Of a DNA stretch of 64,000 bases, positions 1 to 64,000 are shown in pieces (position 1 is the stretch's first letter; the number at the start of each line of letters is the position of its first letter). The position numbers and the translations under genes are program-made. Location of the stretch: IMG/VR virus record IMGVR_UViG_3300023117_000010, positions 28,174-92,173 of that record; one strand, written 5' to 3'. The DNA comes from a virus. The notes under the pieces are model-generated. The model was not told the origin of the DNA and did no database searches. It saw only the letters and a program-made list of their open reading frames with translations.

Positions 1-4
1 TAGT

Positions 5-268
5 ATGGCTATTGAGGCAATAGATCGTAGTAACGTCAGCCTGCTTGATGTTAGGGCATCAGAAGTCGTTGAGGATATTCGCGCTTGGTTTACACACCCA
101 GAGGACGATTCATATTCTCTTAGCGATTCTTTTTGGAATCAGGTTGAAACTTTTATTTATGATGAGCAAGATGCTGAAATGCATGAAGCGCAGGAATGGC
201 AGCATGAAATTAGCATGATGAATGCTAGCCGACAGCGCGAACTTGTAGAGGAAATGAGAGGTTGGTAG
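5..268 (+). CDS. hypothetical acidic protein, 87 aa
   Basis: ORF track; tightly packed with next ORF. Confidence 0.65.
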   Translation: MAIEAIDRSNVSLLDVRASEVVEDIRAWFTHPEDDSYSLSDSFWNQVETFIYDEQDAEMHEAQEWQHEISMMNASRQRELVEEMRGW

Positions 269-269
269 T

Positions 270-782
270 ATGTATTTCCCAAAGAAGAGGGTTTCCCTAA
301 ATATTGCAGAGACTTCCTATGTCATGAATGCAATCTATGAACTAATCCATCAGGATAATAAGAATTATCAAATTTCAAGCAATTATCATCAGAGTCTTTT
401 GGACCTATTCAATGGTTGCAAGTATCTTTGGAGCGATCATGAGTGGGAAGTCTATAAGTATGTCGTTACCTTTGAGAAGTCTCAGCGGGGGTGGGAGATA
501 GATCGGGATGCAGAGTGGGAAATCAATATCTTGGATTGCGATTCTATTATATTCACCCTACAGCATACTTTTATGCGAGCATCTAAGGACTTCATCAACG
601 GAGACAAGGATTGTAAAAGGCTGATGGAAGTAATGAGCGAAATCCTCATTCCTCGGTTCACTAATACTTTCAACGATGATGAGTGGAAGTATTATTTTTC
701 TCTAATTGAAGATAATGATTCAGACGATGAAGTTAGTCAGCCACTTGATATTCACAATCAAGATACCCAAGAGGTCAGATAA
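270..782 (+). CDS. hypothetical protein, 170 aa
   Basis: ORF with upstream GAGAGG; operon packing. Confidence 0.7.
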   Translation: MYFPKKRVSLNIAETSYVMNAIYELIHQDNKNYQISSNYHQSLLDLFNGCKYLWSDHEWEVYKYVVTFEKSQRGWEIDRDAEWEINILDCDSIIFTLQHTFMRASKDFINGDKDCKRLMEVMSEILIPRFTNTFNDDEWKYYFSLIEDNDSDDEVSQPLDIHNQDTQEVR

Positions 783-841
783 TGTTTGTTGTTTTTTGTA
801 TCCTGTTTGTTTTGGCACCACTTTTATTTCTAATAAGATAG
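782..841 (+). CDS. putative 19-aa hydrophobic membrane peptide MFVVFCILFVLAPLLFLIR
   Basis: TAATG overlap with upstream stop, GAGG upstream; fills the gap between two ORFs; read by hand. Confidence 0.4.
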   Translation: MFVVFCILFVLAPLLFLIR

Positions 842-849
842 GAGAAGTT

Positions 850-1056
850 ATGAACAATCAAATCTCAATCACTCTCTATGATGGGCGCGTTGCTCATGTT
901 GAGTCAAGAGAAGATGTAAATGTTGTTATTTTTAATTATGGAAATGTAAAAAAGAATAAGTTTTCAAAGAAGAAGTTTGATATCATTTCTATTGAAAATC
1001 ATCATGTTGAAGGAAAGGGTGATGATGCAATTGTAGGAGTTAGTGATGAAATTTGA
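850..1056 (+). CDS. hypothetical protein (MNNQISITL...)
   Basis: ATG at 850 after AGGAGA SD; the longer track ORF from 706 overlaps the upstream gene. Confidence 0.6.
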   Translation: MNNQISITLYDGRVAHVESREDVNVVIFNYGNVKKNKFSKKKFDIISIENHHVEGKGDDAIVGVSDEI

Positions 1057-1264
1057 TGAAGCAATCCCCTGTATGACAATGGGAAACATGGTTTCTAACG
1101 ATTCTCTTACATCTAGTGTCTCAAAATCTAATTCAAGGTGCTATACTTGTGGGTGTAAGGTAAGCATATACAACCCAAGAAAGCGTTGCTTCCCTTGTCG
1201 AAAGAAAGAAGTAGAGATTATTTCTAATTCTATTGATTCTATATTTGAAGGAGGTCAGAAATGA
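1043..1264 (+). CDS. small zinc-finger protein (CxxC..CxxC)
   Basis: CYTC...CFPC; AGGAG SD. Confidence 0.6.
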   Translation: MMKFDEAIPCMTMGNMVSNDSLTSSVSKSNSRCYTCGCKVSIYNPRKRCFPCRKKEVEIISNSIDSIFEGGQK

Positions 1265-1437
1265 CAAAGACGAATTTTGCAGATCCTTATGATGATTTTG
1301 ATGATGAGTTTGTTGAGTGGGTTGCTGAACTGTTGAAAGACTTTGATGATGTTGATAGTTTTTCCGATTACGACAACTCACAGGACGATTTCTTTTGGAT
1401 CAAGGAATTGAAGGGGGTAGACTTTGATGATGAGTGA
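1261..1437 (+). CDS. 58-aa highly acidic protein (possible DNA mimic)
   Basis: GGAGG SD, ATGA overlap with upstream stop; 21 of 58 residues D/E; below ORF track cutoff, translated by hand. Confidence 0.7.
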   Translation: MTKTNFADPYDDFDDEFVEWVAELLKDFDDVDSFSDYDNSQDDFFWIKELKGVDFDDE

Positions 1438-2023
1438 AACTGATCTTTGGTCTGTTATTTATCCCGATGATTATGTTCCCGTTCGTGGAGACACTATTCG
1501 TTATTATGATTTGAATTGGCGTTCTGCTGTAGTCTTGAACTCACAAGATGATGAGGTAACTTTTCTTACTCCTGAAAATAAGACTAGGACATTCAACAAG
1601 AGTAATGTTAAGGTTGCTCACGATATGCGTATGCGACTTCTCGCAATGCTCAACGATGATGATGCTGCAAAGAACCGTCAGCAATTTCTTGATGAGTATA
1701 TTGCTAAGGCAGCAAAGAACGAGAAGAACGCATTGGAGGCCAAGGCAGAAGCCTCTCAGAAGCGTTCTAACGGCAAGGGTAAGGTGGCCCGCATGGAGCC
1801 TAACCGCGCACAAGAAGTCTCACAACTTGTCAAGGCCGTGACAGAACTGATTGAGAAGTCAGACAAGCCTATGTATAAGAACGATATTGTTAATTCTGTC
1901 AAGATGAACCCCACTACCTATTCTCTTGTTATGAAGAAGGTTATCGGAGGCCACAAGATCATTAAGGCTGGCAAGAAGAGGGGAACCAATTATCGCGTTG
2001 CTGGACGCACATACGGCGAGTAA
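1424..2023 (+). CDS. putative DNA-binding protein (N-terminal beta-barrel-like region, C-terminal winged-helix-like region)
   Basis: basic C-terminus ending KIIKAGKKRGTNYRV, typical of a wHTH wing. Confidence 0.5.
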   Translation: MMMSETDLWSVIYPDDYVPVRGDTIRYYDLNWRSAVVLNSQDDEVTFLTPENKTRTFNKSNVKVAHDMRMRLLAMLNDDDAAKNRQQFLDEYIAKAAKNEKNALEAKAEASQKRSNGKGKVARMEPNRAQEVSQLVKAVTELIEKSDKPMYKNDIVNSVKMNPTTYSLVMKKVIGGHKIIKAGKKRGTNYRVAGRTYGE

Positions 2024-2039
2024 ATAAAAGTATAAAATG

Positions 2040-2064
2040 AGAGGGGGAGCAATCCCCCTCTTTT
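2040..2064 (+). terminator. intrinsic terminator
   Basis: GAGGGGGA-GCAA-TCCCCCTC followed by TTTT. Confidence 0.85.
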
Positions 2065-2092
2065 ATGTCATTTTAATTGAGAAGGACTTTAT

Positions 2093-2383
2093 ATGAATTC
2101 AAGTAAAGCAAATCACTTCTATAAAGCATGGGAAAAGTTTGTAGAACTAACAGACTCGGCTTATGCTGATTACGTTGTTGCATCTGACATTGTTAGTCTT
2201 GTAAAGAAACCATCTTTCAATGACCCGACCGTTGATAATAATATTATTGCTGTCCAATATCAGATATACAGCAAACTAAATCAGCGTCTACGTTTTTACA
2301 AAACACGATATAAAACACTAGAGAATACTAGAGATAATGCATTTAAGATATGGATAGAACTCAAAAAGGAGGAAAAGAAATGA
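2093..2383 (+). CDS. hypothetical protein, 96 aa
   Basis: GAAGGA SD; ORF track. Confidence 0.6.
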   Translation: MNSSKANHFYKAWEKFVELTDSAYADYVVASDIVSLVKKPSFNDPTVDNNIIAVQYQIYSKLNQRLRFYKTRYKTLENTRDNAFKIWIELKKEEKK

Positions 2384-2628
2384 GTGAGTCAATTAGAAAC
2401 ATTAATGCTGGAGATACAATTATCTATAAGGGTTTTAGTGAAGAGATAAAGTATTTTGTGACAAATAAAAAGACCACAGAATCTTTTAACCCAAAAAATC
2501 GGGAAGTTAAAATAAGTGGAACTCTTGCTTGCAAGTCTTTAAAAGAAGATTCAATTGATAGATATAATAACTTTTATTGCGTGGCAGATGGTATGATTCC
2601 CAACGTGCAAGTAATTAGACGAGCATAA
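2380..2628 (+). CDS. hypothetical protein (MSESIRN...)
   Basis: AGGAGG SD, ATGA overlap at 2380. Confidence 0.6.
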   Translation: MSESIRNINAGDTIIYKGFSEEIKYFVTNKKTTESFNPKNREVKISGTLACKSLKEDSIDRYNNFYCVADGMIPNVQVIRRA

Positions 2629-3084
2629 TTAACTTAATAATTCATCAGGAGAATCAGGAATAGAGTCTACGAATTCTTGTATAAAACTTTCTTCCTGTTC
2701 ATGTAGTCTTTGTTTGACATTTGTTCTGAACTCTTTAACGAACTGATCGAATTCATCAAAGTTTTCTTTTAGATGATTTATAGATTCAATAATCATTACT
2801 ATTGAGTCTCCAAAGATAGAAACAAGGCGCATCATTTCGCTGCCCGGCTTTGTCTTGGCTATTTCAGACATTTCTTCAGCATCAACTTGCATAATAAATG
2901 AGTCTATCTCTTCTCCAACGCTCATGCAGAGGCGATAGATGCCTTCAGCAACAACAGCACTTGTCTTTTCCATAGACATAGTTTTCGCTTCATCTGAATT
3001 AGCCTTGACAAACATCATAAACTGTTCTTGATTTAGTGGGCCAATTTGTGGTTCACTATCTTCGTTTTGAAAATCATCATTCAT
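2629..3084 (-). CDS. hypothetical acidic helical protein
   Basis: ORF; start MNDDFQ after GAGGA. Confidence 0.65.
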   Translation of the reverse strand: MNDDFQNEDSEPQIGPLNQEQFMMFVKANSDEAKTMSMEKTSAVVAEGIYRLCMSVGEEIDSFIMQVDAEEMSEIAKTKPGSEMMRLVSIFGDSIVMIIESINHLKENFDEFDQFVKEFRTNVKQRLHEQEESFIQEFVDSIPDSPDELLS

Positions 3085-3355
3085 AATTCTGTTCCTCACT
3101 TATTTCTAAATTAACCATTAGACTTTCTATTTGTTGATTTATTATCCCAACATTGTCAAGTATAACTTCTTTTATTCTTTCTGTTTCTGCTGTTGCAAGC
3201 CTTCTCATGGCTTCATCCCTTTGGATAAATAGATTGATTAGTTGAGAATATATGAACAACTTGTTCTCAATAATTTCTTTTTTTTCTGAAACTTCTATCA
3301 ATCTATTCCAAAGATGTTCAGCAGTATAGAACCGCCAAGGATTATCTTCTGACAT
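3077..3355 (-). CDS. hypothetical protein, 92 aa
   Basis: ORF track; operon packing. Confidence 0.6.
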   Translation of the reverse strand: MSEDNPWRFYTAEHLWNRLIEVSEKKEIIENKLFIYSQLINLFIQRDEAMRRLATAETERIKEVILDNVGIINQQIESLMVNLEISEEQNYE

Positions 3356-3619
3356 TTACTTTAAGAATTCGTTATTCTCATTCCAATGTTGTTTTTCTTG
3401 ATCAGAACGAGAAGCAAGTTTATATAAATCACCATCTGACTTTTCGGAAGCCCAAATAGAAAGACCCTTCTTCTTTGTCTTGGCGATTACATGAAGTTTA
3501 TCTCCCTTGATATGACACTTACCGGGGATATGCCTTTCGTCTGCCTGCCAAGCACTTCTGTTCATCCATCCCTTTAACTCTTCTTCTGGGTTCCTACCTT
3601 CTCCCATAGGTTCCATCAT
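3356..3619 (-). CDS. hypothetical protein (MMEPMGEG...)
   Basis: start 1 nt after thyX stop; the track extension to 3934 overlaps thyX. Confidence 0.6.
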   Translation of the reverse strand: MMEPMGEGRNPEEELKGWMNRSAWQADERHIPGKCHIKGDKLHVIAKTKKKGLSIWASEKSDGDLYKLASRSDQEKQHWNENNEFLK

Positions 3620-3620
3620 A

Positions 3621-4475
3621 TTACCCACGTTCTTCCTCCTTAAATATGTGAGGCGCAATTCTTGCGAGGCGCGATTGTACAATTCTTGCGACTTCTTGGA
3701 AGGTTGCGTCTGCTTCCGGTGTATTTCTTTTTTGTAGATACTCGTACCATGATCGGAAGTTTCCTGTGACCACGATTTTAGTTTCTGTACATTCTGGTAA
3801 TATTGCTCTGGCTGCTTCTCTACTCTTCTTTTTGAGAGAAAAAGACTCCGTACCAATAAGGTTATAAAGATCATTAAGTTTACCAAAATACTTCTTGCCC
3901 AAACTTTCCCCATATTCATGAAACTCCTGTTCAATATCTTTTTCTTCCCACAAAGCAGGAGGGATAACTAACTCAACCTTGTCTGGAACATAAAACCTTT
4001 GAGACAACTGAGAATAATTGAAATGACGATGCCTTACTTGTTCATGGCTCCAAAATCTAGGAACACGATCAAAATATAATGTAACACTTGAATGCTCTAG
4101 AATAGAGTAATGACCAACTTCCATAATATGCTCTAGATATTCAGAAGCACTTTTGCGTCCTGCCTTGTCCCCAAAGGATTGATAACAAACCCTTCCGGCA
4201 AATACAGGAACCTGCTCTTCTAGAGTGGCATCATATTCAATGCTATGATCAAACTCTGCCGACAACTGTTTAAAAGATGAAGGGATTTCATTTAGATCCC
4301 AATAAGGTCTTGAAGTTTGAATAGGAACAATTCTAGGATGCCCCATAAAGATTCTAGAATATTTTCCTTCAATAACAGTTCTATATGTTATAGGACTTGT
4401 ATCTGAATAAATATCTGATTCAATATGTTTAGAATAATTCAGTTTTTTATTATTAATGAACTTATCCCAAATCAA
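3621..4475 (-). CDS. thyX: flavin-dependent thymidylate synthase
   Basis: AGRVCYQS, GHYSILEH, RHRHFNYSQLSQR (RHR-x7-S motif), AARAILP, TGNFRSW. Confidence 0.93.
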   Translation of the reverse strand: MIWDKFINNKKLNYSKHIESDIYSDTSPITYRTVIEGKYSRIFMGHPRIVPIQTSRPYWDLNEIPSSFKQLSAEFDHSIEYDATLEEQVPVFAGRVCYQSFGDKAGRKSASEYLEHIMEVGHYSILEHSSVTLYFDRVPRFWSHEQVRHRHFNYSQLSQRFYVPDKVELVIPPALWEEKDIEQEFHEYGESLGKKYFGKLNDLYNLIGTESFSLKKKSREAARAILPECTETKIVVTGNFRSWYEYLQKRNTPEADATFQEVARIVQSRLARIAPHIFKEEERG

Positions 4476-4744
4476 AATGGCCTCCTATCGCCACATTTAG
4501 AACAACGAGTTAAATAATGTCTGTGTGGTCCAGCACAGTCCTCTCTGTTACAAAACCATTCTTCTTTAGGTAGAGCATCTTTACCAAAATTACGGGGAGC
4601 AACATTAGAAAAGAATTTACCTTCCATAATCTTGCGAGAATGCATATCTGTTCCAAGATATTTCAAAGGACCATTAGTAGTTCCTTCTGGAATACCATCC
4701 CTAACAGGATCTATGTCTCTTACTCTAATCTCTTTATCACTCAT
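4472..4744 (-). CDS. zinc-ribbon protein
   Basis: WFCxxxxC...RCSKCG C-terminus (RanBP2-like pattern). Confidence 0.55.
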   Translation of the reverse strand: MSDKEIRVRDIDPVRDGIPEGTTNGPLKYLGTDMHSRKIMEGKFFSNVAPRNFGKDALPKEEWFCNREDCAGPHRHYLTRCSKCGDRRPF

Positions 4745-4753
4745 CTTAATTCC

Positions 4754-5014
4754 TTATGGTGAAATAATTTTAGGGTCTGCGCCTACTCCTTGCATCAATG
4801 AAGCAATTTGACTTAACACAAATGAAAGATTTGCAACACTTGAAAATCTTCCAGCAAGGTTTATTGCTTCATCAACAGTAAGAAATACTTCGCTCTTATT
4901 ATTATTTATATCTGTAACCATAAGCCTTACACCTAATCCGTACAGAGGATGTTCTGTAATGCCTACGGAAACGTTTTTACCGCCTAACTCTTCCTTGTTC
5001 TCTTCTTCTGACAT
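4754..5014 (-). CDS. hypothetical protein, 86 aa
   Basis: ORF with AAAGGT SD. Confidence 0.6.
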   Translation of the reverse strand: MSEEENKEELGGKNVSVGITEHPLYGLGVRLMVTDINNNKSEVFLTVDEAINLAGRFSSVANLSFVLSQIASLMQGVGADPKIISP

Positions 5015-5026
5015 ATTTACCTTTCT

Positions 5027-5251
5027 TTATATCTGCCAAGGCTTGCTTGAAAACAATTCCAACTGATTGTCAAAAACAACATCTGGATAAACAGCCTCTT
5101 CTTTTATTGTATCAAATTTTTCACCATCTGACCTTGCTCTTACACCATATTCATCTATAATAACTTCAATACGGTCTGTGGCATCTACAGTCAAGTGATG
5201 AGGTAGTTCATCATCTAATTGATTATCAACAACAATATTTATTCTACGCAT
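5027..5251 (-). CDS. hypothetical protein
   Basis: start MRRINI after GGAGAGG. Confidence 0.55.
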   Translation of the reverse strand: MRRINIVVDNQLDDELPHHLTVDATDRIEVIIDEYGVRARSDGEKFDTIKEEAVYPDVVFDNQLELFSSKPWQI

Positions 5252-5630
5252 AATCCTCTCCAACATTTCTCCAAAATTGGAATACCGAACTTAAAAGGCC
5301 AGCGCGAATAGCAGCGGCAACTGCTTCGGCTGGCACACCAATTGACATATATTCTTCAATTTCATTTATACTAATTTGTTCTACTGATTCTTTATCTTTT
5401 ATTCTTGTCAAGAGTTGAACAAAGATAATATCTTCTTGTTCTTCTGTCCTATGAAAAACAACACCCTGAGTACCTAGTGCAGAAGCAAAATCTACAAACC
5501 ATTTTTCTTCAGGATTGTTTTCATAAATCTCTTTTTGTCTTTCTAGTTGTAATTCATTAAATTGACTTCTAAACTCATGAACCATTTCTGGATCAAACAT
5601 TTTATCGAATTCATTTCCATCTATAGACAT
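5244..5630 (-). CDS. hypothetical protein, 128 aa
   Basis: ORF track. Confidence 0.6.
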   Translation of the reverse strand: MSIDGNEFDKMFDPEMVHEFRSQFNELQLERQKEIYENNPEEKWFVDFASALGTQGVVFHRTEEQEDIIFVQLLTRIKDKESVEQISINEIEEYMSIGVPAEAVAAAIRAGLLSSVFQFWRNVGEDYA

Positions 5631-5656
5631 TGTAAGTACCTAGATAAATAATTGAA

Positions 5657-6223
5657 TCAATCCATAATATCCTCAACTATTTTAATTGCCCTTTCTTTTA
5701 ACTGCTCCAAAGAACCATCGTTTACCAATTCATAATCAACAAAGTAGTTATTTAAACTGTTCTCTGAAACATGATTGTCAATATTTTGTAGATCAGGTCT
5801 TTTTAAACTAACTATCTTCCCACCTAGTTCTCTAATTCTTAACGCTTCATTAGAAAAACGAACATCAGTAATGATCCACAATTTATTATTATGAGATTTT
5901 ATTCCTCTTTTATTAGGGCGAGGCAAAACTTTATCTACCCAAAAATCTTCACCAAAGATTTCTCTATGTGCTTCGGTTCCATATCTTTGAGCAAAACTTC
6001 TCCAAGTATATGAATGTTCGTAGTTTTCACTTTCAACTTTAAACATTGCGCCTTCTCTTTTTAGAATATCAATTTCTCTAACTGAAATTCCAAACAGAGC
6101 CGCTAGACTTTCTTTAATCTTATCTGCAAAAGCAAATCTAATTGCATCAGGATACTCTGACTGTATTAAATTATACACAGTATCTTTTCCTGCTCTTTGC
6201 ACCCCATGCAATCCGATTATCAT
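5657..6223 (-). CDS. deoxynucleoside monophosphate kinase
   Basis: MIIGLHGxxxAGKDT, FADKIK, Q.YGTE..R, IITDVRF.NE, HVSE motifs of phage dNMP kinases. Confidence 0.9.
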   Translation of the reverse strand: MIIGLHGVQRAGKDTVYNLIQSEYPDAIRFAFADKIKESLAALFGISVREIDILKREGAMFKVESENYEHSYTWRSFAQRYGTEAHREIFGEDFWVDKVLPRPNKRGIKSHNNKLWIITDVRFSNEALRIRELGGKIVSLKRPDLQNIDNHVSENSLNNYFVDYELVNDGSLEQLKERAIKIVEDIMD

Positions 6224-6492
6224 TCTTCGCTCTCACCCGCAGTCATGTTCTCATAAAAGTCATCAATTTCATTCTGAATAGATTGTTCAGCATGAACCCT
6301 AAGTTCTTCTTCAATCTCTGCACGACGAACACGAACATACTCATCATAAGTTACTTGATCCTCTGGATCATCAGGTCTAGGAGCCAAAGGCTCTTCGTGC
6401 CCAAATGTCCTTGAAAAAACAACATTCTCATACTGATTACGAGGATTTGTAACCTTTGAAGTTAACCCAACACTAACTTTAATAACTGTCAT
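6220..6492 (-). CDS. hypothetical protein, 90 aa
   Basis: ORF track. Confidence 0.6.
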   Translation of the reverse strand: MTVIKVSVGLTSKVTNPRNQYENVVFSRTFGHEEPLAPRPDDPEDQVTYDEYVRVRRAEIEEELRVHAEQSIQNEIDDFYENMTAGESEE

Positions 6493-6498
6493 TTTTAC

Positions 6499-6708
6499 TT
6501 ATCCTTTGTTTACAGCAATAGCAAGACTATTAAAATTATCTGACTTAATTGAATCTTCTGCGTGGGAAACAATCTTTTTTACAATATCATCTGAAATTGG
6601 ATTCCCTTGCATATCGTAAACTGTAATACAGACAGAACGAGGGTACTGTTTGTATGCTGTCCAACCTTCGTTCTTACGACGCTTACGATTATTGTTATTA
6701 TTACTCAC
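6499..6708 (-). CDS. hypothetical protein, 69 aa
   Basis: GTG start after AGGAG. Confidence 0.6.
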   Translation of the reverse strand: MSNNNNNRKRRKNEGWTAYKQYPRSVCITVYDMQGNPISDDIVKKIVSHAEDSIKSDNFNSLAIAVNKG

Positions 6709-6716
6709 TATAACTC

Positions 6717-8015
6717 CTAACTAATTGAACCGAGATTAATACGTTCGAAAGATGTAATACCATGACGCCGATTAATAGTAATAAGCGCCTGTTGTGCCTC
6801 ATCGCCAGCATGCATTGTATCGAATGCATACTCATCTGGCCCCTTAATAGAACCATTGACAATAAGATCACACCCACGACCGGGCCACCAAAGCAATTGG
6901 TGGAAATGCCCCATCATGAGCATATCTACGGGAGGCATTCCAAGACTCTTAAGACCTTCTTGGAATGCCGCCCGCTTTCTCGCAAGACCGTAAAACGGAA
7001 TGCCTGCGAAACTTGTAGACTTATATCCATCGCCATGAGTGAACCCAACCTTGTGTCCCTCAATGTCGTGAACATAAATCAAATCCTTTGGTACGATAAC
7101 TTTTACATTATCAATATCACGGACAATGGCCTTAACCATTTCACCCATGATATATTCTAGGTTATCATACTTTCGCTTATGGCGTGGCTTCTTTGTTAAG
7201 CGTGGGTGATTACCGGGCATAACAATAACCTCAACCTCTGGAAAGTTCTCAGAAAGCGAACCAATAACATCAACCATCAGATGCGCCATGCGAACTAGTT
7301 GATCTGAAACAGGAGACTCATTTGATTCAGCCAACTCTTCATGAATATTACCACTAATCATATCGCCAAGAAACACAGCGACAATCTTATTGATTGGATG
7401 ATCTTGACTGTTAAGTTGACGAAAACGTATAATTTTCTGAGTAAGAAACTCTATACGACGCTCACAAACATCCATGTTATATCTAATGTCATACATATCT
7501 ACAGTCTCTCCGTAATGAGCATCGGAGATAAGCGCAACCATCGTGTGTGGGTCATCACCTTCTGTTGGAGAAGGACCGGCTCTAAAGATTGGTTCATAAG
7601 GATTAGTTTCCATAGCACCGATTATCTTTTGAGCGACACGATCATCTGCATCTAAGACTGATTCATAATCTTTAATAAGTTTAACAGAACGCTTTATGTC
7701 AGTTGACTGTCTAAGCAGTTCACGGTTTGCTTCAACTAACTCACGACGCAAACGATCTTGTTCTGTATCTTCATTATTAAGACGCCTATTAGCAGAAGCA
7801 ATAGGAGACTTATTTACATCAAATGTATAAATCTCACTATCCCAACGATCAATAGCCCTGCGAACAGAACGCTCTGACGTTGAAATGCCATAACGATCAA
7901 CAAGAAGCCGCGCAATAGCAGTCATTCCCATTCCGGCTAGGTGAGCATCTATGATGATATCTTTGAAATCATCAAGAGGCGAACCTGACACACCTGAAGG
8001 TTCATTAGTACCCAT
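6717..8015 (-). CDS. calcineurin-like metallophosphoesterase with N-terminal HTH and coiled coil
   Basis: SDAHYG, LGDMISG, PGNH, THGD, GHFH motifs. Confidence 0.88.
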   Translation of the reverse strand: MGTNEPSGVSGSPLDDFKDIIIDAHLAGMGMTAIARLLVDRYGISTSERSVRRAIDRWDSEIYTFDVNKSPIASANRRLNNEDTEQDRLRRELVEANRELLRQSTDIKRSVKLIKDYESVLDADDRVAQKIIGAMETNPYEPIFRAGPSPTEGDDPHTMVALISDAHYGETVDMYDIRYNMDVCERRIEFLTQKIIRFRQLNSQDHPINKIVAVFLGDMISGNIHEELAESNESPVSDQLVRMAHLMVDVIGSLSENFPEVEVIVMPGNHPRLTKKPRHKRKYDNLEYIMGEMVKAIVRDIDNVKVIVPKDLIYVHDIEGHKVGFTHGDGYKSTSFAGIPFYGLARKRAAFQEGLKSLGMPPVDMLMMGHFHQLLWWPGRGCDLIVNGSIKGPDEYAFDTMHAGDEAQQALITINRRHGITSFERINLGSIS

Positions 8016-8024
8016 TAAAACTCC

Positions 8025-10145
8025 TTACTCGTTTGTGTTATTAGTTTCTTCTTGAGGTTTTTCGGGTTTTATATCTTCTCTAATTAAAGAAATTTTCTTA
8101 GAATTCTTAGGTAGATTTAACTTCTCTACCAATCTTCCTTCTTTTTCTTCAACGACTTTACTCATACTAGATCTACCACCGGGAGGTTGAATCGGAGTTC
8201 TTTCATTAGAAATTTCTGGCATTCCACCCGGAGTTGTTGACATAGGTGCTGCTGCTGGAGGTAATCCACCCGGCTCTGGAGGCATCTCAATACCCATAGG
8301 ACCAGAGACAGGACCAGCCTGACCCATATCACCCATCATAGCATCCATTCCCATTTGATTCAAGCCCTGATCCATTGCGGGGAATTCATTTGGATCTAAT
8401 CCAGCATTTGGATCAAGTCCTGCTGCCATAATTTCTTGTAATAGATCCGCAGGGATAGGTAGGTTCTTAGCCTTAAGTAATCTGTAAATCTTAACTTTGG
8501 CTTCTTGTTGTGCAACTGTCTTTTCAATTGCTTCTTCTTCAAATTTAGCAAGTTCTTCTTTGAATGTATAGGGCAAGCCAACCATGAATGTTTGATCTGA
8601 TATTGGAACACCAGAAGACTTGAGTTGTGCAAGGAATTGACGTTGAGTTGCTTCATCACGAAGATCAAGAACTTTCATATTAATCTCTGGAATGAGCAAT
8701 TTGTGTCTTTCAACAACCATGATGTTTCCTTCTTCATCATATTCAACATGCTCTTCCATTATTGGGACTCTAGTATCTCCGCGTTGTTCATAGTCATAAT
8801 GTTCATTTGCTTCAGCAACAACTCTTGCTCTTTCCATAAAATGTCTTTTTAGGAAGTTTTGGTATGTGCGGAGAATTTGATTTAAGAACTCAGCCTGCAA
8901 TGCTGAAGATGCGTATGGTTGAGAATTAGAACCAGCAGATAGTAGACTTGGATTAACTCCAAACAACTGCATCAATCTACGCTCAATACGATCAAAATCC
9001 TCGCCTAGATTTGGCATTTGTTCACGACCAAATACGTTTTGAATATCTACTCCAAAGTGGTGAACAAGAACTCGGAAATCAGAAGCAAGAGCGATATCAA
9101 TATCATCACGGAATGCTTCACACTCATCTGGACCGGGCATCCACGGCACACCATCACCGATATCTTGAACACCCAACTTAGCAAGAATCAGCGGAGAATA
9201 AAGACGTTCAGCAATAGCATCCTGTGAAGCCATTAACTTCTCTTCATGGATAAGTGTACGCAATCCTCTTAACAGAAGCGGAGTGCCATGAACATCCCAA
9301 TCATTAATTTTAAATGCTACTTGCTTCATAAGAATATTAGAAACAGGAATGTTTTCATTCTTAGTAAGATAAGGGATTAGTTCCGGCCAATCTCTTTCAA
9401 GAGTAGTATAATCTTGAGTAGGGCTTTTCTTTGTTGCTAGTTCTCTTAAGAATTCAGGAGGCTTAATCTCAAACTGTTGAGTACCAAGAAGCGGATATTG
9501 TTTAAGAACAACATCTTCTGGGTTAATCAGTTCTTCCCTTTCCCAAATACCTAAAGTATCATTAAAAGATCCTAGCGGGAAAGCCTGTCCTACGGTCCAG
9601 TATTCACGACCCATTCGTACAAGAAACTCTTGGTAATCAAGACGGTCAAAGAAAAGATCTTCATACCATTGAGTAAGTTTTGGATCTTTTGATGTTAGTT
9701 CAATTCCTACTAGGGGGAATCTAGTAAAAATATCAATAAGAATAGGAACTAAGTAGTGTGTCATATAATACAGACGCAACCACTGATACAATTTACGACG
9801 GTGAGTATCGTTTTGAATATTCCACGGAATCCCAGAAAGTTCCCAATACTCTACAGGATCATAGAAACGAGGGATAGCAGCAATATAATCACCACCACCG
9901 GCTGCTGTCTTTTGAACAGAAGATACTCTTCGATTGCGAGCAAATTCAGAGGCAAGCGCTCTATTAGCCCTCATATCTCCAATTGTTGCTTGGAGTCCAT
10001 CTGGGCCGTTTGGGTCACTTCCTGCAAGGTTATAAGCCTCCCAAGCAGCCATTTTCTTACGAATATCATGCTTGGGAAGCGTACCACCTAATTCTTTAAT
10101 TACTCTTGCTTGCTCTTCTGGAGTTAATTTAGGGAATTCTGGCAT
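8025..10145 (-). CDS. portal protein
   Basis: size, position near terminase, WDVHGTPLLLRGLR and ERLYSPLILAKLG segments resembling Bxz1-type portals; Pro/Gly/Met-rich tail. Confidence 0.75.
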   Translation of the reverse strand: MPEFPKLTPEEQARVIKELGGTLPKHDIRKKMAAWEAYNLAGSDPNGPDGLQATIGDMRANRALASEFARNRRVSSVQKTAAGGGDYIAAIPRFYDPVEYWELSGIPWNIQNDTHRRKLYQWLRLYYMTHYLVPILIDIFTRFPLVGIELTSKDPKLTQWYEDLFFDRLDYQEFLVRMGREYWTVGQAFPLGSFNDTLGIWEREELINPEDVVLKQYPLLGTQQFEIKPPEFLRELATKKSPTQDYTTLERDWPELIPYLTKNENIPVSNILMKQVAFKINDWDVHGTPLLLRGLRTLIHEEKLMASQDAIAERLYSPLILAKLGVQDIGDGVPWMPGPDECEAFRDDIDIALASDFRVLVHHFGVDIQNVFGREQMPNLGEDFDRIERRLMQLFGVNPSLLSAGSNSQPYASSALQAEFLNQILRTYQNFLKRHFMERARVVAEANEHYDYEQRGDTRVPIMEEHVEYDEEGNIMVVERHKLLIPEINMKVLDLRDEATQRQFLAQLKSSGVPISDQTFMVGLPYTFKEELAKFEEEAIEKTVAQQEAKVKIYRLLKAKNLPIPADLLQEIMAAGLDPNAGLDPNEFPAMDQGLNQMGMDAMMGDMGQAGPVSGPMGIEMPPEPGGLPPAAAPMSTTPGGMPEISNERTPIQPPGGRSSMSKVVEEKEGRLVEKLNLPKNSKKISLIREDIKPEKPQEETNNTNE

Positions 10146-10148
10146 CTA

Positions 10149-10195
10149 TCTTATATCCAAACTGTAGTTTACAAATTTATTATATCAGATATAAT
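10149..10195 (-). promoter_or_regulatory. portal promoter region: TGATATAAT extended -10 inside palindrome ATTATATC-A-GATATAAT, plus TTGT-N14-ATATAAGA motif
   Basis: direct reading of the intergenic sequence. Confidence 0.5.
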
Positions 10196-10204
10196 AGTTT
10201 TTGT

Positions 10205-12631
10205 CTAACGCTCTTCATAAGGAGAGCGATAGACCTCATCGTATACTTCCTGTGGAGATTGGTGATCAAGGAAGTAATCGTCTTCGACACCTTGCTTCTT
10301 ATCTATCATATAATCTGCATATTCTATTGCAAGATCATGAGCATCATCTTCCCCATGCCCCTCTTCTATAAGTTCTGGATATCTTTCGTTGTAGTAGTCC
10401 ATCCATTCTTCGCTAGAATCTGATATTTTTCTAGAAGATTGCTTTGGGACATTATCCTCTTGCTTAACACCTTTACCATCCATCTTTGAACGGTCGGCTT
10501 CACCCTTGTACTTATCTTTATTCTTTTCAGTACGTTCATCGTTGTCAGCGTATGGGGCTTCGCCACCCGGCTGTACAAACTCACGAACATCTTCATACTC
10601 AGGGCCGGGGTCTTGATGTTCTACACCGATAGCCTTTGAAGTTTCTTCAACATTAATGTTGCGATACTTATCTCCTTCTTTGCCACCGATTTCCTTATCA
10701 ATGTTTACGCTATCTGAATCTTCAGAAGCAACAGGCAGGCCGGGCGCACTTACTTGAAGTTGAGCCATTTCGCCTACTGATTCTACAATAATTGAAGCGT
10801 ATTTTTCATTTAAGCCTTTATTCATGTAAACCTCTATTAATTTCTCTTCAATTGGAGTGAGTGAGGATGTGGCAGTTAAACCTTCCATCATCTTCTTTCT
10901 TCTTTTAGGATTCATTGTTTGATTTGGTGGCGGGTTTCCTTGTAGACCTTTTACCATTTGATCATTATTTCTACCGTCACCTTGTCCTCCAGCACCAGAC
11001 ATATCTTGTGTTATTTGATCGTCTGGATTATTATTGTTTACATTTGGGTTATTATTCATATTTGGAGGAAGTGGCCCTCTATCTGCATCAACTCCCTTTG
11101 AACGCAAAGGATAACCTTTTTGTCCATAAAGATTACTTCTCATAATATAGTCATGCCATGTTTGATTAGGAATTTCATACTGTTGTCTCTTATTGGCTCC
11201 AGCAGGATATGGGTCTGGTCTACCAACGGACTTTTCAACTTCTTGAAGAGGTTGGCGCCCGTCTGGACCTACTGGATATGATTGCCATCTTCTTTTGAGT
11301 TCATCCCAAATAGGACCACTGTATAACTGCATTGCTTCTTTTTTGATAAACTCGTCTTCAATTCCAATAAACTTTGAAACAGACGCTTCTCTAGTTGAGA
11401 TTCTTTGAGGATTAATTTCATAAGCAATTAAGTTTGCTTCTGTCATTAAATCTACTAGTTCATTTTTATTATTGCTATAAAATTCTCTAACTTCAGGACG
11501 CCTATCTCCTTTAAGAACTTCCCAGAGTTGTCTAGCAGCACTTGCAATTTTTTCATGAGCGCCTTCTGCGCTTGTTTCAGGGTTCATCCAATCTTCAACC
11601 CATTTGTCTGCAAGTTTAGAGTGACCAGACTGTTCTGCCATAGAAATTAATTTTTGACCGATAGGAAGAAGCGAGTTTTCTACACTCGCTTCTCTTTGTT
11701 TATCAATCAAATCCATGCCACATTGATCACACTTGCCTGAATGTCCTGTGTATTTAGAAATGTCTGACATTTCCATTTGACTTATTGGAGATAAAGAATC
11801 TTCCCATTCTAAATTATCTCCTGTCATTTCTTGAGCGCAATGAGGACAGAGGAAGTGATCGTTACCTTTGATCTGATAAGCAGCATAATTACCTGCACCA
11901 GCGGTCTTCTCTTCCTTATTTTCTTCATCAGTTTCTTCAGAAGACTTGTTGCGATTTCTCCACTTATCTCCGTGACCCGAGCGGTCCCAAAGTTCTTGAT
12001 GGAGTTCTTCTAGATCTTCACCCATAGGCTCTTCAAGTCTCTTTAATTGTTGAACAAGGTTTTTAATTTTATTCAGCAATTCTTCATCAGAAAGATCTTT
12101 ATGAGCAGAAGCAGTTCTGTCCCATTCTTCGTATTGATTAGGATCGTTTTCCCACATATCAGTTACAGGGCGAGATTCTACAGCCTCAACAAAAGAATCA
12201 ACTATCTCTCCATAAAGATCTACTTGATTTTGCATATCTAGTGAAGATAACTTTTGTTCCCAGTCTGTTGCTAACTCTTCAAATCCTGCTTCTTTCATTA
12301 CTTTAAGATAATCTTCAATACCCGGGGCAATAACTGGTCCTTCATTTTCTTCGGGCATAAAGTTCTCTGCATTTTTAGTTAAGTAAGAAACAGTGGCTTC
12401 GTAAACCATTTTAGGATCTACATCATATTGATAAGCAAACTTATCAGTAACGTCTTTAATTTCCTTTTCAATAATACTAACTCTGTTAACATTTTCATCA
12501 ATAAAGTTGCCAAACCTTTTTTCTGTTTCCATCTGAGATGCAAGGATAGCACTACGAGGATTTTTCTCTTTTGCGTCTGCTTGCATTTGCAATTCTATAT
12601 TTTCAAATAAATCGCTCATTATAGTAACCAT
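10205..12631 (-). CDS. large acidic multi-module protein, putative internal head protein (contains CxxC..CxxC zinc module)
   Basis: between portal and terminase; modules separated by RTAS/KTAG/REAS/KEA linkers. Confidence 0.6.
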   Translation of the reverse strand: MVTIMSDLFENIELQMQADAKEKNPRSAILASQMETEKRFGNFIDENVNRVSIIEKEIKDVTDKFAYQYDVDPKMVYEATVSYLTKNAENFMPEENEGPVIAPGIEDYLKVMKEAGFEELATDWEQKLSSLDMQNQVDLYGEIVDSFVEAVESRPVTDMWENDPNQYEEWDRTASAHKDLSDEELLNKIKNLVQQLKRLEEPMGEDLEELHQELWDRSGHGDKWRNRNKSSEETDEENKEEKTAGAGNYAAYQIKGNDHFLCPHCAQEMTGDNLEWEDSLSPISQMEMSDISKYTGHSGKCDQCGMDLIDKQREASVENSLLPIGQKLISMAEQSGHSKLADKWVEDWMNPETSAEGAHEKIASAARQLWEVLKGDRRPEVREFYSNNKNELVDLMTEANLIAYEINPQRISTREASVSKFIGIEDEFIKKEAMQLYSGPIWDELKRRWQSYPVGPDGRQPLQEVEKSVGRPDPYPAGANKRQQYEIPNQTWHDYIMRSNLYGQKGYPLRSKGVDADRGPLPPNMNNNPNVNNNNPDDQITQDMSGAGGQGDGRNNDQMVKGLQGNPPPNQTMNPKRRKKMMEGLTATSSLTPIEEKLIEVYMNKGLNEKYASIIVESVGEMAQLQVSAPGLPVASEDSDSVNIDKEIGGKEGDKYRNINVEETSKAIGVEHQDPGPEYEDVREFVQPGGEAPYADNDERTEKNKDKYKGEADRSKMDGKGVKQEDNVPKQSSRKISDSSEEWMDYYNERYPELIEEGHGEDDAHDLAIEYADYMIDKKQGVEDDYFLDHQSPQEVYDEVYRSPYEER

Positions 12632-15459
12632 CCTTCGTCTTCTTCATCATCATTTTTATAAAAATCAGAATTATTTAATCTTTCGTATGAATCCCAATAG
12701 TCTTTATATTTACCTTCTGGACTGTCTCTAAATTCATCATCTTTTCGCCACTGTTCTTCCATTTCTTCATGTTCTGCTCTATATAAAGGATCTTCTTCAA
12801 GTCGTCTTTCGTGTTCTTCATCCCAAGCCCTATTTGCGGCTTCCATTTCTGGAGTTATTTCACTATCTGAAAGTTCTCCAAGATATTCATTCAAAAGATC
12901 CATCAAACTTTTTTCTCCTGCGTAAGACTCAATTGCAAAATTATTAATACCGGGCAAAAGGTTTTCAAGTTCTTGAATAGAAGTTATATTATTATACTTA
13001 GGATTTAAGGACTGAATTTTTAGTACAGCATTTTGAATGGCTTCTTCTTGATTTAATCCCACTTCTTTTCCTCTTTTAATAATTCCATTAATAAGCATAA
13101 ATGCAACTTCTTCAGGCCCCCGAGAGGCAGTCTTAACATCTGCAACAACTTTTCTTCTGACATTTTCTACATTTTTCATAAATTCAGATATAAGATCTTG
13201 TCTCTTACCATCTTCTACAAAAGCAACCTTTTGTGAAAATTCATTAAATGCCATCTTAGCAACTTCTTGAGCATCGCTAAGAATTGATGTAGATAGATTA
13301 TTAACAAACCCAATTGAATCTGTAATTACTACCTGATTCCAATCAATTGAAGCGGCTTCTTTTTCCATCTCATCAGCAATAATAACCATAGATTCTCCAC
13401 CACCGGGACCGACTTGACTGCCGAGGGAGGCTTCTCTGGCAAATTCGTATTTCGGCAAAGAGTCTACATATTCTTGCTCGCCCATAAATTGATCATTAGA
13501 AAGGCTTGCTTGACAAAATAGGATTTCATTATTAATAGCATCTCTTGCTTCAACAAGCATTCCTACTTCGCCAACATTTTTAGTAATGGCAAGTTTATTA
13601 TTGATTTCGCTAAGTAAAGCGCGTGATTCCTTAATTCTATCTGAGTAAGTATTACGGTTCTTAGAATTCTGCAAAGAATCAAACCACTCTCCATCTAGAT
13701 GAGAGGTTATCTTAATAAATAAATCTTCGTTTGCAGAAGATACTTTTTGATCCTCTACAACTTCTACATCTTCAAGCATAAATTCATATTCGGAACCATT
13801 TTCAGATACAACACTTGCCATTTTGCCATACAGGGTTTCCCAAACATTTGAAACCTTGCCGACTCCGACGTTGGATCTGACAAATACTCCCGGTCTGATG
13901 GAAGGATCATCTTCCAACTTTAGTTTGTCAGCCACTTCATCTGCCTCCTGTTTATCAGCGCCTTCATTTTTTAATATTTCTACAATATCCCCTCTAGTCA
14001 TTTGAGGATCTTTTGCAACATAATCTTTTGCCATATCTTCAAAGAATCCATCCGAATCAGATTCAGCAAAAAAGTCTCCATCAGCAGTGTCACCCGGGGC
14101 ACTCATATATCCGCCACCAGTTCCGCTAAAATCGTTTGGACCGGGAGCGCCCTCTAAACTATCATTCAGACCACCCGGACCATCTATATCCATACCAGCA
14201 CTATATGGGAAATCTCCACTTGCACCCAAATCTAAATCTTCTGGGGCATCGCTTGGAGCGCCTGACATTTCTTCTTCACCCGCACCTTCTGCTCCATCTC
14301 TTGGAATAGCAGCAGCATGAGCCTCTTCATCAGAAGCCCCATTTTCTTTTAGAATTGTAATAATTTGATCTTTATCAACTCCAGAATCTTGTAGGGCTAA
14401 ACCAATTTCTCTCCATGATAGATCAACTGAAGTTTTTACACTTGAAAATCTCCAAGGCTCTTCATAGTAACGATCATAAAATTCTGGGTCTGCCCCCATA
14501 TACAAAAATTGTTTTTTATTACCCTCTTCGTCAAATTCTGGCTCTACAAGACGATTTTCAAACTTTTGTTTTTGTGAAGCCCAATATCTTTGAACATGAT
14601 CAATCATCCATTCCCAGATTTCTTGCCAATTAATCATATTTTCTTGAATAGCATGTTGAGGGTGTGTTTCTTCAACAGATTGATTATATGGCTCTACCGC
14701 CATATGCATTACTTCTTTTACAAAATCTTCTGGGTTTCTAATCATATGATTAGTGATCATAGCAAATAAAACATCATAGGGGCGAGAGCCGCCGTTCATT
14801 CCACCCATCATAATAGCCTCAACATCTGGGTTTAAGGCGTCCCCTTTGCCCATAATAAGATCTTTGATCATCTCTGTACTATCATTTGAGGCGGCTTCTT
14901 TAGCAAAAAGTTCTTTATTGAGTTGTGATATGGAGTTTTGAGAAACATCAAACTTTTCAAGGATATTTCTTAAAGTTTCAGGATTCATATTAGCCTTGTC
15001 TTCTTCAGCAGAATTGATTAATTCTTTAATTGCCTCTGGAGGAATATCGTCATATTTATAACCGGGATCAGCATAATCAGCATAAGCATTATCTTCATGA
15101 GGTTTTTCTGTAAACTTATTTACATCTTGATCACCTTCATCAAGATTAATATTTTTAATAGCATCTACGGCCTCATCTCTTAGATATCCTATTTCAAGTA
15201 ATTTATCTAAGATTTCTCCCATATCTATATTAGCCTCATACATGGCTTTGGCTGCTTGTAGTGCGTTTACCCCAGAAGACTTTAAGTTTTCTTTAATATG
15301 AGGATTTTCTTTAAATACAAGCATTATAGCCATTTTTGCTATTTTGGGATCAAAACCTGCTGCTACCATTTCATTTGAAATGTTACCAATATTACTATAT
15401 CTAATTTCGGGCAATTGACTAGCATAATTTATTGCGCTAGATAAATCGTATTTAGCCAT
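12619..15459 (-). CDS. large acidic multi-module protein, putative internal head protein
   Basis: KEAAS/KTS/KVSS/REAS/KTAS linkers; repeated helical-hairpin units. Confidence 0.6.
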   Translation of the reverse strand: MAKYDLSSAINYASQLPEIRYSNIGNISNEMVAAGFDPKIAKMAIMLVFKENPHIKENLKSSGVNALQAAKAMYEANIDMGEILDKLLEIGYLRDEAVDAIKNINLDEGDQDVNKFTEKPHEDNAYADYADPGYKYDDIPPEAIKELINSAEEDKANMNPETLRNILEKFDVSQNSISQLNKELFAKEAASNDSTEMIKDLIMGKGDALNPDVEAIMMGGMNGGSRPYDVLFAMITNHMIRNPEDFVKEVMHMAVEPYNQSVEETHPQHAIQENMINWQEIWEWMIDHVQRYWASQKQKFENRLVEPEFDEEGNKKQFLYMGADPEFYDRYYEEPWRFSSVKTSVDLSWREIGLALQDSGVDKDQIITILKENGASDEEAHAAAIPRDGAEGAGEEEMSGAPSDAPEDLDLGASGDFPYSAGMDIDGPGGLNDSLEGAPGPNDFSGTGGGYMSAPGDTADGDFFAESDSDGFFEDMAKDYVAKDPQMTRGDIVEILKNEGADKQEADEVADKLKLEDDPSIRPGVFVRSNVGVGKVSNVWETLYGKMASVVSENGSEYEFMLEDVEVVEDQKVSSANEDLFIKITSHLDGEWFDSLQNSKNRNTYSDRIKESRALLSEINNKLAITKNVGEVGMLVEARDAINNEILFCQASLSNDQFMGEQEYVDSLPKYEFAREASLGSQVGPGGGESMVIIADEMEKEAASIDWNQVVITDSIGFVNNLSTSILSDAQEVAKMAFNEFSQKVAFVEDGKRQDLISEFMKNVENVRRKVVADVKTASRGPEEVAFMLINGIIKRGKEVGLNQEEAIQNAVLKIQSLNPKYNNITSIQELENLLPGINNFAIESYAGEKSLMDLLNEYLGELSDSEITPEMEAANRAWDEEHERRLEEDPLYRAEHEEMEEQWRKDDEFRDSPEGKYKDYWDSYERLNNSDFYKNDDEEDEGWLL

Positions 15460-15492
15460 TAAGAATCCTTAAATAAATGCATTTACTACCAA

Positions 15493-17427
15493 TTATAGTG
15501 TCGGACGACGGGTTTTACTGTAACCGAACCTACTAGGAGTTTGTTTTGCACTTCTTGTTCTCATAGGTTTAGGCTTTTTTGAATAAAAATGAGCAAAAGA
15601 TTCGGGAGTTTCAGCACCGATTGCGTTTTTAGTATAACCTCCCATAGCACCCATCGCCATCCCCGAAGATAGACCTTCTAGATTAATAAAATCACCTACT
15701 AGGTAGTCTACAACTTCCATTAAACAGTCTGCGATATCCTTTGTGGTAACAGGACCAACATTTTGTTTTACGACACGATTTCCCTTTTGCTGCAAGAACT
15801 TTAATTCATTTTTAGTAAGTTCTAGAAGAGGAAAGTCAGCAGGAGCATGTACAAGACCTAAATTGATAGCAGTTTTAAATCTTTCCGCTCTAGCATAATT
15901 AAGTTTTTCAGTAGCGACAACCTCTCTAATCATAGTATCGCCAACTTGGTTTCTACGAGTCTGCTTTCTTAACCATTGAATTAAACCTTTTGATTGGAAT
16001 TGGTCGAAACTAAAATCTTTTGGTCTAAAATTAATAATATTTTCAAGAATTTCATCTTGAACATCCAAATAGTTAATAGTATGATCTGGAAAGTCAGCAG
16101 GAATCCACGCATGGATATAATCAAAAAATACATGAGGTACATTTCTTCCCTGATCATCTAAATGATGTTCAACATGCCCAATAGCAAGACCAAAATTAGC
16201 AGTAGTTGTTGAAGGGTCACAATGTCCCTTAAAAAGAACTTCTGGACCATAACCAGAACGATCTTGCTTTGTCTTTAATGTTCTTCCATTCCAAGTCTTA
16301 AACACATCGTCAACTTTATTAGGATCTAAGAATCCATCTACAACTTCTGCAAACTTGGAACGACGTTCAACTGAAAACTTTTCTGGGTTACGCTCTTCTT
16401 CAAGAGCCATTGCCTCATCCTCTACTGGAGAAAGCACGATTGCATTTTTAAATCTTCTTTCGGGATCTTTGTCCCAATCTTTATACAATTCCCAAGAAGG
16501 AAATTGAAAACCCATCATTCTATAGTCCAAAATTTCAGAAGACTTTTGTTCTTGTTCAGGCAAAATATCCATTGCAACAAGATAATTATTATAAAACTTA
16601 CCGACTTTTGTATATGGAGAAGAATTTTCAAAGATAAGAGCATCTTCTTTAAACTGGTCAAGAGCGGGTCGCGCTGCTTCTATGATTTCATCTGCTCCCG
16701 ATTTACTATTAATTCCTTCCATCATGTGAGCCATCTCATCCATAATAAGAACCATTGTAGCCTCTCCACGAATAGTAGAAGCGTTAGCAGCCGATGGTTT
16801 TATTCTAATCGAAGCCAAATCGCGTTCACTTTTAAAAGCACTTCTTGCTTTTAGTTGATTTGCTTTTTCAATATCTGCGGGAGTCATGAGACTAATTTCT
16901 TTTTCAAGAAATTTAGACCAATAAGGTTTTAATGCATCGCATGATGTGATAGATCCTGTGATATCTGCAAACTGATATCTTTTTGCTTGGTCTTCTGATG
17001 CAGCAATCGTTGTTACCCAAATTGCTTTATCTCGGTCAATACCATACTTATCTTGAGGATTGTCCATGTTAATTAAATCATAAATCTTTTTAGCAACGGC
17101 AAGACCTGTTATGTGGCCCTTAGAAGAACGACGCCCTCCAATCAACATCACTTCTCTAAAATGATTATATCCACGGTCCCTTAGAATTCCAACTCTTTCT
17201 CTTATCTGCGGAGAAAGCATAACTTCGCCAGACTTATTATAAACCCATTCGTCAAGGATATCTTCCTCAAAAGGAGTAAGTTCTTCTAAAAAGATTAATT
17301 TTAATAAAACTCTTTGTCTTGGATAAAGAGGTTTATTACAGTACTCATCTGATTCAGCAAATTCTACAATTGAAACTTTCTTGTCTTTAAGATTTAAAGA
17401 AAAGAAATCAATAAGATCAGTTCCCAT
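15493..17427 (-). CDS. terL: terminase large subunit
   Basis: LYPRQ adenine motif, GGRRSSKG Walker A, LIMDEMAH Walker B, SSP coupling motif, HCDP and FDQFQS nuclease motifs, KDIAD. Confidence 0.92.
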   Translation of the reverse strand: MGTDLIDFFSLNLKDKKVSIVEFAESDEYCNKPLYPRQRVLLKLIFLEELTPFEEDILDEWVYNKSGEVMLSPQIRERVGILRDRGYNHFREVMLIGGRRSSKGHITGLAVAKKIYDLINMDNPQDKYGIDRDKAIWVTTIAASEDQAKRYQFADITGSITSCDALKPYWSKFLEKEISLMTPADIEKANQLKARSAFKSERDLASIRIKPSAANASTIRGEATMVLIMDEMAHMMEGINSKSGADEIIEAARPALDQFKEDALIFENSSPYTKVGKFYNNYLVAMDILPEQEQKSSEILDYRMMGFQFPSWELYKDWDKDPERRFKNAIVLSPVEDEAMALEEERNPEKFSVERRSKFAEVVDGFLDPNKVDDVFKTWNGRTLKTKQDRSGYGPEVLFKGHCDPSTTTANFGLAIGHVEHHLDDQGRNVPHVFFDYIHAWIPADFPDHTINYLDVQDEILENIINFRPKDFSFDQFQSKGLIQWLRKQTRRNQVGDTMIREVVATEKLNYARAERFKTAINLGLVHAPADFPLLELTKNELKFLQQKGNRVVKQNVGPVTTKDIADCLMEVVDYLVGDFINLEGLSSGMAMGAMGGYTKNAIGAETPESFAHFYSKKPKPMRTRSAKQTPSRFGYSKTRRPTL

Positions 17428-17759
17428 TATTCAATTTCCTCAATGTCTTCATTTAATTCTTTTGCTTTCTTGACTTCATACTGCTTTTTATCGAAATCAA
17501 AGCCAGATATAGGATCAACCCGATCAATTATATTAACAATAAGTTTCGGGTAGTCATCTCCTTCTTCAAGGTGCCAATCTGCGTCTGCTTCAAACCCGGC
17601 GTCATGAAGTTTACCTTCTAACTCAACAATCATATTCCACATATTTTCAAAGTTACCAGTGGCATCTTTATATTTATATTCAATTCTGCCAACCACATCT
17701 TTGATTTTTATAATCTCTTCATCATAAAGATTAATCGCACTACTCTGTTCCATCATCAA
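17427..17759 (-). CDS. hypothetical protein, 110 aa
   Basis: ORF coupled to terL. Confidence 0.65.
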   Translation of the reverse strand: MMMEQSSAINLYDEEIIKIKDVVGRIEYKYKDATGNFENMWNMIVELEGKLHDAGFEADADWHLEEGDDYPKLIVNIIDRVDPISGFDFDKKQYEVKKAKELNEDIEEIE

Positions 17760-18465
17760 CCTCTTCCTGTTCTACTGTGACTATTTCTTTATAGTCACCC
17801 AAATCTTGTGGCATTTCTGGCTCTCCTACGGAAGCCTTAGTATTCTCTGCTTCAATGGCTAAAGTCTCTCCTTGAGCAATTTCTTTTGCTCTTGCCGCTA
17901 CTTCAGCATGTAGTTCTGGAGGGACTATTTCCCTAATTGCTTGAACCATTGACTTAACTTGAAGCATCATCTTTTCTTCAAGAACAGAATACCCTCCACT
18001 CATTAATTCTTCACGCAATTCAATTGCTTTAATAATATCTTTAGGTTCTACATGAAAGTCTTCATATATTAATTGATCCCATCCTTTTTGAATAAAAACA
18101 TCTAAGTAAGCCTTCCCAGAAATAATTCGAATATCATTTTCGGCATTTGCCTTTTCATATTCTTCTGCATGTTTATCAATAATCGCACGATAAGCAGACT
18201 TTTCTAAATTAAGATGAGATTCTTTATGCCGTTGCACAGAACGATAACTAATATCTTCTCCTGCTGATTGCAAAGACTCAGCAATTTTGCGAACACTAAA
18301 TCCACGAATTAACATCATATCAACATTAACGCGCCATTTAGATTGACATACTTTACAACGACTAGATGTGAAAACATCAAAGAGTTCATTATCTCCTGCT
18401 GCTGGTAGTTTTCCTCCATCTTTATTATTCTTTTTTTCTGGCTTATTATTTGGAATCTTTGGCAT
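17740..18465 (-). CDS. putative terminase small subunit / HTH protein
   Basis: RCKVC followed by HTH and SVQRHKESH; position upstream of terL. Confidence 0.55.
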   Translation of the reverse strand: MPKIPNNKPEKKNNKDGGKLPAAGDNELFDVFTSSRCKVCQSKWRVNVDMMLIRGFSVRKIAESLQSAGEDISYRSVQRHKESHLNLEKSAYRAIIDKHAEEYEKANAENDIRIISGKAYLDVFIQKGWDQLIYEDFHVEPKDIIKAIELREELMSGGYSVLEEKMMLQVKSMVQAIREIVPPELHAEVAARAKEIAQGETLAIEAENTKASVGEPEMPQDLGDYKEIVTVEQEEVDDGTE

Positions 18466-18471
18466 AATTAA

Positions 18472-18822
18472 TTACCTATAAAAACTTGCACCATTAACTT
18501 TACGCTGATGTTCGCTGTTAACTTTGCGACCTTCAGGATGAGTTCTATTATACATTCCTTGTTCTACAGAAGGATCTGGCACCCCACTATTAGGATAGAT
18601 TTCTCTCCTATACCTAGTTCTCATATGTTCTTTAAAAAGAATAGGATTCTTATGATGAATTCTGTTACCTGCTCTTACATCTGCTTTTAAGATCATATCG
18701 GTAATGTAATCTAATTGAGCAGGAGTTAGAGTAGGATCATTAATATCAAATTCATAATATTCTTCTTCAAAAGTTAAATCTTCAAATTTATTATTAACTT
18801 CTTCACTCATCAGACTCTCCAA
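18472..18822 (-). CDS. hypothetical protein, 116 aa
   Basis: ORF track. Confidence 0.65.
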   Translation of the reverse strand: MESLMSEEVNNKFEDLTFEEEYYEFDINDPTLTPAQLDYITDMILKADVRAGNRIHHKNPILFKEHMRTRYRREIYPNSGVPDPSVEQGMYNRTHPEGRKVNSEHQRKVNGASFYR

Positions 18823-19141
18823 AGTATATATCCGCTAACTGCTTTGATGCCGCTTCAACATACTGCCCGACAGACACTGTAGTTATACCCATAATTTCAG
18901 CAACATCTTTTTGTTTTTTATCTAAAATAACATTTAAATAAAAAGCCTGTTTCTTTCTTGGACTCAATTCATTAAGACCCATTCCTAAGTCATAAAAAGA
19001 AATTGCAACATTTTGATGTTCAATTACTGTTTCCCCAGTTGACCTAACATACTCTCTAAATTGCATATAGTTTCTATACAATTCTCTCATAACTTTATGC
19101 TTACTAACTGGTTCTATTTTTCTTTTTTTAGACTTTTTCAT
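18803..19141 (-). CDS. sigma-70 region 4-like HTH protein
   Basis: LNELSPRKKQAFYL...QKDVAEIMGITTVSV. Confidence 0.75.
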   Translation of the reverse strand: MKKSKKRKIEPVSKHKVMRELYRNYMQFREYVRSTGETVIEHQNVAISFYDLGMGLNELSPRKKQAFYLNVILDKKQKDVAEIMGITTVSVGQYVEAASKQLADIYFGESDE

Positions 19142-19673
19142 TACTCTCCTTTACCTCAAAATGAAATCTAGGAAAGTAACTCATGCCAACAGCAATAGCG
19201 TCTGTTTCGTCAAAGGGTATATCAGTTAACTTCCGCCCCTGCACTATTTCAGGGTATTGATCTATAACTAATCGTCTGATAATTGCTTTACTTACTGAAG
19301 AATCTCCAGTTAAAACATTTTTAACTGATCTGGCAGATATATCTATCCACTCTAATTCATCTTCATATGCCATCACCTTACAAACTGCCATAACAGATAG
19401 AACTAATGGGACTTGTGGAGAAACACCAAAATTCCCTTTATTTGAAATTGGAGGAACAATTTCAGATATCACTCTTGTTATATTATTTTCTTCTAACAAG
19501 TCTCCAAACCAGTGGTACATATCATATATACCAGAATTTAAATACTCTTGATACTTTTCTTCTTTCTTTCTCTCTCTAGTTGAGTAGACTCCATGTTTTT
19601 TAATAACAGTACCTTCATCAAAGATACAATACCCGAATCTTTTAAATCCGGGGTCAATCGAAAGTAGTCTCAT
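19128..19673 (-). CDS. ruvC: RuvC-like Holliday junction resolvase
   Basis: LSIDPGFKRFG, VISE, DETDAIAVG catalytic motifs. Confidence 0.85.
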   Translation of the reverse strand: MRLLSIDPGFKRFGYCIFDEGTVIKKHGVYSTRERKKEEKYQEYLNSGIYDMYHWFGDLLEENNITRVISEIVPPISNKGNFGVSPQVPLVLSVMAVCKVMAYEDELEWIDISARSVKNVLTGDSSVSKAIIRRLVIDQYPEIVQGRKLTDIPFDETDAIAVGMSYFPRFHFEVKESNEKV

Positions 19674-20362
19674 TGGCTCCCCTCTGTAATTATTCGTTCC
19701 CAAACTCTAGTCCATTTTGCATATATGTCATCCAAAAGAGACTGATCATATTGAATGCTTATTTCTCTGATATCGTGAGCAGGTAAACCACCTTTACCGG
19801 GAGTTCCACCTTTCCTAATAGCAAGAATAAAAGCCTGATCTATTCCTGTCCAATGCATATAGCAATTTAATTGGGCTGTCCATTTTGCTAATGTTGGAGG
19901 ATAGGGGCCAGTATCAAATTCAATATCGTTCATAGTTTTCATATCCACTATAAACGTTCCTTTGTTTGGGAATTCTGCAATGGTATCTACAGTGCCCTTC
20001 CCTGTCCATCCAGATTCATGATGATATGTATATGTTCTTTCTACATTTTCTGGTTTTGCATAACCCATATCAACAATAATATTTTGATAGTAAGCGTGCC
20101 AGAAATGACCACAATCAAAGACTCTTCTTAATCCTGCTGATATTCTTTTAGACTCTTTTCCTGTAAGCCTTTTGTATAATTCTTCCTCTGAAGCAAAGCA
20201 ATCACCAGAAGGGTGAAAACATTGATCTGGTTCTTTGCGACGATCATTTTCTATTTCAATGATCCATTTGTCAGGGAATTCCCCCTTATTCTGATACATC
20301 TCAATTCTAGAGGCTAAGATACTTCCATCTGACAATTTTTTCATGAGTTTAGTGTCTAACAT
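19670..20362 (-). CDS. Cas4-like PD-(D/E)XK exonuclease
   Basis: FHPS..C, G...H, GTVD, IVDMKT, QLNCYM. Confidence 0.8.
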   Translation of the reverse strand: MLDTKLMKKLSDGSILASRIEMYQNKGEFPDKWIIEIENDRRKEPDQCFHPSGDCFASEEELYKRLTGKESKRISAGLRRVFDCGHFWHAYYQNIIVDMGYAKPENVERTYTYHHESGWTGKGTVDTIAEFPNKGTFIVDMKTMNDIEFDTGPYPPTLAKWTAQLNCYMHWTGIDQAFILAIRKGGTPGKGGLPAHDIREISIQYDQSLLDDIYAKWTRVWERIITEGSQ

Positions 20363-20708
20363 CTTCCACCATTTCTAAGTCATCGTGAATTGATCTAACT
20401 ACTAAATCAATCATTTTGCCAGACTCATCTTCAAACCGTATAAACATACATGGCCTCCTGCCTTGTTCTTGCGCTTCTTCAACAATTTTATTCCAAGTCT
20501 CTTTTTTAATAGAAAAAGATTTCTTTTCAGTTGTTTTACATTCAGCAGTATAATTATACGTTTCTATTTCAAAACGAACATCTCCCCGATCTACCCAAGA
20601 AGCCCCGGATGATGGAGAGCGCTTTCCTTTATACATTTTTGCTATATAGTTTTCATGATTTTGCGCTCTAAGCGTTTTTGTTTTACTCAAGATTTTGTCC
20701 CCCATCAT
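20349..20708 (-). CDS. PD-(D/E)XK Holliday-junction-resolvase-like endonuclease
   Basis: E..IA, PSSGA, GDV, AECKTT motifs. Confidence 0.75.
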   Translation of the reverse strand: MMGDKILSKTKTLRAQNHENYIAKMYKGKRSPSSGASWVDRGDVRFEIETYNYTAECKTTEKKSFSIKKETWNKIVEEAQEQGRRPCMFIRFEDESGKMIDLVVRSIHDDLEMVEDVRH

Positions 20709-20877
20709 CTGCCCAATTTAATAGTTGGGTTGGATAATCTTCTGTCCAATACTTGTTTTCTTTTTTATATTCTATTAACATATTATCATAATTTGAGTTT
20801 TTTGTTAAGTTTTTAAAAAATTTTAAAGTATTTTTATTTATTTCTTTTATCTGGCTAGAGTCATAATAATAAATCAT
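20683..20877 (-). CDS. hypothetical protein, 64 aa
   Basis: ATGA coupling to recA. Confidence 0.5.
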   Translation of the reverse strand: MIYYYDSSQIKEINKNTLKFFKNLTKNSNYDNMLIEYKKENKYWTEDYPTQLLNWADDGGQNLE

Positions 20878-21872
20878 TTTTCTAAAAAGATTTCTTCTTT
20901 TAGTTTATCTACCTGATCTGGGTTTTCCTTAAAAAACTCAACAACTGCATTTCTGCCCTGAAAAGATTTGTCTGCAATGTCATACCAAGCACCACGCTGA
21001 TTAATAACTCCAGATCTAAGACCAACACTAACAATAGATTCAATTATATCTATGCCAACTTCGTTATCTTCTGTTTTAGTATGATATAAATCCCATTCAG
21101 CGTTTCTCTTTGGAGGACTTACTTTTGATTTTGTCACAGTAGCAACTGGCCTAAACCCAATCTCAACTGGTTCAGTTTCGCCGGGAACTTTTGCCTTCTT
21201 GATTCCCTCGCTCTTCCCCTTCTTAACTTGAATAATTACAGCGCAAGCATGATGAAGGGCGTGACCACCCGGAGCGTGTACAATTGGAAGTCCTTGACGA
21301 TTTGCAGTATCTCTAACTTGGTTTAATAATAGACATACTTTTTTAGTTTCAGCAACGCGAGGAAGTAATTGCTTGACCATCTGAGTAATCAACCCAGATT
21401 GTCCATAAGCCTGCTTTTTCCCATCTTCATCTAATTCTCTTTCTGAAGCCATTGCTCCAATGGAGTCTACTACAACTATGTCTAATGCAGGCTCGTTTGC
21501 AAAGTAAACCGCTTGCTTTGCAGTATCTTCTGCTGACTTGGGGGTGCTAACAATTAATCTGTCAGTATCTACTCCAAAATGTCTAGCAAACACAGGATCA
21601 AAAGAGCCTTCAAGATCTACATAGCCAGCATAGCCACCCTTCTTGTGAACTTCAGCAATAGCCATACATGCCATTACGGATTTACCCACACTTTCTGGGC
21701 CAAATACCATCGTAATACCACCTTTAGGGTATCCACCAATTCCTAATGCATAATCAAGAGAAGGGATACCACTTGAAGAGGCTTCTATGTCCACTTTTTG
21801 ACTCGCAATTCTAACATAGTCTGTTCCAAACTCTTTCGTTGCTTTCTTCAATAATTCTTCAACAGCACTCAC
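20874..21872 (-). CDS. recA: RecA-family recombinase
   Basis: LDYALGIGGYPKG, GPESVGKS, VDLE, VVVDS, NQVR, PGGHAL. Confidence 0.95.
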   Translation of the reverse strand: MSAVEELLKKATKEFGTDYVRIASQKVDIEASSSGIPSLDYALGIGGYPKGGITMVFGPESVGKSVMACMAIAEVHKKGGYAGYVDLEGSFDPVFARHFGVDTDRLIVSTPKSAEDTAKQAVYFANEPALDIVVVDSIGAMASERELDEDGKKQAYGQSGLITQMVKQLLPRVAETKKVCLLLNQVRDTANRQGLPIVHAPGGHALHHACAVIIQVKKGKSEGIKKAKVPGETEPVEIGFRPVATVTKSKVSPPKRNAEWDLYHTKTEDNEVGIDIIESIVSVGLRSGVINQRGAWYDIADKSFQGRNAVVEFFKENPDQVDKLKEEIFLEK

Positions 21873-24800
21873 ACAAGTTCCTCCAAATTAGTAAGATTAA
21901 CTCCACGGTTGGTTGATTTAACGCTTGCAATTACCGGAGTACACTCCTGTAGTATATCAGAAAATGCCAATAGATGTTGCTCAAATACCGCAAACTCCAG
22001 AGTCTGATCACCATATTCTAGAGTAACGAAAGCCATATCTTGCCCCTTTTTTGTTTTTAATTCTCTTATTGATTTAATCTCACCCGCAACAATATAATTG
22101 CCCGGAGTTTTTAACTCACCAAAATCAATAACACATTCTTGCTGAATAACTTCTTTATATTTATCCAAGACTTTAGGTGCATCATTAGTTAAAATGATAC
22201 CAAGTAACTCTTTTTCAAATTCTCTTCTTTCTCTTTTTGAAAGTTGTCTTGTTTCAAGAAAATCAAACGCTCCAGCATTAAACAATGCTTTTGCTTTATT
22301 TGCGCCAAGACGCTGCTTAGGAGAAGGACCATCTACTTCACCGTTCTTCTTTTTAGAAAGAAACTCTTTGTTTTGACTTTCTAACAAAGCAAGCATTTGG
22401 TCATAAGATTCAAATGGACGATTCTCAATTACCCATTCTGCGCCCTTTGATACTCCCTTAATATCTTTTAAACCAAGATAAATCTCTCCGTCAATAATAT
22501 CCGTCTGAAACATAGACTTATTAACATCTGGTGGGTTTACTTTAATACCCATACGTTGTGCTTCCGCGATGAAGCGAGGAACATCATCTCTTGTATCTTC
22601 CTTCCGAATACATGCAAGTAAATATTCAGCAGGATACATATATTTAGTCCAAAGAGTCCAAAGAGTGATAATTCCATACGCAACAGAATGTGCTTTATTA
22701 AAGGCATACTTAGAAAACCCAAGAAGTTCGTTCCACAACTCGTTTGCAGACTTTTCATCCATGTTTTGGATGGCCTTTTCCATGTAACGAGGATAGAACT
22801 CTTCCATTTCTTTTACTTTCTTTTTACCCATAATTCGACGCACATCATCTGCCTCTTCAAGAGTAAAACCCATCTTTGTAAACAAAGAGATTACCTGCTC
22901 TTGATATACAAAAACGCCGTATGTATCTTCAACAATGTCTGCAATAAAGGGATGAAGAACTTCATAATCAGTTCCCCCTCTTCTGTCTATATACATATCA
23001 ACATATCCGGCTCTAAGGGGGCCGGGTCGGTTAAGTGCAACAAGCACAGCGAGGTCTTCAATATTTCGACACTTCATATGAGAAGCAATCCTTTTTGCAA
23101 TACCTCCATCTTCTACTTGGAAAACTCCAATAGTTAGACCACGATCTAGAAGATCCCAAAACTTTTTATTCTCTAGATCTTCGTTATGATGTAACTTCTT
23201 GAAATCCCAATCAACATCATGATTTCTTTTAATTAACATCTGTGCTTCTTTAAGAACAGAAAGATTCTTAAGGGCAAGAAAATCTAATTTCATAAACCCA
23301 AGACTTTCAATTTCATGCATATCGAATTGAGTTGCAATTTCGCCATCTTTGCGACCCGCGCTTTTATCTAATCTAAGAGGACAAATAGCAGCAAGAGGTT
23401 CATCGCCAACAACAAAACCACTAGCATGAACACTGCTGGCAAATATTCGACCATGCAAGTCTCCTGCGAGATTAAATAGATCTGGATACTTTGCAATCCA
23501 GCCTTGTAGTTCGCCAACTTCTACAATATCATCCCAATCAGCCATAAGGCCAGCATCTGTAGTTGTATCAACAATGTTTTTAATTTCTTCAATATCTCTA
23601 ATAGGTATTTCTAGAAATTTACCAACCCTTTCTAGGGCAGACTTACCATGCAACTTCATAACAGTGCCGATATGAGTTACACAATCTTCGCCAAAGGTAT
23701 CACGCATAAATTGCTTGATCTTGTCACGATCTTCAATAGCAAAATCTGTATCAATATCAGGCAGACCACCCTTTTCACGACCTTTATTATAAAAGCGCTC
23801 AAAGATAAGTCCATACTTAATTGGATCAATATCTGTAATCCCAAGAAGATATGCGACAAGGCTGCCGCCTACAGAACCACGACCCGGACCTCTAAGAACA
23901 TCGCTATTTTCAGCATATTCATTAACAAGATGTTCAATCAAAAAGAAATCAGACAGTTCTGCTTCAAAAATAGCGTCAAGTTCTTTTTCAACTCTTTGCA
24001 TGTAAATACTTTCAGTATCTAATTCTGACACCTTCTGATAATAACCTTCTTCTACAAGACCAACCAGTTTTGAAGGACCGTCTTGCCCCCAAGTTGGAAT
24101 TCTTTTTCTTTTCATTGGAAGTTCAACTTCACTCATTTCAGCAATAATATGAGTATTATTAATTGACTCTTCAACCACACTTTTTGGAAGGTAGTTTAAA
24201 GATTCACGAATCCCATCTTCATCCATGATCCACATGCAAGGTGGGTGATTTCTATCTACTTCTGAAATCTTCTTTCTCATTGACATATTGACAAATGCTT
24301 CGTGATTATGATATTGATCACCACAAGCATAATGAGCATCAGTAGCATAGACAAAAGGAATCCCCTTCTTTTGTCCAAGACGTACTAATTCAGTATTTAC
24401 TTCTCTTTGATTATCACTGTCATATGTATGAAGTTCTATGTAAAATTTATCATCAAAAATATTTAAATATTGATCTAATATTGACTCTGCATTTGCTTCT
24501 TCAAGAATGGCAGAAGATACTTTACCGCCCATACAAGCAGAAGTCAGAATAAGCCCCTCTTTGTGTTGTTCAAGAATCTCCCAGTCAACGCGAGGCTTAT
24601 GATAAAACCCCTCAAGGTATGCGCGAGTTGATAGTGTCCAAAGATTATTAACGCCTTCTTGATTATAAGCAAGAATAATCAAATGACTTCTATCATTTTT
24701 TGGACGATTACCTTTAAGATCAGATTTGTGATGATTTAATCTGCTATCTCTAGCCTGATACGACTCAATACCGAGGATTGGCTTTATTCCACGCTCTGTT

Positions 24801-24958
24801 GCTTTTCTATAAAACTCCACATGCCCAGCCACAGTTCCATGATCAGTTAATGCAACAGCGTTAGAACCAATCTCTTGAACACGATCAAGAATTTCTTCTA
24901 CTGTTGCATAACCATCAAAAATAGAATAATGGCTGTGTTGATGAAGTGGTACGGCCAA
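21869..24958 (-). CDS. dnaE: DNA polymerase III alpha subunit (PHP + C-family polymerase + OB fold)
   Basis: LHQHSHYS, TDHG, GPGRGS, PDIDTDF, KLDFL, YAFNKAH; no intein. Confidence 0.96.
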   Translation of the reverse strand: MAVPLHQHSHYSIFDGYATVEEILDRVQEIGSNAVALTDHGTVAGHVEFYRKATERGIKPILGIESYQARDSRLNHHKSDLKGNRPKNDRSHLIILAYNQEGVNNLWTLSTRAYLEGFYHKPRVDWEILEQHKEGLILTSACMGGKVSSAILEEANAESILDQYLNIFDDKFYIELHTYDSDNQREVNTELVRLGQKKGIPFVYATDAHYACGDQYHNHEAFVNMSMRKKISEVDRNHPPCMWIMDEDGIRESLNYLPKSVVEESINNTHIIAEMSEVELPMKRKRIPTWGQDGPSKLVGLVEEGYYQKVSELDTESIYMQRVEKELDAIFEAELSDFFLIEHLVNEYAENSDVLRGPGRGSVGGSLVAYLLGITDIDPIKYGLIFERFYNKGREKGGLPDIDTDFAIEDRDKIKQFMRDTFGEDCVTHIGTVMKLHGKSALERVGKFLEIPIRDIEEIKNIVDTTTDAGLMADWDDIVEVGELQGWIAKYPDLFNLAGDLHGRIFASSVHASGFVVGDEPLAAICPLRLDKSAGRKDGEIATQFDMHEIESLGFMKLDFLALKNLSVLKEAQMLIKRNHDVDWDFKKLHHNEDLENKKFWDLLDRGLTIGVFQVEDGGIAKRIASHMKCRNIEDLAVLVALNRPGPLRAGYVDMYIDRRGGTDYEVLHPFIADIVEDTYGVFVYQEQVISLFTKMGFTLEEADDVRRIMGKKKVKEMEEFYPRYMEKAIQNMDEKSANELWNELLGFSKYAFNKAHSVAYGIITLWTLWTKYMYPAEYLLACIRKEDTRDDVPRFIAEAQRMGIKVNPPDVNKSMFQTDIIDGEIYLGLKDIKGVSKGAEWVIENRPFESYDQMLALLESQNKEFLSKKKNGEVDGPSPKQRLGANKAKALFNAGAFDFLETRQLSKRERREFEKELLGIILTNDAPKVLDKYKEVIQQECVIDFGELKTPGNYIVAGEIKSIRELKTKKGQDMAFVTLEYGDQTLEFAVFEQHLLAFSDILQECTPVIASVKSTNRGVNLTNLEELV

Positions 24959-24966
24959 GTTTTCTC

Positions 24967-25509
24967 CTAGATATTAGTTATTGGGATTGGATCACCTTGA
25001 CTCTTGCGAGCCTCTTTAGCAAGTTTATCACAATAATCGTTTAACTTATCACCACTATGGGCTTTTACTTTTATAAACTCAACATCGTTTATATTCAACA
25101 AATAAATTAACTCTTTCCAAAGAACGGCATTTGGTGTAGCCAATCCATTTCTTTTAACCCAATTATTTTTTTCCCAGTCTTTCCACCAAGAATTTTTAAG
25201 GGTGTTAATCATATAAGCAGAATCAGAGTAAAGTTCTATTTGACACTTTTGATTTACAAGAGACTTTATGCCCTCAATTGCTGCTTTAAGTTCCATGCTG
25301 TTATTTGTAGCACCAATCTCATAGCCATAGTTTTGGTTAATAAAGCCTTCTTCGCCTAAAATAATATAAGCCCAACCACCTTCATTGGTAACATGCGAAG
25401 AAGAACCGTCTGTATATAAATAGTAGAGGGGGAGGTCTTGCCTCCCCCTCTTTTTGTTTTTACTTTGCTGCTGCTTGTCGCTTAATCCGTTCGAAAGCAG
25501 ATTCTGCAT
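24967..25509 (-). CDS. rnhA: ribonuclease HI (start uncertain, overlaps ssb 3' end)
   Basis: YTDGSS, TNNSMELKA, YSDSAY, KVKAHSG..LN..CDKLA. Confidence 0.9.
   Translation of the reverse strand: MQNLLSNGLSDKQQQSKNKKRGRQDLPLYYLYTDGSSSHVTNEGGWAYIILGEEGFINQNYGYEIGATNNSMELKAAIEGIKSLVNQKCQIELYSDSAYMINTLKNSWWKDWEKNNWVKRNGLATPNAVLWKELIYLLNINDVEFIKVKAHSGDKLNDYCDKLAKEARKSQGDPIPITNI
25425..25461 (+). terminator. strong hairpin with + strand T-tract, inside the rnhA reading frame
   Basis: AGAGGGGGAGG-TCTTG-CCTCCCCCTCT then TTTTGTTTTT. Confidence 0.65.
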
Positions 25510-26311
25510 CCTCTTCTGCTTCTGCGTTTTCCTTCTTGCGGATTGGACCACTATTATTCTCTTCCTTGTTTACATACATTTGCTTTTGAGTTTGCCAAAG
25601 GTCTTCGTTTCCAAGATACATCTCATACCTCTCCTTAGAACCAAGTCCTTCAAGAATCTCATTAATTGAGGGAATGTTTATATCACGATAGTCAATCAAT
25701 TCTGCCTTATCAACTTCATACCCATGATAAGTTGTTGACTGATCTGCTCCTTCACGAATGATCTTCCAAGGATTGGCAGTAATAGGGCCAATCTGATCAC
25801 TGTGGCTAGTGAACTGCTGCCAGAAGTTTTGAGCAGCCTGAAATACAACGACGTACTCAGGGAAAAAGATTTCTGTACCATCCTTAGTAGTATACTCATT
25901 TCCACGAATGTTAAAAGAAGCAATATCTGAAATTCTTTTAGTTGACGCAGATGAATCGTATACAGGATCAAGCAATACCGCTACAGCAGCAAAATTTTCC
26001 TTCGGAACGTGACCAATCTTGTCACAAAGAATACAGGAACCATCTCCATCATCCCAAGCATCCATCTTGCGACAGGCAAAATCACGATAACCCGTCTTTG
26101 TTTCTCCATTCTGTTCCCAAGAAACCTTCACATAACGGTGAAGGCTCACTAGAGGCACTTCATCAATATCAGTAAAAAATTGAAGGAAAGCCTCTTCTCC
26201 ATCCTTAAGGGAAAGGAAGGGAACAAAGTCAGTTGCACGATGGGTTCTTGCACCACCGCCACCTTGACTCTTCTGCTTAATCAAATCACTACCTGTTTTA
26301 AATGTCGGCAT
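25460..26311 (-). CDS. putative single-stranded DNA-binding protein (gp32-like, Zn-binding)
   Basis: position in replication module; H/C ligands (LHRY, FAC, CILC); acidic C-terminal tail. Confidence 0.7.
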   Translation of the reverse strand: MPTFKTGSDLIKQKSQGGGGARTHRATDFVPFLSLKDGEEAFLQFFTDIDEVPLVSLHRYVKVSWEQNGETKTGYRDFACRKMDAWDDGDGSCILCDKIGHVPKENFAAVAVLLDPVYDSSASTKRISDIASFNIRGNEYTTKDGTEIFFPEYVVVFQAAQNFWQQFTSHSDQIGPITANPWKIIREGADQSTTYHGYEVDKAELIDYRDINIPSINEILEGLGSKERYEMYLGNEDLWQTQKQMYVNKEENNSGPIRKKENAEAEEDAESAFERIKRQAAAK

Positions 26312-26354
26312 TATGTCTCACTTTCTTTCGTGTTTTTGACTTGCCATAAAACAT

Positions 26355-26363
26355 ATTATATCA
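26355..26363 (-). promoter_or_regulatory. extended -10 promoter TGATATAAT upstream of ssb
   Basis: same 9-mer recurs in other intergenic gaps. Confidence 0.6.
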
Positions 26364-26366
26364 AAT

Positions 26367-26522
26367 TTATTCTTTATTTTCATTTAATTCTTTATTAAGT
26401 TCTTCTTTTTCTTCCTTAGTCAATTGATCATAATTTACTTTACCAACTCTTCTAAAGTAATTTTGAACTTTTTCAGTTTTGACTGTAAGAGATTCAGAAT
26501 TTGTAAACTTTGTAAAAGCCAT
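26367..26522 (-). CDS. hypothetical protein, 51 aa (MAFTKFTN...)
   Basis: GGAGG SD and TAATG overlap with primase stop. Confidence 0.6.
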   Translation of the reverse strand: MAFTKFTNSESLTVKTEKVQNYFRRVGKVNYDQLTKEEKEELNKELNENKE

Positions 26523-27499
26523 TATTTCCTCCAGTGGACGTAATATTCTGCTTTGTTCAAATACTTCTCCCACTCATCGTAGGGGATATCAGCAGGGTCG
26601 CCCTTCGGTACTTCAACAGGAGGGACTATATAAACTTCGCAATAGTCCTTCAGATAATTAAGTGCCGTTAAAGTGGCTTTTGCTCCTGCTTCATCGTTAT
26701 CAAACCATAAAAATATATTCTTATAGTCCCACAACAAAGACATTTGCTCTTCTGTTATTGAAGCCCCAAAAGTGGCTACAACATTATGATAACCAACACC
26801 CCACATTATTGCAGCCGTCTTTGGTGACTCAACAACAATTATATAATCTGTATCATTATTGCATTTACAATCTTTATGATAAAGGGTAGTTGCCTTTGGA
26901 AAATCAAGAGTATTTATATACTTTGCTCTTTTTGTTCCGCTCAAATCTCTCGTTTGCCAACCGACAATTTGATTATTAACCATATGAGGGAAAATAACAC
27001 CGTCTTGCTTTTCATCATAGGTAATCATAAAATGCTCTATTGCCTCGTCTGTTAAACCTTGGGTATACATCCACGGATGCTTTTTATTTTCGTGTGATAT
27101 TTTATAAAAAGGAAGTTCTCTTTTCCCAATAGTTTTTCTTGGAGGCTCTTCTTCTAAAACTCTAGCAAGAAGTTCTTCTTTATCCCAATCATCATCAAGT
27201 ATATTAAAATAATTAGATTCAATCCATTTTTCCGATTCATCATAAGAATCGAATCCTTTGATTTGATAAACCATATTAACAATGTTTCCACCGCCACATG
27301 CAAAACAGTGGTACAAACCATACTTATTAGAAGTTGGATTAATGTTTATACTAAAACTTGGATTACTATCATCATGAAAAGGACAACGGCACCATAGTTC
27401 GCCGCGAGAGTCTTCATAAAACTCTTCGTCAGGAAGGATATCTTTAACAATATTTTCTACCGGGATTTTATTCCGATGCTCTTGAAACAACCGGGCCAT
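26522..27499 (-). CDS. dnaG: DNA primase (CHC2 zinc finger + TOPRIM)
   Basis: CPFHDDSNPSF..CFACG; VVES; FDNDEAG; DP. Confidence 0.9.
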   Translation of the reverse strand: MARLFQEHRNKIPVENIVKDILPDEEFYEDSRGELWCRCPFHDDSNPSFSININPTSNKYGLYHCFACGGGNIVNMVYQIKGFDSYDESEKWIESNYFNILDDDWDKEELLARVLEEEPPRKTIGKRELPFYKISHENKKHPWMYTQGLTDEAIEHFMITYDEKQDGVIFPHMVNNQIVGWQTRDLSGTKRAKYINTLDFPKATTLYHKDCKCNNDTDYIIVVESPKTAAIMWGVGYHNVVATFGASITEEQMSLLWDYKNIFLWFDNDEAGAKATLTALNYLKDYCEVYIVPPVEVPKGDPADIPYDEWEKYLNKAEYYVHWRK

Positions 27500-28709
27500 T
27501 GAATGTAAATTCTGTTTTGTTTTGCAAGTTTATCTTTATACCCCACATAGCGTTACTTTTACAGTATCTTCCTTCAAGGATTCTCATTCTTACCATATTC
27601 AAATCTGCTTCGTCCTCATTTCTATGAAGAGCAATAAGAAGATCTGCTGTTTCTTCAATTGAACGAGACAAACCGATCTTATCTGCGCCAGCAAGATCTT
27701 CTACTTGAGCGGCTTCACGATTAAACTGACAAACACAAATATATGGAATTTCTTGTTTTGTAGCAGCAACCTTCATTGCATGAACAATTGACTTGGTATT
27801 CTCGTCTGTTCTGCCAGAGTTATTTTCTGGATGGACAAAAGAAAGTTGATCAACTAGAACAACATCGGCATCTACCTTAGTTGATTCAAGAACAAAATTC
27901 GAAACCTTACGCTCTTCAAATCCGGGGTGAACAATATAAGCGGGACCAAGAGCATTGAACTCTTCCATTGCTGTTTCAATCTTTTTCCATTCTGAAGGCA
28001 TCAATGAATTCTTTACCATCCTGCTATAACTTACTCCACTTACCATGCACATCAAACGCTTATACATATCTTTTTCAGTGAGTTCTAGAGTAAATAAGAT
28101 CGGCACAAGCCCTTGTCTTCTCTGTTCAACAAAAGCATTTAGTAAAAACCAAGACTTAAATCTTTTAGGACGAGCCACAAAGAATGTTAGATGGCCCGGG
28201 CCTGCGCCACCTGTATGCTCATCAACATCCGGGAATCCATATGTAGCGCCTTGCTCGCTATTTTCAGCAGACTGCTTAAACTCTTCAATAACCTCTTTAT
28301 AGTCTTCAGAAGAAAGAATATGCTTCTTACTGCTTACTTGTGACCACATATTGTGAGCATTAGAGATTAGAGTTTCAACAAAATGCTCTGGCTCTCTAGC
28401 GTCTGCCAAGTCATTAAGAATAGACTTATGACGAGAACGGATAAACCTCTCCTTAAGTTTATCCGCAAGAAAAGCAGGCTCTACGCTTGGGCCTGTCTTT
28501 TGGATATTCTCAAACTCGTAATCAATAACCTTTTCATTAGGTGGAGTTCCATACTCTGTTAGATAGTTAAAGATGAATTGTACAAATGGTTTCAGGTTGG
28601 TATCTCTAACCATATGAGGACCAACACCAGCATTCTTAAGTTCAATAAGGTTTTCTGGAACTAGAATTTGTTGAACAAGTTCGTTATCAAGATCAATTCT
28701 ATCACTCAT
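27468..28709 (-). CDS. dnaB: DnaB-like replicative helicase
   Basis: ARPKRFKS (variant Walker A), FTLE, VLVDQL, QFNR, IEETAD. Confidence 0.85.
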   Translation of the reverse strand: MSDRIDLDNELVQQILVPENLIELKNAGVGPHMVRDTNLKPFVQFIFNYLTEYGTPPNEKVIDYEFENIQKTGPSVEPAFLADKLKERFIRSRHKSILNDLADAREPEHFVETLISNAHNMWSQVSSKKHILSSEDYKEVIEEFKQSAENSEQGATYGFPDVDEHTGGAGPGHLTFFVARPKRFKSWFLLNAFVEQRRQGLVPILFTLELTEKDMYKRLMCMVSGVSYSRMVKNSLMPSEWKKIETAMEEFNALGPAYIVHPGFEERKVSNFVLESTKVDADVVLVDQLSFVHPENNSGRTDENTKSIVHAMKVAATKQEIPYICVCQFNREAAQVEDLAGADKIGLSRSIEETADLLIALHRNEDEADLNMVRMRILEGRYCKSNAMWGIKINLQNKTEFTFNGPVVSRASE

Positions 28710-29482
28710 CGAATGGGCCTTACCTCTTTGTTTGTAATTAACATATCAACTATATCTTTTGCTTGTGATGCTCTAACATCTGAACCAGAAACTTGTATCG
28801 GAATCTGAACCATATTCAGTAGACTCCATACTCTAGGATACCATTTTTCATGCTGTTCTGTATCCAAGTTCGTGCCAATAAGCGTTGGCAAAGAGTTTTC
28901 TACTCTGTATCTTATCACACTTTCGTATACTTCAGAAAAATATTCGTGCTGACGAGAAGACATAGGTTCAATAACCTCATCAAGTGCAAAAATTTCAGCA
29001 GAACGAACGTTGTTCATTAAATACTTCTTACTATCCACTTCAGAGTATTGGGTAACAACGTTTGTAAAGGAATCAAACCAAGCCTTATAACCTTCTTTGA
29101 TAAGAGACTTGAGTATAAGTATTTGAGCAAACGTTTTGCCTGTTCCTAGTGGTCCATAAAAAGTTACACCACGGCCATATCTTGCATTAGAATCAAAGTT
29201 TTCTATGTACTCTTCCAAGAAGAGTCTAAGATCATCTTTTTCTTCATATAGATCATCAAAAGAAAGAGAATGATATCTGATCCCGATATTTGCATAAAGA
29301 TAATGTCTTCTTAGGCCCCTCTGAACATCACAATCACATATATGTTCTTCACCTTCGAAAACATACTTTTCATTATCATTACAAGTTGGGCAAACATTTG
29401 CTGTCGCTCTTAAAGTGGGGAATCTTTCCCAAAGATTCTCATATTCACTGTTTGAAATATTTCTCCATACTATATTAGTCAA
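28706..29482 (-). CDS. DnaC/IstB-like helicase loader ATPase
   Basis: CPTC..CDC, GPLGTGKT, ALDE, R..N..PT..GTN. Confidence 0.8.
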   Translation of the reverse strand: MTNIVWRNISNSEYENLWERFPTLRATANVCPTCNDNEKYVFEGEEHICDCDVQRGLRRHYLYANIGIRYHSLSFDDLYEEKDDLRLFLEEYIENFDSNARYGRGVTFYGPLGTGKTFAQILILKSLIKEGYKAWFDSFTNVVTQYSEVDSKKYLMNNVRSAEIFALDEVIEPMSSRQHEYFSEVYESVIRYRVENSLPTLIGTNLDTEQHEKWYPRVWSLLNMVQIPIQVSGSDVRASQAKDIVDMLITNKEVRPIR

Positions 29483-29951
29483 TTGTTATTATCTTCTCCT
29501 TAAGATAAAACTCTTTAATTGCATTCTTAATACATCTGTCCATATAGAAAGAAAAAGTATCCTCTTCTTTTTTATAAGGCAGATAATATATCTTATCATA
29601 CCACAAAGAGTCTAGTGCTATTCTACCCATCGCCATCATATGCCATAAAATATCAAATTTTTTCTCTGTATCTTCTATAAGAGTTGCTTTATATGCAAAA
29701 TGACAATATGTATATAGTGGCCCGGCTGTTATTATATAATCTTCTTTTTCATATTTATATTCCTTAAGAAGAACATCTCCAGCGAATATAAAATCTGTTC
29801 TATAATCACTAAATTGACCTAATGCAAGATCAGTCTTTTTTACAAATTTTTGAGGAAGCCGATCTAAGATTTTTAAATTTCTTTCTTGACTTATTTTTTT
29901 AGCCATCTTACTTTTTCCGCTTCCGGGCGCACCTAACATTAAAATCTTCAT
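29475..29951 (-). CDS. P-loop nucleotide kinase-like protein
   Basis: MKILMLGAPGSGKS N-terminal Walker A; YDKIYYLP. Confidence 0.7.
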   Translation of the reverse strand: MKILMLGAPGSGKSKMAKKISQERNLKILDRLPQKFVKKTDLALGQFSDYRTDFIFAGDVLLKEYKYEKEDYIITAGPLYTYCHFAYKATLIEDTEKKFDILWHMMAMGRIALDSLWYDKIYYLPYKKEEDTFSFYMDRCIKNAIKEFYLKEKIITID

Positions 29952-30481
29952 TAGTCTTCTTTTTTCCTTGATTTAGAAACAACAAAAGAAACAGAAGGCT
30001 TATCCATTTTAATAGTTTCTTCTAACACATTAAGAAATTCTGGATTTTCTTCCAATCTTTGATTGATTTTTTCTTCGTTTATTTCAGGAACCATCATTAC
30101 AATATCTGAAAAGATTTCTGGATAGCCTTTTTGTAATTCCCAAAGGTCTACCCTAACCTTTCCTTTTGATATTCTTCGATAAGCCTGCCCTCCATCTGAA
30201 AATTCCATCTTTTTAGGAACAAACTCATCTTTCTCTTTTATTGTAGCAGTTCTATTGTCTTCATTAATTTTTACAATTTCATATGAAGGAAATCTTCCTT
30301 CAAGATATGAATTTGTATTTTCTACAAACTCTGGAATAAAAACAACTTTAATTTCAGCATCTCTTGCTGAATCTACCAATTCTTCAAGTTCTTTTTTAAA
30401 TGTTTTTATTTCTTTATCAATTTCAGATTTTTTATCTTGAAGTTCTTTGATTTTTTCGTAAATATCATTTTGTTCACTCAT
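29951..30481 (-). CDS. hypothetical protein (MSEQND...), N-terminal coiled coil
   Basis: GGAGG SD; ORF. Confidence 0.65.
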   Translation of the reverse strand: MSEQNDIYEKIKELQDKKSEIDKEIKTFKKELEELVDSARDAEIKVVFIPEFVENTNSYLEGRFPSYEIVKINEDNRTATIKEKDEFVPKKMEFSDGGQAYRRISKGKVRVDLWELQKGYPEIFSDIVMMVPEINEEKINQRLEENPEFLNVLEETIKMDKPSVSFVVSKSRKKED

Positions 30482-30662
30482 AATCTTCCTCCAAAATTTT
30501 TTTAACATGAGAACAAGTTCCATTAAAGCGAAACCCCCGGCAATCACAAAAAGGATCGCACAAGGGGTAGCCTATACCTACAACTGTATATACGTTTCCT
30601 CTTGGAGAAACGACTTTTACTTCATTTGGATAATCTTCAATTATTTTCGGTTTTTGATTCAA
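30474..30662 (-). CDS. SWIM zinc-finger protein
   Basis: YTV...CDCRGFRFNGTCSHV. Confidence 0.7.
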   Translation of the reverse strand: MNQKPKIIEDYPNEVKVVSPRGNVYTVVGIGYPLCDPFCDCRGFRFNGTCSHVKKILEEDYE

Positions 30663-31014
30663 GTACAGTCTCTTTATAAGATTCGTATTTTACATTAATA
30701 TGTTTTAAATATTCTTGCATAAGCGTAATTAATCTGAAAGTTATAATTTGACTAACAATATCATGTAAATTATATTTTCCACCTTGTTCAAATTCAACTA
30801 TATCATACATCATATCTTTATCTTCTACAACAACATCAAGTAAATTTACTTGTTCTATAATTTCAGATTCAAACAAAGCCCCAACAGCAATATCTAAAAG
30901 CACATTAAATTTAACTGGAAGGTCTATTTGTTTAGAGTTCAACAAGTTTTCTAACGTAGTGAGAGTTTTTTTTGAAATTTCAAATAAAGTTTTTTGTTCT
31001 ATTATTTCACTCAT
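30637..31014 (-). CDS. hypothetical protein (MSEIIEQ...)
   Basis: start overlapping stop of the upstream mini-ORF. Confidence 0.55.
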   Translation of the reverse strand: MSEIIEQKTLFEISKKTLTTLENLLNSKQIDLPVKFNVLLDIAVGALFESEIIEQVNLLDVVVEDKDMMYDIVEFEQGGKYNLHDIVSQIITFRLITLMQEYLKHINVKYESYKETVLESKTENN

Positions 31015-31117
31015 CTTCTTCCCAAAAAAGGTCTTCAAATGGACAGTCTGTATTGCCACAGTACATTGGATTTAATTCATTACACTTGGAGCAAACAATA
31101 CTGTTTTGATCGTTCAT
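31007..31117 (-). CDS. 36-aa mini zinc-finger protein MNDQNSIVCSKCNELNPMYCGNTDCPFEDLFWEEDE
   Basis: GGAGG SD; four Cys; fills gap; translated by hand. Confidence 0.55.
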   Translation of the reverse strand: MNDQNSIVCSKCNELNPMYCGNTDCPFEDLFWEEDE

Positions 31118-31118
31118 T

Positions 31119-31406
31119 TTATTTTTCCTCCGTTTTATGTCCGAATGCAAATTCTCCACACTCTTCGCATAAAGAAATAAATCTATTTTTAGAATCTATA
31201 GCCCAAAGAACATCGTCATGAGAACACTTTTCTGTTTCATCGTTAGGCCAAATTTTTTTTAAATTAGAGTCGGTTGCAATCATTCTCCACACAAATGTTT
31301 TACCAAACTCTTGTGTTTTTTGACCTTTGAGTTCTAATAAAACATCTCCTTTTGATGGAGAAAATTTTTTAATACCACAATCTTCATTATGGTCTTCTTC
31401 AGACAT
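31119..31406 (-). CDS. hypothetical protein with C-terminal Cys/His cluster
   Basis: CSH...CEEC. Confidence 0.55.
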   Translation of the reverse strand: MSEEDHNEDCGIKKFSPSKGDVLLELKGQKTQEFGKTFVWRMIATDSNLKKIWPNDETEKCSHDDVLWAIDSKNRFISLCEECGEFAFGHKTEEK

Positions 31407-31414
31407 AAAAATCC

Positions 31415-34400
31415 TTAGATAAATAAATCAAAATCTTCTATAAAAAAATCTTTTAGAGGAATTTCTTCTAGATCTATTTTATCATTTTTGCTTGTTTGCA
31501 TCAATGTTGGATAATGCGTACCTTCTAAATTTAAGCGATCCATATTGCGAGCAATACCTTGTTCTTCAATAAGCGCCCTTTGCTCGTTTGTACTTAAGGT
31601 GGACTCAGATAGGAAAGAAGTTTTTTGAGAATCTTTTTCAATTGGCTCAAAACTATAATTTGATTGCCTTATTTCTGATTCACTAAGACTTACATCTAAG
31701 TCGCCTCTTGGGATATATAGATCCAAACGAGTTCCATTGTTTACTATTCTAACATAGTCAGGAATTTCATAATCAGATGAAGTCATCTTATACAATTTAT
31801 CTTTAACTAAAACATTTCCTCTTACGTCTTTCCATGCAGCAACTTTTGAAGTTGTTGCTGAAGAAAGCCCTTGACCAGCGTTAGTGGCTGTTTGACCGGC
31901 AGAAGACTGTTGTTCAGCAGTTTGCATTGGGTGCCCCGATGACTGTTGTTGCTGTTGTTGTCTTTGCAACCACTGTCTTGTCATATCAGTTGGCACGTTT
32001 GGATACATTTCTTGCAATTGCGCCTCTTCTTCTTGTTGCTGTTGAAGTTGCCCAAGAACGCCGGGATCTGGAGTCGCATCAGAACCTGCTTGATAGGCTT
32101 GCTGTGTCATAACAGCATCGCCCATTTGAGATGTTTGTTGAGCAATCCCCATTGTCTGATTATACGATTGATCGTAAGGAGATGGAGTTTGTGCTAACGT
32201 ATTGTTGGGTAATGATGTGAAATCAGATTCTTTTTTTTTAGATTCTCTTGGTAAATCTATTCCAAACTGCCCTAACGCTCTTCTGTCTCTTTCATCCATT
32301 TGAAAATCTTCTGGGTCTTTAATAATTGTTCTGGGATCTGCAAAAACACCTTGCTCTTCTTGCAGTCTTTCTGACTTTTCGATATCTTCAGGAAGAAAAC
32401 CAATTTCTGGACCAATGTTGTCTTTAAACATTCCAGAAACTCCTTGAATTTCATCAATTATTGCTTTTATTCCAGCATTAAACTCTTCTACACCCATGCC
32501 TAATGAGTCTAACTGTTGCATCATAGCGTCTGTATTACCCATTATCTCTGGAGGCATAACTTCAGCAAGCATTTGAAGTCCTTGTTTTATTCTTTCATTT
32601 TGTGCCTGAAGACTTCTAATGGCTAACACAAAAACTTCTTCAACTAACTCTTTTGCTTCCATAGGGTCTATATCTCTTCCACTTTGTTCGATAGATTCTT
32701 CAACTACTTCATCTGAATAAACATTATTTATTGCAGTTTCAAGATAGTTTTCAGCATAATCTTCAATAAATGCTTCAATATTTTCTAGATCGGCCATAGC
32801 CTTTCTTGAATCTCCAGTATTTACGACTTCTTGTGCAAGAAAATGGTAAGGATAGAACAATTTTTTTTCTAAATACGCTTGAGGCATTAATTGCAATGCA
32901 TCTTCATCATGTTGCAATTCTTGATTCATAAGAAGATAATCAGCAGCAGCAACTTTTTCTTGTTGCGGAGTAATCATTCCAGAAGTTTCTTGCTGATTAA
33001 TCTTTTCTTCAGAATTTGCTCCTACATTTTCTCCTTTTGAGGGGAATTTGTTATTAGTTCTTTCTTTCTTTGCTTTTTCTTTTTTCTCTTTTTCAACATC
33101 TTCAAGCACTTCCATGATATCCATCTGATGCATACCTTCTGGTAAATCATGCGGGTCATTCCCTGCTTCTTTCCATTCAATTCCCATATTAACAATTGAA
33201 GGATCTACTAGCGGATCATTGCTGGCTACTCTCTTTACCTGTTCAAGCGCCCAAATAGTATATTCGTGCCCATATGATGGATAAAGAGTATTAATAATAT
33301 CGCTTTCGTGAGTTCCCGCTTCCATAAAAGCCGCTACTCTTGCGAGAACTGGACGGTCTTCTTCTACATAACCATCAAATTTTGATTCATCAAGAGAAGC
33401 AAAAACTGGCTTTACTCTAAGAGAATCGTGAGATGCCGCTACTGCTCCGGGAATAAGAGTTTGTTGGTTTTGAGGCATCTTAGGTGGCGTTCCTACTCCA
33501 TCAATCGGAATAGGACTCATATTTGTATTTGTTGGAGACATAGCATCTGTGGGAGATGATGGTTCTGGCAATCCAGTATTTCCTTCTGGGGGAGCCTCTT
33601 CCTCTAACCCAACAGGGGTATTCAAAACAGAATTGTGATATTGTTCTGGAACAGCAGTTAAAATAGAAGAAAGTTCAGCAATTGTTTCCGCTTCGTGAGC
33701 ATAACTATAAAGTGCCCACCAGACAGCGCGGTTCTCTGTAACTTCACCAGATTTTGCCCATTGAGTTAACGCAGAATTAACTTGCGCTCTTAATGATTCA
33801 ATATCTGAATCCTTCTTCTTAATTCCTGAAGCGGCTTCAAACATTAAATTATCTGAGATGTGATCAAATGGCATATCAGAACGGCTTACTGATGCTTGTG
33901 GAGCCATACCCGGGGCTGTTGTATTCATCATTTGAATTGGTTGAACGGCTTCCTCTTGTCCACCACCACCAAACAAATTACCAACAATTGGAACGTTACG
34001 AAGAGCATTACTAAGACCTACTGCTGAAAGACCCTTTTTTACATATGGCATAATTTTGGGCAAACCAGATTTAACCAATTGTGGGCCAAATACGGCGGCA
34101 GCAGCCGCTAGGGGTAGAGCAGACTCTTTTTGATAATTAGAAACAGAACTAATTCCGTTATAATTTTTATCTTGCGTATTCATCACTTCAATAATAAAAC
34201 CAGTTCCGGGTAGATCTTCTTCTCCCAATTCTGGGTCTGAACAAGTAGTTAAGAAATCCATAAGATAGCCCTCAAATTCATCAACATCTTCAGTCTTAAA
34301 CTCTTCTTTTCTACGAAGAGAGTTTACATTCTGTAAAAGTTGCTGAACAAAACTATCTGGCTCACTTAGGGGGTCGGGCCATTCCTCTCCCTCTGGATCA

Positions 34401-34483
34401 TAATTTTCATCGGCTGGACTTACTTTTTCACCCATTGCTAATTTTCTATCTTTCTTGGACATTTTAAACGCGAAATCAGACAC
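31415..34483 (-). CDS. large multi-module acidic, Gln-rich protein, putative internal head/ejection protein
   Basis: KESA/RVAA/RVAS/KEAG/KVAA linkers; amphipathic LPLAAAAAVFGP segment; poly-Q. Confidence 0.6.
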   Translation of the reverse strand: MSDFAFKMSKKDRKLAMGEKVSPADENYDPEGEEWPDPLSEPDSFVQQLLQNVNSLRRKEEFKTEDVDEFEGYLMDFLTTCSDPELGEEDLPGTGFIIEVMNTQDKNYNGISSVSNYQKESALPLAAAAAVFGPQLVKSGLPKIMPYVKKGLSAVGLSNALRNVPIVGNLFGGGGQEEAVQPIQMMNTTAPGMAPQASVSRSDMPFDHISDNLMFEAASGIKKKDSDIESLRAQVNSALTQWAKSGEVTENRAVWWALYSYAHEAETIAELSSILTAVPEQYHNSVLNTPVGLEEEAPPEGNTGLPEPSSPTDAMSPTNTNMSPIPIDGVGTPPKMPQNQQTLIPGAVAASHDSLRVKPVFASLDESKFDGYVEEDRPVLARVAAFMEAGTHESDIINTLYPSYGHEYTIWALEQVKRVASNDPLVDPSIVNMGIEWKEAGNDPHDLPEGMHQMDIMEVLEDVEKEKKEKAKKERTNNKFPSKGENVGANSEEKINQQETSGMITPQQEKVAAADYLLMNQELQHDEDALQLMPQAYLEKKLFYPYHFLAQEVVNTGDSRKAMADLENIEAFIEDYAENYLETAINNVYSDEVVEESIEQSGRDIDPMEAKELVEEVFVLAIRSLQAQNERIKQGLQMLAEVMPPEIMGNTDAMMQQLDSLGMGVEEFNAGIKAIIDEIQGVSGMFKDNIGPEIGFLPEDIEKSERLQEEQGVFADPRTIIKDPEDFQMDERDRRALGQFGIDLPRESKKKESDFTSLPNNTLAQTPSPYDQSYNQTMGIAQQTSQMGDAVMTQQAYQAGSDATPDPGVLGQLQQQQEEEAQLQEMYPNVPTDMTRQWLQRQQQQQQSSGHPMQTAEQQSSAGQTATNAGQGLSSATTSKVAAWKDVRGNVLVKDKLYKMTSSDYEIPDYVRIVNNGTRLDLYIPRGDLDVSLSESEIRQSNYSFEPIEKDSQKTSFLSESTLSTNEQRALIEEQGIARNMDRLNLEGTHYPTLMQTSKNDKIDLEEIPLKDFFIEDFDLFI

Positions 34484-34526
34484 TTTAACTCCTTGTTATG
34501 AAGATCTACCCTTTATTATCAGGAAA

Positions 34527-35942
34527 CTACAACAATACAGGTTCCGTACCACCAACAGATATATCAATTATATCACCCGTTACGCTGCCATGAACAGTTG
34601 GAGTGTCATTAACATTTAATACAATAGGAGCGGCTGTTCCAATTGCAGTTTTTTCTTTAAATGTAATCAATTGGATAGTGTTTGGGCTTATACTTATATT
34701 AAAATCAGTGACTACAAAAATATCAAAATCTTCTTTAAGAATTGTTGCCCGAGCAATTTCAGATATTAAGAAAAAATAGTCTAATCTTGAATAATTTGCA
34801 TCATAATATGGGATTTCTATTAATGTTGCTGTTTCTTTAACGTTTAATAACAATCCATTATTAATTTCTGTCAATTGTCCAACATCATCTGTTGATGCGG
34901 ATACTTCGACTCCGACAAAATCTTGCAATGTGCTGATATCAGAAGCAATCGCTCCAATTATTGGAGTGTCTGTAAGATTTGATTCATCTAAAGATGATAA
35001 AGAATTAGAAACTGCTTCAAATAGTGTAATATTTTCAATTACATAAACTTCAATTGATACATTTTCAGATAGTTGAATTTGCTCCAACCCAATAGCATCG
35101 GCTTCTAATGAATCAAATTGATCTGATGCTGACGAGGTATCTGAACTTCCAATATCATTAGATATATTAGGTGTTTCTATTAAAGATGAAGAATCTGAAC
35201 TTTCAGCATTTACATTTGACAAAGTAGATTCTGAAAGTTGTGCATCGTCGCTGATTTCAGGGGCTATTTCAACAAACTCTGCAAGATTTGACTGATCTTG
35301 CGATCTAAACCCGATGTTAGAAGTATCTTCAAAAAGATTTGAAAGGTCATCAGATGACAATTCAGCAGATATTAAAGGAATATCCGTTGTAGAAATATTA
35401 TCAGTTCCGGGCGCTTCTGCTGCAACAAAATTGCTTGATTCTAGTAGAAAACCATCTGAATCAGAGGCTACTAGATCTGTAAAGACTTGAACGTTTTCAG
35501 ATTCAATTCCTGAGTCAAGAGCATTTAGATCTATTGTGTTGACAAACTCAGATAATGTAGAAAAATCTTGTATATTGTCTAATAATATTTGAGTTATTTC
35601 TACTAATAGAGAACTATCACTAGAACTCAATGATGCTGCAATAGATTCAGAAAGGGCTATGCTATCTTGATTTGTAAGAAACAAGCCACCGTTTGAATCT
35701 GACAACGATAAACTATCGCTAGAAGATAGTCTTATATCAATGAATTCATTAAAAGTTACACTATCTATGTTTGCAACTGAAACAGAAAGTGTAAGTAAAA
35801 TATCTGTTAAAGATAAAGAATCAACAACAGAATCTAAAAAGATTGATGAAACATTATCTATTAATACAGCAGAATCTGAAGATGTAACTGTTTTATATGG
35901 AATAGTAATTACATCATCAATAAATGTAAAATTAGTAGTCAT
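34527..35942 (-). CDS. Ser/Asp-rich repetitive virion structural protein
   Basis: about 20-24-aa repeats of D-S-x-x-L-x-[ED] type; located among tail genes. Confidence 0.6.
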   Translation of the reverse strand: MTTNFTFIDDVITIPYKTVTSSDSAVLIDNVSSIFLDSVVDSLSLTDILLTLSVSVANIDSVTFNEFIDIRLSSSDSLSLSDSNGGLFLTNQDSIALSESIAASLSSSDSSLLVEITQILLDNIQDFSTLSEFVNTIDLNALDSGIESENVQVFTDLVASDSDGFLLESSNFVAAEAPGTDNISTTDIPLISAELSSDDLSNLFEDTSNIGFRSQDQSNLAEFVEIAPEISDDAQLSESTLSNVNAESSDSSSLIETPNISNDIGSSDTSSASDQFDSLEADAIGLEQIQLSENVSIEVYVIENITLFEAVSNSLSSLDESNLTDTPIIGAIASDISTLQDFVGVEVSASTDDVGQLTEINNGLLLNVKETATLIEIPYYDANYSRLDYFFLISEIARATILKEDFDIFVVTDFNISISPNTIQLITFKEKTAIGTAAPIVLNVNDTPTVHGSVTGDIIDISVGGTEPVLL

Positions 35943-35952
35943 GTTTATTTAA

Positions 35953-36831
35953 TTAAGTTTTAATAATGTAATTCATTACAAGATAGGGCTGCATATTTGT
36001 ATGCGGTGAGTTCCCACCAGTATTTCCAACAGATATACCAGTTGTATTACTATCAACTACTTGACCGGGAAAACTACTATTTGGTGATTGACCAGCACCT
36101 TGGAGAGAAGTCGCGCCACCGGGACTGTTACTAGTTGTATAATTTATAGTCATTGTATGACCATGACCGGGATCGGTAATTGGGTGGCTGTGGGAGGGAA
36201 GTTGACTAGTTGATAAGGTAACATTTTCTGTTCCACCTGAATCACCTTCTGTTCTTCCATTTCCTGTGCCAATTGGCATCCTAGTTGAAAGATCTGGGAC
36301 ATTAAAGGCAGTACCACTAGCAGTACCACTATAAGTATATCCAATTACACCAAAAAGCCCGGGATAATCTGCCGTTCCATAACTTGTTCCATCACATAAT
36401 AAATAACCAGATGGGGCAACTGTACCCGCAAAAGACAAAACTGCTCCTGTTGGATTAAATCTTTCATCAGTAGATAAGTTTGAAACTGAACCTGCAATTG
36501 AAGAAACTGAGCCAAGCGTGGCATTATCAGTGTAGACTAAGTTGCTTGTGTCTGTAATCCCATGAACGGATGTTGTAGCAGCGTTATGAGTAATTACAGA
36601 CCCTTGAGTTGCAGTTACAGACCCTTGAGTTGCAGTTACAGACCCTTGAGCGTTAGTTACGCTTCCAGCAATAGCAGTAACTGAATTAGATACTGTTGTA
36701 ACTGTCCCTGCTACATAATTTAATTCGCTTTCAACATCAAGAATGCCTTCTTCTATATTATTAAGATTGGCCGATGAAATGGGAGTATTTGTGCTTGGTG
36801 AATCTTCCCATGTAGTTCTACTATATGCCAT
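35953..36831 (-). CDS. tail fibre protein with phage tail collar domain
   Basis: PTGAVLSFAG..APSGYLLCDG...FNVPDL; TL...LPSHSH; HTNMQPYLVMNYIIKT. Confidence 0.85.
   Translation of the reverse strand: MAYSRTTWEDSPSTNTPISSANLNNIEEGILDVESELNYVAGTVTTVSNSVTAIAGSVTNAQGSVTATQGSVTATQGSVITHNAATTSVHGITDTSNLVYTDNATLGSVSSIAGSVSNLSTDERFNPTGAVLSFAGTVAPSGYLLCDGTSYGTADYPGLFGVIGYTYSGTASGTAFNVPDLSTRMPIGTGNGRTEGDSGGTENVTLSTSQLPSHSHPITDPGHGHTMTINYTTSNSPGGATSLQGAGQSPNSSFPGQVVDSNTTGISVGNTGGNSPHTNMQPYLVMNYIIKT
36594..36650. repeat. 21-bp tandem repeat (about 2.7 copies) encoding QGSVTAT heptads
   Basis: TTACAGACCCTTGAGTTGCAG repeated. Confidence 0.85.
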
Positions 36832-36867
36832 TTTTTCTCCTTGGAATTCCTATTAATTAAATTGTCG

Positions 36868-36896
36868 GAAAACACAGAAACCCGCCGTAGCGGGTA
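36868..36896 (-). terminator. intrinsic terminator
   Basis: on - strand ACCCGC-TACG-GCGGGT then TTCTGTGTTTT. Confidence 0.6.
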
Positions 36897-36923
36897 ACTG
36901 ATATTAAATTTATTTAGTTTGAC

Positions 36924-37496
36924 TTAAGCCAATGAAAGTGATACAGAAAATGTCCATGTTGAAGCAGAAGTTTTTGAACCAAGATCTTCTTGCTTGCGAT
37001 TGAGCATTCTTCCACCAGATGAGCCATTAAATACACCCCACTCATACCAAGTGAAGTTTGCATCTGCGGTTCCAAACGTAGAACGGAAAGTAATCGTACC
37101 GGCTCCTGCACCAGTTCCGTCTGAGTGTTGTGGATATGTTGCATCCATTCCTACACGAATTTGATTAGCAGTTCCGGCTGACGCTTGTAAATCATTTTGA
37201 GTAGCAGCAGCGGCAATTGTACCATTTCCTACTCCAATGTGAGCATTAGTATTGTCAAAGTAAGTTAGATTTTGACCACTTGATGCATCGCCATTTCCAA
37301 TAAGAGTTTGCCAAATGCAAGAAGCCCCACCATTCATAAGAAGATTGCCCTCTTTTTCAACAACTTCATAAGGCTCAGATAAATCGTTGCCATGATACTT
37401 TTCGACCTTCCAACGGGCTTTCCATTGAACAGGTTGGTGAGTCTCATAATTAGCGCCAATTACGCTAGCCTCACCCATTTTTGCTGATTCATTCAT
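36924..37496 (-). CDS. virion structural protein (paralog of 41415-41966)
   Basis: GNLL..GG, YFD..NA.IG.G, YP.HSDGTG, W.EWG..NG, LNRK motifs shared with the paralog. Confidence 0.7.
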   Translation of the reverse strand: MNESAKMGEASVIGANYETHQPVQWKARWKVEKYHGNDLSEPYEVVEKEGNLLMNGGASCIWQTLIGNGDASSGQNLTYFDNTNAHIGVGNGTIAAAATQNDLQASAGTANQIRVGMDATYPQHSDGTGAGAGTITFRSTFGTADANFTWYEWGVFNGSSGGRMLNRKQEDLGSKTSASTWTFSVSLSLA

Positions 37497-37631
37497 TTTA
37501 AATAATTCCTTTCTTTTTACGCGCATAAAAAGAGTTTAAACCTTTCTTATATTAGAATAAGGAAAAGTTTGTAATAAAGGGATAAAAATACAAGAACAAA
37601 AACCGGCGAATAGGAACAGGATGCTTATGCG

Positions 37632-38609
37632 CTAGGCAATCTCGTATGTCGTGGTAAACGAGATAAAGTCGCCAGACGCGACGGCCTTACTTGGGCTTGC
37701 ACCAAACCGACCGCCGCCATAGGCAGCAAACGGTGCAGAGTCATAGCCGAAAGCGATTGAGGTTGCAGTTGGCAGCGTTTCTACATTGAGTTGCCAGCGG
37801 AGCGTTCCGTCCCAGTAAACGGCGTTGCCAATCACGGTGTAGTCGCCAGCGGCTTCTGCCGAGTAGGGGAGGTTGCGAATCTCTATCTGCTGCCCAGCAA
37901 CTCCTGCCTGAGTCGCGCTGACCTTCGCCTGCACGATTGCAGTGTCACCGATGCGGGTGTAGCGGGCGTGAGGGGTGGTGCTGGTCAGGTTGCCGTTTTG
38001 GTACAACTGCGGCGTCCACGTTGACCAGCCGCCAAGAGAGTTGGTCTGCACCCACGCGCTTGAGTCGTAAGTCAACTCGCGGTCGTTGTCAGTCTGGTAA
38101 ATCTTCTGCCCCTCAAACGGACTCGCGGGCCGCGTGGAGGAAGTGCAGATGATGGTGCTTGTGGTGACGGCGGGCCACTGGGTTGCTTGGACGATCTTGC
38201 TGACGCGGATAAAACCGGGACCGCCGTTTGTCGTGGGGGCGGTGTCAAACTGGAATGTTCCAGAACTAGCGTTGACAAGTGCGCTCCACTGGAAAGTGTG
38301 CGAACCGGCTGGTGGTGTGAGGCGAACCTTCGCGTAGAACGGCGTTGTGTCGTTGACCTGCACACCGACACGCTGCTGAAATGAGCCGTCAACGTAAAGG
38401 GACGACACCAAGTAGTAGTTACCGATAACGGAATAAGGGCAGAACATTTCTACAATGATTGGCGAGCCATCGCACACCGCCGTTACGGAACCGCCCACGT
38501 TCTGACCAGTTGTTGACGTAACGACAACCGCGCTTGTCAGGTCAAGATGGGCCAACTCCACCAGCCCGCCGCTCGCCGTCACTACCTGTGTGTCTGTGAG
38601 TGAGGTCAT
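37632..38609 (-). CDS. minor tail / receptor-binding protein
   Basis: CTSSTRPASPFEGQKIYQTD linker, WSTWTP...ARYTRIG tail-fibre-type domain. Confidence 0.7.
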   Translation of the reverse strand: MTSLTDTQVVTASGGLVELAHLDLTSAVVVTSTTGQNVGGSVTAVCDGSPIIVEMFCPYSVIGNYYLVSSLYVDGSFQQRVGVQVNDTTPFYAKVRLTPPAGSHTFQWSALVNASSGTFQFDTAPTTNGGPGFIRVSKIVQATQWPAVTTSTIICTSSTRPASPFEGQKIYQTDNDRELTYDSSAWVQTNSLGGWSTWTPQLYQNGNLTSTTPHARYTRIGDTAIVQAKVSATQAGVAGQQIEIRNLPYSAEAAGDYTVIGNAVYWDGTLRWQLNVETLPTATSIAFGYDSAPFAAYGGGRFGASPSKAVASGDFISFTTTYEIA

Positions 38610-39637
38610 GCGGACACCGCCTTGACGTATGCGTTTCCAAAGGTGTTGAGGTACGCAGTATTCGGATAACTCAACTGAACGTAGAAGCGATACGACTTGC
38701 TTGCGTACAGGTACGCGGTCATTGGGTTCGGAGTGCTAAACCGCGTGTGGTAGTAGTAGCCGTTGAAGTCTTGGCAGTAGTTCAACTGGATGTACTGAGA
38801 ACCGTCAGTTGCTCCAAAGTGAATGTAGATGCCAATGCCGGTGTTCAGTTCAATCATCCCCGACCTTTGAGAAATCTCGTACCATCCGTCCCACGGCGGA
38901 GTAAAGGTCAGACTGTTGTAGTCACCACCTGTCTGCTGGACGATGCTGGATGTGGTCAAGGTCATTCTGTTAGAGCCGGATGACCATCGGCAAAGAGTCG
39001 CCTGTCCAAGCGGTAGCCACTTGGTGCCGTCGTACTGCATTGGAAGCACCGCGCCAATGTTCCCCGCAGCAGAGTGCCTGTAGTGAACAACGTCGCCGTT
39101 TTCTGGATTCGAAGGCAACTGCGTCACAATAGGCGGGGTCCAGAAGGGCTTGAGGCCGTCGTTCTGCTGGACGATCTTGCTGACGCGGAGAAACTGCGGA
39201 GGGTATGGCGAACCTGCTCCAACGTATCCGTTCCTTGATGCGTTGCTGACGTAGCCGCCAACCCTAAAAGTGTGCGAACCAACAGCCGGGGTCATGCGGT
39301 ATTGCAGCGCCACAGGGACAAGATGCCCAATAGCGTTCGTGCGGTTGGCGACCCTTCCCCAACTGTCCTCTTGCACAGAACCGTCATAGACAAGAGAGAA
39401 GTTGAGTTGGTCGCCGGTTCCCGCAGCGTCCTGCGTTGCCCTAGCGATTGGCGCGTAGTATTCGACAAGAACTGGTGAGCCGTCGCAAACCAACGTCATT
39501 TCCGGCGTAAGCCAGTCGGGTGACGCAGACGATGTAGCAGTGAGGGTGACGGCGTTATCGTTCTCCGAGTACCCCAACTCCACCAGTCCACCCGGAGTGA
39601 TGGGCTGCGCCCCGCCGAACGCTGACAGGTTCGCCAT
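38606..39637 (-). CDS. minor tail / receptor-binding protein (N-domain paralogous to neighbour)
   Basis: GGLVEL, CDGSP..VE, TP..GSHTF, F.RVSKIVQ shared with 37632-38609. Confidence 0.7.
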   Translation of the reverse strand: MANLSAFGGAQPITPGGLVELGYSENDNAVTLTATSSASPDWLTPEMTLVCDGSPVLVEYYAPIARATQDAAGTGDQLNFSLVYDGSVQEDSWGRVANRTNAIGHLVPVALQYRMTPAVGSHTFRVGGYVSNASRNGYVGAGSPYPPQFLRVSKIVQQNDGLKPFWTPPIVTQLPSNPENGDVVHYRHSAAGNIGAVLPMQYDGTKWLPLGQATLCRWSSGSNRMTLTTSSIVQQTGGDYNSLTFTPPWDGWYEISQRSGMIELNTGIGIYIHFGATDGSQYIQLNYCQDFNGYYYHTRFSTPNPMTAYLYASKSYRFYVQLSYPNTAYLNTFGNAYVKAVSA

Positions 39638-40521
39638 CAGTCAGCCTCCGTAAAATAACTAATAACTTGACTTCCGCTAGACGCTATAGCATATATTGCA
39701 GAGGTTGGAGCCTTATCAATTACTAATGATTGACTGGGGGCAAGTCTGGCGCCTGTATTGACAACAATTGCAGTTGATCCGCCAATCCATACATAGTCAC
39801 TCCCAAGATTTTGGAGTAAAATTGTTCTTCTGTTTGCATCTGCTGTTAATACTGTTCCCATACTAGTAGTAATACTAGCAGATCCTTGATCAATTGTCGA
39901 ACCACGTTCAATAACATTTGCAGTTCCCGCAACAGAAACTGTACCCTGAGTGTATATAGCGCCTGTGTCTGCGTTAGTAACGGTAGTTGTTCCAGCGACA
40001 TAAGCGGGAGCAGAGGCTGGAATAGTTACTGTACCAGCAATATATCCGGGAGCAGTGTTTGGTATTGTTGCAGTAGTAGTCCCCTGTACATAAAGTGCGT
40101 CAGTTGATGGATTTGTAACTGTTGTAGTACCTTGTATATACAAAGCGCCAGTATCAGCATTAGTTGCAGTTGTTGTTCCTGCAACATAAGCAGGGGCTGT
40201 GTTTGGTATCGTTGCAGTTGTTGTTCCTTGCACATAAAGTGCGCCAGTATCAGCATTGGTTGCCTCAACAGTTCCGCCAACAAACCAGTTACCTGATTGG
40301 ATTGCAGTGACGGGCCAAGTTCCAGAACCAACATCAGCAGTTACAGTCCAAGCGCCACCTTGATTGACGGTTCCACCTACATTCCACACTCCAGATTGAA
40401 TAGCATTTACATTCCATGTTGCGTTTTGATAAACCGTACCAAGCACAGGAACCGTTGTTGACGGATCAGCAGTTACTGTACCTTGAACCTTAACGGTATT
40501 TACTACAATTGGAGCGCCCAT
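39637..40521 (-). CDS. Thr/Gly-rich repetitive fibre-like virion protein
   Basis: repeats TNADTGALYVQGTTT / IPNTAPAYVAGT; C-terminal beta-rich domain (NRRTILLQNLG..VWIG). Confidence 0.7.
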   Translation of the reverse strand: MGAPIVVNTVKVQGTVTADPSTTVPVLGTVYQNATWNVNAIQSGVWNVGGTVNQGGAWTVTADVGSGTWPVTAIQSGNWFVGGTVEATNADTGALYVQGTTTATIPNTAPAYVAGTTTATNADTGALYIQGTTTVTNPSTDALYVQGTTTATIPNTAPGYIAGTVTIPASAPAYVAGTTTVTNADTGAIYTQGTVSVAGTANVIERGSTIDQGSASITTSMGTVLTADANRRTILLQNLGSDYVWIGGSTAIVVNTGARLAPSQSLVIDKAPTSAIYAIASSGSQVISYFTEAD

Positions 40522-40874
40522 TATGCTGTAATCCTATTCACGAATCCACCGACATTAACAACTGATCCAACGTCGGCATATGCTTTCACAACAAGTCCAT
40601 TTTGTAAAACAAAAGACGGGATAATTTCAATAAGACCCACATCTGGAGGAAGTGTGAATGAAACTTCATTATTTGCACCAGTTCCACCGTACTCAATTGT
40701 TAGAGTTGCATCGCTAGTGTGATAATTGGTTGCAAAAATGTGAAGTTCATCAATGTCATCGGTGCCGGATACGGCAGTATGGATTGTATTAGCCCCAGCA
40801 GTTGATGTTCCTGTTATTTGAATAAACCTACCATTAGTAGATCCAGATAGTAAAAGTTTGCTAATAGATGCCAT
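40521..40874 (-). CDS. virion structural protein, 117 aa
   Basis: LLLSGSTNG..IHTA..DE..IFATN..GFVNRIT; within structural operon. Confidence 0.6.
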   Translation of the reverse strand: MASISKLLLSGSTNGRFIQITGTSTAGANTIHTAVSGTDDIDELHIFATNYHTSDATLTIEYGGTGANNEVSFTLPPDVGLIEIIPSFVLQNGLVVKAYADVGSVVNVGGFVNRITA

Positions 40875-41410
40875 TATCCGAATACCTCTTTGTTAAGTTT
40901 GACTAAGAGGGCTAAATCATCCCCTCCTACATTAAGATTCGTGCCAACAACAAATGTTCCATCTGTTGTTAATTCAGCAGAACCTGAACGATATAATTTT
41001 GTATCTTCTGTCGCAGAACCTGAACCCCACTCAACCGTACCACCAGCATCAATTGTTAAACGAGGATTACTATCATCATCGTCTTTTATCTGGAAATTAT
41101 TATCATCAAGAGCAGTTCCTTGAAGTAATGATTGTTGTGGATGATCTACATAATAACGAGAAGTTGCAGTTCCAAAAGAAGAAGATATTTCTATATCATA
41201 TACACCAATTGTGAGCCAACCATCAAACGATCCGTCAGCATTAGAAATAAGTGGTTGAGTGACTGTGCCCGAACCAGTTTCAGCATCATAAACAGTCGCT
41301 ACGCTAGCGCCGGGGACGGTGGTAATGTTTGCAGTGGCCCCCTCAATAGCGTTACCATTTAAATCTAATACTTTTCTAGTTATTGGTGTTCTTAAAGAAT
41401 CGTAACTCAT
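40874..41410 (-). CDS. virion structural protein with Ig/Cna-B-like N-terminal domain
   Basis: D.NGNAIEGAT, QPL.SNADG.F, G.YDI. Confidence 0.6.
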   Translation of the reverse strand: MSYDSLRTPITRKVLDLNGNAIEGATANITTVPGASVATVYDAETGSGTVTQPLISNADGSFDGWLTIGVYDIEISSSFGTATSRYYVDHPQQSLLQGTALDDNNFQIKDDDDSNPRLTIDAGGTVEWGSGSATEDTKLYRSGSAELTTDGTFVVGTNLNVGGDDLALLVKLNKEVFG

Positions 41411-41414
41411 ATTT

Positions 41415-41966
41415 TTAACTCAATGTAATATTGATAGTAATTTCCCAAGTTTCGCCAACTTGCTTTGTCCCGATGTAATCAACTTTTCTATTCAATACAC
41501 GACTTGTTGCAACTGTTCCATTTAATATTCCCCACTCATTCCAAGGAAACACGGCAGCGGCACTTCCAAAAGAACTTCTAAAAGATATCGTTGAATTAGC
41601 AGAACCCGTTCCGTCTGAATGAAGTGGATACCCTGTTTCCATCGTACCATATGCTCTATAGGTGTCTGTTGTTCCTAAAGCCCCAGTGTCTAAATCTGTT
41701 TGATTAGCAGTTGCCGGAAGAATAGATGTTCCAATTCCAATATAGGCATTATTTGCATCAAAGTATGATAAAGCAGAACCTCCACCACTAATTCCATTTC
41801 CTAGCATGAATTCCCACATAGCAGATGCTCCACCGTGTAGCAATAGATTTCCTTGTCTTTTAACAGTTTCATAAGGTTCTATTAATTGTTTTTTAACTAT
41901 CTCAATAGAATCTGCTTTATATTTATTAACTTCCCAATTAACTTTCCACTTAAAAGAATCTGACAT
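41415..41966 (-). CDS. virion structural protein (paralog of 36924-37496)
   Basis: shared motifs with the paralog. Confidence 0.7.
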   Translation of the reverse strand: MSDSFKWKVNWEVNKYKADSIEIVKKQLIEPYETVKRQGNLLLHGGASAMWEFMLGNGISGGGSALSYFDANNAYIGIGTSILPATANQTDLDTGALGTTDTYRAYGTMETGYPLHSDGTGSANSTISFRSSFGSAAAVFPWNEWGILNGTVATSRVLNRKVDYIGTKQVGETWEITINITLS

Positions 41967-41967
41967 T

Positions 41968-42363
41968 TTATTTCCTATAATAAGCAATTATTGAATCGTT
42001 TACACCCGGAGCGGTTGCCATTGTAATAGTAGACGTTCCTAGTGTATAATCTCCAGCCGTTCCTGAAGTCATCAAAAGTCCTCCTACATAAAGTCTTAGA
42101 CTTTCTGGGGGAGTTGGAGTTCCCGCAAGCGTAAAGGTCACATTTACGTTATTTTTAGTTCCTGAAGGAACTTCGTTATCAACAAAAGTAGTTGATGTTG
42201 GTAATGCTGTTGGCACATATGCTGTTCCGTTAAAAATCAACGCTTGACCAGAAGTTGCTGAACCAGCAGATAGGTTAGAAACGCTTAAACCAGCAGTGCC
42301 GATATCTGCATCTTCTATATTTAGAGGGCCTAATCTGCTTTTTGGTACTTTTGAATTACTCAT
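41968..42363 (-). CDS. virion structural protein with small C-terminal beta domain
   Basis: GQALIFNG..YVP; EVPSG..NNVN.TFTL..TP, DYTL, AP..ND.I.AYY. Confidence 0.65.
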   Translation of the reverse strand: MSNSKVPKSRLGPLNIEDADIGTAGLSVSNLSAGSATSGQALIFNGTAYVPTALPTSTTFVDNEVPSGTKNNVNVTFTLAGTPTPPESLRLYVGGLLMTSGTAGDYTLGTSTITMATAPGVNDSIIAYYRK

Positions 42364-43239
42364 TTAAATAATTCTCCATTTGCTTTTTGATGTAGTGTTA
42401 AAATAATTCATCCAATATTGTTCATGTTGTTTTTTAGGACTTACTATATCAAGAACAGGACTTTCTTCTAATGATTGTATATTTTGTGGTGTTTGATTTT
42501 GTGCAGAAAAAGTTTTATTGTATTCTTCTAAGGTTTCTTCTGGAACTTTTAAGAACATTTCAACTATTTGTTGAAGATAAAGACTAGTATTTTTAGAAAA
42601 GTTTGTTTTGAGCCATTCTTGTGGAGTTGAACTTTTTTTAAAATTTTCTACTTCTTTTTCTTGTGCCTGTTCAATTTCTTTTAGCACTTTATAGTATTTA
42701 TTATCAATAAAAGTTTTTTTTGCTTCAATATTTTCCATATAAAATTTATTATATTGATTATTAATATTTAAATATTCGTCGAAAGTTAAGTTTCTATTTT
42801 GATTTTGTAAACGTTCTTGTAGAAGTTGAAGATAATAAAGAGAATCATTAAGTTTTTTATCAGTTTTAAATATTTCTTGTGAAATTCTGTTATAAAACAA
42901 GTCATGAACATATTTTGGTAAATCAATTGAATAAGTATTCATAACTTTTGCAAATTCAAATATCGTATACTTACTGTTTTCTTTCCACCAAAAAAGGCCA
43001 CCGACTGACGCTATGTAGTTGTTTTGTTTTGCTCTTGCAATTCTAGCATTAATTTGTTGATAATTTGGTTGTTCAAACCCATACCAATAGTTGCGCCAAT
43101 TTTCACTTTGCCATAAGTCTTCAGTTGAAAAACCAAATTCGCCATTAGCATGGTTTCTTGTTAGCGCAAATTGTCTAATTATATTTGCACCTTCTTCAAT
43201 TGAAGGCCCAAGTCCCCTTGGCATAGATTTTTTCCACAT
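42364..43239 (-). CDS. hypothetical very AT-rich protein, 291 aa (starts MWKKS, ends KWRII)
   Basis: ORF track. Confidence 0.65.
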   Translation of the reverse strand: MWKKSMPRGLGPSIEEGANIIRQFALTRNHANGEFGFSTEDLWQSENWRNYWYGFEQPNYQQINARIARAKQNNYIASVGGLFWWKENSKYTIFEFAKVMNTYSIDLPKYVHDLFYNRISQEIFKTDKKLNDSLYYLQLLQERLQNQNRNLTFDEYLNINNQYNKFYMENIEAKKTFIDNKYYKVLKEIEQAQEKEVENFKKSSTPQEWLKTNFSKNTSLYLQQIVEMFLKVPEETLEEYNKTFSAQNQTPQNIQSLEESPVLDIVSPKKQHEQYWMNYFNTTSKSKWRII

Positions 43240-43240
43240 A

Positions 43241-43618
43241 TTAATTCATTCCTGTTGGATTTGTTCTTGGAGGTCTACGATCTGGGAAATAACTTGGTCC
43301 TCTAGAGGGTCTAGTCCCTCTAACAACTCTTTTAAAATTAGAAGTAAAACTTTCTGCTTTAATAAGATGAGGTTCAAGTGGTCCCGTTGTATGTAAATCG
43401 TAAGTAACAATAGTAGTTATATCGTCAGAATACATAACTGTTCCGACTTGACCTTCTCGTATCCTAACTTTTTGATTAATTTGAGTATCTGGAGTTGGCC
43501 CGCTTTTACCGGGATTAACTGTAGGATCTGTTGGATGATCCTGTGGACGATACTCAACTACAGTACCCTCAATCTCAACTAAATTTTTAACGTATTCCCC
43601 GCTTTTAAATGCACTCAT
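43241..43618 (-). CDS. hypothetical protein, 125 aa
   Basis: ORF; no SD, ATATAAGA-G-ATG. Confidence 0.65.
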   Translation of the reverse strand: MSAFKSGEYVKNLVEIEGTVVEYRPQDHPTDPTVNPGKSGPTPDTQINQKVRIREGQVGTVMYSDDITTIVTYDLHTTGPLEPHLIKAESFTSNFKRVVRGTRPSRGPSYFPDRRPPRTNPTGMN

Positions 43619-43646
43619 CTCTTATATTAAGTCAAAGTCATACAAT

Positions 43647-43681
43647 AAAAATGAGCCTCACAATGGAGGCTCATTTCTTTT
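43647..43681. terminator. bidirectional intrinsic terminator after the lysis genes
   Basis: AAATGAGCCTC-ACAATG-GAGGCTCATTT with A/T tracts on both sides. Confidence 0.8.
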
Positions 43682-43687
43682 AATTTA

Positions 43688-44059
43688 TTACTGTTCTGGA
43701 GTAATCGGTGGACTAAGATCTGTATCTGAAACTACAGGATCGTCAACAAATACTTCCACATCATTGCCAACATCTGCGGTCAAAGATGCAGGATTTGCAT
43801 AGGCTTCAGCACTAGCAAGTTGCACCTTTGAATTAGCAAAGTATGAACGTGATGCTGCTACAATAGCCTGAGAAAGAGCAGAAACAATACCTGCGATAGT
43901 CGCTAACCAAAAACCGTACTTATCAGATACTTCTGCTGGCAAAGCGCCAGTAAGCGTTGTTAGAAAAGTTGCTACAGAAAGCAAACCAGCAGTTACTGCG
44001 GTAATAATACCAGTAATAGTTACTGGACCCCAACCAACGCTAATGTTTGGTGTGTTCAA
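43688..44059 (-). CDS. holin-like membrane protein
   Basis: two hydrophobic helices; adjacent to endolysin; AGGAGA SD with TTG start. Confidence 0.65.
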   Translation of the reverse strand: MNTPNISVGWGPVTITGIITAVTAGLLSVATFLTTLTGALPAEVSDKYGFWLATIAGIVSALSQAIVAASRSYFANSKVQLASAEAYANPASLTADVGNDVEVFVDDPVVSDTDLSPPITPEQ

Positions 44060-44073
44060 TTTAATCTCCTAAG

Positions 44074-44832
44074 TTAATTAACTTTCTTACTAAAACGACG
44101 CAATCTTCTACCTAAGCGCTTCTCTAGAGATTTTTGCGCCGCATTTCTATACTCTATCTTATTCCAAGGACCGTAATAACGCAAGTCACCTACTCGGATA
44201 AAGTATCTTTTATTTCTTCCCTCTCCACGACTGACTGGAGCGAGAGTTGTTCCACGATAAAGTGGGCTATTTTTAATTTGATTTAGTACCTTATCACGAT
44301 ATTCTTTTTTCTTCCAGCGTGCAATCTTACCATTGACTGTAAGAAGTTTTTGTTGCGCTCCTAAATCTTCTAGCCAATATTTACGACGAACTGGATTTGG
44401 AACATAATCATCTACAGCAGGAGGTACAATAATTGTTGCTCCAGCAATCGGTCTACGACCTGTTGCTACCATATTATTTTTATTACCTTCTATTGTTGAT
44501 ACTGTTCCGTCGCTGTTGTGAGCAGTGATAATAGCAACGTGAGTACCACAATTTACCCACAAAGATCCGGGCGGGATCTTCCCTTTTCCATTCCACTTAT
44601 ATTTTTTACCTTTTTGGCAAATAACAGCAGTAGAAGGGTGATTGATTCCTGCATCATCAACTCCTGCTTCTGAAAACATTGCGTCTGAAAACATTCCGCA
44701 CCAAGGTTCGCCTTTCATGCCCCATCTGGCTTCCCAGCGGTCAATATCTTTTCCACGGTTTGAGCCATAGGGTACTTCTCTGACTCCTAAATATTGAAAT
44801 GCTTTTTTTACTACTTTTTCACCTTTTGTCAT
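44074..44832 (-). CDS. endolysin, CHAP/NlpC-P60-type N-terminal domain with basic C-terminal domain
   Basis: YLGVRE...GSN, PWCGMF, HVAII, TIEGN. Confidence 0.85.
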   Translation of the reverse strand: MTKGEKVVKKAFQYLGVREVPYGSNRGKDIDRWEARWGMKGEPWCGMFSDAMFSEAGVDDAGINHPSTAVICQKGKKYKWNGKGKIPPGSLWVNCGTHVAIITAHNSDGTVSTIEGNKNNMVATGRRPIAGATIIVPPAVDDYVPNPVRRKYWLEDLGAQQKLLTVNGKIARWKKKEYRDKVLNQIKNSPLYRGTTLAPVSRGEGRNKRYFIRVGDLRYYGPWNKIEYRNAAQKSLEKRLGRRLRRFSKKVN

Positions 44833-44841
44833 TTTACACCT

Positions 44842-45198
44842 TTATGGAATCATATAGCCTAGTACTAGTCCTAAGACAGCACCTACTAATGGACCTATCA
44901 TAGCAGCAATAATTGCAACTGTCAAGGTTCTTCTATAATTTCTATCTTCTGTTGTTTCTGTTTTTTCTTCAAACATTTTCTTTTCAGTTTGATTTAGTTG
45001 ATACTTAAGTTGATCAATCTGTAATGCTTGAATTTCATTTTTTATACTTTCGATTTGTTCCCCCAACCCTGAAAACTTTTCATCTAGTGCTATTGTCAAA
45101 CTATCAAACGCATCTCTGCTTTCCTGTCTAAAATCTTCAAATTCTCTATAGTTAACATAAGAAGGTTGACCATTCATTTCGGGAAAACTGCTTGACAT
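44842..45198 (-). CDS. coiled-coil protein with C-terminal transmembrane helix (lysis-associated)
   Basis: heptads then TLTVAIIAAMIGPLVGAVLGLVLG. Confidence 0.6.
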   Translation of the reverse strand: MSSSFPEMNGQPSYVNYREFEDFRQESRDAFDSLTIALDEKFSGLGEQIESIKNEIQALQIDQLKYQLNQTEKKMFEEKTETTEDRNYRRTLTVAIIAAMIGPLVGAVLGLVLGYMIP

Positions 45199-45200
45199 TT

Positions 45201-47183
45201 TTAAATCCTTTTCCATTTATTTTTAATTGACGATCTTCTTTCCCCCTCTTCAAAATTAGGTGGAGCAGGAGATTGTCCTTGCGGCATAGGAGGAAACTCA
45301 GAATTTTGATTTTCTAACTCTAACGGATTACCTGCTTGAGAAACATCTTGTTGAACAACTTGATAGTTTGGAGCATCTGGTTCAAAACTGTAAGTTTGAT
45401 TAGGATCAAACTCTGCTCCAAAATACCCTACTGGTAAGGATCTTGACTCCCAAAACATTGCCATAACGTGAGAACATGGCCGACCTTCAAATTTCTTATA
45501 TTTTCTTGTTCTTCCGTATGCATACTGACCCCATTTACACTCACAGTTCCAATGCGTAATTCTTTGACTGCTAGGGTCTTCTCTATATATTATGCATTCG
45601 TAAATACCATTATCACCCTGTACTACTCCTTCAACTGCATTTTCAGCATTGGTGTTTATTACTACTTGACCGCCATCTTTTAGACGTTTTGCTTTCATTT
45701 CAACGTCGCGCCAAGCGGCTTCTCTTCTAATTTGCTTTGATATTTCAAGAATTGCTGACTCTACATTTGATGAACTTTTATAGAAGTTATTAATAAATGA
45801 AGACAAGTTATCTTTTGTATTCATTTCAGGATTGTCAACAACAATATCCATCAAAGATTTCAGTATTTCTCCCACTTGAGGGCCACTATCAATGCCTAAA
45901 AGTTGCATAACTTCGTTGCCATTAATTGCTAAATCTTTGGGAGTAAAAGCATTTTGTGCTTCATATTCAGCATCAATTAATTGCCTCATTAAATCAGACA
46001 TTTCTCTTGTAGCACTATCATTGCCTTTACCTAAATAATCTGACTCTTTAAGATCAAGTAAATTATGAGCAATTTCGTAAGAACCGGCTTGATTAAGAAA
46101 CTTTCTTGCTCCCTTTGATGAATTAAAAATGGGGAACATATGATTTTGAATTAATTGTTTAATTCTTGCTATTCTGTTTGCAGGATATCTTAATCTTCTT
46201 AAAATATCTTCAGCCATTTGTGCGCCAACAGTTTCATGGTCTTGTCCTTGACCAGAATCATTTTTATAATAGTGACCATTTCCCTCTTCGTCGTACCAAA
46301 CAGAATCTGGTTTGCCAATATCGTGAAACAAAGCCGCGAGTCTCATATCTGTATCATCAGATCTGCGAGCCATATTTTTGACAACTTCCATCAGGTGAGT
46401 CCCTAGATCATAATTATGATGTTTGTTTTTTTGATCGTAACCAAATGTTGTATGAACTTCTGGCAAGAAGTGTTCTAATACTCCGGTTTGTTGACCAATT
46501 TGTATTGCTTGATGAGGATGTTCTCCGCTGAGTATTTTATCTAATTCCATGCCCATAATCTCTGGAGCGATTTTAGCCAAGTACGGGCCATATTTACGCA
46601 TTTGTTCTTTAGTTTTTTCATCTGGTTGTAAACCGTGCTTGCTTATTGCAGTTAATGCTCTAAGCGTTCTTGAAGGATCATCTCTAAAAGAGTTTTCATT
46701 GATAACTCTTAACAATCCCTTTTCAATATCATCAATTCCATTTAAAGGATCTACAATCTCTCCGGTTTGAGCGTTTACGGCAATTGCGTTTGCAGTAAAA
46801 TCTCTTCTTTCTAAATCTCTTTCAATTCGAATAGACGGATCACTTTTAAATTCCCAATCTTTACTTTCTTCTCCAACCTTAGTTTCTATTCTTGGTAAAG
46901 CAATTTCTACTTCTTCGTTTTGATATCTAAACCTATATACTGGAAACTGTTTTCCAGTTTTATTTAATGTTGCATTTGGGAAATTACTTAATACAGACTT
47001 AATTGTATCTTCGTCTACTCTTGCTACCAAATCTATGTCTTTTGGTTTCTTTTGAAGAAGAACATCTCTAACCGCTCCACCAACTACATAAACTTCTCCA
47101 AATGGAGATAATAGTTCAACAACTGTTTTTGCCGCAGGATTATTTCTTACTAATCTTAGTATATATTCACTTAGATTATCCAT
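45201..47183 (-). CDS. cca: class II tRNA nucleotidyltransferase (CCA-adding) + HD domain, fused to a C-terminal SWIM-type zinc domain
   Basis: VVGGAVRD, DID, RRDFTANA, DP..G..D, DDPSR.LR, H...FHDIGK; then CECKW...PCSH. Confidence 0.9.
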   Translation of the reverse strand: MDNLSEYILRLVRNNPAAKTVVELLSPFGEVYVVGGAVRDVLLQKKPKDIDLVARVDEDTIKSVLSNFPNATLNKTGKQFPVYRFRYQNEEVEIALPRIETKVGEESKDWEFKSDPSIRIERDLERRDFTANAIAVNAQTGEIVDPLNGIDDIEKGLLRVINENSFRDDPSRTLRALTAISKHGLQPDEKTKEQMRKYGPYLAKIAPEIMGMELDKILSGEHPHQAIQIGQQTGVLEHFLPEVHTTFGYDQKNKHHNYDLGTHLMEVVKNMARRSDDTDMRLAALFHDIGKPDSVWYDEEGNGHYYKNDSGQGQDHETVGAQMAEDILRRLRYPANRIARIKQLIQNHMFPIFNSSKGARKFLNQAGSYEIAHNLLDLKESDYLGKGNDSATREMSDLMRQLIDAEYEAQNAFTPKDLAINGNEVMQLLGIDSGPQVGEILKSLMDIVVDNPEMNTKDNLSSFINNFYKSSSNVESAILEISKQIRREAAWRDVEMKAKRLKDGGQVVINTNAENAVEGVVQGDNGIYECIIYREDPSSQRITHWNCECKWGQYAYGRTRKYKKFEGRPCSHVMAMFWESRSLPVGYFGAEFDPNQTYSFEPDAPNYQVVQQDVSQAGNPLELENQNSEFPPMPQGQSPAPPNFEEGERRSSIKNKWKRI

Positions 47184-50100
47184 TTAAATTCCTCTTCGCC
47201 TACTTGTATCTGGGGCAAATCCTTCAGAACCCCAACTATCTTCTCCCTTATAAGGTTCTGTAGTCGCTAATAAACCTTCTTGTACCCTTTCCCATCTTTC
47301 GAATTCTTCTGTGCTAGGTTCTGGCGGCATCATATAAAAGTTTATTTGCCCACCAGCAATTCCTCCTGCTCCAGCGTCTGGATTTTCATTCATATAAATA
47401 GTATTTTTTGCATATTCTAATAAATTAATTAATTCATTCATGCTTCTTTCCAAAAATCTAGAATTATATGATCCAAGTTGAAATCTGTCATTGAACATTT
47501 TATTTATTGGATTTACAATTGCATTTAATCCTGTTTCTTTAGCAATGTAGTATACAATATCTCTTAGTTCTCTAAGTTTTGTTTCATACAGACCAGAATC
47601 ATCAACTTCTTTTCGCAGAAGGTCTTGTTGTATCAATTTTCTTTCTTTATCCGAATCACTATCTCCCGGCTGAATTTGTTTTTCTTCAAGTTCTAAAGGA
47701 GGTCCAGTTAATGTATTTTCATTTTGATTAAACCAAATTGTTCTTTGAATAGGAGAGTTTAAATTTCTTTCAAAAAAATTTCTCGTCAATTCTTTTATTT
47801 CTTCAGACAAATTAATTGCATATTGAACATAATTTATTAAATATGTTCTTGATTGATTAATTTCTTCTTTAGGCATTGATTTTGGCTCTATTTGAAATTC
47901 AACGTAAGAATTTTCAAAGTCGTAATTATAGTTCCAACTTCCATATTCACTTTCTAGACTTTTAGAAATTTCTGAATCATCAAACAAATGGTATATATCA
48001 TTTACCGAAGTTGTATAATCAACACTTGAAATTAAATCTTTTAAAACTATTCTAATTCCATTTAAAATTGCAATTTTGTTTTTTTTGTTTTCTTTGTAAA
48101 ACATAGATGTTTGTTTTTGTACATAAAAATCAAAAGCATTTACATAGGTATTAATAATTTTTTCAATTTGTCCTGTAGAAATAGAGGTTAAAATAATATA
48201 TGTTCCAAGTCCTTTTACTGATTCATAAAAATCCCATATTTCATCTGAAATATTATTTTCTTCATCAAAAAGCAAATTTTCGTATTTTTCTACAATAGAA
48301 TTTATAAAATTAAAAACATTTGAATATGACCCGTCAAAAGTATATGGCTCTACTATTCTAACGAGAGCATATCCATAGTCATCTCTTTCTAGTTCCTCTA
48401 CCGGGGTGTCTTCATCTGGATAATAATAATTCATCATATCAAACAAATAAGCGCTCTCGCCATAGTCACCTTCTACCCATTGCCAGAGCGTTTCTAATTC
48501 ATCACCACTAGATATTTCGGGTATATTTGAAAGTCCCCAAAAAACATCTGGTTCCATATGATATTCAGTTGTTTCTATATCTTCTTCTGCAACGGGCAAA
48601 TCGCTCTCATAATAAAGACCACTTCTTTGTCCTTCTGGTTTATCAAACCAATCGTGACCAGCACCATATGCCGCAACTGCTTTGAGTCCTTTTATTTCTT
48701 CTTCATAAGCCCATCGGGGGTAATCAAATGGAAGTGGTATGCTTTTTATTGCCTCTTTGTGTTGTTCGACTGCATCTTCTGTGCTTGATGCGTTATAAAC
48801 ATACTCTTTACCATTTCTTGTTCTGACTATATATTTATTTGGATTTTTGCTTTGTCTTTGAAAACTTTCTTGTCCGAAGAAAGCATTTAAAATCTTTTGT
48901 TCATTTTGTCTTACGGCATGATCCTGACGACCAAACGCTTGTCCCAGAATCACCCCTTCTTTATCTAATTCCAAAGTTGTCCAAGGAACTCCATCCGGGT
49001 CGCGCACAGAATAAACAGTATTAAGATCTTCATCCCTTCTTCTAATATGAGGCTGTTCCCAACTTCCAATACAGTGGTTACATATCCTTCCTTCTAATTC
49101 TAAATCGTCTGTACTTTCAAGTCGGTATACTCCCCAAACTCCCGGTTTTGCTTTTTCGGGATTACCTTTTTTAACTTCAAAAGTAAAAACAGGACTATCT
49201 GATTCGTATGCGACTTCTCCTTCTTTAAATTGTCTTAATAATTCTTTATATTCTTCTCTTTCTTTTGTTTCTGTTTCTATCTGACGAAGAGAAAGGCTTA
49301 GTTCATTAAAACTATCCATTCCTTCTAAATTTGTAGGAAATCTTAAGTCTTTATATTCATTTAAGAGATATTGAAGCCTTATACTGTTCATATATTGAAT
49401 TGCATTTACGGCACCTTCAAATATAGTATTTCTAGCCGGATAGTTAGACCTGTTTTGTACATAGAAATCTAAAACTTCTTCTGGACGCATTTTAAATATT
49501 GATCCGTCTAAAATCATATCTAATATATTTTCAAAATTTTCTACATAGTTTCCATATCTATCGGTTAATAGCATAGAAACTTTATTTAAGGTAGTCAAAA
49601 ACCCAAAATCTAAATGATTATCTTTTTTCATTTCTTTAATTTTTTGATTAAAAAGATTTTCAATTTTTTGCAATTTATTGTTTAATTGATTATTGTCTGA
49701 GTTTTGTAAACTAAACCACCAGCGCCAACTAAAATCTATTTCTTCATCTAAAGAAATATCTGTGTAAAGTAAGCGATCTATTGTCCCAATAAACTCTGAT
49801 TCGGCGCTCCAGTCATATGATTCGCCAAGAAACTCATAGTTTTCACTATTAATAAAATCTCCAACTTTTGTATTTTTACCAAAGTTTCCCGTCCAAAGTT
49901 TTCTAAAATCTTCTTTATAAGATTGTAAATAATCTTTATCTCTATATAAAGGATCAGTTGGTCCACTAAAAAGATACATTCTATATGCATTATTATTGAT
50001 CATCACATCATTTCTTTGTACTGCTTTTTTGTACAAAGAAATAATTCCTCCCCAAAATTTAATGCTTTCTTCCGTTAAAACGCCCATATCAACAATAGAT

Positions 50101-51146
50101 TGTAAACGCTCTTTCCAAACGGGGTATCTTTTATTCCATTTTGATTCTTCACTGATCTGCTTATCAAGGATTTTTTGAGCGATTTGCTTTATCTTGGATT
50201 CTTCACCCTCGTTGCTATTTTTATTAAAACTGAATTTAAAATCTTCACTATCGGTTTTATTTATATTATTATAATATTGAGCAACTGCTTTTAGGTCTTT
50301 TTTGCCAAAGGTGCAGTCGCAAGGATACCCTTTAGAGTTTAGATGTGTTTTTTGACGAAAAGATCTATTATAAAAAGTAGATTCATAATAATAATTTACA
50401 AAATCGTCTTTTGTAAATGCTTCTTTTTGAAAAGCAATTCTTTGTCCAACATTTTTTAGGCGATCAAATGTTCCGTTATTATCTAAAAATTTATAAATAA
50501 CATTACCTTCGCTGTAATCGCCATAGTCAATCTGATCTTCTTTTCTTTTTTGATGCACTTTTTTATACATTGCCTTAGCATCTTCATATTTATGATTATC
50601 AATCAAAGTATTAATTTTGTCAGATACCTGAACCCCCATTAGAATCCAATCAGGCTTTTCTTTTTTAATATCTGTAGTTGGTCTTTTTGGTTTAAGAACC
50701 CATTCGTTTTTTTGAAAATCCCACGCGCTTCTAAGACCGAGAATAAAAAGGTCTTCAATGTCTACACCAATTGGTTGAACAAAATGTTGATATTGGTGTT
50801 TAGTTCTAGGAAAGAAGGTGCCGTCTAAAGATTCAATCACAATAGCAATAAGATCTGCACGATCTTCTTCATCAAACTCGTCGGCGTTACAAACAATAGA
50901 AATGTCTACATCTGATTTTTCCGAATATTGATATGTACAAAGAGAACCTGTTAAATAGAAATCAAAAGCATATGGGTTAAAGTTGTTTTGTCTAAAAACT
51001 TCTCTAACGTGATCTAAGTGATATTCAAAAAAAGCACTTTTGGGAGTCATCCCGTTAAATACATCTTGATCTAAAGTATCGTGAATCGGATCTAGAATGT
51101 TAGACTTTTTATGGATTAAATTCTCTTCCACTTCAATACCTTCCAA
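47184..51146 (-). CDS. giant multidomain protein: N-terminal Pol-beta-type nucleotidyltransferase + central PcfJ-like domain (probable GTG start at 51131)
   Basis: LTGS...Y...SDVDI; YS.GN..YK.L; L..EG....HCIG...YSVRD..G.P..TLE..Q.FG. Confidence 0.7.
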   Translation of the reverse strand: MEGIEVEENLIHKKSNILDPIHDTLDQDVFNGMTPKSAFFEYHLDHVREVFRQNNFNPYAFDFYLTGSLCTYQYSEKSDVDISIVCNADEFDEEDRADLIAIVIESLDGTFFPRTKHQYQHFVQPIGVDIEDLFILGLRSAWDFQKNEWVLKPKRPTTDIKKEKPDWILMGVQVSDKINTLIDNHKYEDAKAMYKKVHQKRKEDQIDYGDYSEGNVIYKFLDNNGTFDRLKNVGQRIAFQKEAFTKDDFVNYYYESTFYNRSFRQKTHLNSKGYPCDCTFGKKDLKAVAQYYNNINKTDSEDFKFSFNKNSNEGEESKIKQIAQKILDKQISEESKWNKRYPVWKERLQSIVDMGVLTEESIKFWGGIISLYKKAVQRNDVMINNNAYRMYLFSGPTDPLYRDKDYLQSYKEDFRKLWTGNFGKNTKVGDFINSENYEFLGESYDWSAESEFIGTIDRLLYTDISLDEEIDFSWRWWFSLQNSDNNQLNNKLQKIENLFNQKIKEMKKDNHLDFGFLTTLNKVSMLLTDRYGNYVENFENILDMILDGSIFKMRPEEVLDFYVQNRSNYPARNTIFEGAVNAIQYMNSIRLQYLLNEYKDLRFPTNLEGMDSFNELSLSLRQIETETKEREEYKELLRQFKEGEVAYESDSPVFTFEVKKGNPEKAKPGVWGVYRLESTDDLELEGRICNHCIGSWEQPHIRRRDEDLNTVYSVRDPDGVPWTTLELDKEGVILGQAFGRQDHAVRQNEQKILNAFFGQESFQRQSKNPNKYIVRTRNGKEYVYNASSTEDAVEQHKEAIKSIPLPFDYPRWAYEEEIKGLKAVAAYGAGHDWFDKPEGQRSGLYYESDLPVAEEDIETTEYHMEPDVFWGLSNIPEISSGDELETLWQWVEGDYGESAYLFDMMNYYYPDEDTPVEELERDDYGYALVRIVEPYTFDGSYSNVFNFINSIVEKYENLLFDEENNISDEIWDFYESVKGLGTYIILTSISTGQIEKIINTYVNAFDFYVQKQTSMFYKENKKNKIAILNGIRIVLKDLISSVDYTTSVNDIYHLFDDSEISKSLESEYGSWNYNYDFENSYVEFQIEPKSMPKEEINQSRTYLINYVQYAINLSEEIKELTRNFFERNLNSPIQRTIWFNQNENTLTGPPLELEEKQIQPGDSDSDKERKLIQQDLLRKEVDDSGLYETKLRELRDIVYYIAKETGLNAIVNPINKMFNDRFQLGSYNSRFLERSMNELINLLEYAKNTIYMNENPDAGAGGIAGGQINFYMMPPEPSTEEFERWERVQEGLLATTEPYKGEDSWGSEGFAPDTSRRRGI

Positions 51147-52687
51147 CTTGATTCTTTTGTATTGTTAATCCAATGTTCGTAAATTTCTTGCCAGTTCACT
51201 TTGGACTCATCTAGCCAATGATTTGCTATATCTGTCGGTTCAGGAATTCCCATTAGGCCATAAACAATCTCTCGCATTTTTCTAATATAATCTTCTTGAG
51301 CCTCTGGATCGTCTGGATATCTTCTTTCAGCATCGCTTCGCCATTTTTGATCATCATTTTCTAATTGCATTAAAATTTCTTCTTCATCGGTATATTCAGC
51401 AAAATCGTTTCTAAGTTGTTCATTATATGGACCAATTACTCTTTCGATTGCTGCCATAGCAAAGTCATCAACAGAAATATTTTTCTTTGCTAACTCCGTG
51501 AAATACAAATAGTCATCATAATCGTTTTCCATCATAAGATTAACGTTCCAAGTTTCCCAGTTTGTCCAGCCATTATGATCTGAGATTTTATTCCATTTAG
51601 ACCCTTTCCACCAACTTTCGGGTTCCCACTTATCTAGAATTTGATTTTTTCTTTGTAAAGAATAAACTTCATCGTAACCTAATTCTTCGTTTACTTTTTC
51701 AAACCAATGACCTAAAATTTCATCAAAGTCTACTTTCAGAATATCATCAATTCGTTCTGTTTCGTCACAGGTTCTGTTATGTACATCAATAACCATTTCT
51801 TCAATTTTTTCACGCCAAACTTCTTTTAATTCAAAAAAAGTTTCACTTGGGTATTTACTAATGGCTTTTTTTGCTAAATCTAAAAAATATTTATATATAT
51901 TAAATTCGTTTTCCATAATGTTATTTGTCAAAAACGTTTCCCAGTTTGTCCAGCCTCCATAGTCAGAAACTTTTTCCCATTTAGAAAACAAATTAAATGA
52001 ATTGCCAAATTCTCTTAATAGTAAAGATCGAACTTCATTCCAGTTTATCATTCCCTCATCTATGATATATTCCGCAGGATCAAATGGAACTCCATCCATT
52101 TCCCATTTATCCATCATTGCTTGAGTTAAAGAATTAGCAAGTTGTTGATCGCCTCTTGATATATTATTTGCAAAATATTCTACATAAGCAAAAACTTCTT
52201 CTTCTGATAAGGCTCTCCATTGCTTTGCGTTTCTAGGAAGGTTGTCAGGGAATTGCTTAAAAGTGTTTTGATTAAACTTCTTTATAAAAGGAATAAAGTA
52301 TCTTCTTACATCATCGGGAGTAGGATTTGCTTCAAAAAGTTTATCTAGATTTAACATACTATCTTGACCATGTTCAGCAATTAAAAACTGGGCGACCAAC
52401 TTTTCTTCTTGACTTGAGGCAAGTCTAACGTTTGAAACTTTATTTAAACTCACTACCTCTACTCTTTCTCTAACAATCTCTTTATCTGGTTCAGACGCTT
52501 TCCATAGACGAACAAAATAATCTAAATTTATTGGAACTTTAACATCTTCTTTATATAAAGAAATAGATTTATCAGCAGGAAGATAGTCTCCTGTGATATA
52601 ATTATCTTCTAGGGGTTCTTCAAAATCAAAATTATTTACAAAGTGAATTTGATCTTGATCTATATTCCAAATAAATCTATATTGCAT
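51116..52687 (-). CDS. acidic multi-module protein with two tandem GWTNWET domains
   Basis: SKWEKVSDYGGWTNWETF and SKWNKISDHNGWTNWETW; exact 20-bp DNA repeat at 51552-51571 and 51936-51955. Confidence 0.7.
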   Translation of the reverse strand: MQYRFIWNIDQDQIHFVNNFDFEEPLEDNYITGDYLPADKSISLYKEDVKVPINLDYFVRLWKASEPDKEIVRERVEVVSLNKVSNVRLASSQEEKLVAQFLIAEHGQDSMLNLDKLFEANPTPDDVRRYFIPFIKKFNQNTFKQFPDNLPRNAKQWRALSEEEVFAYVEYFANNISRGDQQLANSLTQAMMDKWEMDGVPFDPAEYIIDEGMINWNEVRSLLLREFGNSFNLFSKWEKVSDYGGWTNWETFLTNNIMENEFNIYKYFLDLAKKAISKYPSETFFELKEVWREKIEEMVIDVHNRTCDETERIDDILKVDFDEILGHWFEKVNEELGYDEVYSLQRKNQILDKWEPESWWKGSKWNKISDHNGWTNWETWNVNLMMENDYDDYLYFTELAKKNISVDDFAMAAIERVIGPYNEQLRNDFAEYTDEEEILMQLENDDQKWRSDAERRYPDDPEAQEDYIRKMREIVYGLMGIPEPTDIANHWLDESKVNWQEIYEHWINNTKESSWKVLKWKRI

Positions 52688-52764
52688 AATTATTCTCTTT
52701 AGATATCTATATCTTAAGGCTTAGAATAACAACCTTATTTAGTGAAAAAGGGGTCATTACTTAA

Positions 52765-53199
52765 ATGTTTCATTTACCTATTATTTTATCAAATAATAAC
52801 GCTGTAGTCCCAGAAGTTGCTCACAATGGAGATGCTGGTCTTGACTTGGTTGCCTGTGAAGACTATACTCTATACTTGGGTGAAGTAAATTCAGTTAGTA
52901 CCGGGATAGGCATTGCTATTCCATTAGGATATTGCGGATTAGTACTTCCGCGCTCTTCTATGGGCAAGAAAGGCATTATCATCCCTAACGCTCCCGGACT
53001 TATTGATTCTGGATACCGTGGAGAAGTAAAAGTAATGCTTTTAAATTTGTCTAACAATATCTATAAGATTAAAAAGGGAGACAAGATCGCGCAATTAGTT
53101 ATTGTTCAACATGAGCGCGTTTCTCTTGAAGAAGTTAACGAACTTCCACCTTCACACGACGGTAGGGGTGTCGGCGGGTTCGGATCTTCTGGAAAGTAA
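52765..53199 (+). CDS. dut: trimeric dUTPase
   Basis: DAGLDL, PRSS, GLIDSGYRGE, KIAQL, RG.GGFGSSG. Confidence 0.95.
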   Translation: MFHLPIILSNNNAVVPEVAHNGDAGLDLVACEDYTLYLGEVNSVSTGIGIAIPLGYCGLVLPRSSMGKKGIIIPNAPGLIDSGYRGEVKVMLLNLSNNIYKIKKGDKIAQLVIVQHERVSLEEVNELPPSHDGRGVGGFGSSGK

Positions 53200-53263
53200 G
53201 ATCTAAATTATTTTTAGTTACTGTAATGTAAAGTGTACTTTGTTGTATTTAAAGGAGCGTAGA

Positions 53264-55072
53264 ATGGAAGAGAACGAGAAGCAGCAAAAGTTTAGTCCGT
53301 CTGGACTTGGAGAGATTATTTTTAAAGAGAGATACGCTAGAAATGAAGAAGAGACTTGGGAAGAAGCCTGCGAAAGAGTTGCGCGTCATATCGCTGACGC
53401 AGAGACTAATGGAAAAGTTAACAAGTACTCAGAAAAATTTTATGAGGAATTGGTAACAAATAGGTTTATGCCCGGTGGTCGTATTTGGTACGGGGCTGGT
53501 CGTCCAAAGGGACAGTTACTTAACTGTTTTGTTATTCCAGTAGACGATTCCCGAGAAGGTTGGGGAAAGATGCTTTATGACACTACTGTTATTTCAGGTT
53601 TAGGTGGCGGCATTGGAGCAAACTATTCAAAGCCCCGTCCTCGCGGATTCGCAATTAAGGGAACTGGTGGAGTATCAACAGGTGCTGTGTCTGCTATGAA
53701 GATGCAAGACGGTATCGCTAATGAACTTCGTCAAGGCGGTGGGCGTCGTGCTGCTCTTATGCAGTGCCTTAATATTAATCACCCAGATCTTGAAGAGTTT
53801 CTTCACGTTAAACTAGATCGTCAAGAACTTGAAAATGCAAACATTTCTGTTGTTCTTAATATGCCAACAGAAGAATTTGTAAGATTAGTTCAAGAAGATG
53901 GTGATATTGTATTAGAATTCAATGGACTCCCAACTGGTGAAATCCTTAAGGCTAAAGAAGTTTGGGAGACTCTTGTAACAAATGCGTGGAATTCTGGTGA
54001 GCCGGGTGTTCTTAATGGGCACCTTGCAAACAAGATGAACAACATATACTACTATGAAGAACTTATTTCTACTAATCCTTGTGGTGAAATTTGGTTAGGC
54101 GCATATGATTGTTGTGATCTTGGCTCTTTGGTCCTTCCAAGATTTGTTAAGGACGGAGAATTTGATTGGGACCAGTTTGATGCTTCAATTCGTCTTGCTG
54201 TTCGTTTCTTAGATAATGTACTTGATGTTAATCATTTTCCTCTTCCTGAGATTCAAGAGAAGTGCCACATGAACCGTCGCCTTGGCGCTGGCGTTATGGG
54301 ACTTCACACTATGCTTTTAAAATTGGGTCTTCGTTACGATTCAGAAGAAGGATTTGAATTCGTTAATAAACTATTTGAGTTTTACAAGAATGTAGCCTAT
54401 GATGCTTCTGCAACTCTTGCTGCTGAGAAGGGACCATTCCCCGGTTTTGATCGTGACAAATATTTGCAAGGTGGTTTTGCTAAGACGCTTAAGCGTGGTA
54501 TTCGTAACAAGATCAAGGCTCACGGTCTTCGCAACTGTGCCCTTATGACTATTGCTCCTACCGGAACTACTTCTATGGTATCTGGTGTAACTAGCGGCAT
54601 TGAGCCTTTGTTTGCTCCCGTATACTGGCGTCGTTATCGTGTTAGCGATGAAAAAGGTCGTGACCAGAAAAAACAAGAACTTGTTATTACAGATGAATAT
54701 AAGGAGTTTGGTGAGATTGCCGTTGGTGCTTATGACATTCCTGTAGAAGCACATTTTGAAATGCAGAAGACTGTGCAAAAGCACATTGATAATGCAGTAT
54801 CAAAGACAATTAATCTTCCAAAAGAGTATCCACTTGACAATCTTAGCGACTTATGGTTACAATACCTTGATTCATGCAAGGGAACAACTATTTATCGTCA
54901 AGGTTCTCGCGGAGAAGAGCCACTAGAACACATTCCTGTAGCAGAGGCTAAAAAGATTATTGAAGAGCAAGGTATTGTCATTGAAGGATCTAACTTTGCT
55001 GAACTTAATTCTCTTGAGTGTGTTGGTGGGGTTTGCGATATTCCAGATTTAGAAGAAGTTGCTGCTGCATAA
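53264..55072 (+). CDS. nrdJ: class II (B12-dependent) ribonucleotide reductase
   Basis: PGGR, NCFV, TNPCGE, APTGT, SGIEP, C-terminal CxxxxC; no beta subunit nearby; ATG at 53264 after AAGGAG. Confidence 0.88.
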   Translation: MEENEKQQKFSPSGLGEIIFKERYARNEEETWEEACERVARHIADAETNGKVNKYSEKFYEELVTNRFMPGGRIWYGAGRPKGQLLNCFVIPVDDSREGWGKMLYDTTVISGLGGGIGANYSKPRPRGFAIKGTGGVSTGAVSAMKMQDGIANELRQGGGRRAALMQCLNINHPDLEEFLHVKLDRQELENANISVVLNMPTEEFVRLVQEDGDIVLEFNGLPTGEILKAKEVWETLVTNAWNSGEPGVLNGHLANKMNNIYYYEELISTNPCGEIWLGAYDCCDLGSLVLPRFVKDGEFDWDQFDASIRLAVRFLDNVLDVNHFPLPEIQEKCHMNRRLGAGVMGLHTMLLKLGLRYDSEEGFEFVNKLFEFYKNVAYDASATLAAEKGPFPGFDRDKYLQGGFAKTLKRGIRNKIKAHGLRNCALMTIAPTGTTSMVSGVTSGIEPLFAPVYWRRYRVSDEKGRDQKKQELVITDEYKEFGEIAVGAYDIPVEAHFEMQKTVQKHIDNAVSKTINLPKEYPLDNLSDLWLQYLDSCKGTTIYRQGSRGEEPLEHIPVAEAKKIIEEQGIVIEGSNFAELNSLECVGGVCDIPDLEEVAAA

Positions 55073-55077
55073 GGTTA

Positions 55078-55099
55078 GTTGCTATAATTAAATAGCAAC
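55078..55099 (+). promoter_or_regulatory. extended -10 (TGCTATAAT, 55080-55088) within an 8-bp inverted repeat, upstream of tRNA-Asn
   Basis: GTTGCTAT-AATTAA-ATAGCAAC. Confidence 0.55.
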
Positions 55100-55101
55100 G
55101 T

Positions 55102-55173
55102 TCGGGAGTAGTTCAGTGGTAGAACAGTCGGCTGTTAACCGATATGTCGCAGGTTCGAATCCTGCCTCCCGAG
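55102..55173 (+). tRNA. tRNA-Asn(GTT)
   Basis: cloverleaf TCGGGAG/CTCCCGA, loop CTGTTAA, TTCGAAT; no CCA. Confidence 0.95.
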
Positions 55174-55176
55174 TAT

Positions 55177-55247
55177 GCGGCTATAGTTTAGGGGTAAAAC
55201 GTTGGCCTTCCAAGCCATATTCGTCGGTTCGATTCCGACTAGCCGCT
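55177..55247 (+). tRNA. tRNA-Gly(TCC)
   Basis: GCGGCTA/TAGCCGC, loop CTTCCAA, U73; no CCA. Confidence 0.93.
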
Positions 55248-55254
55248 TGCAGTA

Positions 55255-55263
55255 TGATATAAT
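55255..55263 (+). promoter_or_regulatory. extended -10 TGATATAAT
   Basis: recurrent 9-mer upstream of an ORF. Confidence 0.55.
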
Positions 55264-55287
55264 GTAAAAAACAGATTGGAGTATGAT

Positions 55288-55467
55288 ATGGTTAATGAGC
55301 GTAAGAAGAACACAGATCCTCGCAAGGGGACTCCCGAAGTACTTCATCCAAATAAGTCAGAGCAGGATCGCATGCCTTCGGCAGAGCGTCCTCGCGTTAA
55401 GAAAGCCCAACAGTGGGCAGATCAGATGCAAAAGGATAGACCAAGCGGTATAGGATTAACAGGTTAA
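55288..55467 (+). CDS. hypothetical basic protein (MVNERKK...)
   Basis: GGAG SD. Confidence 0.55.
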   Translation: MVNERKKNTDPRKGTPEVLHPNKSEQDRMPSAERPRVKKAQQWADQMQKDRPSGIGLTG

Positions 55468-55474
55468 TAATCCT

Positions 55475-55547
<73 letters not shown>

Positions 55548-55550
55548 TTT

Positions 55551-55624
55551 GGGCGAGTAACTCAGTTGGTCAGAGTGCCTGCTTTACACGCAGGAAGTCG
55601 GGGGTTCAAGTCCCTCCTTGCCCA
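55551..55624 (+). tRNA. tRNA-Val(TAC)
   Basis: GGGCGAG/CTTGCCC, loop TTTACAC; no CCA. Confidence 0.95.
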
Positions 55625-55627
55625 TGA

Positions 55628-55709
55628 GGGGAAGTGGTGAAATTGGCAGACACGACGGACTCAAAATCCGTTGCCGCAAGGCGTGGGGGTTCAAGTCCCT
55701 CCTTCCCTA
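55628..55709 (+). tRNA. tRNA-Leu(CAA)
   Basis: long variable arm, loop CTCAAAA; no CCA. Confidence 0.95.
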
Positions 55710-55710
55710 C

Positions 55711-55782
55711 TGGCCCATCGTTCAACGGTTAGGACGCGACTCTTATAAAGTCGTAATCTGGGTTCGATTCCCAGTGGGCCGA
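55711..55782 (+). tRNA. tRNA-Ile(TAT)
   Basis: TGGCCCA/TGGGCCG, CGACT-CTTATAA-AGTCG, TTCGATT, A73; no CCA. Confidence 0.88.
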
Positions 55783-55823
55783 TGAAAAGAACTAATATGA
55801 GCATACATGACAAAAAGAAATAA

Positions 55824-55906
55824 GGGGGCGTGGCGGAATTGGCATACGCAGAGGACTTAAAATCCTTAACCTGTAAGGTTTGTGGGTTCGACTCCCACCG
55901 CCCCTA
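55824..55906 (+). tRNA. tRNA-Leu(TAA)
   Basis: long variable arm, loop CTTAAAA; no CCA. Confidence 0.95.
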
Positions 55907-55966
55907 CTAAAAAAATAGTGCATAATTATTTTCTATTACGGAAACTAATAACAAAGGATTGCGACT

Positions 55967-56173
55967 ATGGTTGAAGAAGAAACAATGACTAATGATATAG
56001 ATTATAGACCAATGGATGATCCGTTTGATGAGTTCCAAAGGGCTAAATCTGACTACATTCATATAAGTAAAACTTATAAAAATTATTTTTCTGCTGAATC
56101 ATACCTAGAAGCAGAAGAAAAAGCATGGATAAGATTACAAAATGCTTTAAAAGATCCAAACTTAGAACTATAA
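55967..56173 (+). CDS. hypothetical protein, 68 aa
   Basis: AAGGA SD. Confidence 0.55.
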   Translation: MVEEETMTNDIDYRPMDDPFDEFQRAKSDYIHISKTYKNYFSAESYLEAEEKAWIRLQNALKDPNLEL

Positions 56174-56188
56174 AAACTATTTTGGTTT

Positions 56189-56197
56189 TGATATAAT
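56189..56197 (+). promoter_or_regulatory. extended -10 TGATATAAT upstream of tRNA-Glu
   Basis: recurrent 9-mer. Confidence 0.6.
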
Positions 56198-56208
56198 CAA
56201 ACTTATAG

Positions 56209-56281
56209 GGCGCATTCGTCTAGTGGTCTAGGACTCGGGACTTTCATTCCCGCAACAGGGGTTCGAACCCCCTATGCGCTA
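56209..56281 (+). tRNA. tRNA-Glu(TTC)
   Basis: GGCGCAT/ATGCGCT, loop CTTTCAT; no CCA. Confidence 0.93.
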
Positions 56282-56306
56282 TCACTATTTAAAAATAGGA
56301 GGAATA

Positions 56307-56474
56307 ATGGCAAGAGCAAAGCATCGGTGGCGTAGACAACGTGATCAAATGTGGGCGTTAATAAATAAAGTTGAACGTCAACGAAAGCATCAAGAAATGC
56401 TAGAAGAGCATAAAAATATTAAAAAGGCTGGGTTGCGACCCACTAAACAAGAAGAAGTACAAGTTACTGAATAA
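56307..56474 (+). CDS. small basic protein (MARAKHRW...)
   Basis: AGGAGG SD. Confidence 0.6.
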   Translation: MARAKHRWRRQRDQMWALINKVERQRKHQEMLEEHKNIKKAGLRPTKQEEVQVTE

Positions 56475-56481
56475 GTTTTAC

Positions 56482-56552
56482 TCCGGGATCGTCTAATGGT
56501 AGGACAGAAGGCTTTGGACCTTCTAATCTAGGTTCGAATCCTAGTCCCGGAT
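56482..56552 (+). tRNA. tRNA-Gln(TTG)
   Basis: TCCGGGA/TCCCGGA, loop CTTTGGA; no CCA. Confidence 0.93.
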
Positions 56553-56598
56553 TTTATTTATCTTTTATTACTAAGCATAAGTAATAGAGGATAATATT

Positions 56599-56823
56599 AT
56601 GAATATCTATATACTTTCTTGGGTGCTTGCAGTACTCAGTTTAATTGGAATGTGGAATGTAGGGAAATACCGACTTTGGGCTTGGATTTATTTAGGTTGC
56701 CTAGAAATCCTTTGGACTTTTTATGGTATAATGACTAAACAATACGGATTTATCTTACTCACCGTTGGATACATAACGATTTATGTGATAAACTATAAAA
56801 GATGGAAACAGAAAGAAAACTAA
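56599..56823 (+). CDS. small PnuC-like membrane protein
   Basis: three short TM helices, SW..A..S..G.W..G...W.W pattern, ends Y..W. Confidence 0.6.
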   Translation: MNIYILSWVLAVLSLIGMWNVGKYRLWAWIYLGCLEILWTFYGIMTKQYGFILLTVGYITIYVINYKRWKQKEN

Positions 56824-56910
56824 TTGAATTGGCAGTGGTATGACTGGTTTTTCTTTGTAGTCCTTGTTATAATATTCTTATGGTTTTTATATTGGGGACT
56901 TAAAGATTAA
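56824..56910 (+). CDS. putative 28-aa aromatic membrane peptide MNWQWYDWFFFVVLVIIFLWFLYWGLKD
   Basis: TTG directly after upstream stop; single TM; read by hand. Confidence 0.4.
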   Translation: MNWQWYDWFFFVVLVIIFLWFLYWGLKD

Positions 56911-56915
56911 TATAT

Positions 56916-56987
56916 GGCTCTATGGCGTAATGGCAGCGTAGGGGACTTTTAATCCTTCAGGTCTAGGTTCGAATCCTAGTGGGGCCA
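56916..56987 (+). tRNA. tRNA-Lys(TTT)
   Basis: GGCTCTA/TGGGGCC, loop CTTTTAA; no CCA. Confidence 0.92.
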
Positions 56988-56989
56988 CT

Positions 56990-57154
56990 ATGACTAATCA
57001 ACAAATATTATATGCAATAGAAAAATATCCTGATAATATGATATCTTCAATTGAAGTTATATGTGATATCTATAACATAGACATTTTTCATGCTTATGCT
57101 ATAGTTCAAGATGAGCATGGACCGTTATATGATAACTCTCCATTATTAAAATAA
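56990..57154 (+). CDS. hypothetical protein, 54 aa
   Basis: hand-read ORF MTNQQILYAIEKYP... filling the gap. Confidence 0.4.
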   Translation: MTNQQILYAIEKYPDNMISSIEVICDIYNIDIFHAYAIVQDEHGPLYDNSPLLK

Positions 57155-57174
57155 TATAGAGAAAGGACTGTAAT

Positions 57175-57702
57175 TTGAATACAGCCACTGACAGCCGTAA
57201 TGTTATTGATTACTATAAGTATTGGAATGAGGATGCTATTAAGGCATCTTTAGATAAGGTGAGGTTTCCGTTTGTTGTTGCAATCGAAAACTTTGACAAG
57301 GATTTTAATATTTCCACTACCATTCGTAATTGTAATGCTTTTACTGGAAAAGAAGTATGGATTCTTGGGCGTCGAAGGTGGGACCGTCGCGGTGCTGTCG
57401 GTACTCATCACTATGAGCATCTTAAGTTTGGTGCATCTCTACAGAATACGGTAGATGCTCATCCTGACTATCGTGTGGTAGTATTTGAAAACTACAATAA
57501 TGCACAGGATATCCGTGAGTATGATTGGAACGAAAAGACTATTATGGTTTTTGGGCAGGAAAGCATTGGAGTTACCGACAAGGCTATGGATCTTGCTGAC
57601 GACGTTGTTTATATTCCTCAGTTTGGATCTACCCGCTCTCTTAATGTTGGAGTGGCTAGCGGTATCGCAATGTATTCTTATATTCAGCAGTTTGGAGGTT
57701 GA
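57175..57702 (+). CDS. SPOUT (TrmH/SpoU-family) RNA 2'-O-methyltransferase
   Basis: EN...DFN..T.IR, VFGQE..GV, VYIPQFG..RSLNV.VA.GI. Confidence 0.88.
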   Translation: MNTATDSRNVIDYYKYWNEDAIKASLDKVRFPFVVAIENFDKDFNISTTIRNCNAFTGKEVWILGRRRWDRRGAVGTHHYEHLKFGASLQNTVDAHPDYRVVVFENYNNAQDIREYDWNEKTIMVFGQESIGVTDKAMDLADDVVYIPQFGSTRSLNVGVASGIAMYSYIQQFGG

Positions 57703-57704
57703 TA

Positions 57705-57866
57705 ATGAGTTATCGAATTAAAGAAATTCGCACTACATTGGCACAGGCTAATTATTATCCAGCAGGGTTGAGTGCAGATCTAGACGCGCAGTTGCGAGAT
57801 AAGATGCAAAGCGATATTGAATGGTTGTTGAATGAACTTGAACGTCTGCTAAAGGAAACAGTATGA
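57705..57866 (+). CDS. 53-aa protein (MSYRIKEIR...DIEWLLNELERL), Ead/Ea22-like
   Basis: GGAGG SD; hand-translated; N- and C-terminal helices typical of that small phage family. Confidence 0.55.
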   Translation: MSYRIKEIRTTLAQANYYPAGLSADLDAQLRDKMQSDIEWLLNELERLLKETV

Positions 57867-57955
57867 GTGACCGCCTCGCAGAGATACGCGCACGGCTGGA
57901 TGCGGCTCCATCGGCTTGCGACTGGTGGGTAGAAAAACTTCCAGATAAGGAGTAA
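57863..57955 (+). pseudogene. 30-codon GC-richer remnant MSDRLAEIRARLDAA...
   Basis: ATGA overlap, AAGGA SD; family-like N-terminus then early stop. Confidence 0.4.
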
Positions 57956-57958
57956 TTA

Positions 57959-58387
57959 ATGGCTAATAAGATTGAAGAGTTTCTTGCTGTAACTGAGAAT
58001 ATGGCAGAGCGCTCTACACTTAAGCGCTTTCAGGTCGGTGCCCTTATCCATAGAGATGGAGAGATTAGTACCGGATGGGCGCATATGTCCGATCTTAAGT
58101 TGCAGAGTTATATTTCTATTCATGCAGAGATTCATGCCCTTTGGAGGGCTAACCCTAAGTTCCTTGAAGGAGCAGATTGTTTTCTTGTAACTCTATCTGC
58201 CAAGAGTAAGAATCGCACTAATAGCAAGCCCTGTAAGTCTTGTATGGCCCACCTTTACGATGCGGGTATTCGTAAGGTCTATTATTCTGTAAGTAATGAT
58301 GAATATGGCGAGATTGATTTTAGGCATGGTTTTCCTGATATCAAGATGATTAAGGCTCGCACGGCAGAAGATTGGAGTAATAATTAG
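57959..58387 (+). CDS. cytidine/dCMP deaminase-family zinc protein
   Basis: QVGALI, IHAEIHA, SKPCKSC, AGIRKVYYS. Confidence 0.85.
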   Translation: MANKIEEFLAVTENMAERSTLKRFQVGALIHRDGEISTGWAHMSDLKLQSYISIHAEIHALWRANPKFLEGADCFLVTLSAKSKNRTNSKPCKSCMAHLYDAGIRKVYYSVSNDEYGEIDFRHGFPDIKMIKARTAEDWSNN

Positions 58388-59482
58388 ATGTATGACTATC
58401 TAGTGGTTGGAGCAGGATTATTTGGAGCAACGTTTGCTCGCATCATGACCGATTCTGGAAAAAGTTGTTTAGTAATTGATAAGCGAGAGCATATTGGCGG
58501 CAACGTATATACAGAAAAGCATGAGGGCATTCATGTTCATAAATATGGTCCTCATATTTTTCATACATCAAATCAAGATATTTGGGATTTTGTAAATAAA
58601 TATGCAGAGTTTAATAATTATACTCATAGGGTTAAGGCATTCTATAAAAGAAAATTTTATACTTTACCTTTCAATTTAAAAACATTTAATGAAATTGCTA
58701 ATGCTTCTAGTATTAAACAATTGCAAGGTTGGATTGAACAATGGAACGAACTACCAAACAAACAATCTAATTTAGAAACTTGGGCAATATCACAAGTAGG
58801 TCCAGAAGTTTATAAAACGCTTATTAAAGGCTATACAGAGAAGCAGTGGGGCAAACCTCCGTCAGAGTTGCCAGCAGATATTATTAAACGTCTTCCTATT
58901 CGTATGACTTTTGATGATAACTATTTTAATGATACTTATCAGGGTATCCCAGTAAACGGATATACAGATATGATATCTAATATTCTTAAAGATATTCCAT
59001 ATCTAACAAATATGCCATATGCTCATCATCTTAAAGAATTGGCTCATAAAGTCGTTTACACAGGACCAATTGATGAGTTTTTTGATTATGAACTGGGTAA
59101 ACTTGAATATCGTTCATTAGATCTTGTAAATGAAGTTTATGAGTCTGAATATTATCAAGGTTGTGCCCAAATAAATTATACAGAAAAGTTTATTCCTCAT
59201 ACGAGAATTGTTGAGCATAAGCATTTCTACCCCGGACTAAAAACAGACAAAACAATCATTACTAGAGAATTTCCTACAAAGTTTGGCGAACCTTATTACC
59301 CAATAAACGATAAGAAAAACAACGATCTATATAATGAATATAGAAAAATGGCTAAGGTAAAAGCACCAAAAGTTATTTTTGGAGGTAGGCTTGGCAACTA
59401 TAAATACTATGATATGCATCAAGTTATTGGACAAGCAATGAAATATGCTAAACTAGAAAAAGAAGAAAAAACGAACAATTAA
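58388..59482 (+). CDS. glf: UDP-galactopyranose mutase
   Basis: VVGAGLFG, HIGGN, HKYGPHIFHT, YTEKQWG, YQGIP, LEYRSL, EPYYP, GRLG.YKYYDM. Confidence 0.95.
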   Translation: MYDYLVVGAGLFGATFARIMTDSGKSCLVIDKREHIGGNVYTEKHEGIHVHKYGPHIFHTSNQDIWDFVNKYAEFNNYTHRVKAFYKRKFYTLPFNLKTFNEIANASSIKQLQGWIEQWNELPNKQSNLETWAISQVGPEVYKTLIKGYTEKQWGKPPSELPADIIKRLPIRMTFDDNYFNDTYQGIPVNGYTDMISNILKDIPYLTNMPYAHHLKELAHKVVYTGPIDEFFDYELGKLEYRSLDLVNEVYESEYYQGCAQINYTEKFIPHTRIVEHKHFYPGLKTDKTIITREFPTKFGEPYYPINDKKNNDLYNEYRKMAKVKAPKVIFGGRLGNYKYYDMHQVIGQAMKYAKLEKEEKTNN

Positions 59483-59495
59483 ATAGTGGTTACTT

Positions 59496-59777
59496 GGGGA
59501 TGAATTAGTTTCGACCTATAGAGAAGCCAAATCAATCAGCGGTTAGTTACCTCATAACTCCTGCTTGGATAAGCAAATAAACATAAATGGCAACTTAAAT
59601 GAAGTCATCGTTCCAGACACTTTCCCCGCCTCATGGGTAGAGGAATTTGCTGGAGTAGCCGCTTAGTCTACAACTACTAAGCACAGTAGTAAACCGAAGT
59701 ACAATGTAGTATAATATGCTGTATAAGTTGATTTGAGGGAACTATATGGGACACCGGGGCAGAGCCGGTCATCTCCA
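59496..59777 (+). ncRNA. ssrA: tmRNA, compact one-piece; tag (A)GNLNEVIVPDTFPASWVEEFAGVAA at 59589-59666
   Basis: 5' GGGGATGAATTAGTTTCGAC pairs with 3' CATCTCCA (G3:U); GGAC before T-arm ACCGG/CCGGT; CAAATCAA/TTGATTTG helix; ATAAAT resume context; tag ends VAA-stop. Confidence 0.9.
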
Positions 59778-59782
59778 TACAA

Positions 59783-59855
59783 CGCGGGGTGGAGAAGTGG
59801 TTATCTCGTCGGCTTCATGCGTCGAAGATCGAAGGTTCGAATCCTTCCCCCGCTA
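59783..59855 (+). tRNA. initiator-type tRNA-Met(CAT) with atypical anticodon arm
   Basis: CGCGGGG/CCCCGCT with C1:U72 mismatch; TCGGC-TTCATGC-GTCGA; no CCA. Confidence 0.88.
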
Positions 59856-59883
59856 TATGTTACATAACAAAAATAAAATTAAG

Positions 59884-59913
59884 AAGGCCCGCATAAAGCG
59901 GGCCTTTATTTTT
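59884..59913 (+). terminator. intrinsic terminator
   Basis: AAGGCCCGC-ATAAA-GCGGGCCTT then TATTTTT. Confidence 0.85.
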
Positions 59914-59970
59914 GGGTTAGTAACACTAATTGCAAACTTACTATATAAGAAAGGAGTAGTATATAAGAAG

Positions 59971-60063
59971 ATGATAGGACAGTTTATTATTATTTATAGC
60001 GCCGCTTTGCTTGACATACTGTATGGTGCTGCTGCTATAATACATAAAGGAAAGGATGAATAA
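59971..60063 (+). CDS. putative 30-aa hydrophobic peptide MIGQFIIIYSAALLDILYGAAAIIHKGKDE
   Basis: TAATG coupling to next gene; preceded by two ATATAAGA copies. Confidence 0.35.
   Translation: MIGQFIIIYSAALLDILYGAAAIIHKGKDE
60011..60041 (+). promoter_or_regulatory. sigmaA-type promoter TTGACA-N19-TATAAT with TG extension
   Basis: perfect hexamers, long spacer, TGC-TATAAT. Confidence 0.55.
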
Positions 60064-60311
60064 TGGAAGTATGGATTAGAGATAATGAAAGTGTGGCTCT
60101 TTTATATAGAGTCCATGAAGAAGAGCGCACAATGTTTAAAGAATTTGCATTTGATTTTTACCAACGCTCACCCCTCGGATGGGTAAAAATTGGCAACACG
60201 CATAATTTTTCATCAAAAAAGACCGCCATTAAAAGTTTGTCTAGAATGGGTTATCAGAAAGATCCTGATCAGAAAGATCTATATCCAGTTGGGGATCTTC
60301 TTTCGCTATAA
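60063..60311 (+). CDS. hypothetical protein, 82 aa
   Basis: AAAGGA SD; converges with next ORF. Confidence 0.55.
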   Translation: MEVWIRDNESVALLYRVHEEERTMFKEFAFDFYQRSPLGWVKIGNTHNFSSKKTAIKSLSRMGYQKDPDQKDLYPVGDLLSL

Positions 60312-60711
60312 GAAGTTCAAGAGTTTGCTCTGATTCTTCCTCTACCTCTCTCATTATGGCTAAAATATTCTCTAAAGAAAAATCTATCTGGTCGTAAGAG
60401 GGGTTTCCAATAGATAGATGCATAATTTTTTTACACCATTCTATTGCCTCTTTAACATTATAACGATCAGATAGTTCCTTCTTAATACAGCGTGGGGGAC
60501 GAACTCCAATAAAAAATGCATGAGTTCCTTCTTTGTCTTTTAGAAAGTCCTCAAGCATATCTGCTCGTATTTCTTCTGTTTGGTTATTAGCAAAAGAAGA
60601 GATGAGTAAGTTGCCCTTACCCTTTGGTTCAATAAGATAAATACCTTTTTTATCTTCTATACTAAGTATTTGTTCTTCTATTTCTTGAAAAGAACCATAT
60701 TTAATAATCAC
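60241..60711 (-). CDS. hypothetical protein, 156 aa (probably leaderless)
   Basis: TGATATAAT (60718-60726) 6 nt before the GTG start. Confidence 0.6.
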   Translation of the reverse strand: MIIKYGSFQEIEEQILSIEDKKGIYLIEPKGKGNLLISSFANNQTEEIRADMLEDFLKDKEGTHAFFIGVRPPRCIKKELSDRYNVKEAIEWCKKIMHLSIGNPSYDQIDFSLENILAIMREVEEESEQTLELLIAKEDPQLDIDLSDQDLSDNPF

Positions 60712-60723
60712 TATTACATTATA

Positions 60724-61320
60724 TCATGTTTTAATAATATAATTCATTACTAGATAGGGTGGCATATTTGTGTGAGAAGATCCCCCACCAGTATTATTAA
60801 TTGTCACATTTGCGTATCCAGTATTTGTTGTTAGCGACCCGTTTGCTCCATAAGTGGCAACATCAAATGCTCCAGTATCACCACCACCTAAACTATCACC
60901 ACCAGCACTTGTTGGGTATGTATGAGTGTGACCAGAATCTGTTGCAACGTGAGAGTGAGAAGGTATTTGTGTTACATCAAGAGTAACATTTTCTGTTCCT
61001 CCAGCATCTCCTTCTGACCTTCCATTTCCCGTACCGATAGGCATACGAGTAGAAAGATCTGGAACATTAAAGGCAGTACCACTACCACCATAATTGTATT
61101 GAACAACTGCGAATAAATCTGGGTAATCTGCTGTACCGATAGATGCTCCATCGCACAATAAGTATCCACTAGGGGCAGAAGTTCCCGCATAAGGTAAAAC
61201 GGCTCCTACTGGGTTAGCGTAACTATTTAAATGGTTTAAATTGTCTCTTACTTCTGTATTCCACATTGTAACGGTTAAAGTTCCGTTACCAACGGCAGTA
61301 GATGGTGTTGTGTAACTCAT
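60724..61320 (-). CDS. tail collar domain protein (paralog of 35953-36831)
   Basis: PVGAVLPYAG..APSGYLLCDG, FNVPDLSTRMPIG, YLVMNYIIKT. Confidence 0.85.
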   Translation of the reverse strand: MSYTTPSTAVGNGTLTVTMWNTEVRDNLNHLNSYANPVGAVLPYAGTSAPSGYLLCDGASIGTADYPDLFAVVQYNYGGSGTAFNVPDLSTRMPIGTGNGRSEGDAGGTENVTLDVTQIPSHSHVATDSGHTHTYPTSAGGDSLGGGDTGAFDVATYGANGSLTTNTGYANVTINNTGGGSSHTNMPPYLVMNYIIKT

Positions 61321-61341
61321 TTTTGTTCCTTAATATTTATC

Positions 61342-63999
61342 CTAATCATTACCAAAAGTAGACTCATCAAATATAGCCTGATCGAATATAATTCCTTGAT
61401 TTGTATCTTCTGTTGCTGAAAAAGAATCGTCAACAGTAATTGATCTGCTAGACAATTCTCTTAATCTCCCCATCTTTGCATAATGAGGAATTATTTCATA
61501 TCCATATATCCAAGCGTTTGTTGTGTATGCTCTTGCTCTAACTTTTAATTTATTATATTCAGAAATTGCTGCAATATAATCCTTATTTATTTCATTTTGA
61601 TCAAGAACTTCTTGATGGATAGAGATATTATCTATGAATATAAACGGGTAGTCTGGATTAAAACTATTAAAAGTATTATGAGGAATAGTTGCTGTTGGTC
61701 CCGGTATTTTTAATTTATAATCAAAAATTAGATCTGATGACAAGTTTTCATTAGCGATCAAATCTCCATCCCAGTATAAAGTTAAAATACTTCCGTGATA
61801 GTCATATGTAAAACATGCTGTATGCCAATTTTGATCGTTCCAAGTAGGAACAGTTGCAGTTACTGTTCCTACATTATTAGAAGTAAAGACTAAATTGTTT
61901 GTATTTTGAATTGAGAAAGACCAACTATTTGTATCAGAAGCAAGAGCATCTTGACAAGAAAGAATTGTAATATCATTATTAATTGTGTCTGTATAAAATC
62001 TTATTGAACCAGTTATATTTGTTGCAGAACCCACTCCAATTCCAAATATTTCTCCTAAAGTTACAGTTCCTCTTGTTTCTAAATAACTTTCAGTACCTCC
62101 ATAAATTGCAATTGCTTTGTTATTTTTAAACTTTTTAACACTTTCAGGAATATAATAATCATTTGCTCCAACAGAACCTACTCCAGAAATTGCAATTGAC
62201 TCTCCTGTTGGAGATAACCAGCCGGGAGTATTCACAAGATAGTCATTTAGGCTACCAATACTTGTTGTTATAAATTCTCCAACCGTATAACTAACGTCGT
62301 CTTTTGGCAGCACATATCCAGCATCCCCTGTATTAAATTCCCAAAGTATATAAGGATTTTTATTAATGATTGATGTATAGTAATTTTGAGATGCAAAATT
62401 GATAGATTTGTATTCTCCATTGATTGCATCTAAAAATGGAACATAAGTTCTTCCGTCGTTATTTGATGCTTCCCATTCTACTGCCTCTAGCGTTAGTTGA
62501 ACATCTTCAATCCAAAAATATCCATAGGGATCTGTAATGGGTGGGATAGGTTCTATTTCTCCATAATGACCAATTTCTAAAACAAATTGATTATTATAAA
62601 GCACATTAGTTGATAATGGAATATCAACTTCATTCCATTCGTTTGGTACAAGATCGGGCAAATCTTGAAGATAAAGAACTCTTGTTTTATTTTCGTTCCA
62701 AAATACAATTCTAAAATCTCCAACATTTAATAAATCATTAAATCTTATTTTTGTTTTAAATATAAGTTTTGAAAAATCATTAATTTTTAATTTTGACTTA
62801 TATTGAACAGCAGCAATTTTTGCATCTTCTTTTTTAATAATTTTAAGAGATTTTGATCTATAAAATATATTTGTATCTTCTTCTACAACAACATCATCAA
62901 TATCTGCATTTTGTGGATTTGCAATAAAGCCGCATTCTGTTTTTCCTGAAAAATTAAAATTGTTAGTATTTTGTACTCTTTCAAAATCTTCAATATTTCC
63001 AGATAGTAATTCAATATCTGGAACAGAACTTGAAAATAAACTGACTGCTTTTACAGGACTATAAGAATTAAAAGTTTTAGATTCATATTCTGCAAGAACT
63101 GCTTCTTTTGAATAAATGTAATCTACATTAAATCCACCTACTTCAGAAGGTTTAAATTGATATCCTGCATACCCTTTACCATAATCATCTAAATCTATAT
63201 CTAAGACTTTGCCTCTAAGCCAAGGATTAGAAATATTTTGTTTTCCTGTTTCAATAATTCTTTCTTTTACAAAACCAGAGCCATCTTCACTTGAAAATAA
63301 TATTGATTCCCATTTATTTCCAACAAAGTTTGTTACAAAAAAATAATCTCCTTGCGTTATGGGTTCGTCGTGGATAATATTAAAAACTTCATTATCTAAA
63401 TTACCTAAATGGTCTTCATACATTTTAATTTCTATATTATTTGATGTAATTAACAATTTAGAACGTAAATATGAATTAGCGTCTGCTGCAATCGTAGGAT
63501 AAAAAGCAGTCCCGGGATATAAACCGCTGGTACTTGGATAAGTAACACTACCACCACTAATAGCCGCTGTTCCAAAAATAAAATCAGGATTTACTCTCCC
63601 AAACATGGAAAATTCTGTTGTTCCAGAACTCGGCGCAGTCTGCAAACTAATTTTTGCAACATATGTAAAATCTTTAACTTTTAAACCATTTTGTATTAAA
63701 ACAGGCATATCATTTTGAGATACAGTGGGCCAAGTTTCTCTACTCAAAACTCCAGTTTTATTATTTACATTAGCATAAGAGTGTGAATATGTGGTTGGAA
63801 CCATTTTTAGTTGACCAGTTCTAAATACAAAAGACCCACCATTGCTAACTATATTAAATTTAATTCTTTTTAAAGATGAAAGATCAACGACTCCAGAATC
63901 AGGAATTGATTGATTTGTCAAAACATTTCTATTAATTTTCCATAAATGGTCTGCGGTCCCAGCGTCAATTATTGGTATCTCTAATTCGCTTGAATCAAA
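61342..63999 (-). CDS. large tail/virion protein with lectin/LamG-like domains, 5'-truncated by the window edge
   Basis: frame open to the window end; WH...FTYD...LTLY.DG, IDNISI...L...EI LamG-like pattern. Confidence 0.75.
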   Translation of the reverse strand, partial: FDSSELEIPIIDAGTADHLWKINRNVLTNQSIPDSGVVDLSSLKRIKFNIVSNGGSFVFRTGQLKMVPTTYSHSYANVNNKTGVLSRETWPTVSQNDMPVLIQNGLKVKDFTYVAKISLQTAPSSGTTEFSMFGRVNPDFIFGTAAISGGSVTYPSTSGLYPGTAFYPTIAADANSYLRSKLLITSNNIEIKMYEDHLGNLDNEVFNIIHDEPITQGDYFFVTNFVGNKWESILFSSEDGSGFVKERIIETGKQNISNPWLRGKVLDIDLDDYGKGYAGYQFKPSEVGGFNVDYIYSKEAVLAEYESKTFNSYSPVKAVSLFSSSVPDIELLSGNIEDFERVQNTNNFNFSGKTECGFIANPQNADIDDVVVEEDTNIFYRSKSLKIIKKEDAKIAAVQYKSKLKINDFSKLIFKTKIRFNDLLNVGDFRIVFWNENKTRVLYLQDLPDLVPNEWNEVDIPLSTNVLYNNQFVLEIGHYGEIEPIPPITDPYGYFWIEDVQLTLEAVEWEASNNDGRTYVPFLDAINGEYKSINFASQNYYTSIINKNPYILWEFNTGDAGYVLPKDDVSYTVGEFITTSIGSLNDYLVNTPGWLSPTGESIAISGVGSVGANDYYIPESVKKFKNNKAIAIYGGTESYLETRGTVTLGEIFGIGVGSATNITGSIRFYTDTINNDITILSCQDALASDTNSWSFSIQNTNNLVFTSNNVGTVTATVPTWNDQNWHTACFTYDYHGSILTLYWDGDLIANENLSSDLIFDYKLKIPGPTATIPHNTFNSFNPDYPFIFIDNISIHQEVLDQNEINKDYIAAISEYNKLKVRARAYTTNAWIYGYEIIPHYAKMGRLRELSSRSITVDDSFSATEDTNQGIIFDQAIFDESTFGND

Positions 64000-64000
64000 T

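Follow-up and report, generated by a model that had tools for sequence, protein, structure and literature searches.

The prohead protease tail of HK97 and the cargo-loading peptides of encapsulins are C-terminal capsid-targeting peptides. In temperate phages the MuF head-module protein, encoded next to the portal, is said to be a platform for variable fused effectors, as reportedly set out by Jamet et al. in 2017. Polyvalent proteins, as described by Iyer et al. 2017, combine disparate enzymatic domains in one polypeptide and are encoded together with virion genes; their repertoire includes Pol-beta nucleotidyltransferases (NTases), GNAT, ART and enzymes acting on nucleotides or RNA, and their entry into the host together with the DNA has been proposed (PMC5512222). 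That study names neither a CCA enzyme nor PcfJ nor a SWIM-based carrier (PMC5512222). Phage CCA enzymes, including those of jumbo phages, have been read as RNA-repair genes (PMC7824862).

The Cluster C mycobacteriophages and Rhodococcus phage E3 encode 'LysM domain proteins' of 603-1285 aa (Astraea gp94, Caravan gp91, Bxz1 gp94, E3 gp76) with a module homologous to the SWIM module described below (36-40% identical, AAWxDV helix included). These proteins contain LysM and end in ...LxLxGTHY, and they have neither a CCA domain nor a basic tail. In Astraea, Caravan and E3 the portal is followed by LigT and the SWIM/LysM protein, and these by prohead protease and capsid protein. A 2H/LigT 'RNA ligase' gene thus stands immediately upstream of the SWIM/LysM gene, at the site of the CCA and NTase genes.

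The window analysed in this work comprises 64,000 nucleotides of a viral record (IMGVR_UViG_3300023117_000010, positions 28,174 to 92,173). It contains an operon in which a CCA enzyme is fused to a SWIM module (Table 1). We consider it plausible, with a probability of roughly 0.4, that this CCA-SWIM protein is packaged with the virion; if so, the CCA enzyme of an uncultured salt-marsh phage may travel inside the virus particle.

Table 1. Positions of the genes, modules and signals in the window.
Feature	Position	Strand	Remarks
P0004, 1022 aa	31415..34483	-	C-terminal domain 860-1022 homologous to relatives' SWIM-to-protease genes
P0019, 291 aa	42364..43239	-	no family; SKSKWRII end
Intrinsic terminator	43640..43676	-	strong, 11-bp stem and T run; closes P0003-to-holin unit
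Holin-like small membrane protein	43688..44059	-	last gene of operon
CHAP-domain endolysin	44074..44832	-	
XhlA-like coiled-coil protein	44842..45216	-	C-terminal membrane helix; likely true start ATG 45198
P0001, 660 aa	45201-47183	-	CCA/HD enzyme fused to SWIM module
KWKRI tail of P0001	45204..45218	-	codons double as Shine-Dalgarno of next gene
SWIM module of P0001, residues 470-660	45204..45776	-	helices, zinc finger, linker, SKWKRI tail
CCA-adding/HD phosphohydrolase part of P0001, residues 1-468	45780..47183	-	
P0002, ~1315-1320 aa	47184..51131	-	NTase, variable region, PcfJ-like region, variable C-terminus ending RRRGI
PcfJ-like region of P0002, residues 603-752	48891..49340	-	conserved in L009 homologue
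NTase module of P0002, residues 6-245	50412..51131	-	GS...DxD and invariant D127
P0003, 523 aa	51116..52687	-	two DUF7249 repeats; KWKRI end; first gene of operon
Divergent intergenic region, 77 bp	52688..52764	.	between P0003 and dUTPase/RNR/tRNA unit
Array of ten tRNA genes	55101..56988	+	eleventh at 59783-59855

The CCA enzyme, its partner nucleotidyltransferase and their operon

By its domains, P0001 belongs to the class II CCA-adding/HD tRNA nucleotidyltransferases; it is of the actinobacterial type and has predicted CCA specificity. It comprises a PolyA_pol head (residues 31-159; PF01743, 96.5 bits against a cut-off of 23), an RNA-binding domain (184-244) and an HD domain (262-360; PF01966, 38.6 bits, TIGR00277 HDIG model also matched), plus tRNA_NucTran2_2; neck and body are matched by PF12627 (44.8 bits) and PF13735 (35.2 bits). 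The head motif VVGGAVRDVLL...KDIDLV, with GGxVRD and the DxD carboxylates, is invariant in 12 homologues, as are residues H263, H287-D288, H316 and H348 of the HD domain among homologues. Motif B (RRDxTxNA) reads ERRDFTANAIA, and the nucleotide-selecting (E/D)DxxR motif reads DDPSRTLRAL. The best NCBIfam model is TIGR02692 (actinobacterial CCA enzyme), which matches over the full length with 205.8 bits but falls short of the 438.8 bits set for an equivalog; in the PDB the top match by sequence is 3wfo, a tRNA processing enzyme deposited as 'Poly A polymerase'. Head, neck, body and HD domain are common to bacterial and jumbo-phage CCA enzymes, and the activities predicted from bacterial CCA/HD enzymes are CCA addition and the healing of 2',3'-cyclic phosphate ends. 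P0001 differs from these enzymes in being fused to SWIM, and its gene is linked to head-region genes instead of tRNA genes.

The real start of P0002 is the GTG at 51131 (the ORF had been listed as 47184-51146). Its N-terminus is a probable Pol-beta-type NTase, as the earlier note had proposed, with a modelled fold nearest to the minimal MNT-type NTases. The superfamily motif hG[GS]x9-13Dh[DE]h, which goes with a third carboxylate, reads TGSLCTYQYSEKSDVDISIV here, and all 24 sequences compared keep G62, S63, D74, D76 and D127. At the sequence level the module has no match in Pfam (PF01909 included) or PDB; its Atlas neighbours are viral clusters, NTP_transf_2 look-alikes with PF01909 in 19-28% of the members. 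All Foldseek rows are NTases, MntA among them, at E 0.02 or weaker, and the VIA structure comparison gave modest scores (1ylq Z 7.2, 2rff Z 6.3, 1no5 Z 6.0). GS...DxD is shared with the MNT-type NTases (MntA of HEPN-MNT, HI0073; PMC7641770), but the module of P0002 has an extra helical domain and no HEPN partner gene, and it is always accompanied by a CCA enzyme. We infer that P0002 and the CCA enzyme are linked in function. The name PcfJ for its middle region has to be used with care: the L009 homologue conserves the region, but the PF14284 match of 23.6 bits is under the Pfam gathering threshold of 25, and we therefore speak of 'PcfJ-like' only.

P0001, P0002 and P0003 had been placed in a structural/lysis block. 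They do form one unit with the XhlA-like protein, the endolysin and the holin-like protein, but they do not lie inside a block of virion-structure genes. The operon promoter is presumably located in the 77-bp divergent region, in which no match to the early-promoter box was found. The CCA gene had also been described as lying apart from the tRNAs; these belong to the divergent neighbouring unit, but the array is only 8 kb away. This arrangement would suit an ordinary cytoplasmic accessory operon, in which the CCA/HD enzyme, made during infection, matures and repairs the phage's own CCA-less tRNAs, the MNT-like NTase works with it on RNA ends, and SWIM is a non-structural neighbour, for example a nucleic-acid- or protein-binding factor such as a regulator or packaging accessory, with the fusions arising through adjacency. 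The divergent neighbours are the tRNA array, a TrmH-like methylase and nucleotide-metabolism genes, the operon has lysis genes and no virion genes, and the reading of phage CCA enzymes as RNA-repair genes (PMC7824862) points the same way. None of the 11 phage tRNA genes encodes CCA, which offers an ordinary, simpler role for the enzyme, and the relatives with a CCA enzyme have ~46 tRNAs, all CCA-less. However, Cluster C phages lack a CCA enzyme although they have ~30 tRNAs, these too CCA-less. Moreover, the CCA gene of the relatives tracks the SWIM gene and not the tRNA arrays: within 10 kb of the block no tRNA gene was found in 16 relatives. On balance we regard a purely cytoplasmic operon as possible but rather unlikely, also in view of the fusions and tails described below.

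The SWIM module and its fusion partners

The C-terminal domain of P0001 is a true SWIM fold according to its AF2 model, the core of which has a pLDDT above 90 and matches ZSWIM8 (9rwz) best in the PDB (probability 1.0, rmsd 2.9-3.8 A). The zinc signature CxCx20-21CxH (C547, C549, C570, H572) is invariant in 100 aligned family members. On P0001 the Pfam SWIM model scores 18.6 bits, just short of its cut-off of 19.6, and 37 of 73 relatives match it. Domain matches and fold thus agree with the earlier description of a CCA-HD enzyme joined to a SWIM-type zinc domain. The module consists of two helices, REAAWRDV included, the zinc finger, a disordered Pro/Gln-rich linker and the SKWKRI end.

The CCA-SWIM fusion is present in 11 metagenomic relatives, all ending with the SKWKRI tail. 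The closest viral contigs encode SWIM on its own, as a 185-aa ORF that ends in TKWKRI and directly follows the CCA gene. CCA was fused to SWIM recently in this sub-lineage, through loss of the stop between adjacent genes. The earlier note had suggested searching the relatives for a standalone conserved SWIM protein with a recently added CCA enzyme, and a standalone, conserved, single-copy gene was indeed found: five out of five relatives (three of them complete) have one SWIM domain per genome, and among isolate phages SWIM occurs only in 223-224 records, all of which also have the related portal. A SWIM module in single copy is thus characteristic of the Cluster C mycobacteriophage-like phages.

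Across 834 clusters the partners of the SWIM module are Macro, NUDIX, ADP-ribosyltransferase, Fic, GNAT, Acb1, LigT and PcfJ, the last as a clear domain in one family member. These partner domains are effector-like, that is, host-manipulating enzymes. A cytoplasmic accessory operon leaves unexplained why SWIM is fused to enzymes with such unrelated substrates, CCA among them.

The partner domains overlap with the repertoire of the polyvalent proteins, and at least two disparate activities are combined in P0001 (NTase, HD, SWIM) and in P0002 (NTase, PcfJ-like region), as well as in the X-CCA-NTase and 2157-aa X-CCA proteins of relatives. The setting among virion genes is seen in the relatives, where the block is beside portal or protease/capsid genes; here it is with the lysis cassette. 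The zincin-like processing peptidase of polyvalent proteins was not found here, and the conserved unit differs, being a small C-terminal, single-copy SWIM-linker-tail of one lineage. The likeness to MuF is an analogy only; no match to the MuF (SPP1 gp7-like) family was found here in Pfam or PHROGs. In comparison with MuF toxins the order is reversed, with the conserved module C-terminal and the payloads N-terminal, and the payloads include RNA-repair enzymes, not toxins.

The C-terminal tail and the proposed cleavage junctions

As the earlier note had observed, P0001 and P0003 end in KWKRI and P0019 in KWRII; three such KW[KR][RI]I tails among 85 genes have a P of about 8e-14. In the AF2 model ~70 disordered residues precede the tail of P0001. 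A basic tail ends 64 of 149 SWIM-family representatives against 4 of 102 ORFs of this genome, and in group B loci hardly any protein but the SWIM protein carries it. Other sub-lineages have a different but equivalent basic tail, PGPF/AIKRR instead of KWKRI. A conserved tethered tail that also occurs on unrelated proteins here is a second point for which the cytoplasmic reading has no explanation. The known capsid-targeting peptides are likewise short, conserved and C-terminal on a flexible linker of otherwise unrelated proteins, but in the closest relative (G006) a KWKRI-like tail was not found on the prohead protease, scaffold-like and capsid proteins, which end in ...DDAIFN, ...ELLSV and ...KIVKA, respectively. 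A targeting or cleavage signal in common with the prohead proteins, in the manner of T4 IP/Alt-type proteins, was thus not detected.

Alternatively, the KWKRI-stop could be a conserved gene-junction cassette at the DNA level, made of a ribosome binding site (RBS) and an ATTTAA spacer, which couples the translation of adjacent genes, provides a recombination joint for the shuffling of modules and has no peptide role. Three gene ends do read A(A/G)(A/G)(A/G)G(A/G)ATTTAA with the next start immediately after, and the end of the P0002 gene, although without KW, reads AGAGGAATTTAA-ATG. The KRI-stop ending is partly explained by the embedded RBS of the next gene. However, relatives in which the stop has moved keep SKW at the protein level (SKWKRIGNGK, SKWKKSKWKRA, SKWKRSE), no start overlaps the KWRII of P0019, and an SKW-type motif is also found inside P0003. 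Taken together with the equivalent tails of other sub-lineages, this makes a cassette without peptide role very improbable.

The earlier note went further and proposed that P0001-P0003 are prohead-loaded polyproteins, cut by the prohead protease at REA/KEA/KVS/KIS and injected as a tRNA-end repair kit. Several observations are in its favour. The portal-flanking proteins have an excess of [KR]x[AS][AS] (z 3.5-4.8), and P0001 and P0003 have a mild one (z 2.1-2.4). The strings SKWEKVS and SKWNKIS are present in P0003, where SKW[EN]K[VI]S precedes each DUF7249 repeat, and SKWxK marks a module boundary; in one relative the reading frame continues past it into a further module. In the relatives CCA is the C-terminal part of proteins of 560-2157 aa, and the NTase is a standalone gene of 230-253 aa, one of which ends ...GQRIA at the QKEA point of P0002. 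QKEA is accordingly a real domain boundary, but HKKS, the other proposed P0002 junction, is the N-terminus. P0002 also has no basic tail and no [KR]x[AS][AS] site (0 observed, 1.5 expected); its packaging is not supported by any sign in the sequence.

The REA junction fails as well, because REAAWRDV is the first helix within SWIM, conserved even in the mycobacteriophages. The strings KSSSNVES...RREAAWRDV and, in P0004, SKVAAWKDV are present as described, but their likeness is not significant (E 0.014-0.39), and we rejected AAWKDV of P0004 as a twin of the SWIM junction. No peptidase domain was found in P0001-P0004, in the 808-, 946- and 3236-aa proteins or in the large CCA proteins of relatives, and a prohead protease gene is absent from this contig. 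The modules are separate genes in close relatives, and cleavage is therefore not needed for function. We judge loading as polyproteins with subsequent cleavage to be improbable.

The block in related phages and a possible route into the virion

Throughout the Cluster C-like myovirus lineage, the genes for CCA, MNT-like NTase and SWIM stay together as a conserved block. In ~23 IMG/VR loci the NTase and SWIM genes share a strand, with the NTase gene 0.3-9 kb upstream; in 17 of these loci CCA flanks the SWIM gene (16 upstream, one downstream). The portal is 9-16 kb upstream, or the protease and capsid genes are 9-12 kb downstream. Fusion variants comprise X-CCA-NTase and the giant 2157-aa protein ending in CCA. 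The ancestral place of the block is the head-morphogenesis region; in this phage and its closest relatives it has moved to the lysis cassette and is at least 35 kb from the portal and ~42 kb from the protease/capsid genes. Position alone is weak evidence, because Cluster C phages also have plainly non-structural genes, e.g. ThyX and WhiB, between portal and protease, a point which again suits the cytoplasmic operon.

For the packaging of the CCA-SWIM protein we propose the following. The SWIM module would be a carrier that brings the N-terminally fused enzyme to one common destination. Its docking peptide would be the tethered tail at the C-terminus, which is KWKRI in this phage and PGPF/AIKRR elsewhere. 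The capsid interior or the packaged DNA would be the most likely destination. The payload, made late with the lysis genes, would reach the next host together with the genome, where the CCA/HD enzyme could rebuild or heal tRNA 3' ends and, later in infection, mature the phage's own CCA-less tRNAs. Such a carrier would require no proteolytic processing, and none is indicated. The LysM of the Cluster C SWIM version would fit a protein that meets the cell wall. In our literature search no report of any SWIM-module protein in a virion was found.

P0003 and P0019, which have the tail in common with P0001, may go to the same destination; the gene of P0019 is missing from relative L009. P0003 has in addition one DKWEPESWWKGS tag, in common with the 3236-aa giant protein. 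In relatives, genes homologous to the P0004 domain 860-1022 occupy the stretch from the SWIM gene to the prohead protease. The ...LNLEGTHY segment of P0004 has its homologue at the C-terminal end of the Cluster C SWIM/LysM protein, the ending of which is thus found on a separate protein in this phage.

The CCA-HD-SWIM protein and its neighbours

P0001, the CCA-HD protein of the block, contains all four class II CCA and HD domains above the Pfam cut-offs and has a PHROG hit (2244, 1e-71). Among NCBIfam models the actinobacterial CCA enzyme fits it best, over the full length and with a score below the equivalog cut-off. The CCA-HD catalytic motifs are readable in the sequence and invariant among the homologues, and what is established for the family predicts an enzyme able to add CCA or restore it, and to heal 3′ ends. 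An IMG/VR pattern scan with the whole protein gave two remote matches in the HD region and nothing else; PADLOC produced just cross-hits of the HD domain to Cas3-HD, which were discarded.

The last 190 residues carry the motif CxCx20CxH. An AlphaFold model of this module (100 sequences) consists of two helices, a three-stranded sheet, zinc-knuckle helices (pLDDT >90) and ~70 disordered residues, and its sole meaningful match in the PDB is the SWIM region of ZSWIM8. Pfam domains and model agree with the earlier note that a CCA-HD enzyme is joined to a SWIM-type zinc domain. Eleven metagenomic proteins, 55-81% identical, are built the same way, with SKWKRI or a close variant as their last residues. 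Gene order is unchanged in the closest IMG/VR contigs (L010-L012), but each part has its own gene: the NTase has 230 aa, the CCA-HD protein 636 aa including an extra domain, and the SWIM module 185 aa with TKWKRI at its end; the SWIM start codon and the CCA stop codon overlap. SWIM is therefore conserved as a protein in its own right, onto which CCA was fused, which answers the check proposed in the earlier note; judged from these sequences the fusion is real and recent. In these closest relatives (L010) the CCA-HD protein has a different C-terminal domain of ~170 aa, with no family match, at the place of SWIM.

The Pol-beta-type NTase proposed for P0002, the large neighbouring protein, is supported by a GS...DxD signature at the N-terminus, by viral standalone NTP_transf_2 proteins as atlas neighbours and by a model (pLDDT 85) closest, at modest scores, to minimal MNT-type nucleotidyltransferases. 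Its PcfJ match lies below the Pfam threshold. The GTG start codon has a GGAAGG ribosome-binding site; the homologue in L009, a relative obtained from a metagenome scan, begins with MLSKTS..., and the atlas record begins at residue 6.

All strings quoted earlier as junctions are found in the sequence, as are the KWKRI/KWRII endings, three of which among 85 genes are far beyond chance. HKKS, however, sits at the extreme N-terminus of P0002 instead of at a junction. REAAWRDV does not mark a junction: the SWIM modules of Caravan gp91 (QIREAAWKDVRAKAMRL) and E3 gp76 begin with this very helix, and K.AAW.D[IV]..KA is its form in many of 149 SWIM-family representatives. The supposedly near-identical AAWKDV of P0004, the putative head protein, opens a different conserved domain and aligns to KAFKDS and AKWQDS in P0004-like proteins of relatives. 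Its likeness to SWIM is not significant; BLASTP of P0001 against P0004 found no significant similarity, the AAW[RK]DV and YSFEP matches being short. QKEA does mark a true domain boundary, as the standalone NTase of L010-L012 ends there (...GQRIA). In P0003, SKW.K[VI]S stands ahead of each DUF7249 repeat, and this repeat alone was matched in an atlas search. The L009 homologue of P0003 is missing one repeat, and SKWSKY replaces its KWKRI-stop and reads into an extra module of 60 residues.

We found no support for polyproteins cut by a prohead protease, and for P0002 this reading is contradicted because the protein has neither the tail nor a [KR]x[AS][AS] site. The earlier note is largely right in its sequence observations and wrong in the details of how it reads the junctions and their cleavage. 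The [KR]x[AS][AS] pattern is enriched in an 808-aa protein (z 4.8), a 946-aa protein (z 3.5) and a 3236-aa giant protein (z 3.0). The giant protein also holds five copies of a tag, [DE]KWEPxxWWKGS, found once more in P0003; every copy follows a basic stretch (chance expectation ~1e-9), and no DKWEPxxWWKGS tag was seen in the fetched stretches of relatives.

Coordinates of features in the window, in the genome and in relatives
Feature	Location	Strand	Remark
P0001	45201-47183	-	660 aa; CCA-HD and SWIM
P0002	47184-51131	-	NTase; GTG start at 51131
P0003	51116-52687	-	DUF7249 repeats
P0004	31415-34483	-	1022 aa; ends ...EDFDLFI
P0004 C-terminal segment	31415-31900	-	S.xEQxALIxE..ARNMDxLxLxGTHY
P0019	42364-43239	-	ends KWRII
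Portal	8025-10145	-	
432-aa gene	6717-8015		directly downstream of portal
-10-like element	26312-26340	-	precedes SSB-like gene
-10-like element	20760-20800	-	precedes gene 20349-20708
-10-like element	10170-10190	-	precedes portal
G+C-rich gene pair	37632-39637	-	no family match
Fibre-like proteins	35953-36831; 60724-61320		...(Y/H)IIKT domain
...(Y/H)IIKT in relatives	L013 16776-17339; L046 8456-9184		one copy
TrmH/SpoU-type 2'-O-methyltransferase	57175-57702		inside tRNA block
UDP-galactopyranose mutase	58388-59482		inside tRNA block
3236-aa giant protein	genome 2904-12614 (L007)		
CCA-HD protein of L010	8037-9947		different C-terminal domain
Acidic-hydrophobic C-termini	L006 15839-23565; L001 8398-12950; L013; L032; L046		as in P0004

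The block and the SWIM family in relatives

Among 36 IMG/VR loci fetched for their SWIM module, ~23 also encode, on the SWIM strand and 0.3-9 kb ahead of the SWIM gene, a protein homologous to the P0002 NTase, and in 17 of these a CCA-HD enzyme flanks the SWIM gene (16 upstream, 1 downstream). The CCA domain is often C-terminal in ORFs of 560-2157 aa, and two loci have it fused to the NTase. Because CCA, the MNT-like NTase and SWIM are tightly linked and repeatedly fused, a joint RNA-end pathway is predicted, with an uncharacterised second enzyme.

In the relatives the block either follows the portal by 9-16 kb or precedes the protease/capsid genes by 9-12 kb, with a P0004-like gene in between. 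In this phage and its closest relatives it heads the operon of the lysis cassette, distant from portal, protease and capsid genes; by gene order, it has moved from the head region in this sub-lineage. No tRNA genes occur within 10 kb of the block in 16 loci. Two relatives, G004 (L051-L052) and G001 (L062-L063), are complete at 158-161 kb, each with a single array of ~46 tRNA genes plus a tmRNA that lies 20-67 kb from the block. Almost none of these tRNA genes encodes CCA; the same is true for the Caravan tRNA genes examined, yet Caravan has no CCA enzyme.

When all 1.8 billion representatives were searched, the SWIM module turned up in 834 clusters, in proteins of 137-1772 aa and at any position within them. 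Isolate phages have it only in those 223-224 records which also hold a related portal, and five relatives (three complete) have a single copy each. A Pfam scan of 73 members identified as partners GNAT, YunG, Macro, CCA-HD, NUDIX, ADP-ribosyltransferase, Fic, Acb1, LigT and PcfJ. In 64 of the 149 best representatives the C-terminus is a hydrophobic residue followed by at least three basic ones (e.g. PGPFIKRR, PGPAVRRR, TPFIKRR, GTAPRRRR), an ending shared by just 4 of the 102 ORFs of this genome and nearly restricted to the SWIM protein in the loci of relatives.

In the mycobacteriophages Astraea and Caravan and in Rhodococcus phage E3, SWIM lies inside a LysM protein of 603-1285 aa. Its gene is located between the portal gene and those for the large prohead protease, scaffold-like and capsid proteins, directly downstream of a LigT-type 'RNA ligase' gene. 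The SWIM/LysM protein is gp94 in Bxz1, gp96 in Myrna and gp76 in E3. Homology links the C-terminal segment of P0004 with the extreme C-terminus of this Cluster C/E3 protein (E 2e-5 to 5e-5), so that one mycobacteriophage protein is split into P0001 and P0004 here and in environmental relatives.

A putative carrier module for head cargo

Since proteins, nucleotides and RNA are all substrates of the partner domains, we argue that SWIM is not a substrate recogniser. It would instead be a carrier or localisation module with its tethered basic tail as a docking peptide, and the SWIM protein would be loaded into the head and exit with the DNA, which we rate at a little under even odds. This reading is favoured by the ancestral place of the SWIM gene among head genes, by the LysM domain of the Cluster C version and by the overlap of the partner domains with two other groups of proteins. 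MuF toxins reportedly have such an overlapping domain repertoire. Polyvalent proteins do so as well (PMC5512222).

However, the Cluster C interval between portal and protease also contains ThyX and WhiB, and the KRI-stop ending partly serves as ribosome-binding site of the next gene; both speak against head cargo. A tail common to the SWIM module and the prohead protease or scaffold was rejected: in G006, the closest relative, the protease, scaffold-like and capsid proteins lack it, which is a further argument against head cargo. A plain cytoplasmic role is available for the CCA enzyme, since CCA is encoded in none of the phage tRNA genes. Searches of the literature on E3 and Cluster C virion proteomics and on SWIM in virions yielded nothing usable. 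Of the earlier proposal that the enzymes are packaged, the cleavage part is unsupported, and the head-cargo part, still a hypothesis, draws real though indirect support from comparison with relatives.

We give a chance of about one in three to the reading that SWIM, linker and basic tail form a new carrier for capsid loading and ejection in Cluster C-like myoviruses, which here delivers the first virion-borne tRNA repair activity. The tail would dock the module, together with fused or tail-sharing enzymes, inside the head, and different phages would deliver different first-minute enzymes, in this phage the CCA-adding/HD tRNA-end repair enzyme. Its target would plausibly be host clipping or extension of tRNA acceptor ends, e.g. 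by HEPN RNases or MenT/AbiE-type NTases. The finding is best described as a variant of the polyvalent/effector-carrier theme, a lineage-specific SWIM-tail module in tight linkage with CCA and NTase genes, the NTase being uncharacterised.

If the carrier reading is true, a large actinophage-like lineage including cultured mycobacteriophages such as Bxz1 has a plug-in means of sending enzymes in along with the genome, and the payloads (CCA, LigT, Macro, NUDIX, ART, Fic, GNAT, Acb1) would amount to a list of what has to be neutralised or repaired in the first minutes of infection. A packaged CCA/HD enzyme would mean that tRNA 3′-end damage is an immediate host response which the phage pre-empts. 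Even without packaging, the CCA-NTase-SWIM linkage with its repeated fusion and the conserved C-terminal tail of the SWIM family, as a docking peptide, would stand.

Another kind of C-terminus, acidic and then hydrophobic, is found on the prohead protease (Caravan ...NDASLFI, E3 ...DDIYLHL, G006 ...PDDAIFN), on P0004 and P0004-like proteins (...DPYFLLGI, ...DPDFLWGM) and on the terminase-adjacent 946-aa protein (...DEGWLL). It is a candidate for what may be the real prohead-targeting signal of the lineage.

Genome setting and transcription

The 92-kb linear IMG/VR record, of which the window represents bases 28174-92173, is judged 57% complete, and near-verbatim copies of the window sequence occur in many salt-marsh metagenomes. 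The portal is 41% identical to its counterparts in a set of 135-165 kb myoviruses, namely Cluster C mycobacteriophages, Gordonia phages and Rhodococcus phage E3. Against isolate phages, megablast of the region gave zero DNA-level matches and tblastn of P0002 and P0003 essentially none.

The minus strand reads P0003, P0002, P0001, an XhlA-like gene, a CHAP endolysin, a small membrane protein and a terminator, followed by ~12 unknown or fibre-like genes, P0004, replication genes, the large terminase, two large acidic proteins and the portal. Across a gap of 77 bp from P0003 a divergent unit encodes dUTPase, the ribonucleotide reductase large subunit, ten tRNAs, a TrmH-like methylase, a deaminase, Glf and an eleventh tRNA. 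The methyltransferase and the UDP-galactopyranose mutase inside this tRNA block, together with the actinobacterial-type CCA enzyme, suggest an actinobacterial host.

The proposed early-promoter box CTAACA-N5-HTWAC has zero sites near the operon and no enrichment across the window, and a generic promoter scan stayed at chance level (54 sites, 51 expected). Extended -10-like elements (TGATATAAT or TGATAATAT) at three places on the minus strand are possible promoters of one class; upstream of P0003 there is just a weaker GATATAGAT. In four salt-marsh metatranscriptomes exact-match contigs cover pieces of every gene from 43.1 to 52.5 kb, and one contig spans the end of P0001 into the next gene. 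These contigs, in which DNA carry-over is possible, are uninformative on timing, strand and transcript ends; timing aside, their coverage is compatible with a single transcribed unit.

The 432-aa gene is portal-adjacent also in L029 and G006 and has a weak calcineurin-like phosphoesterase match below the cut-off. Two neighbouring genes of ~54% G+C (genome ~35%) look like a recently acquired cassette amid the fibre-like genes. Two fibre-like proteins have a common C-terminal ...(Y/H)IIKT domain; relatives encode one copy in the stretch from the P0004-like gene to the prohead protease.
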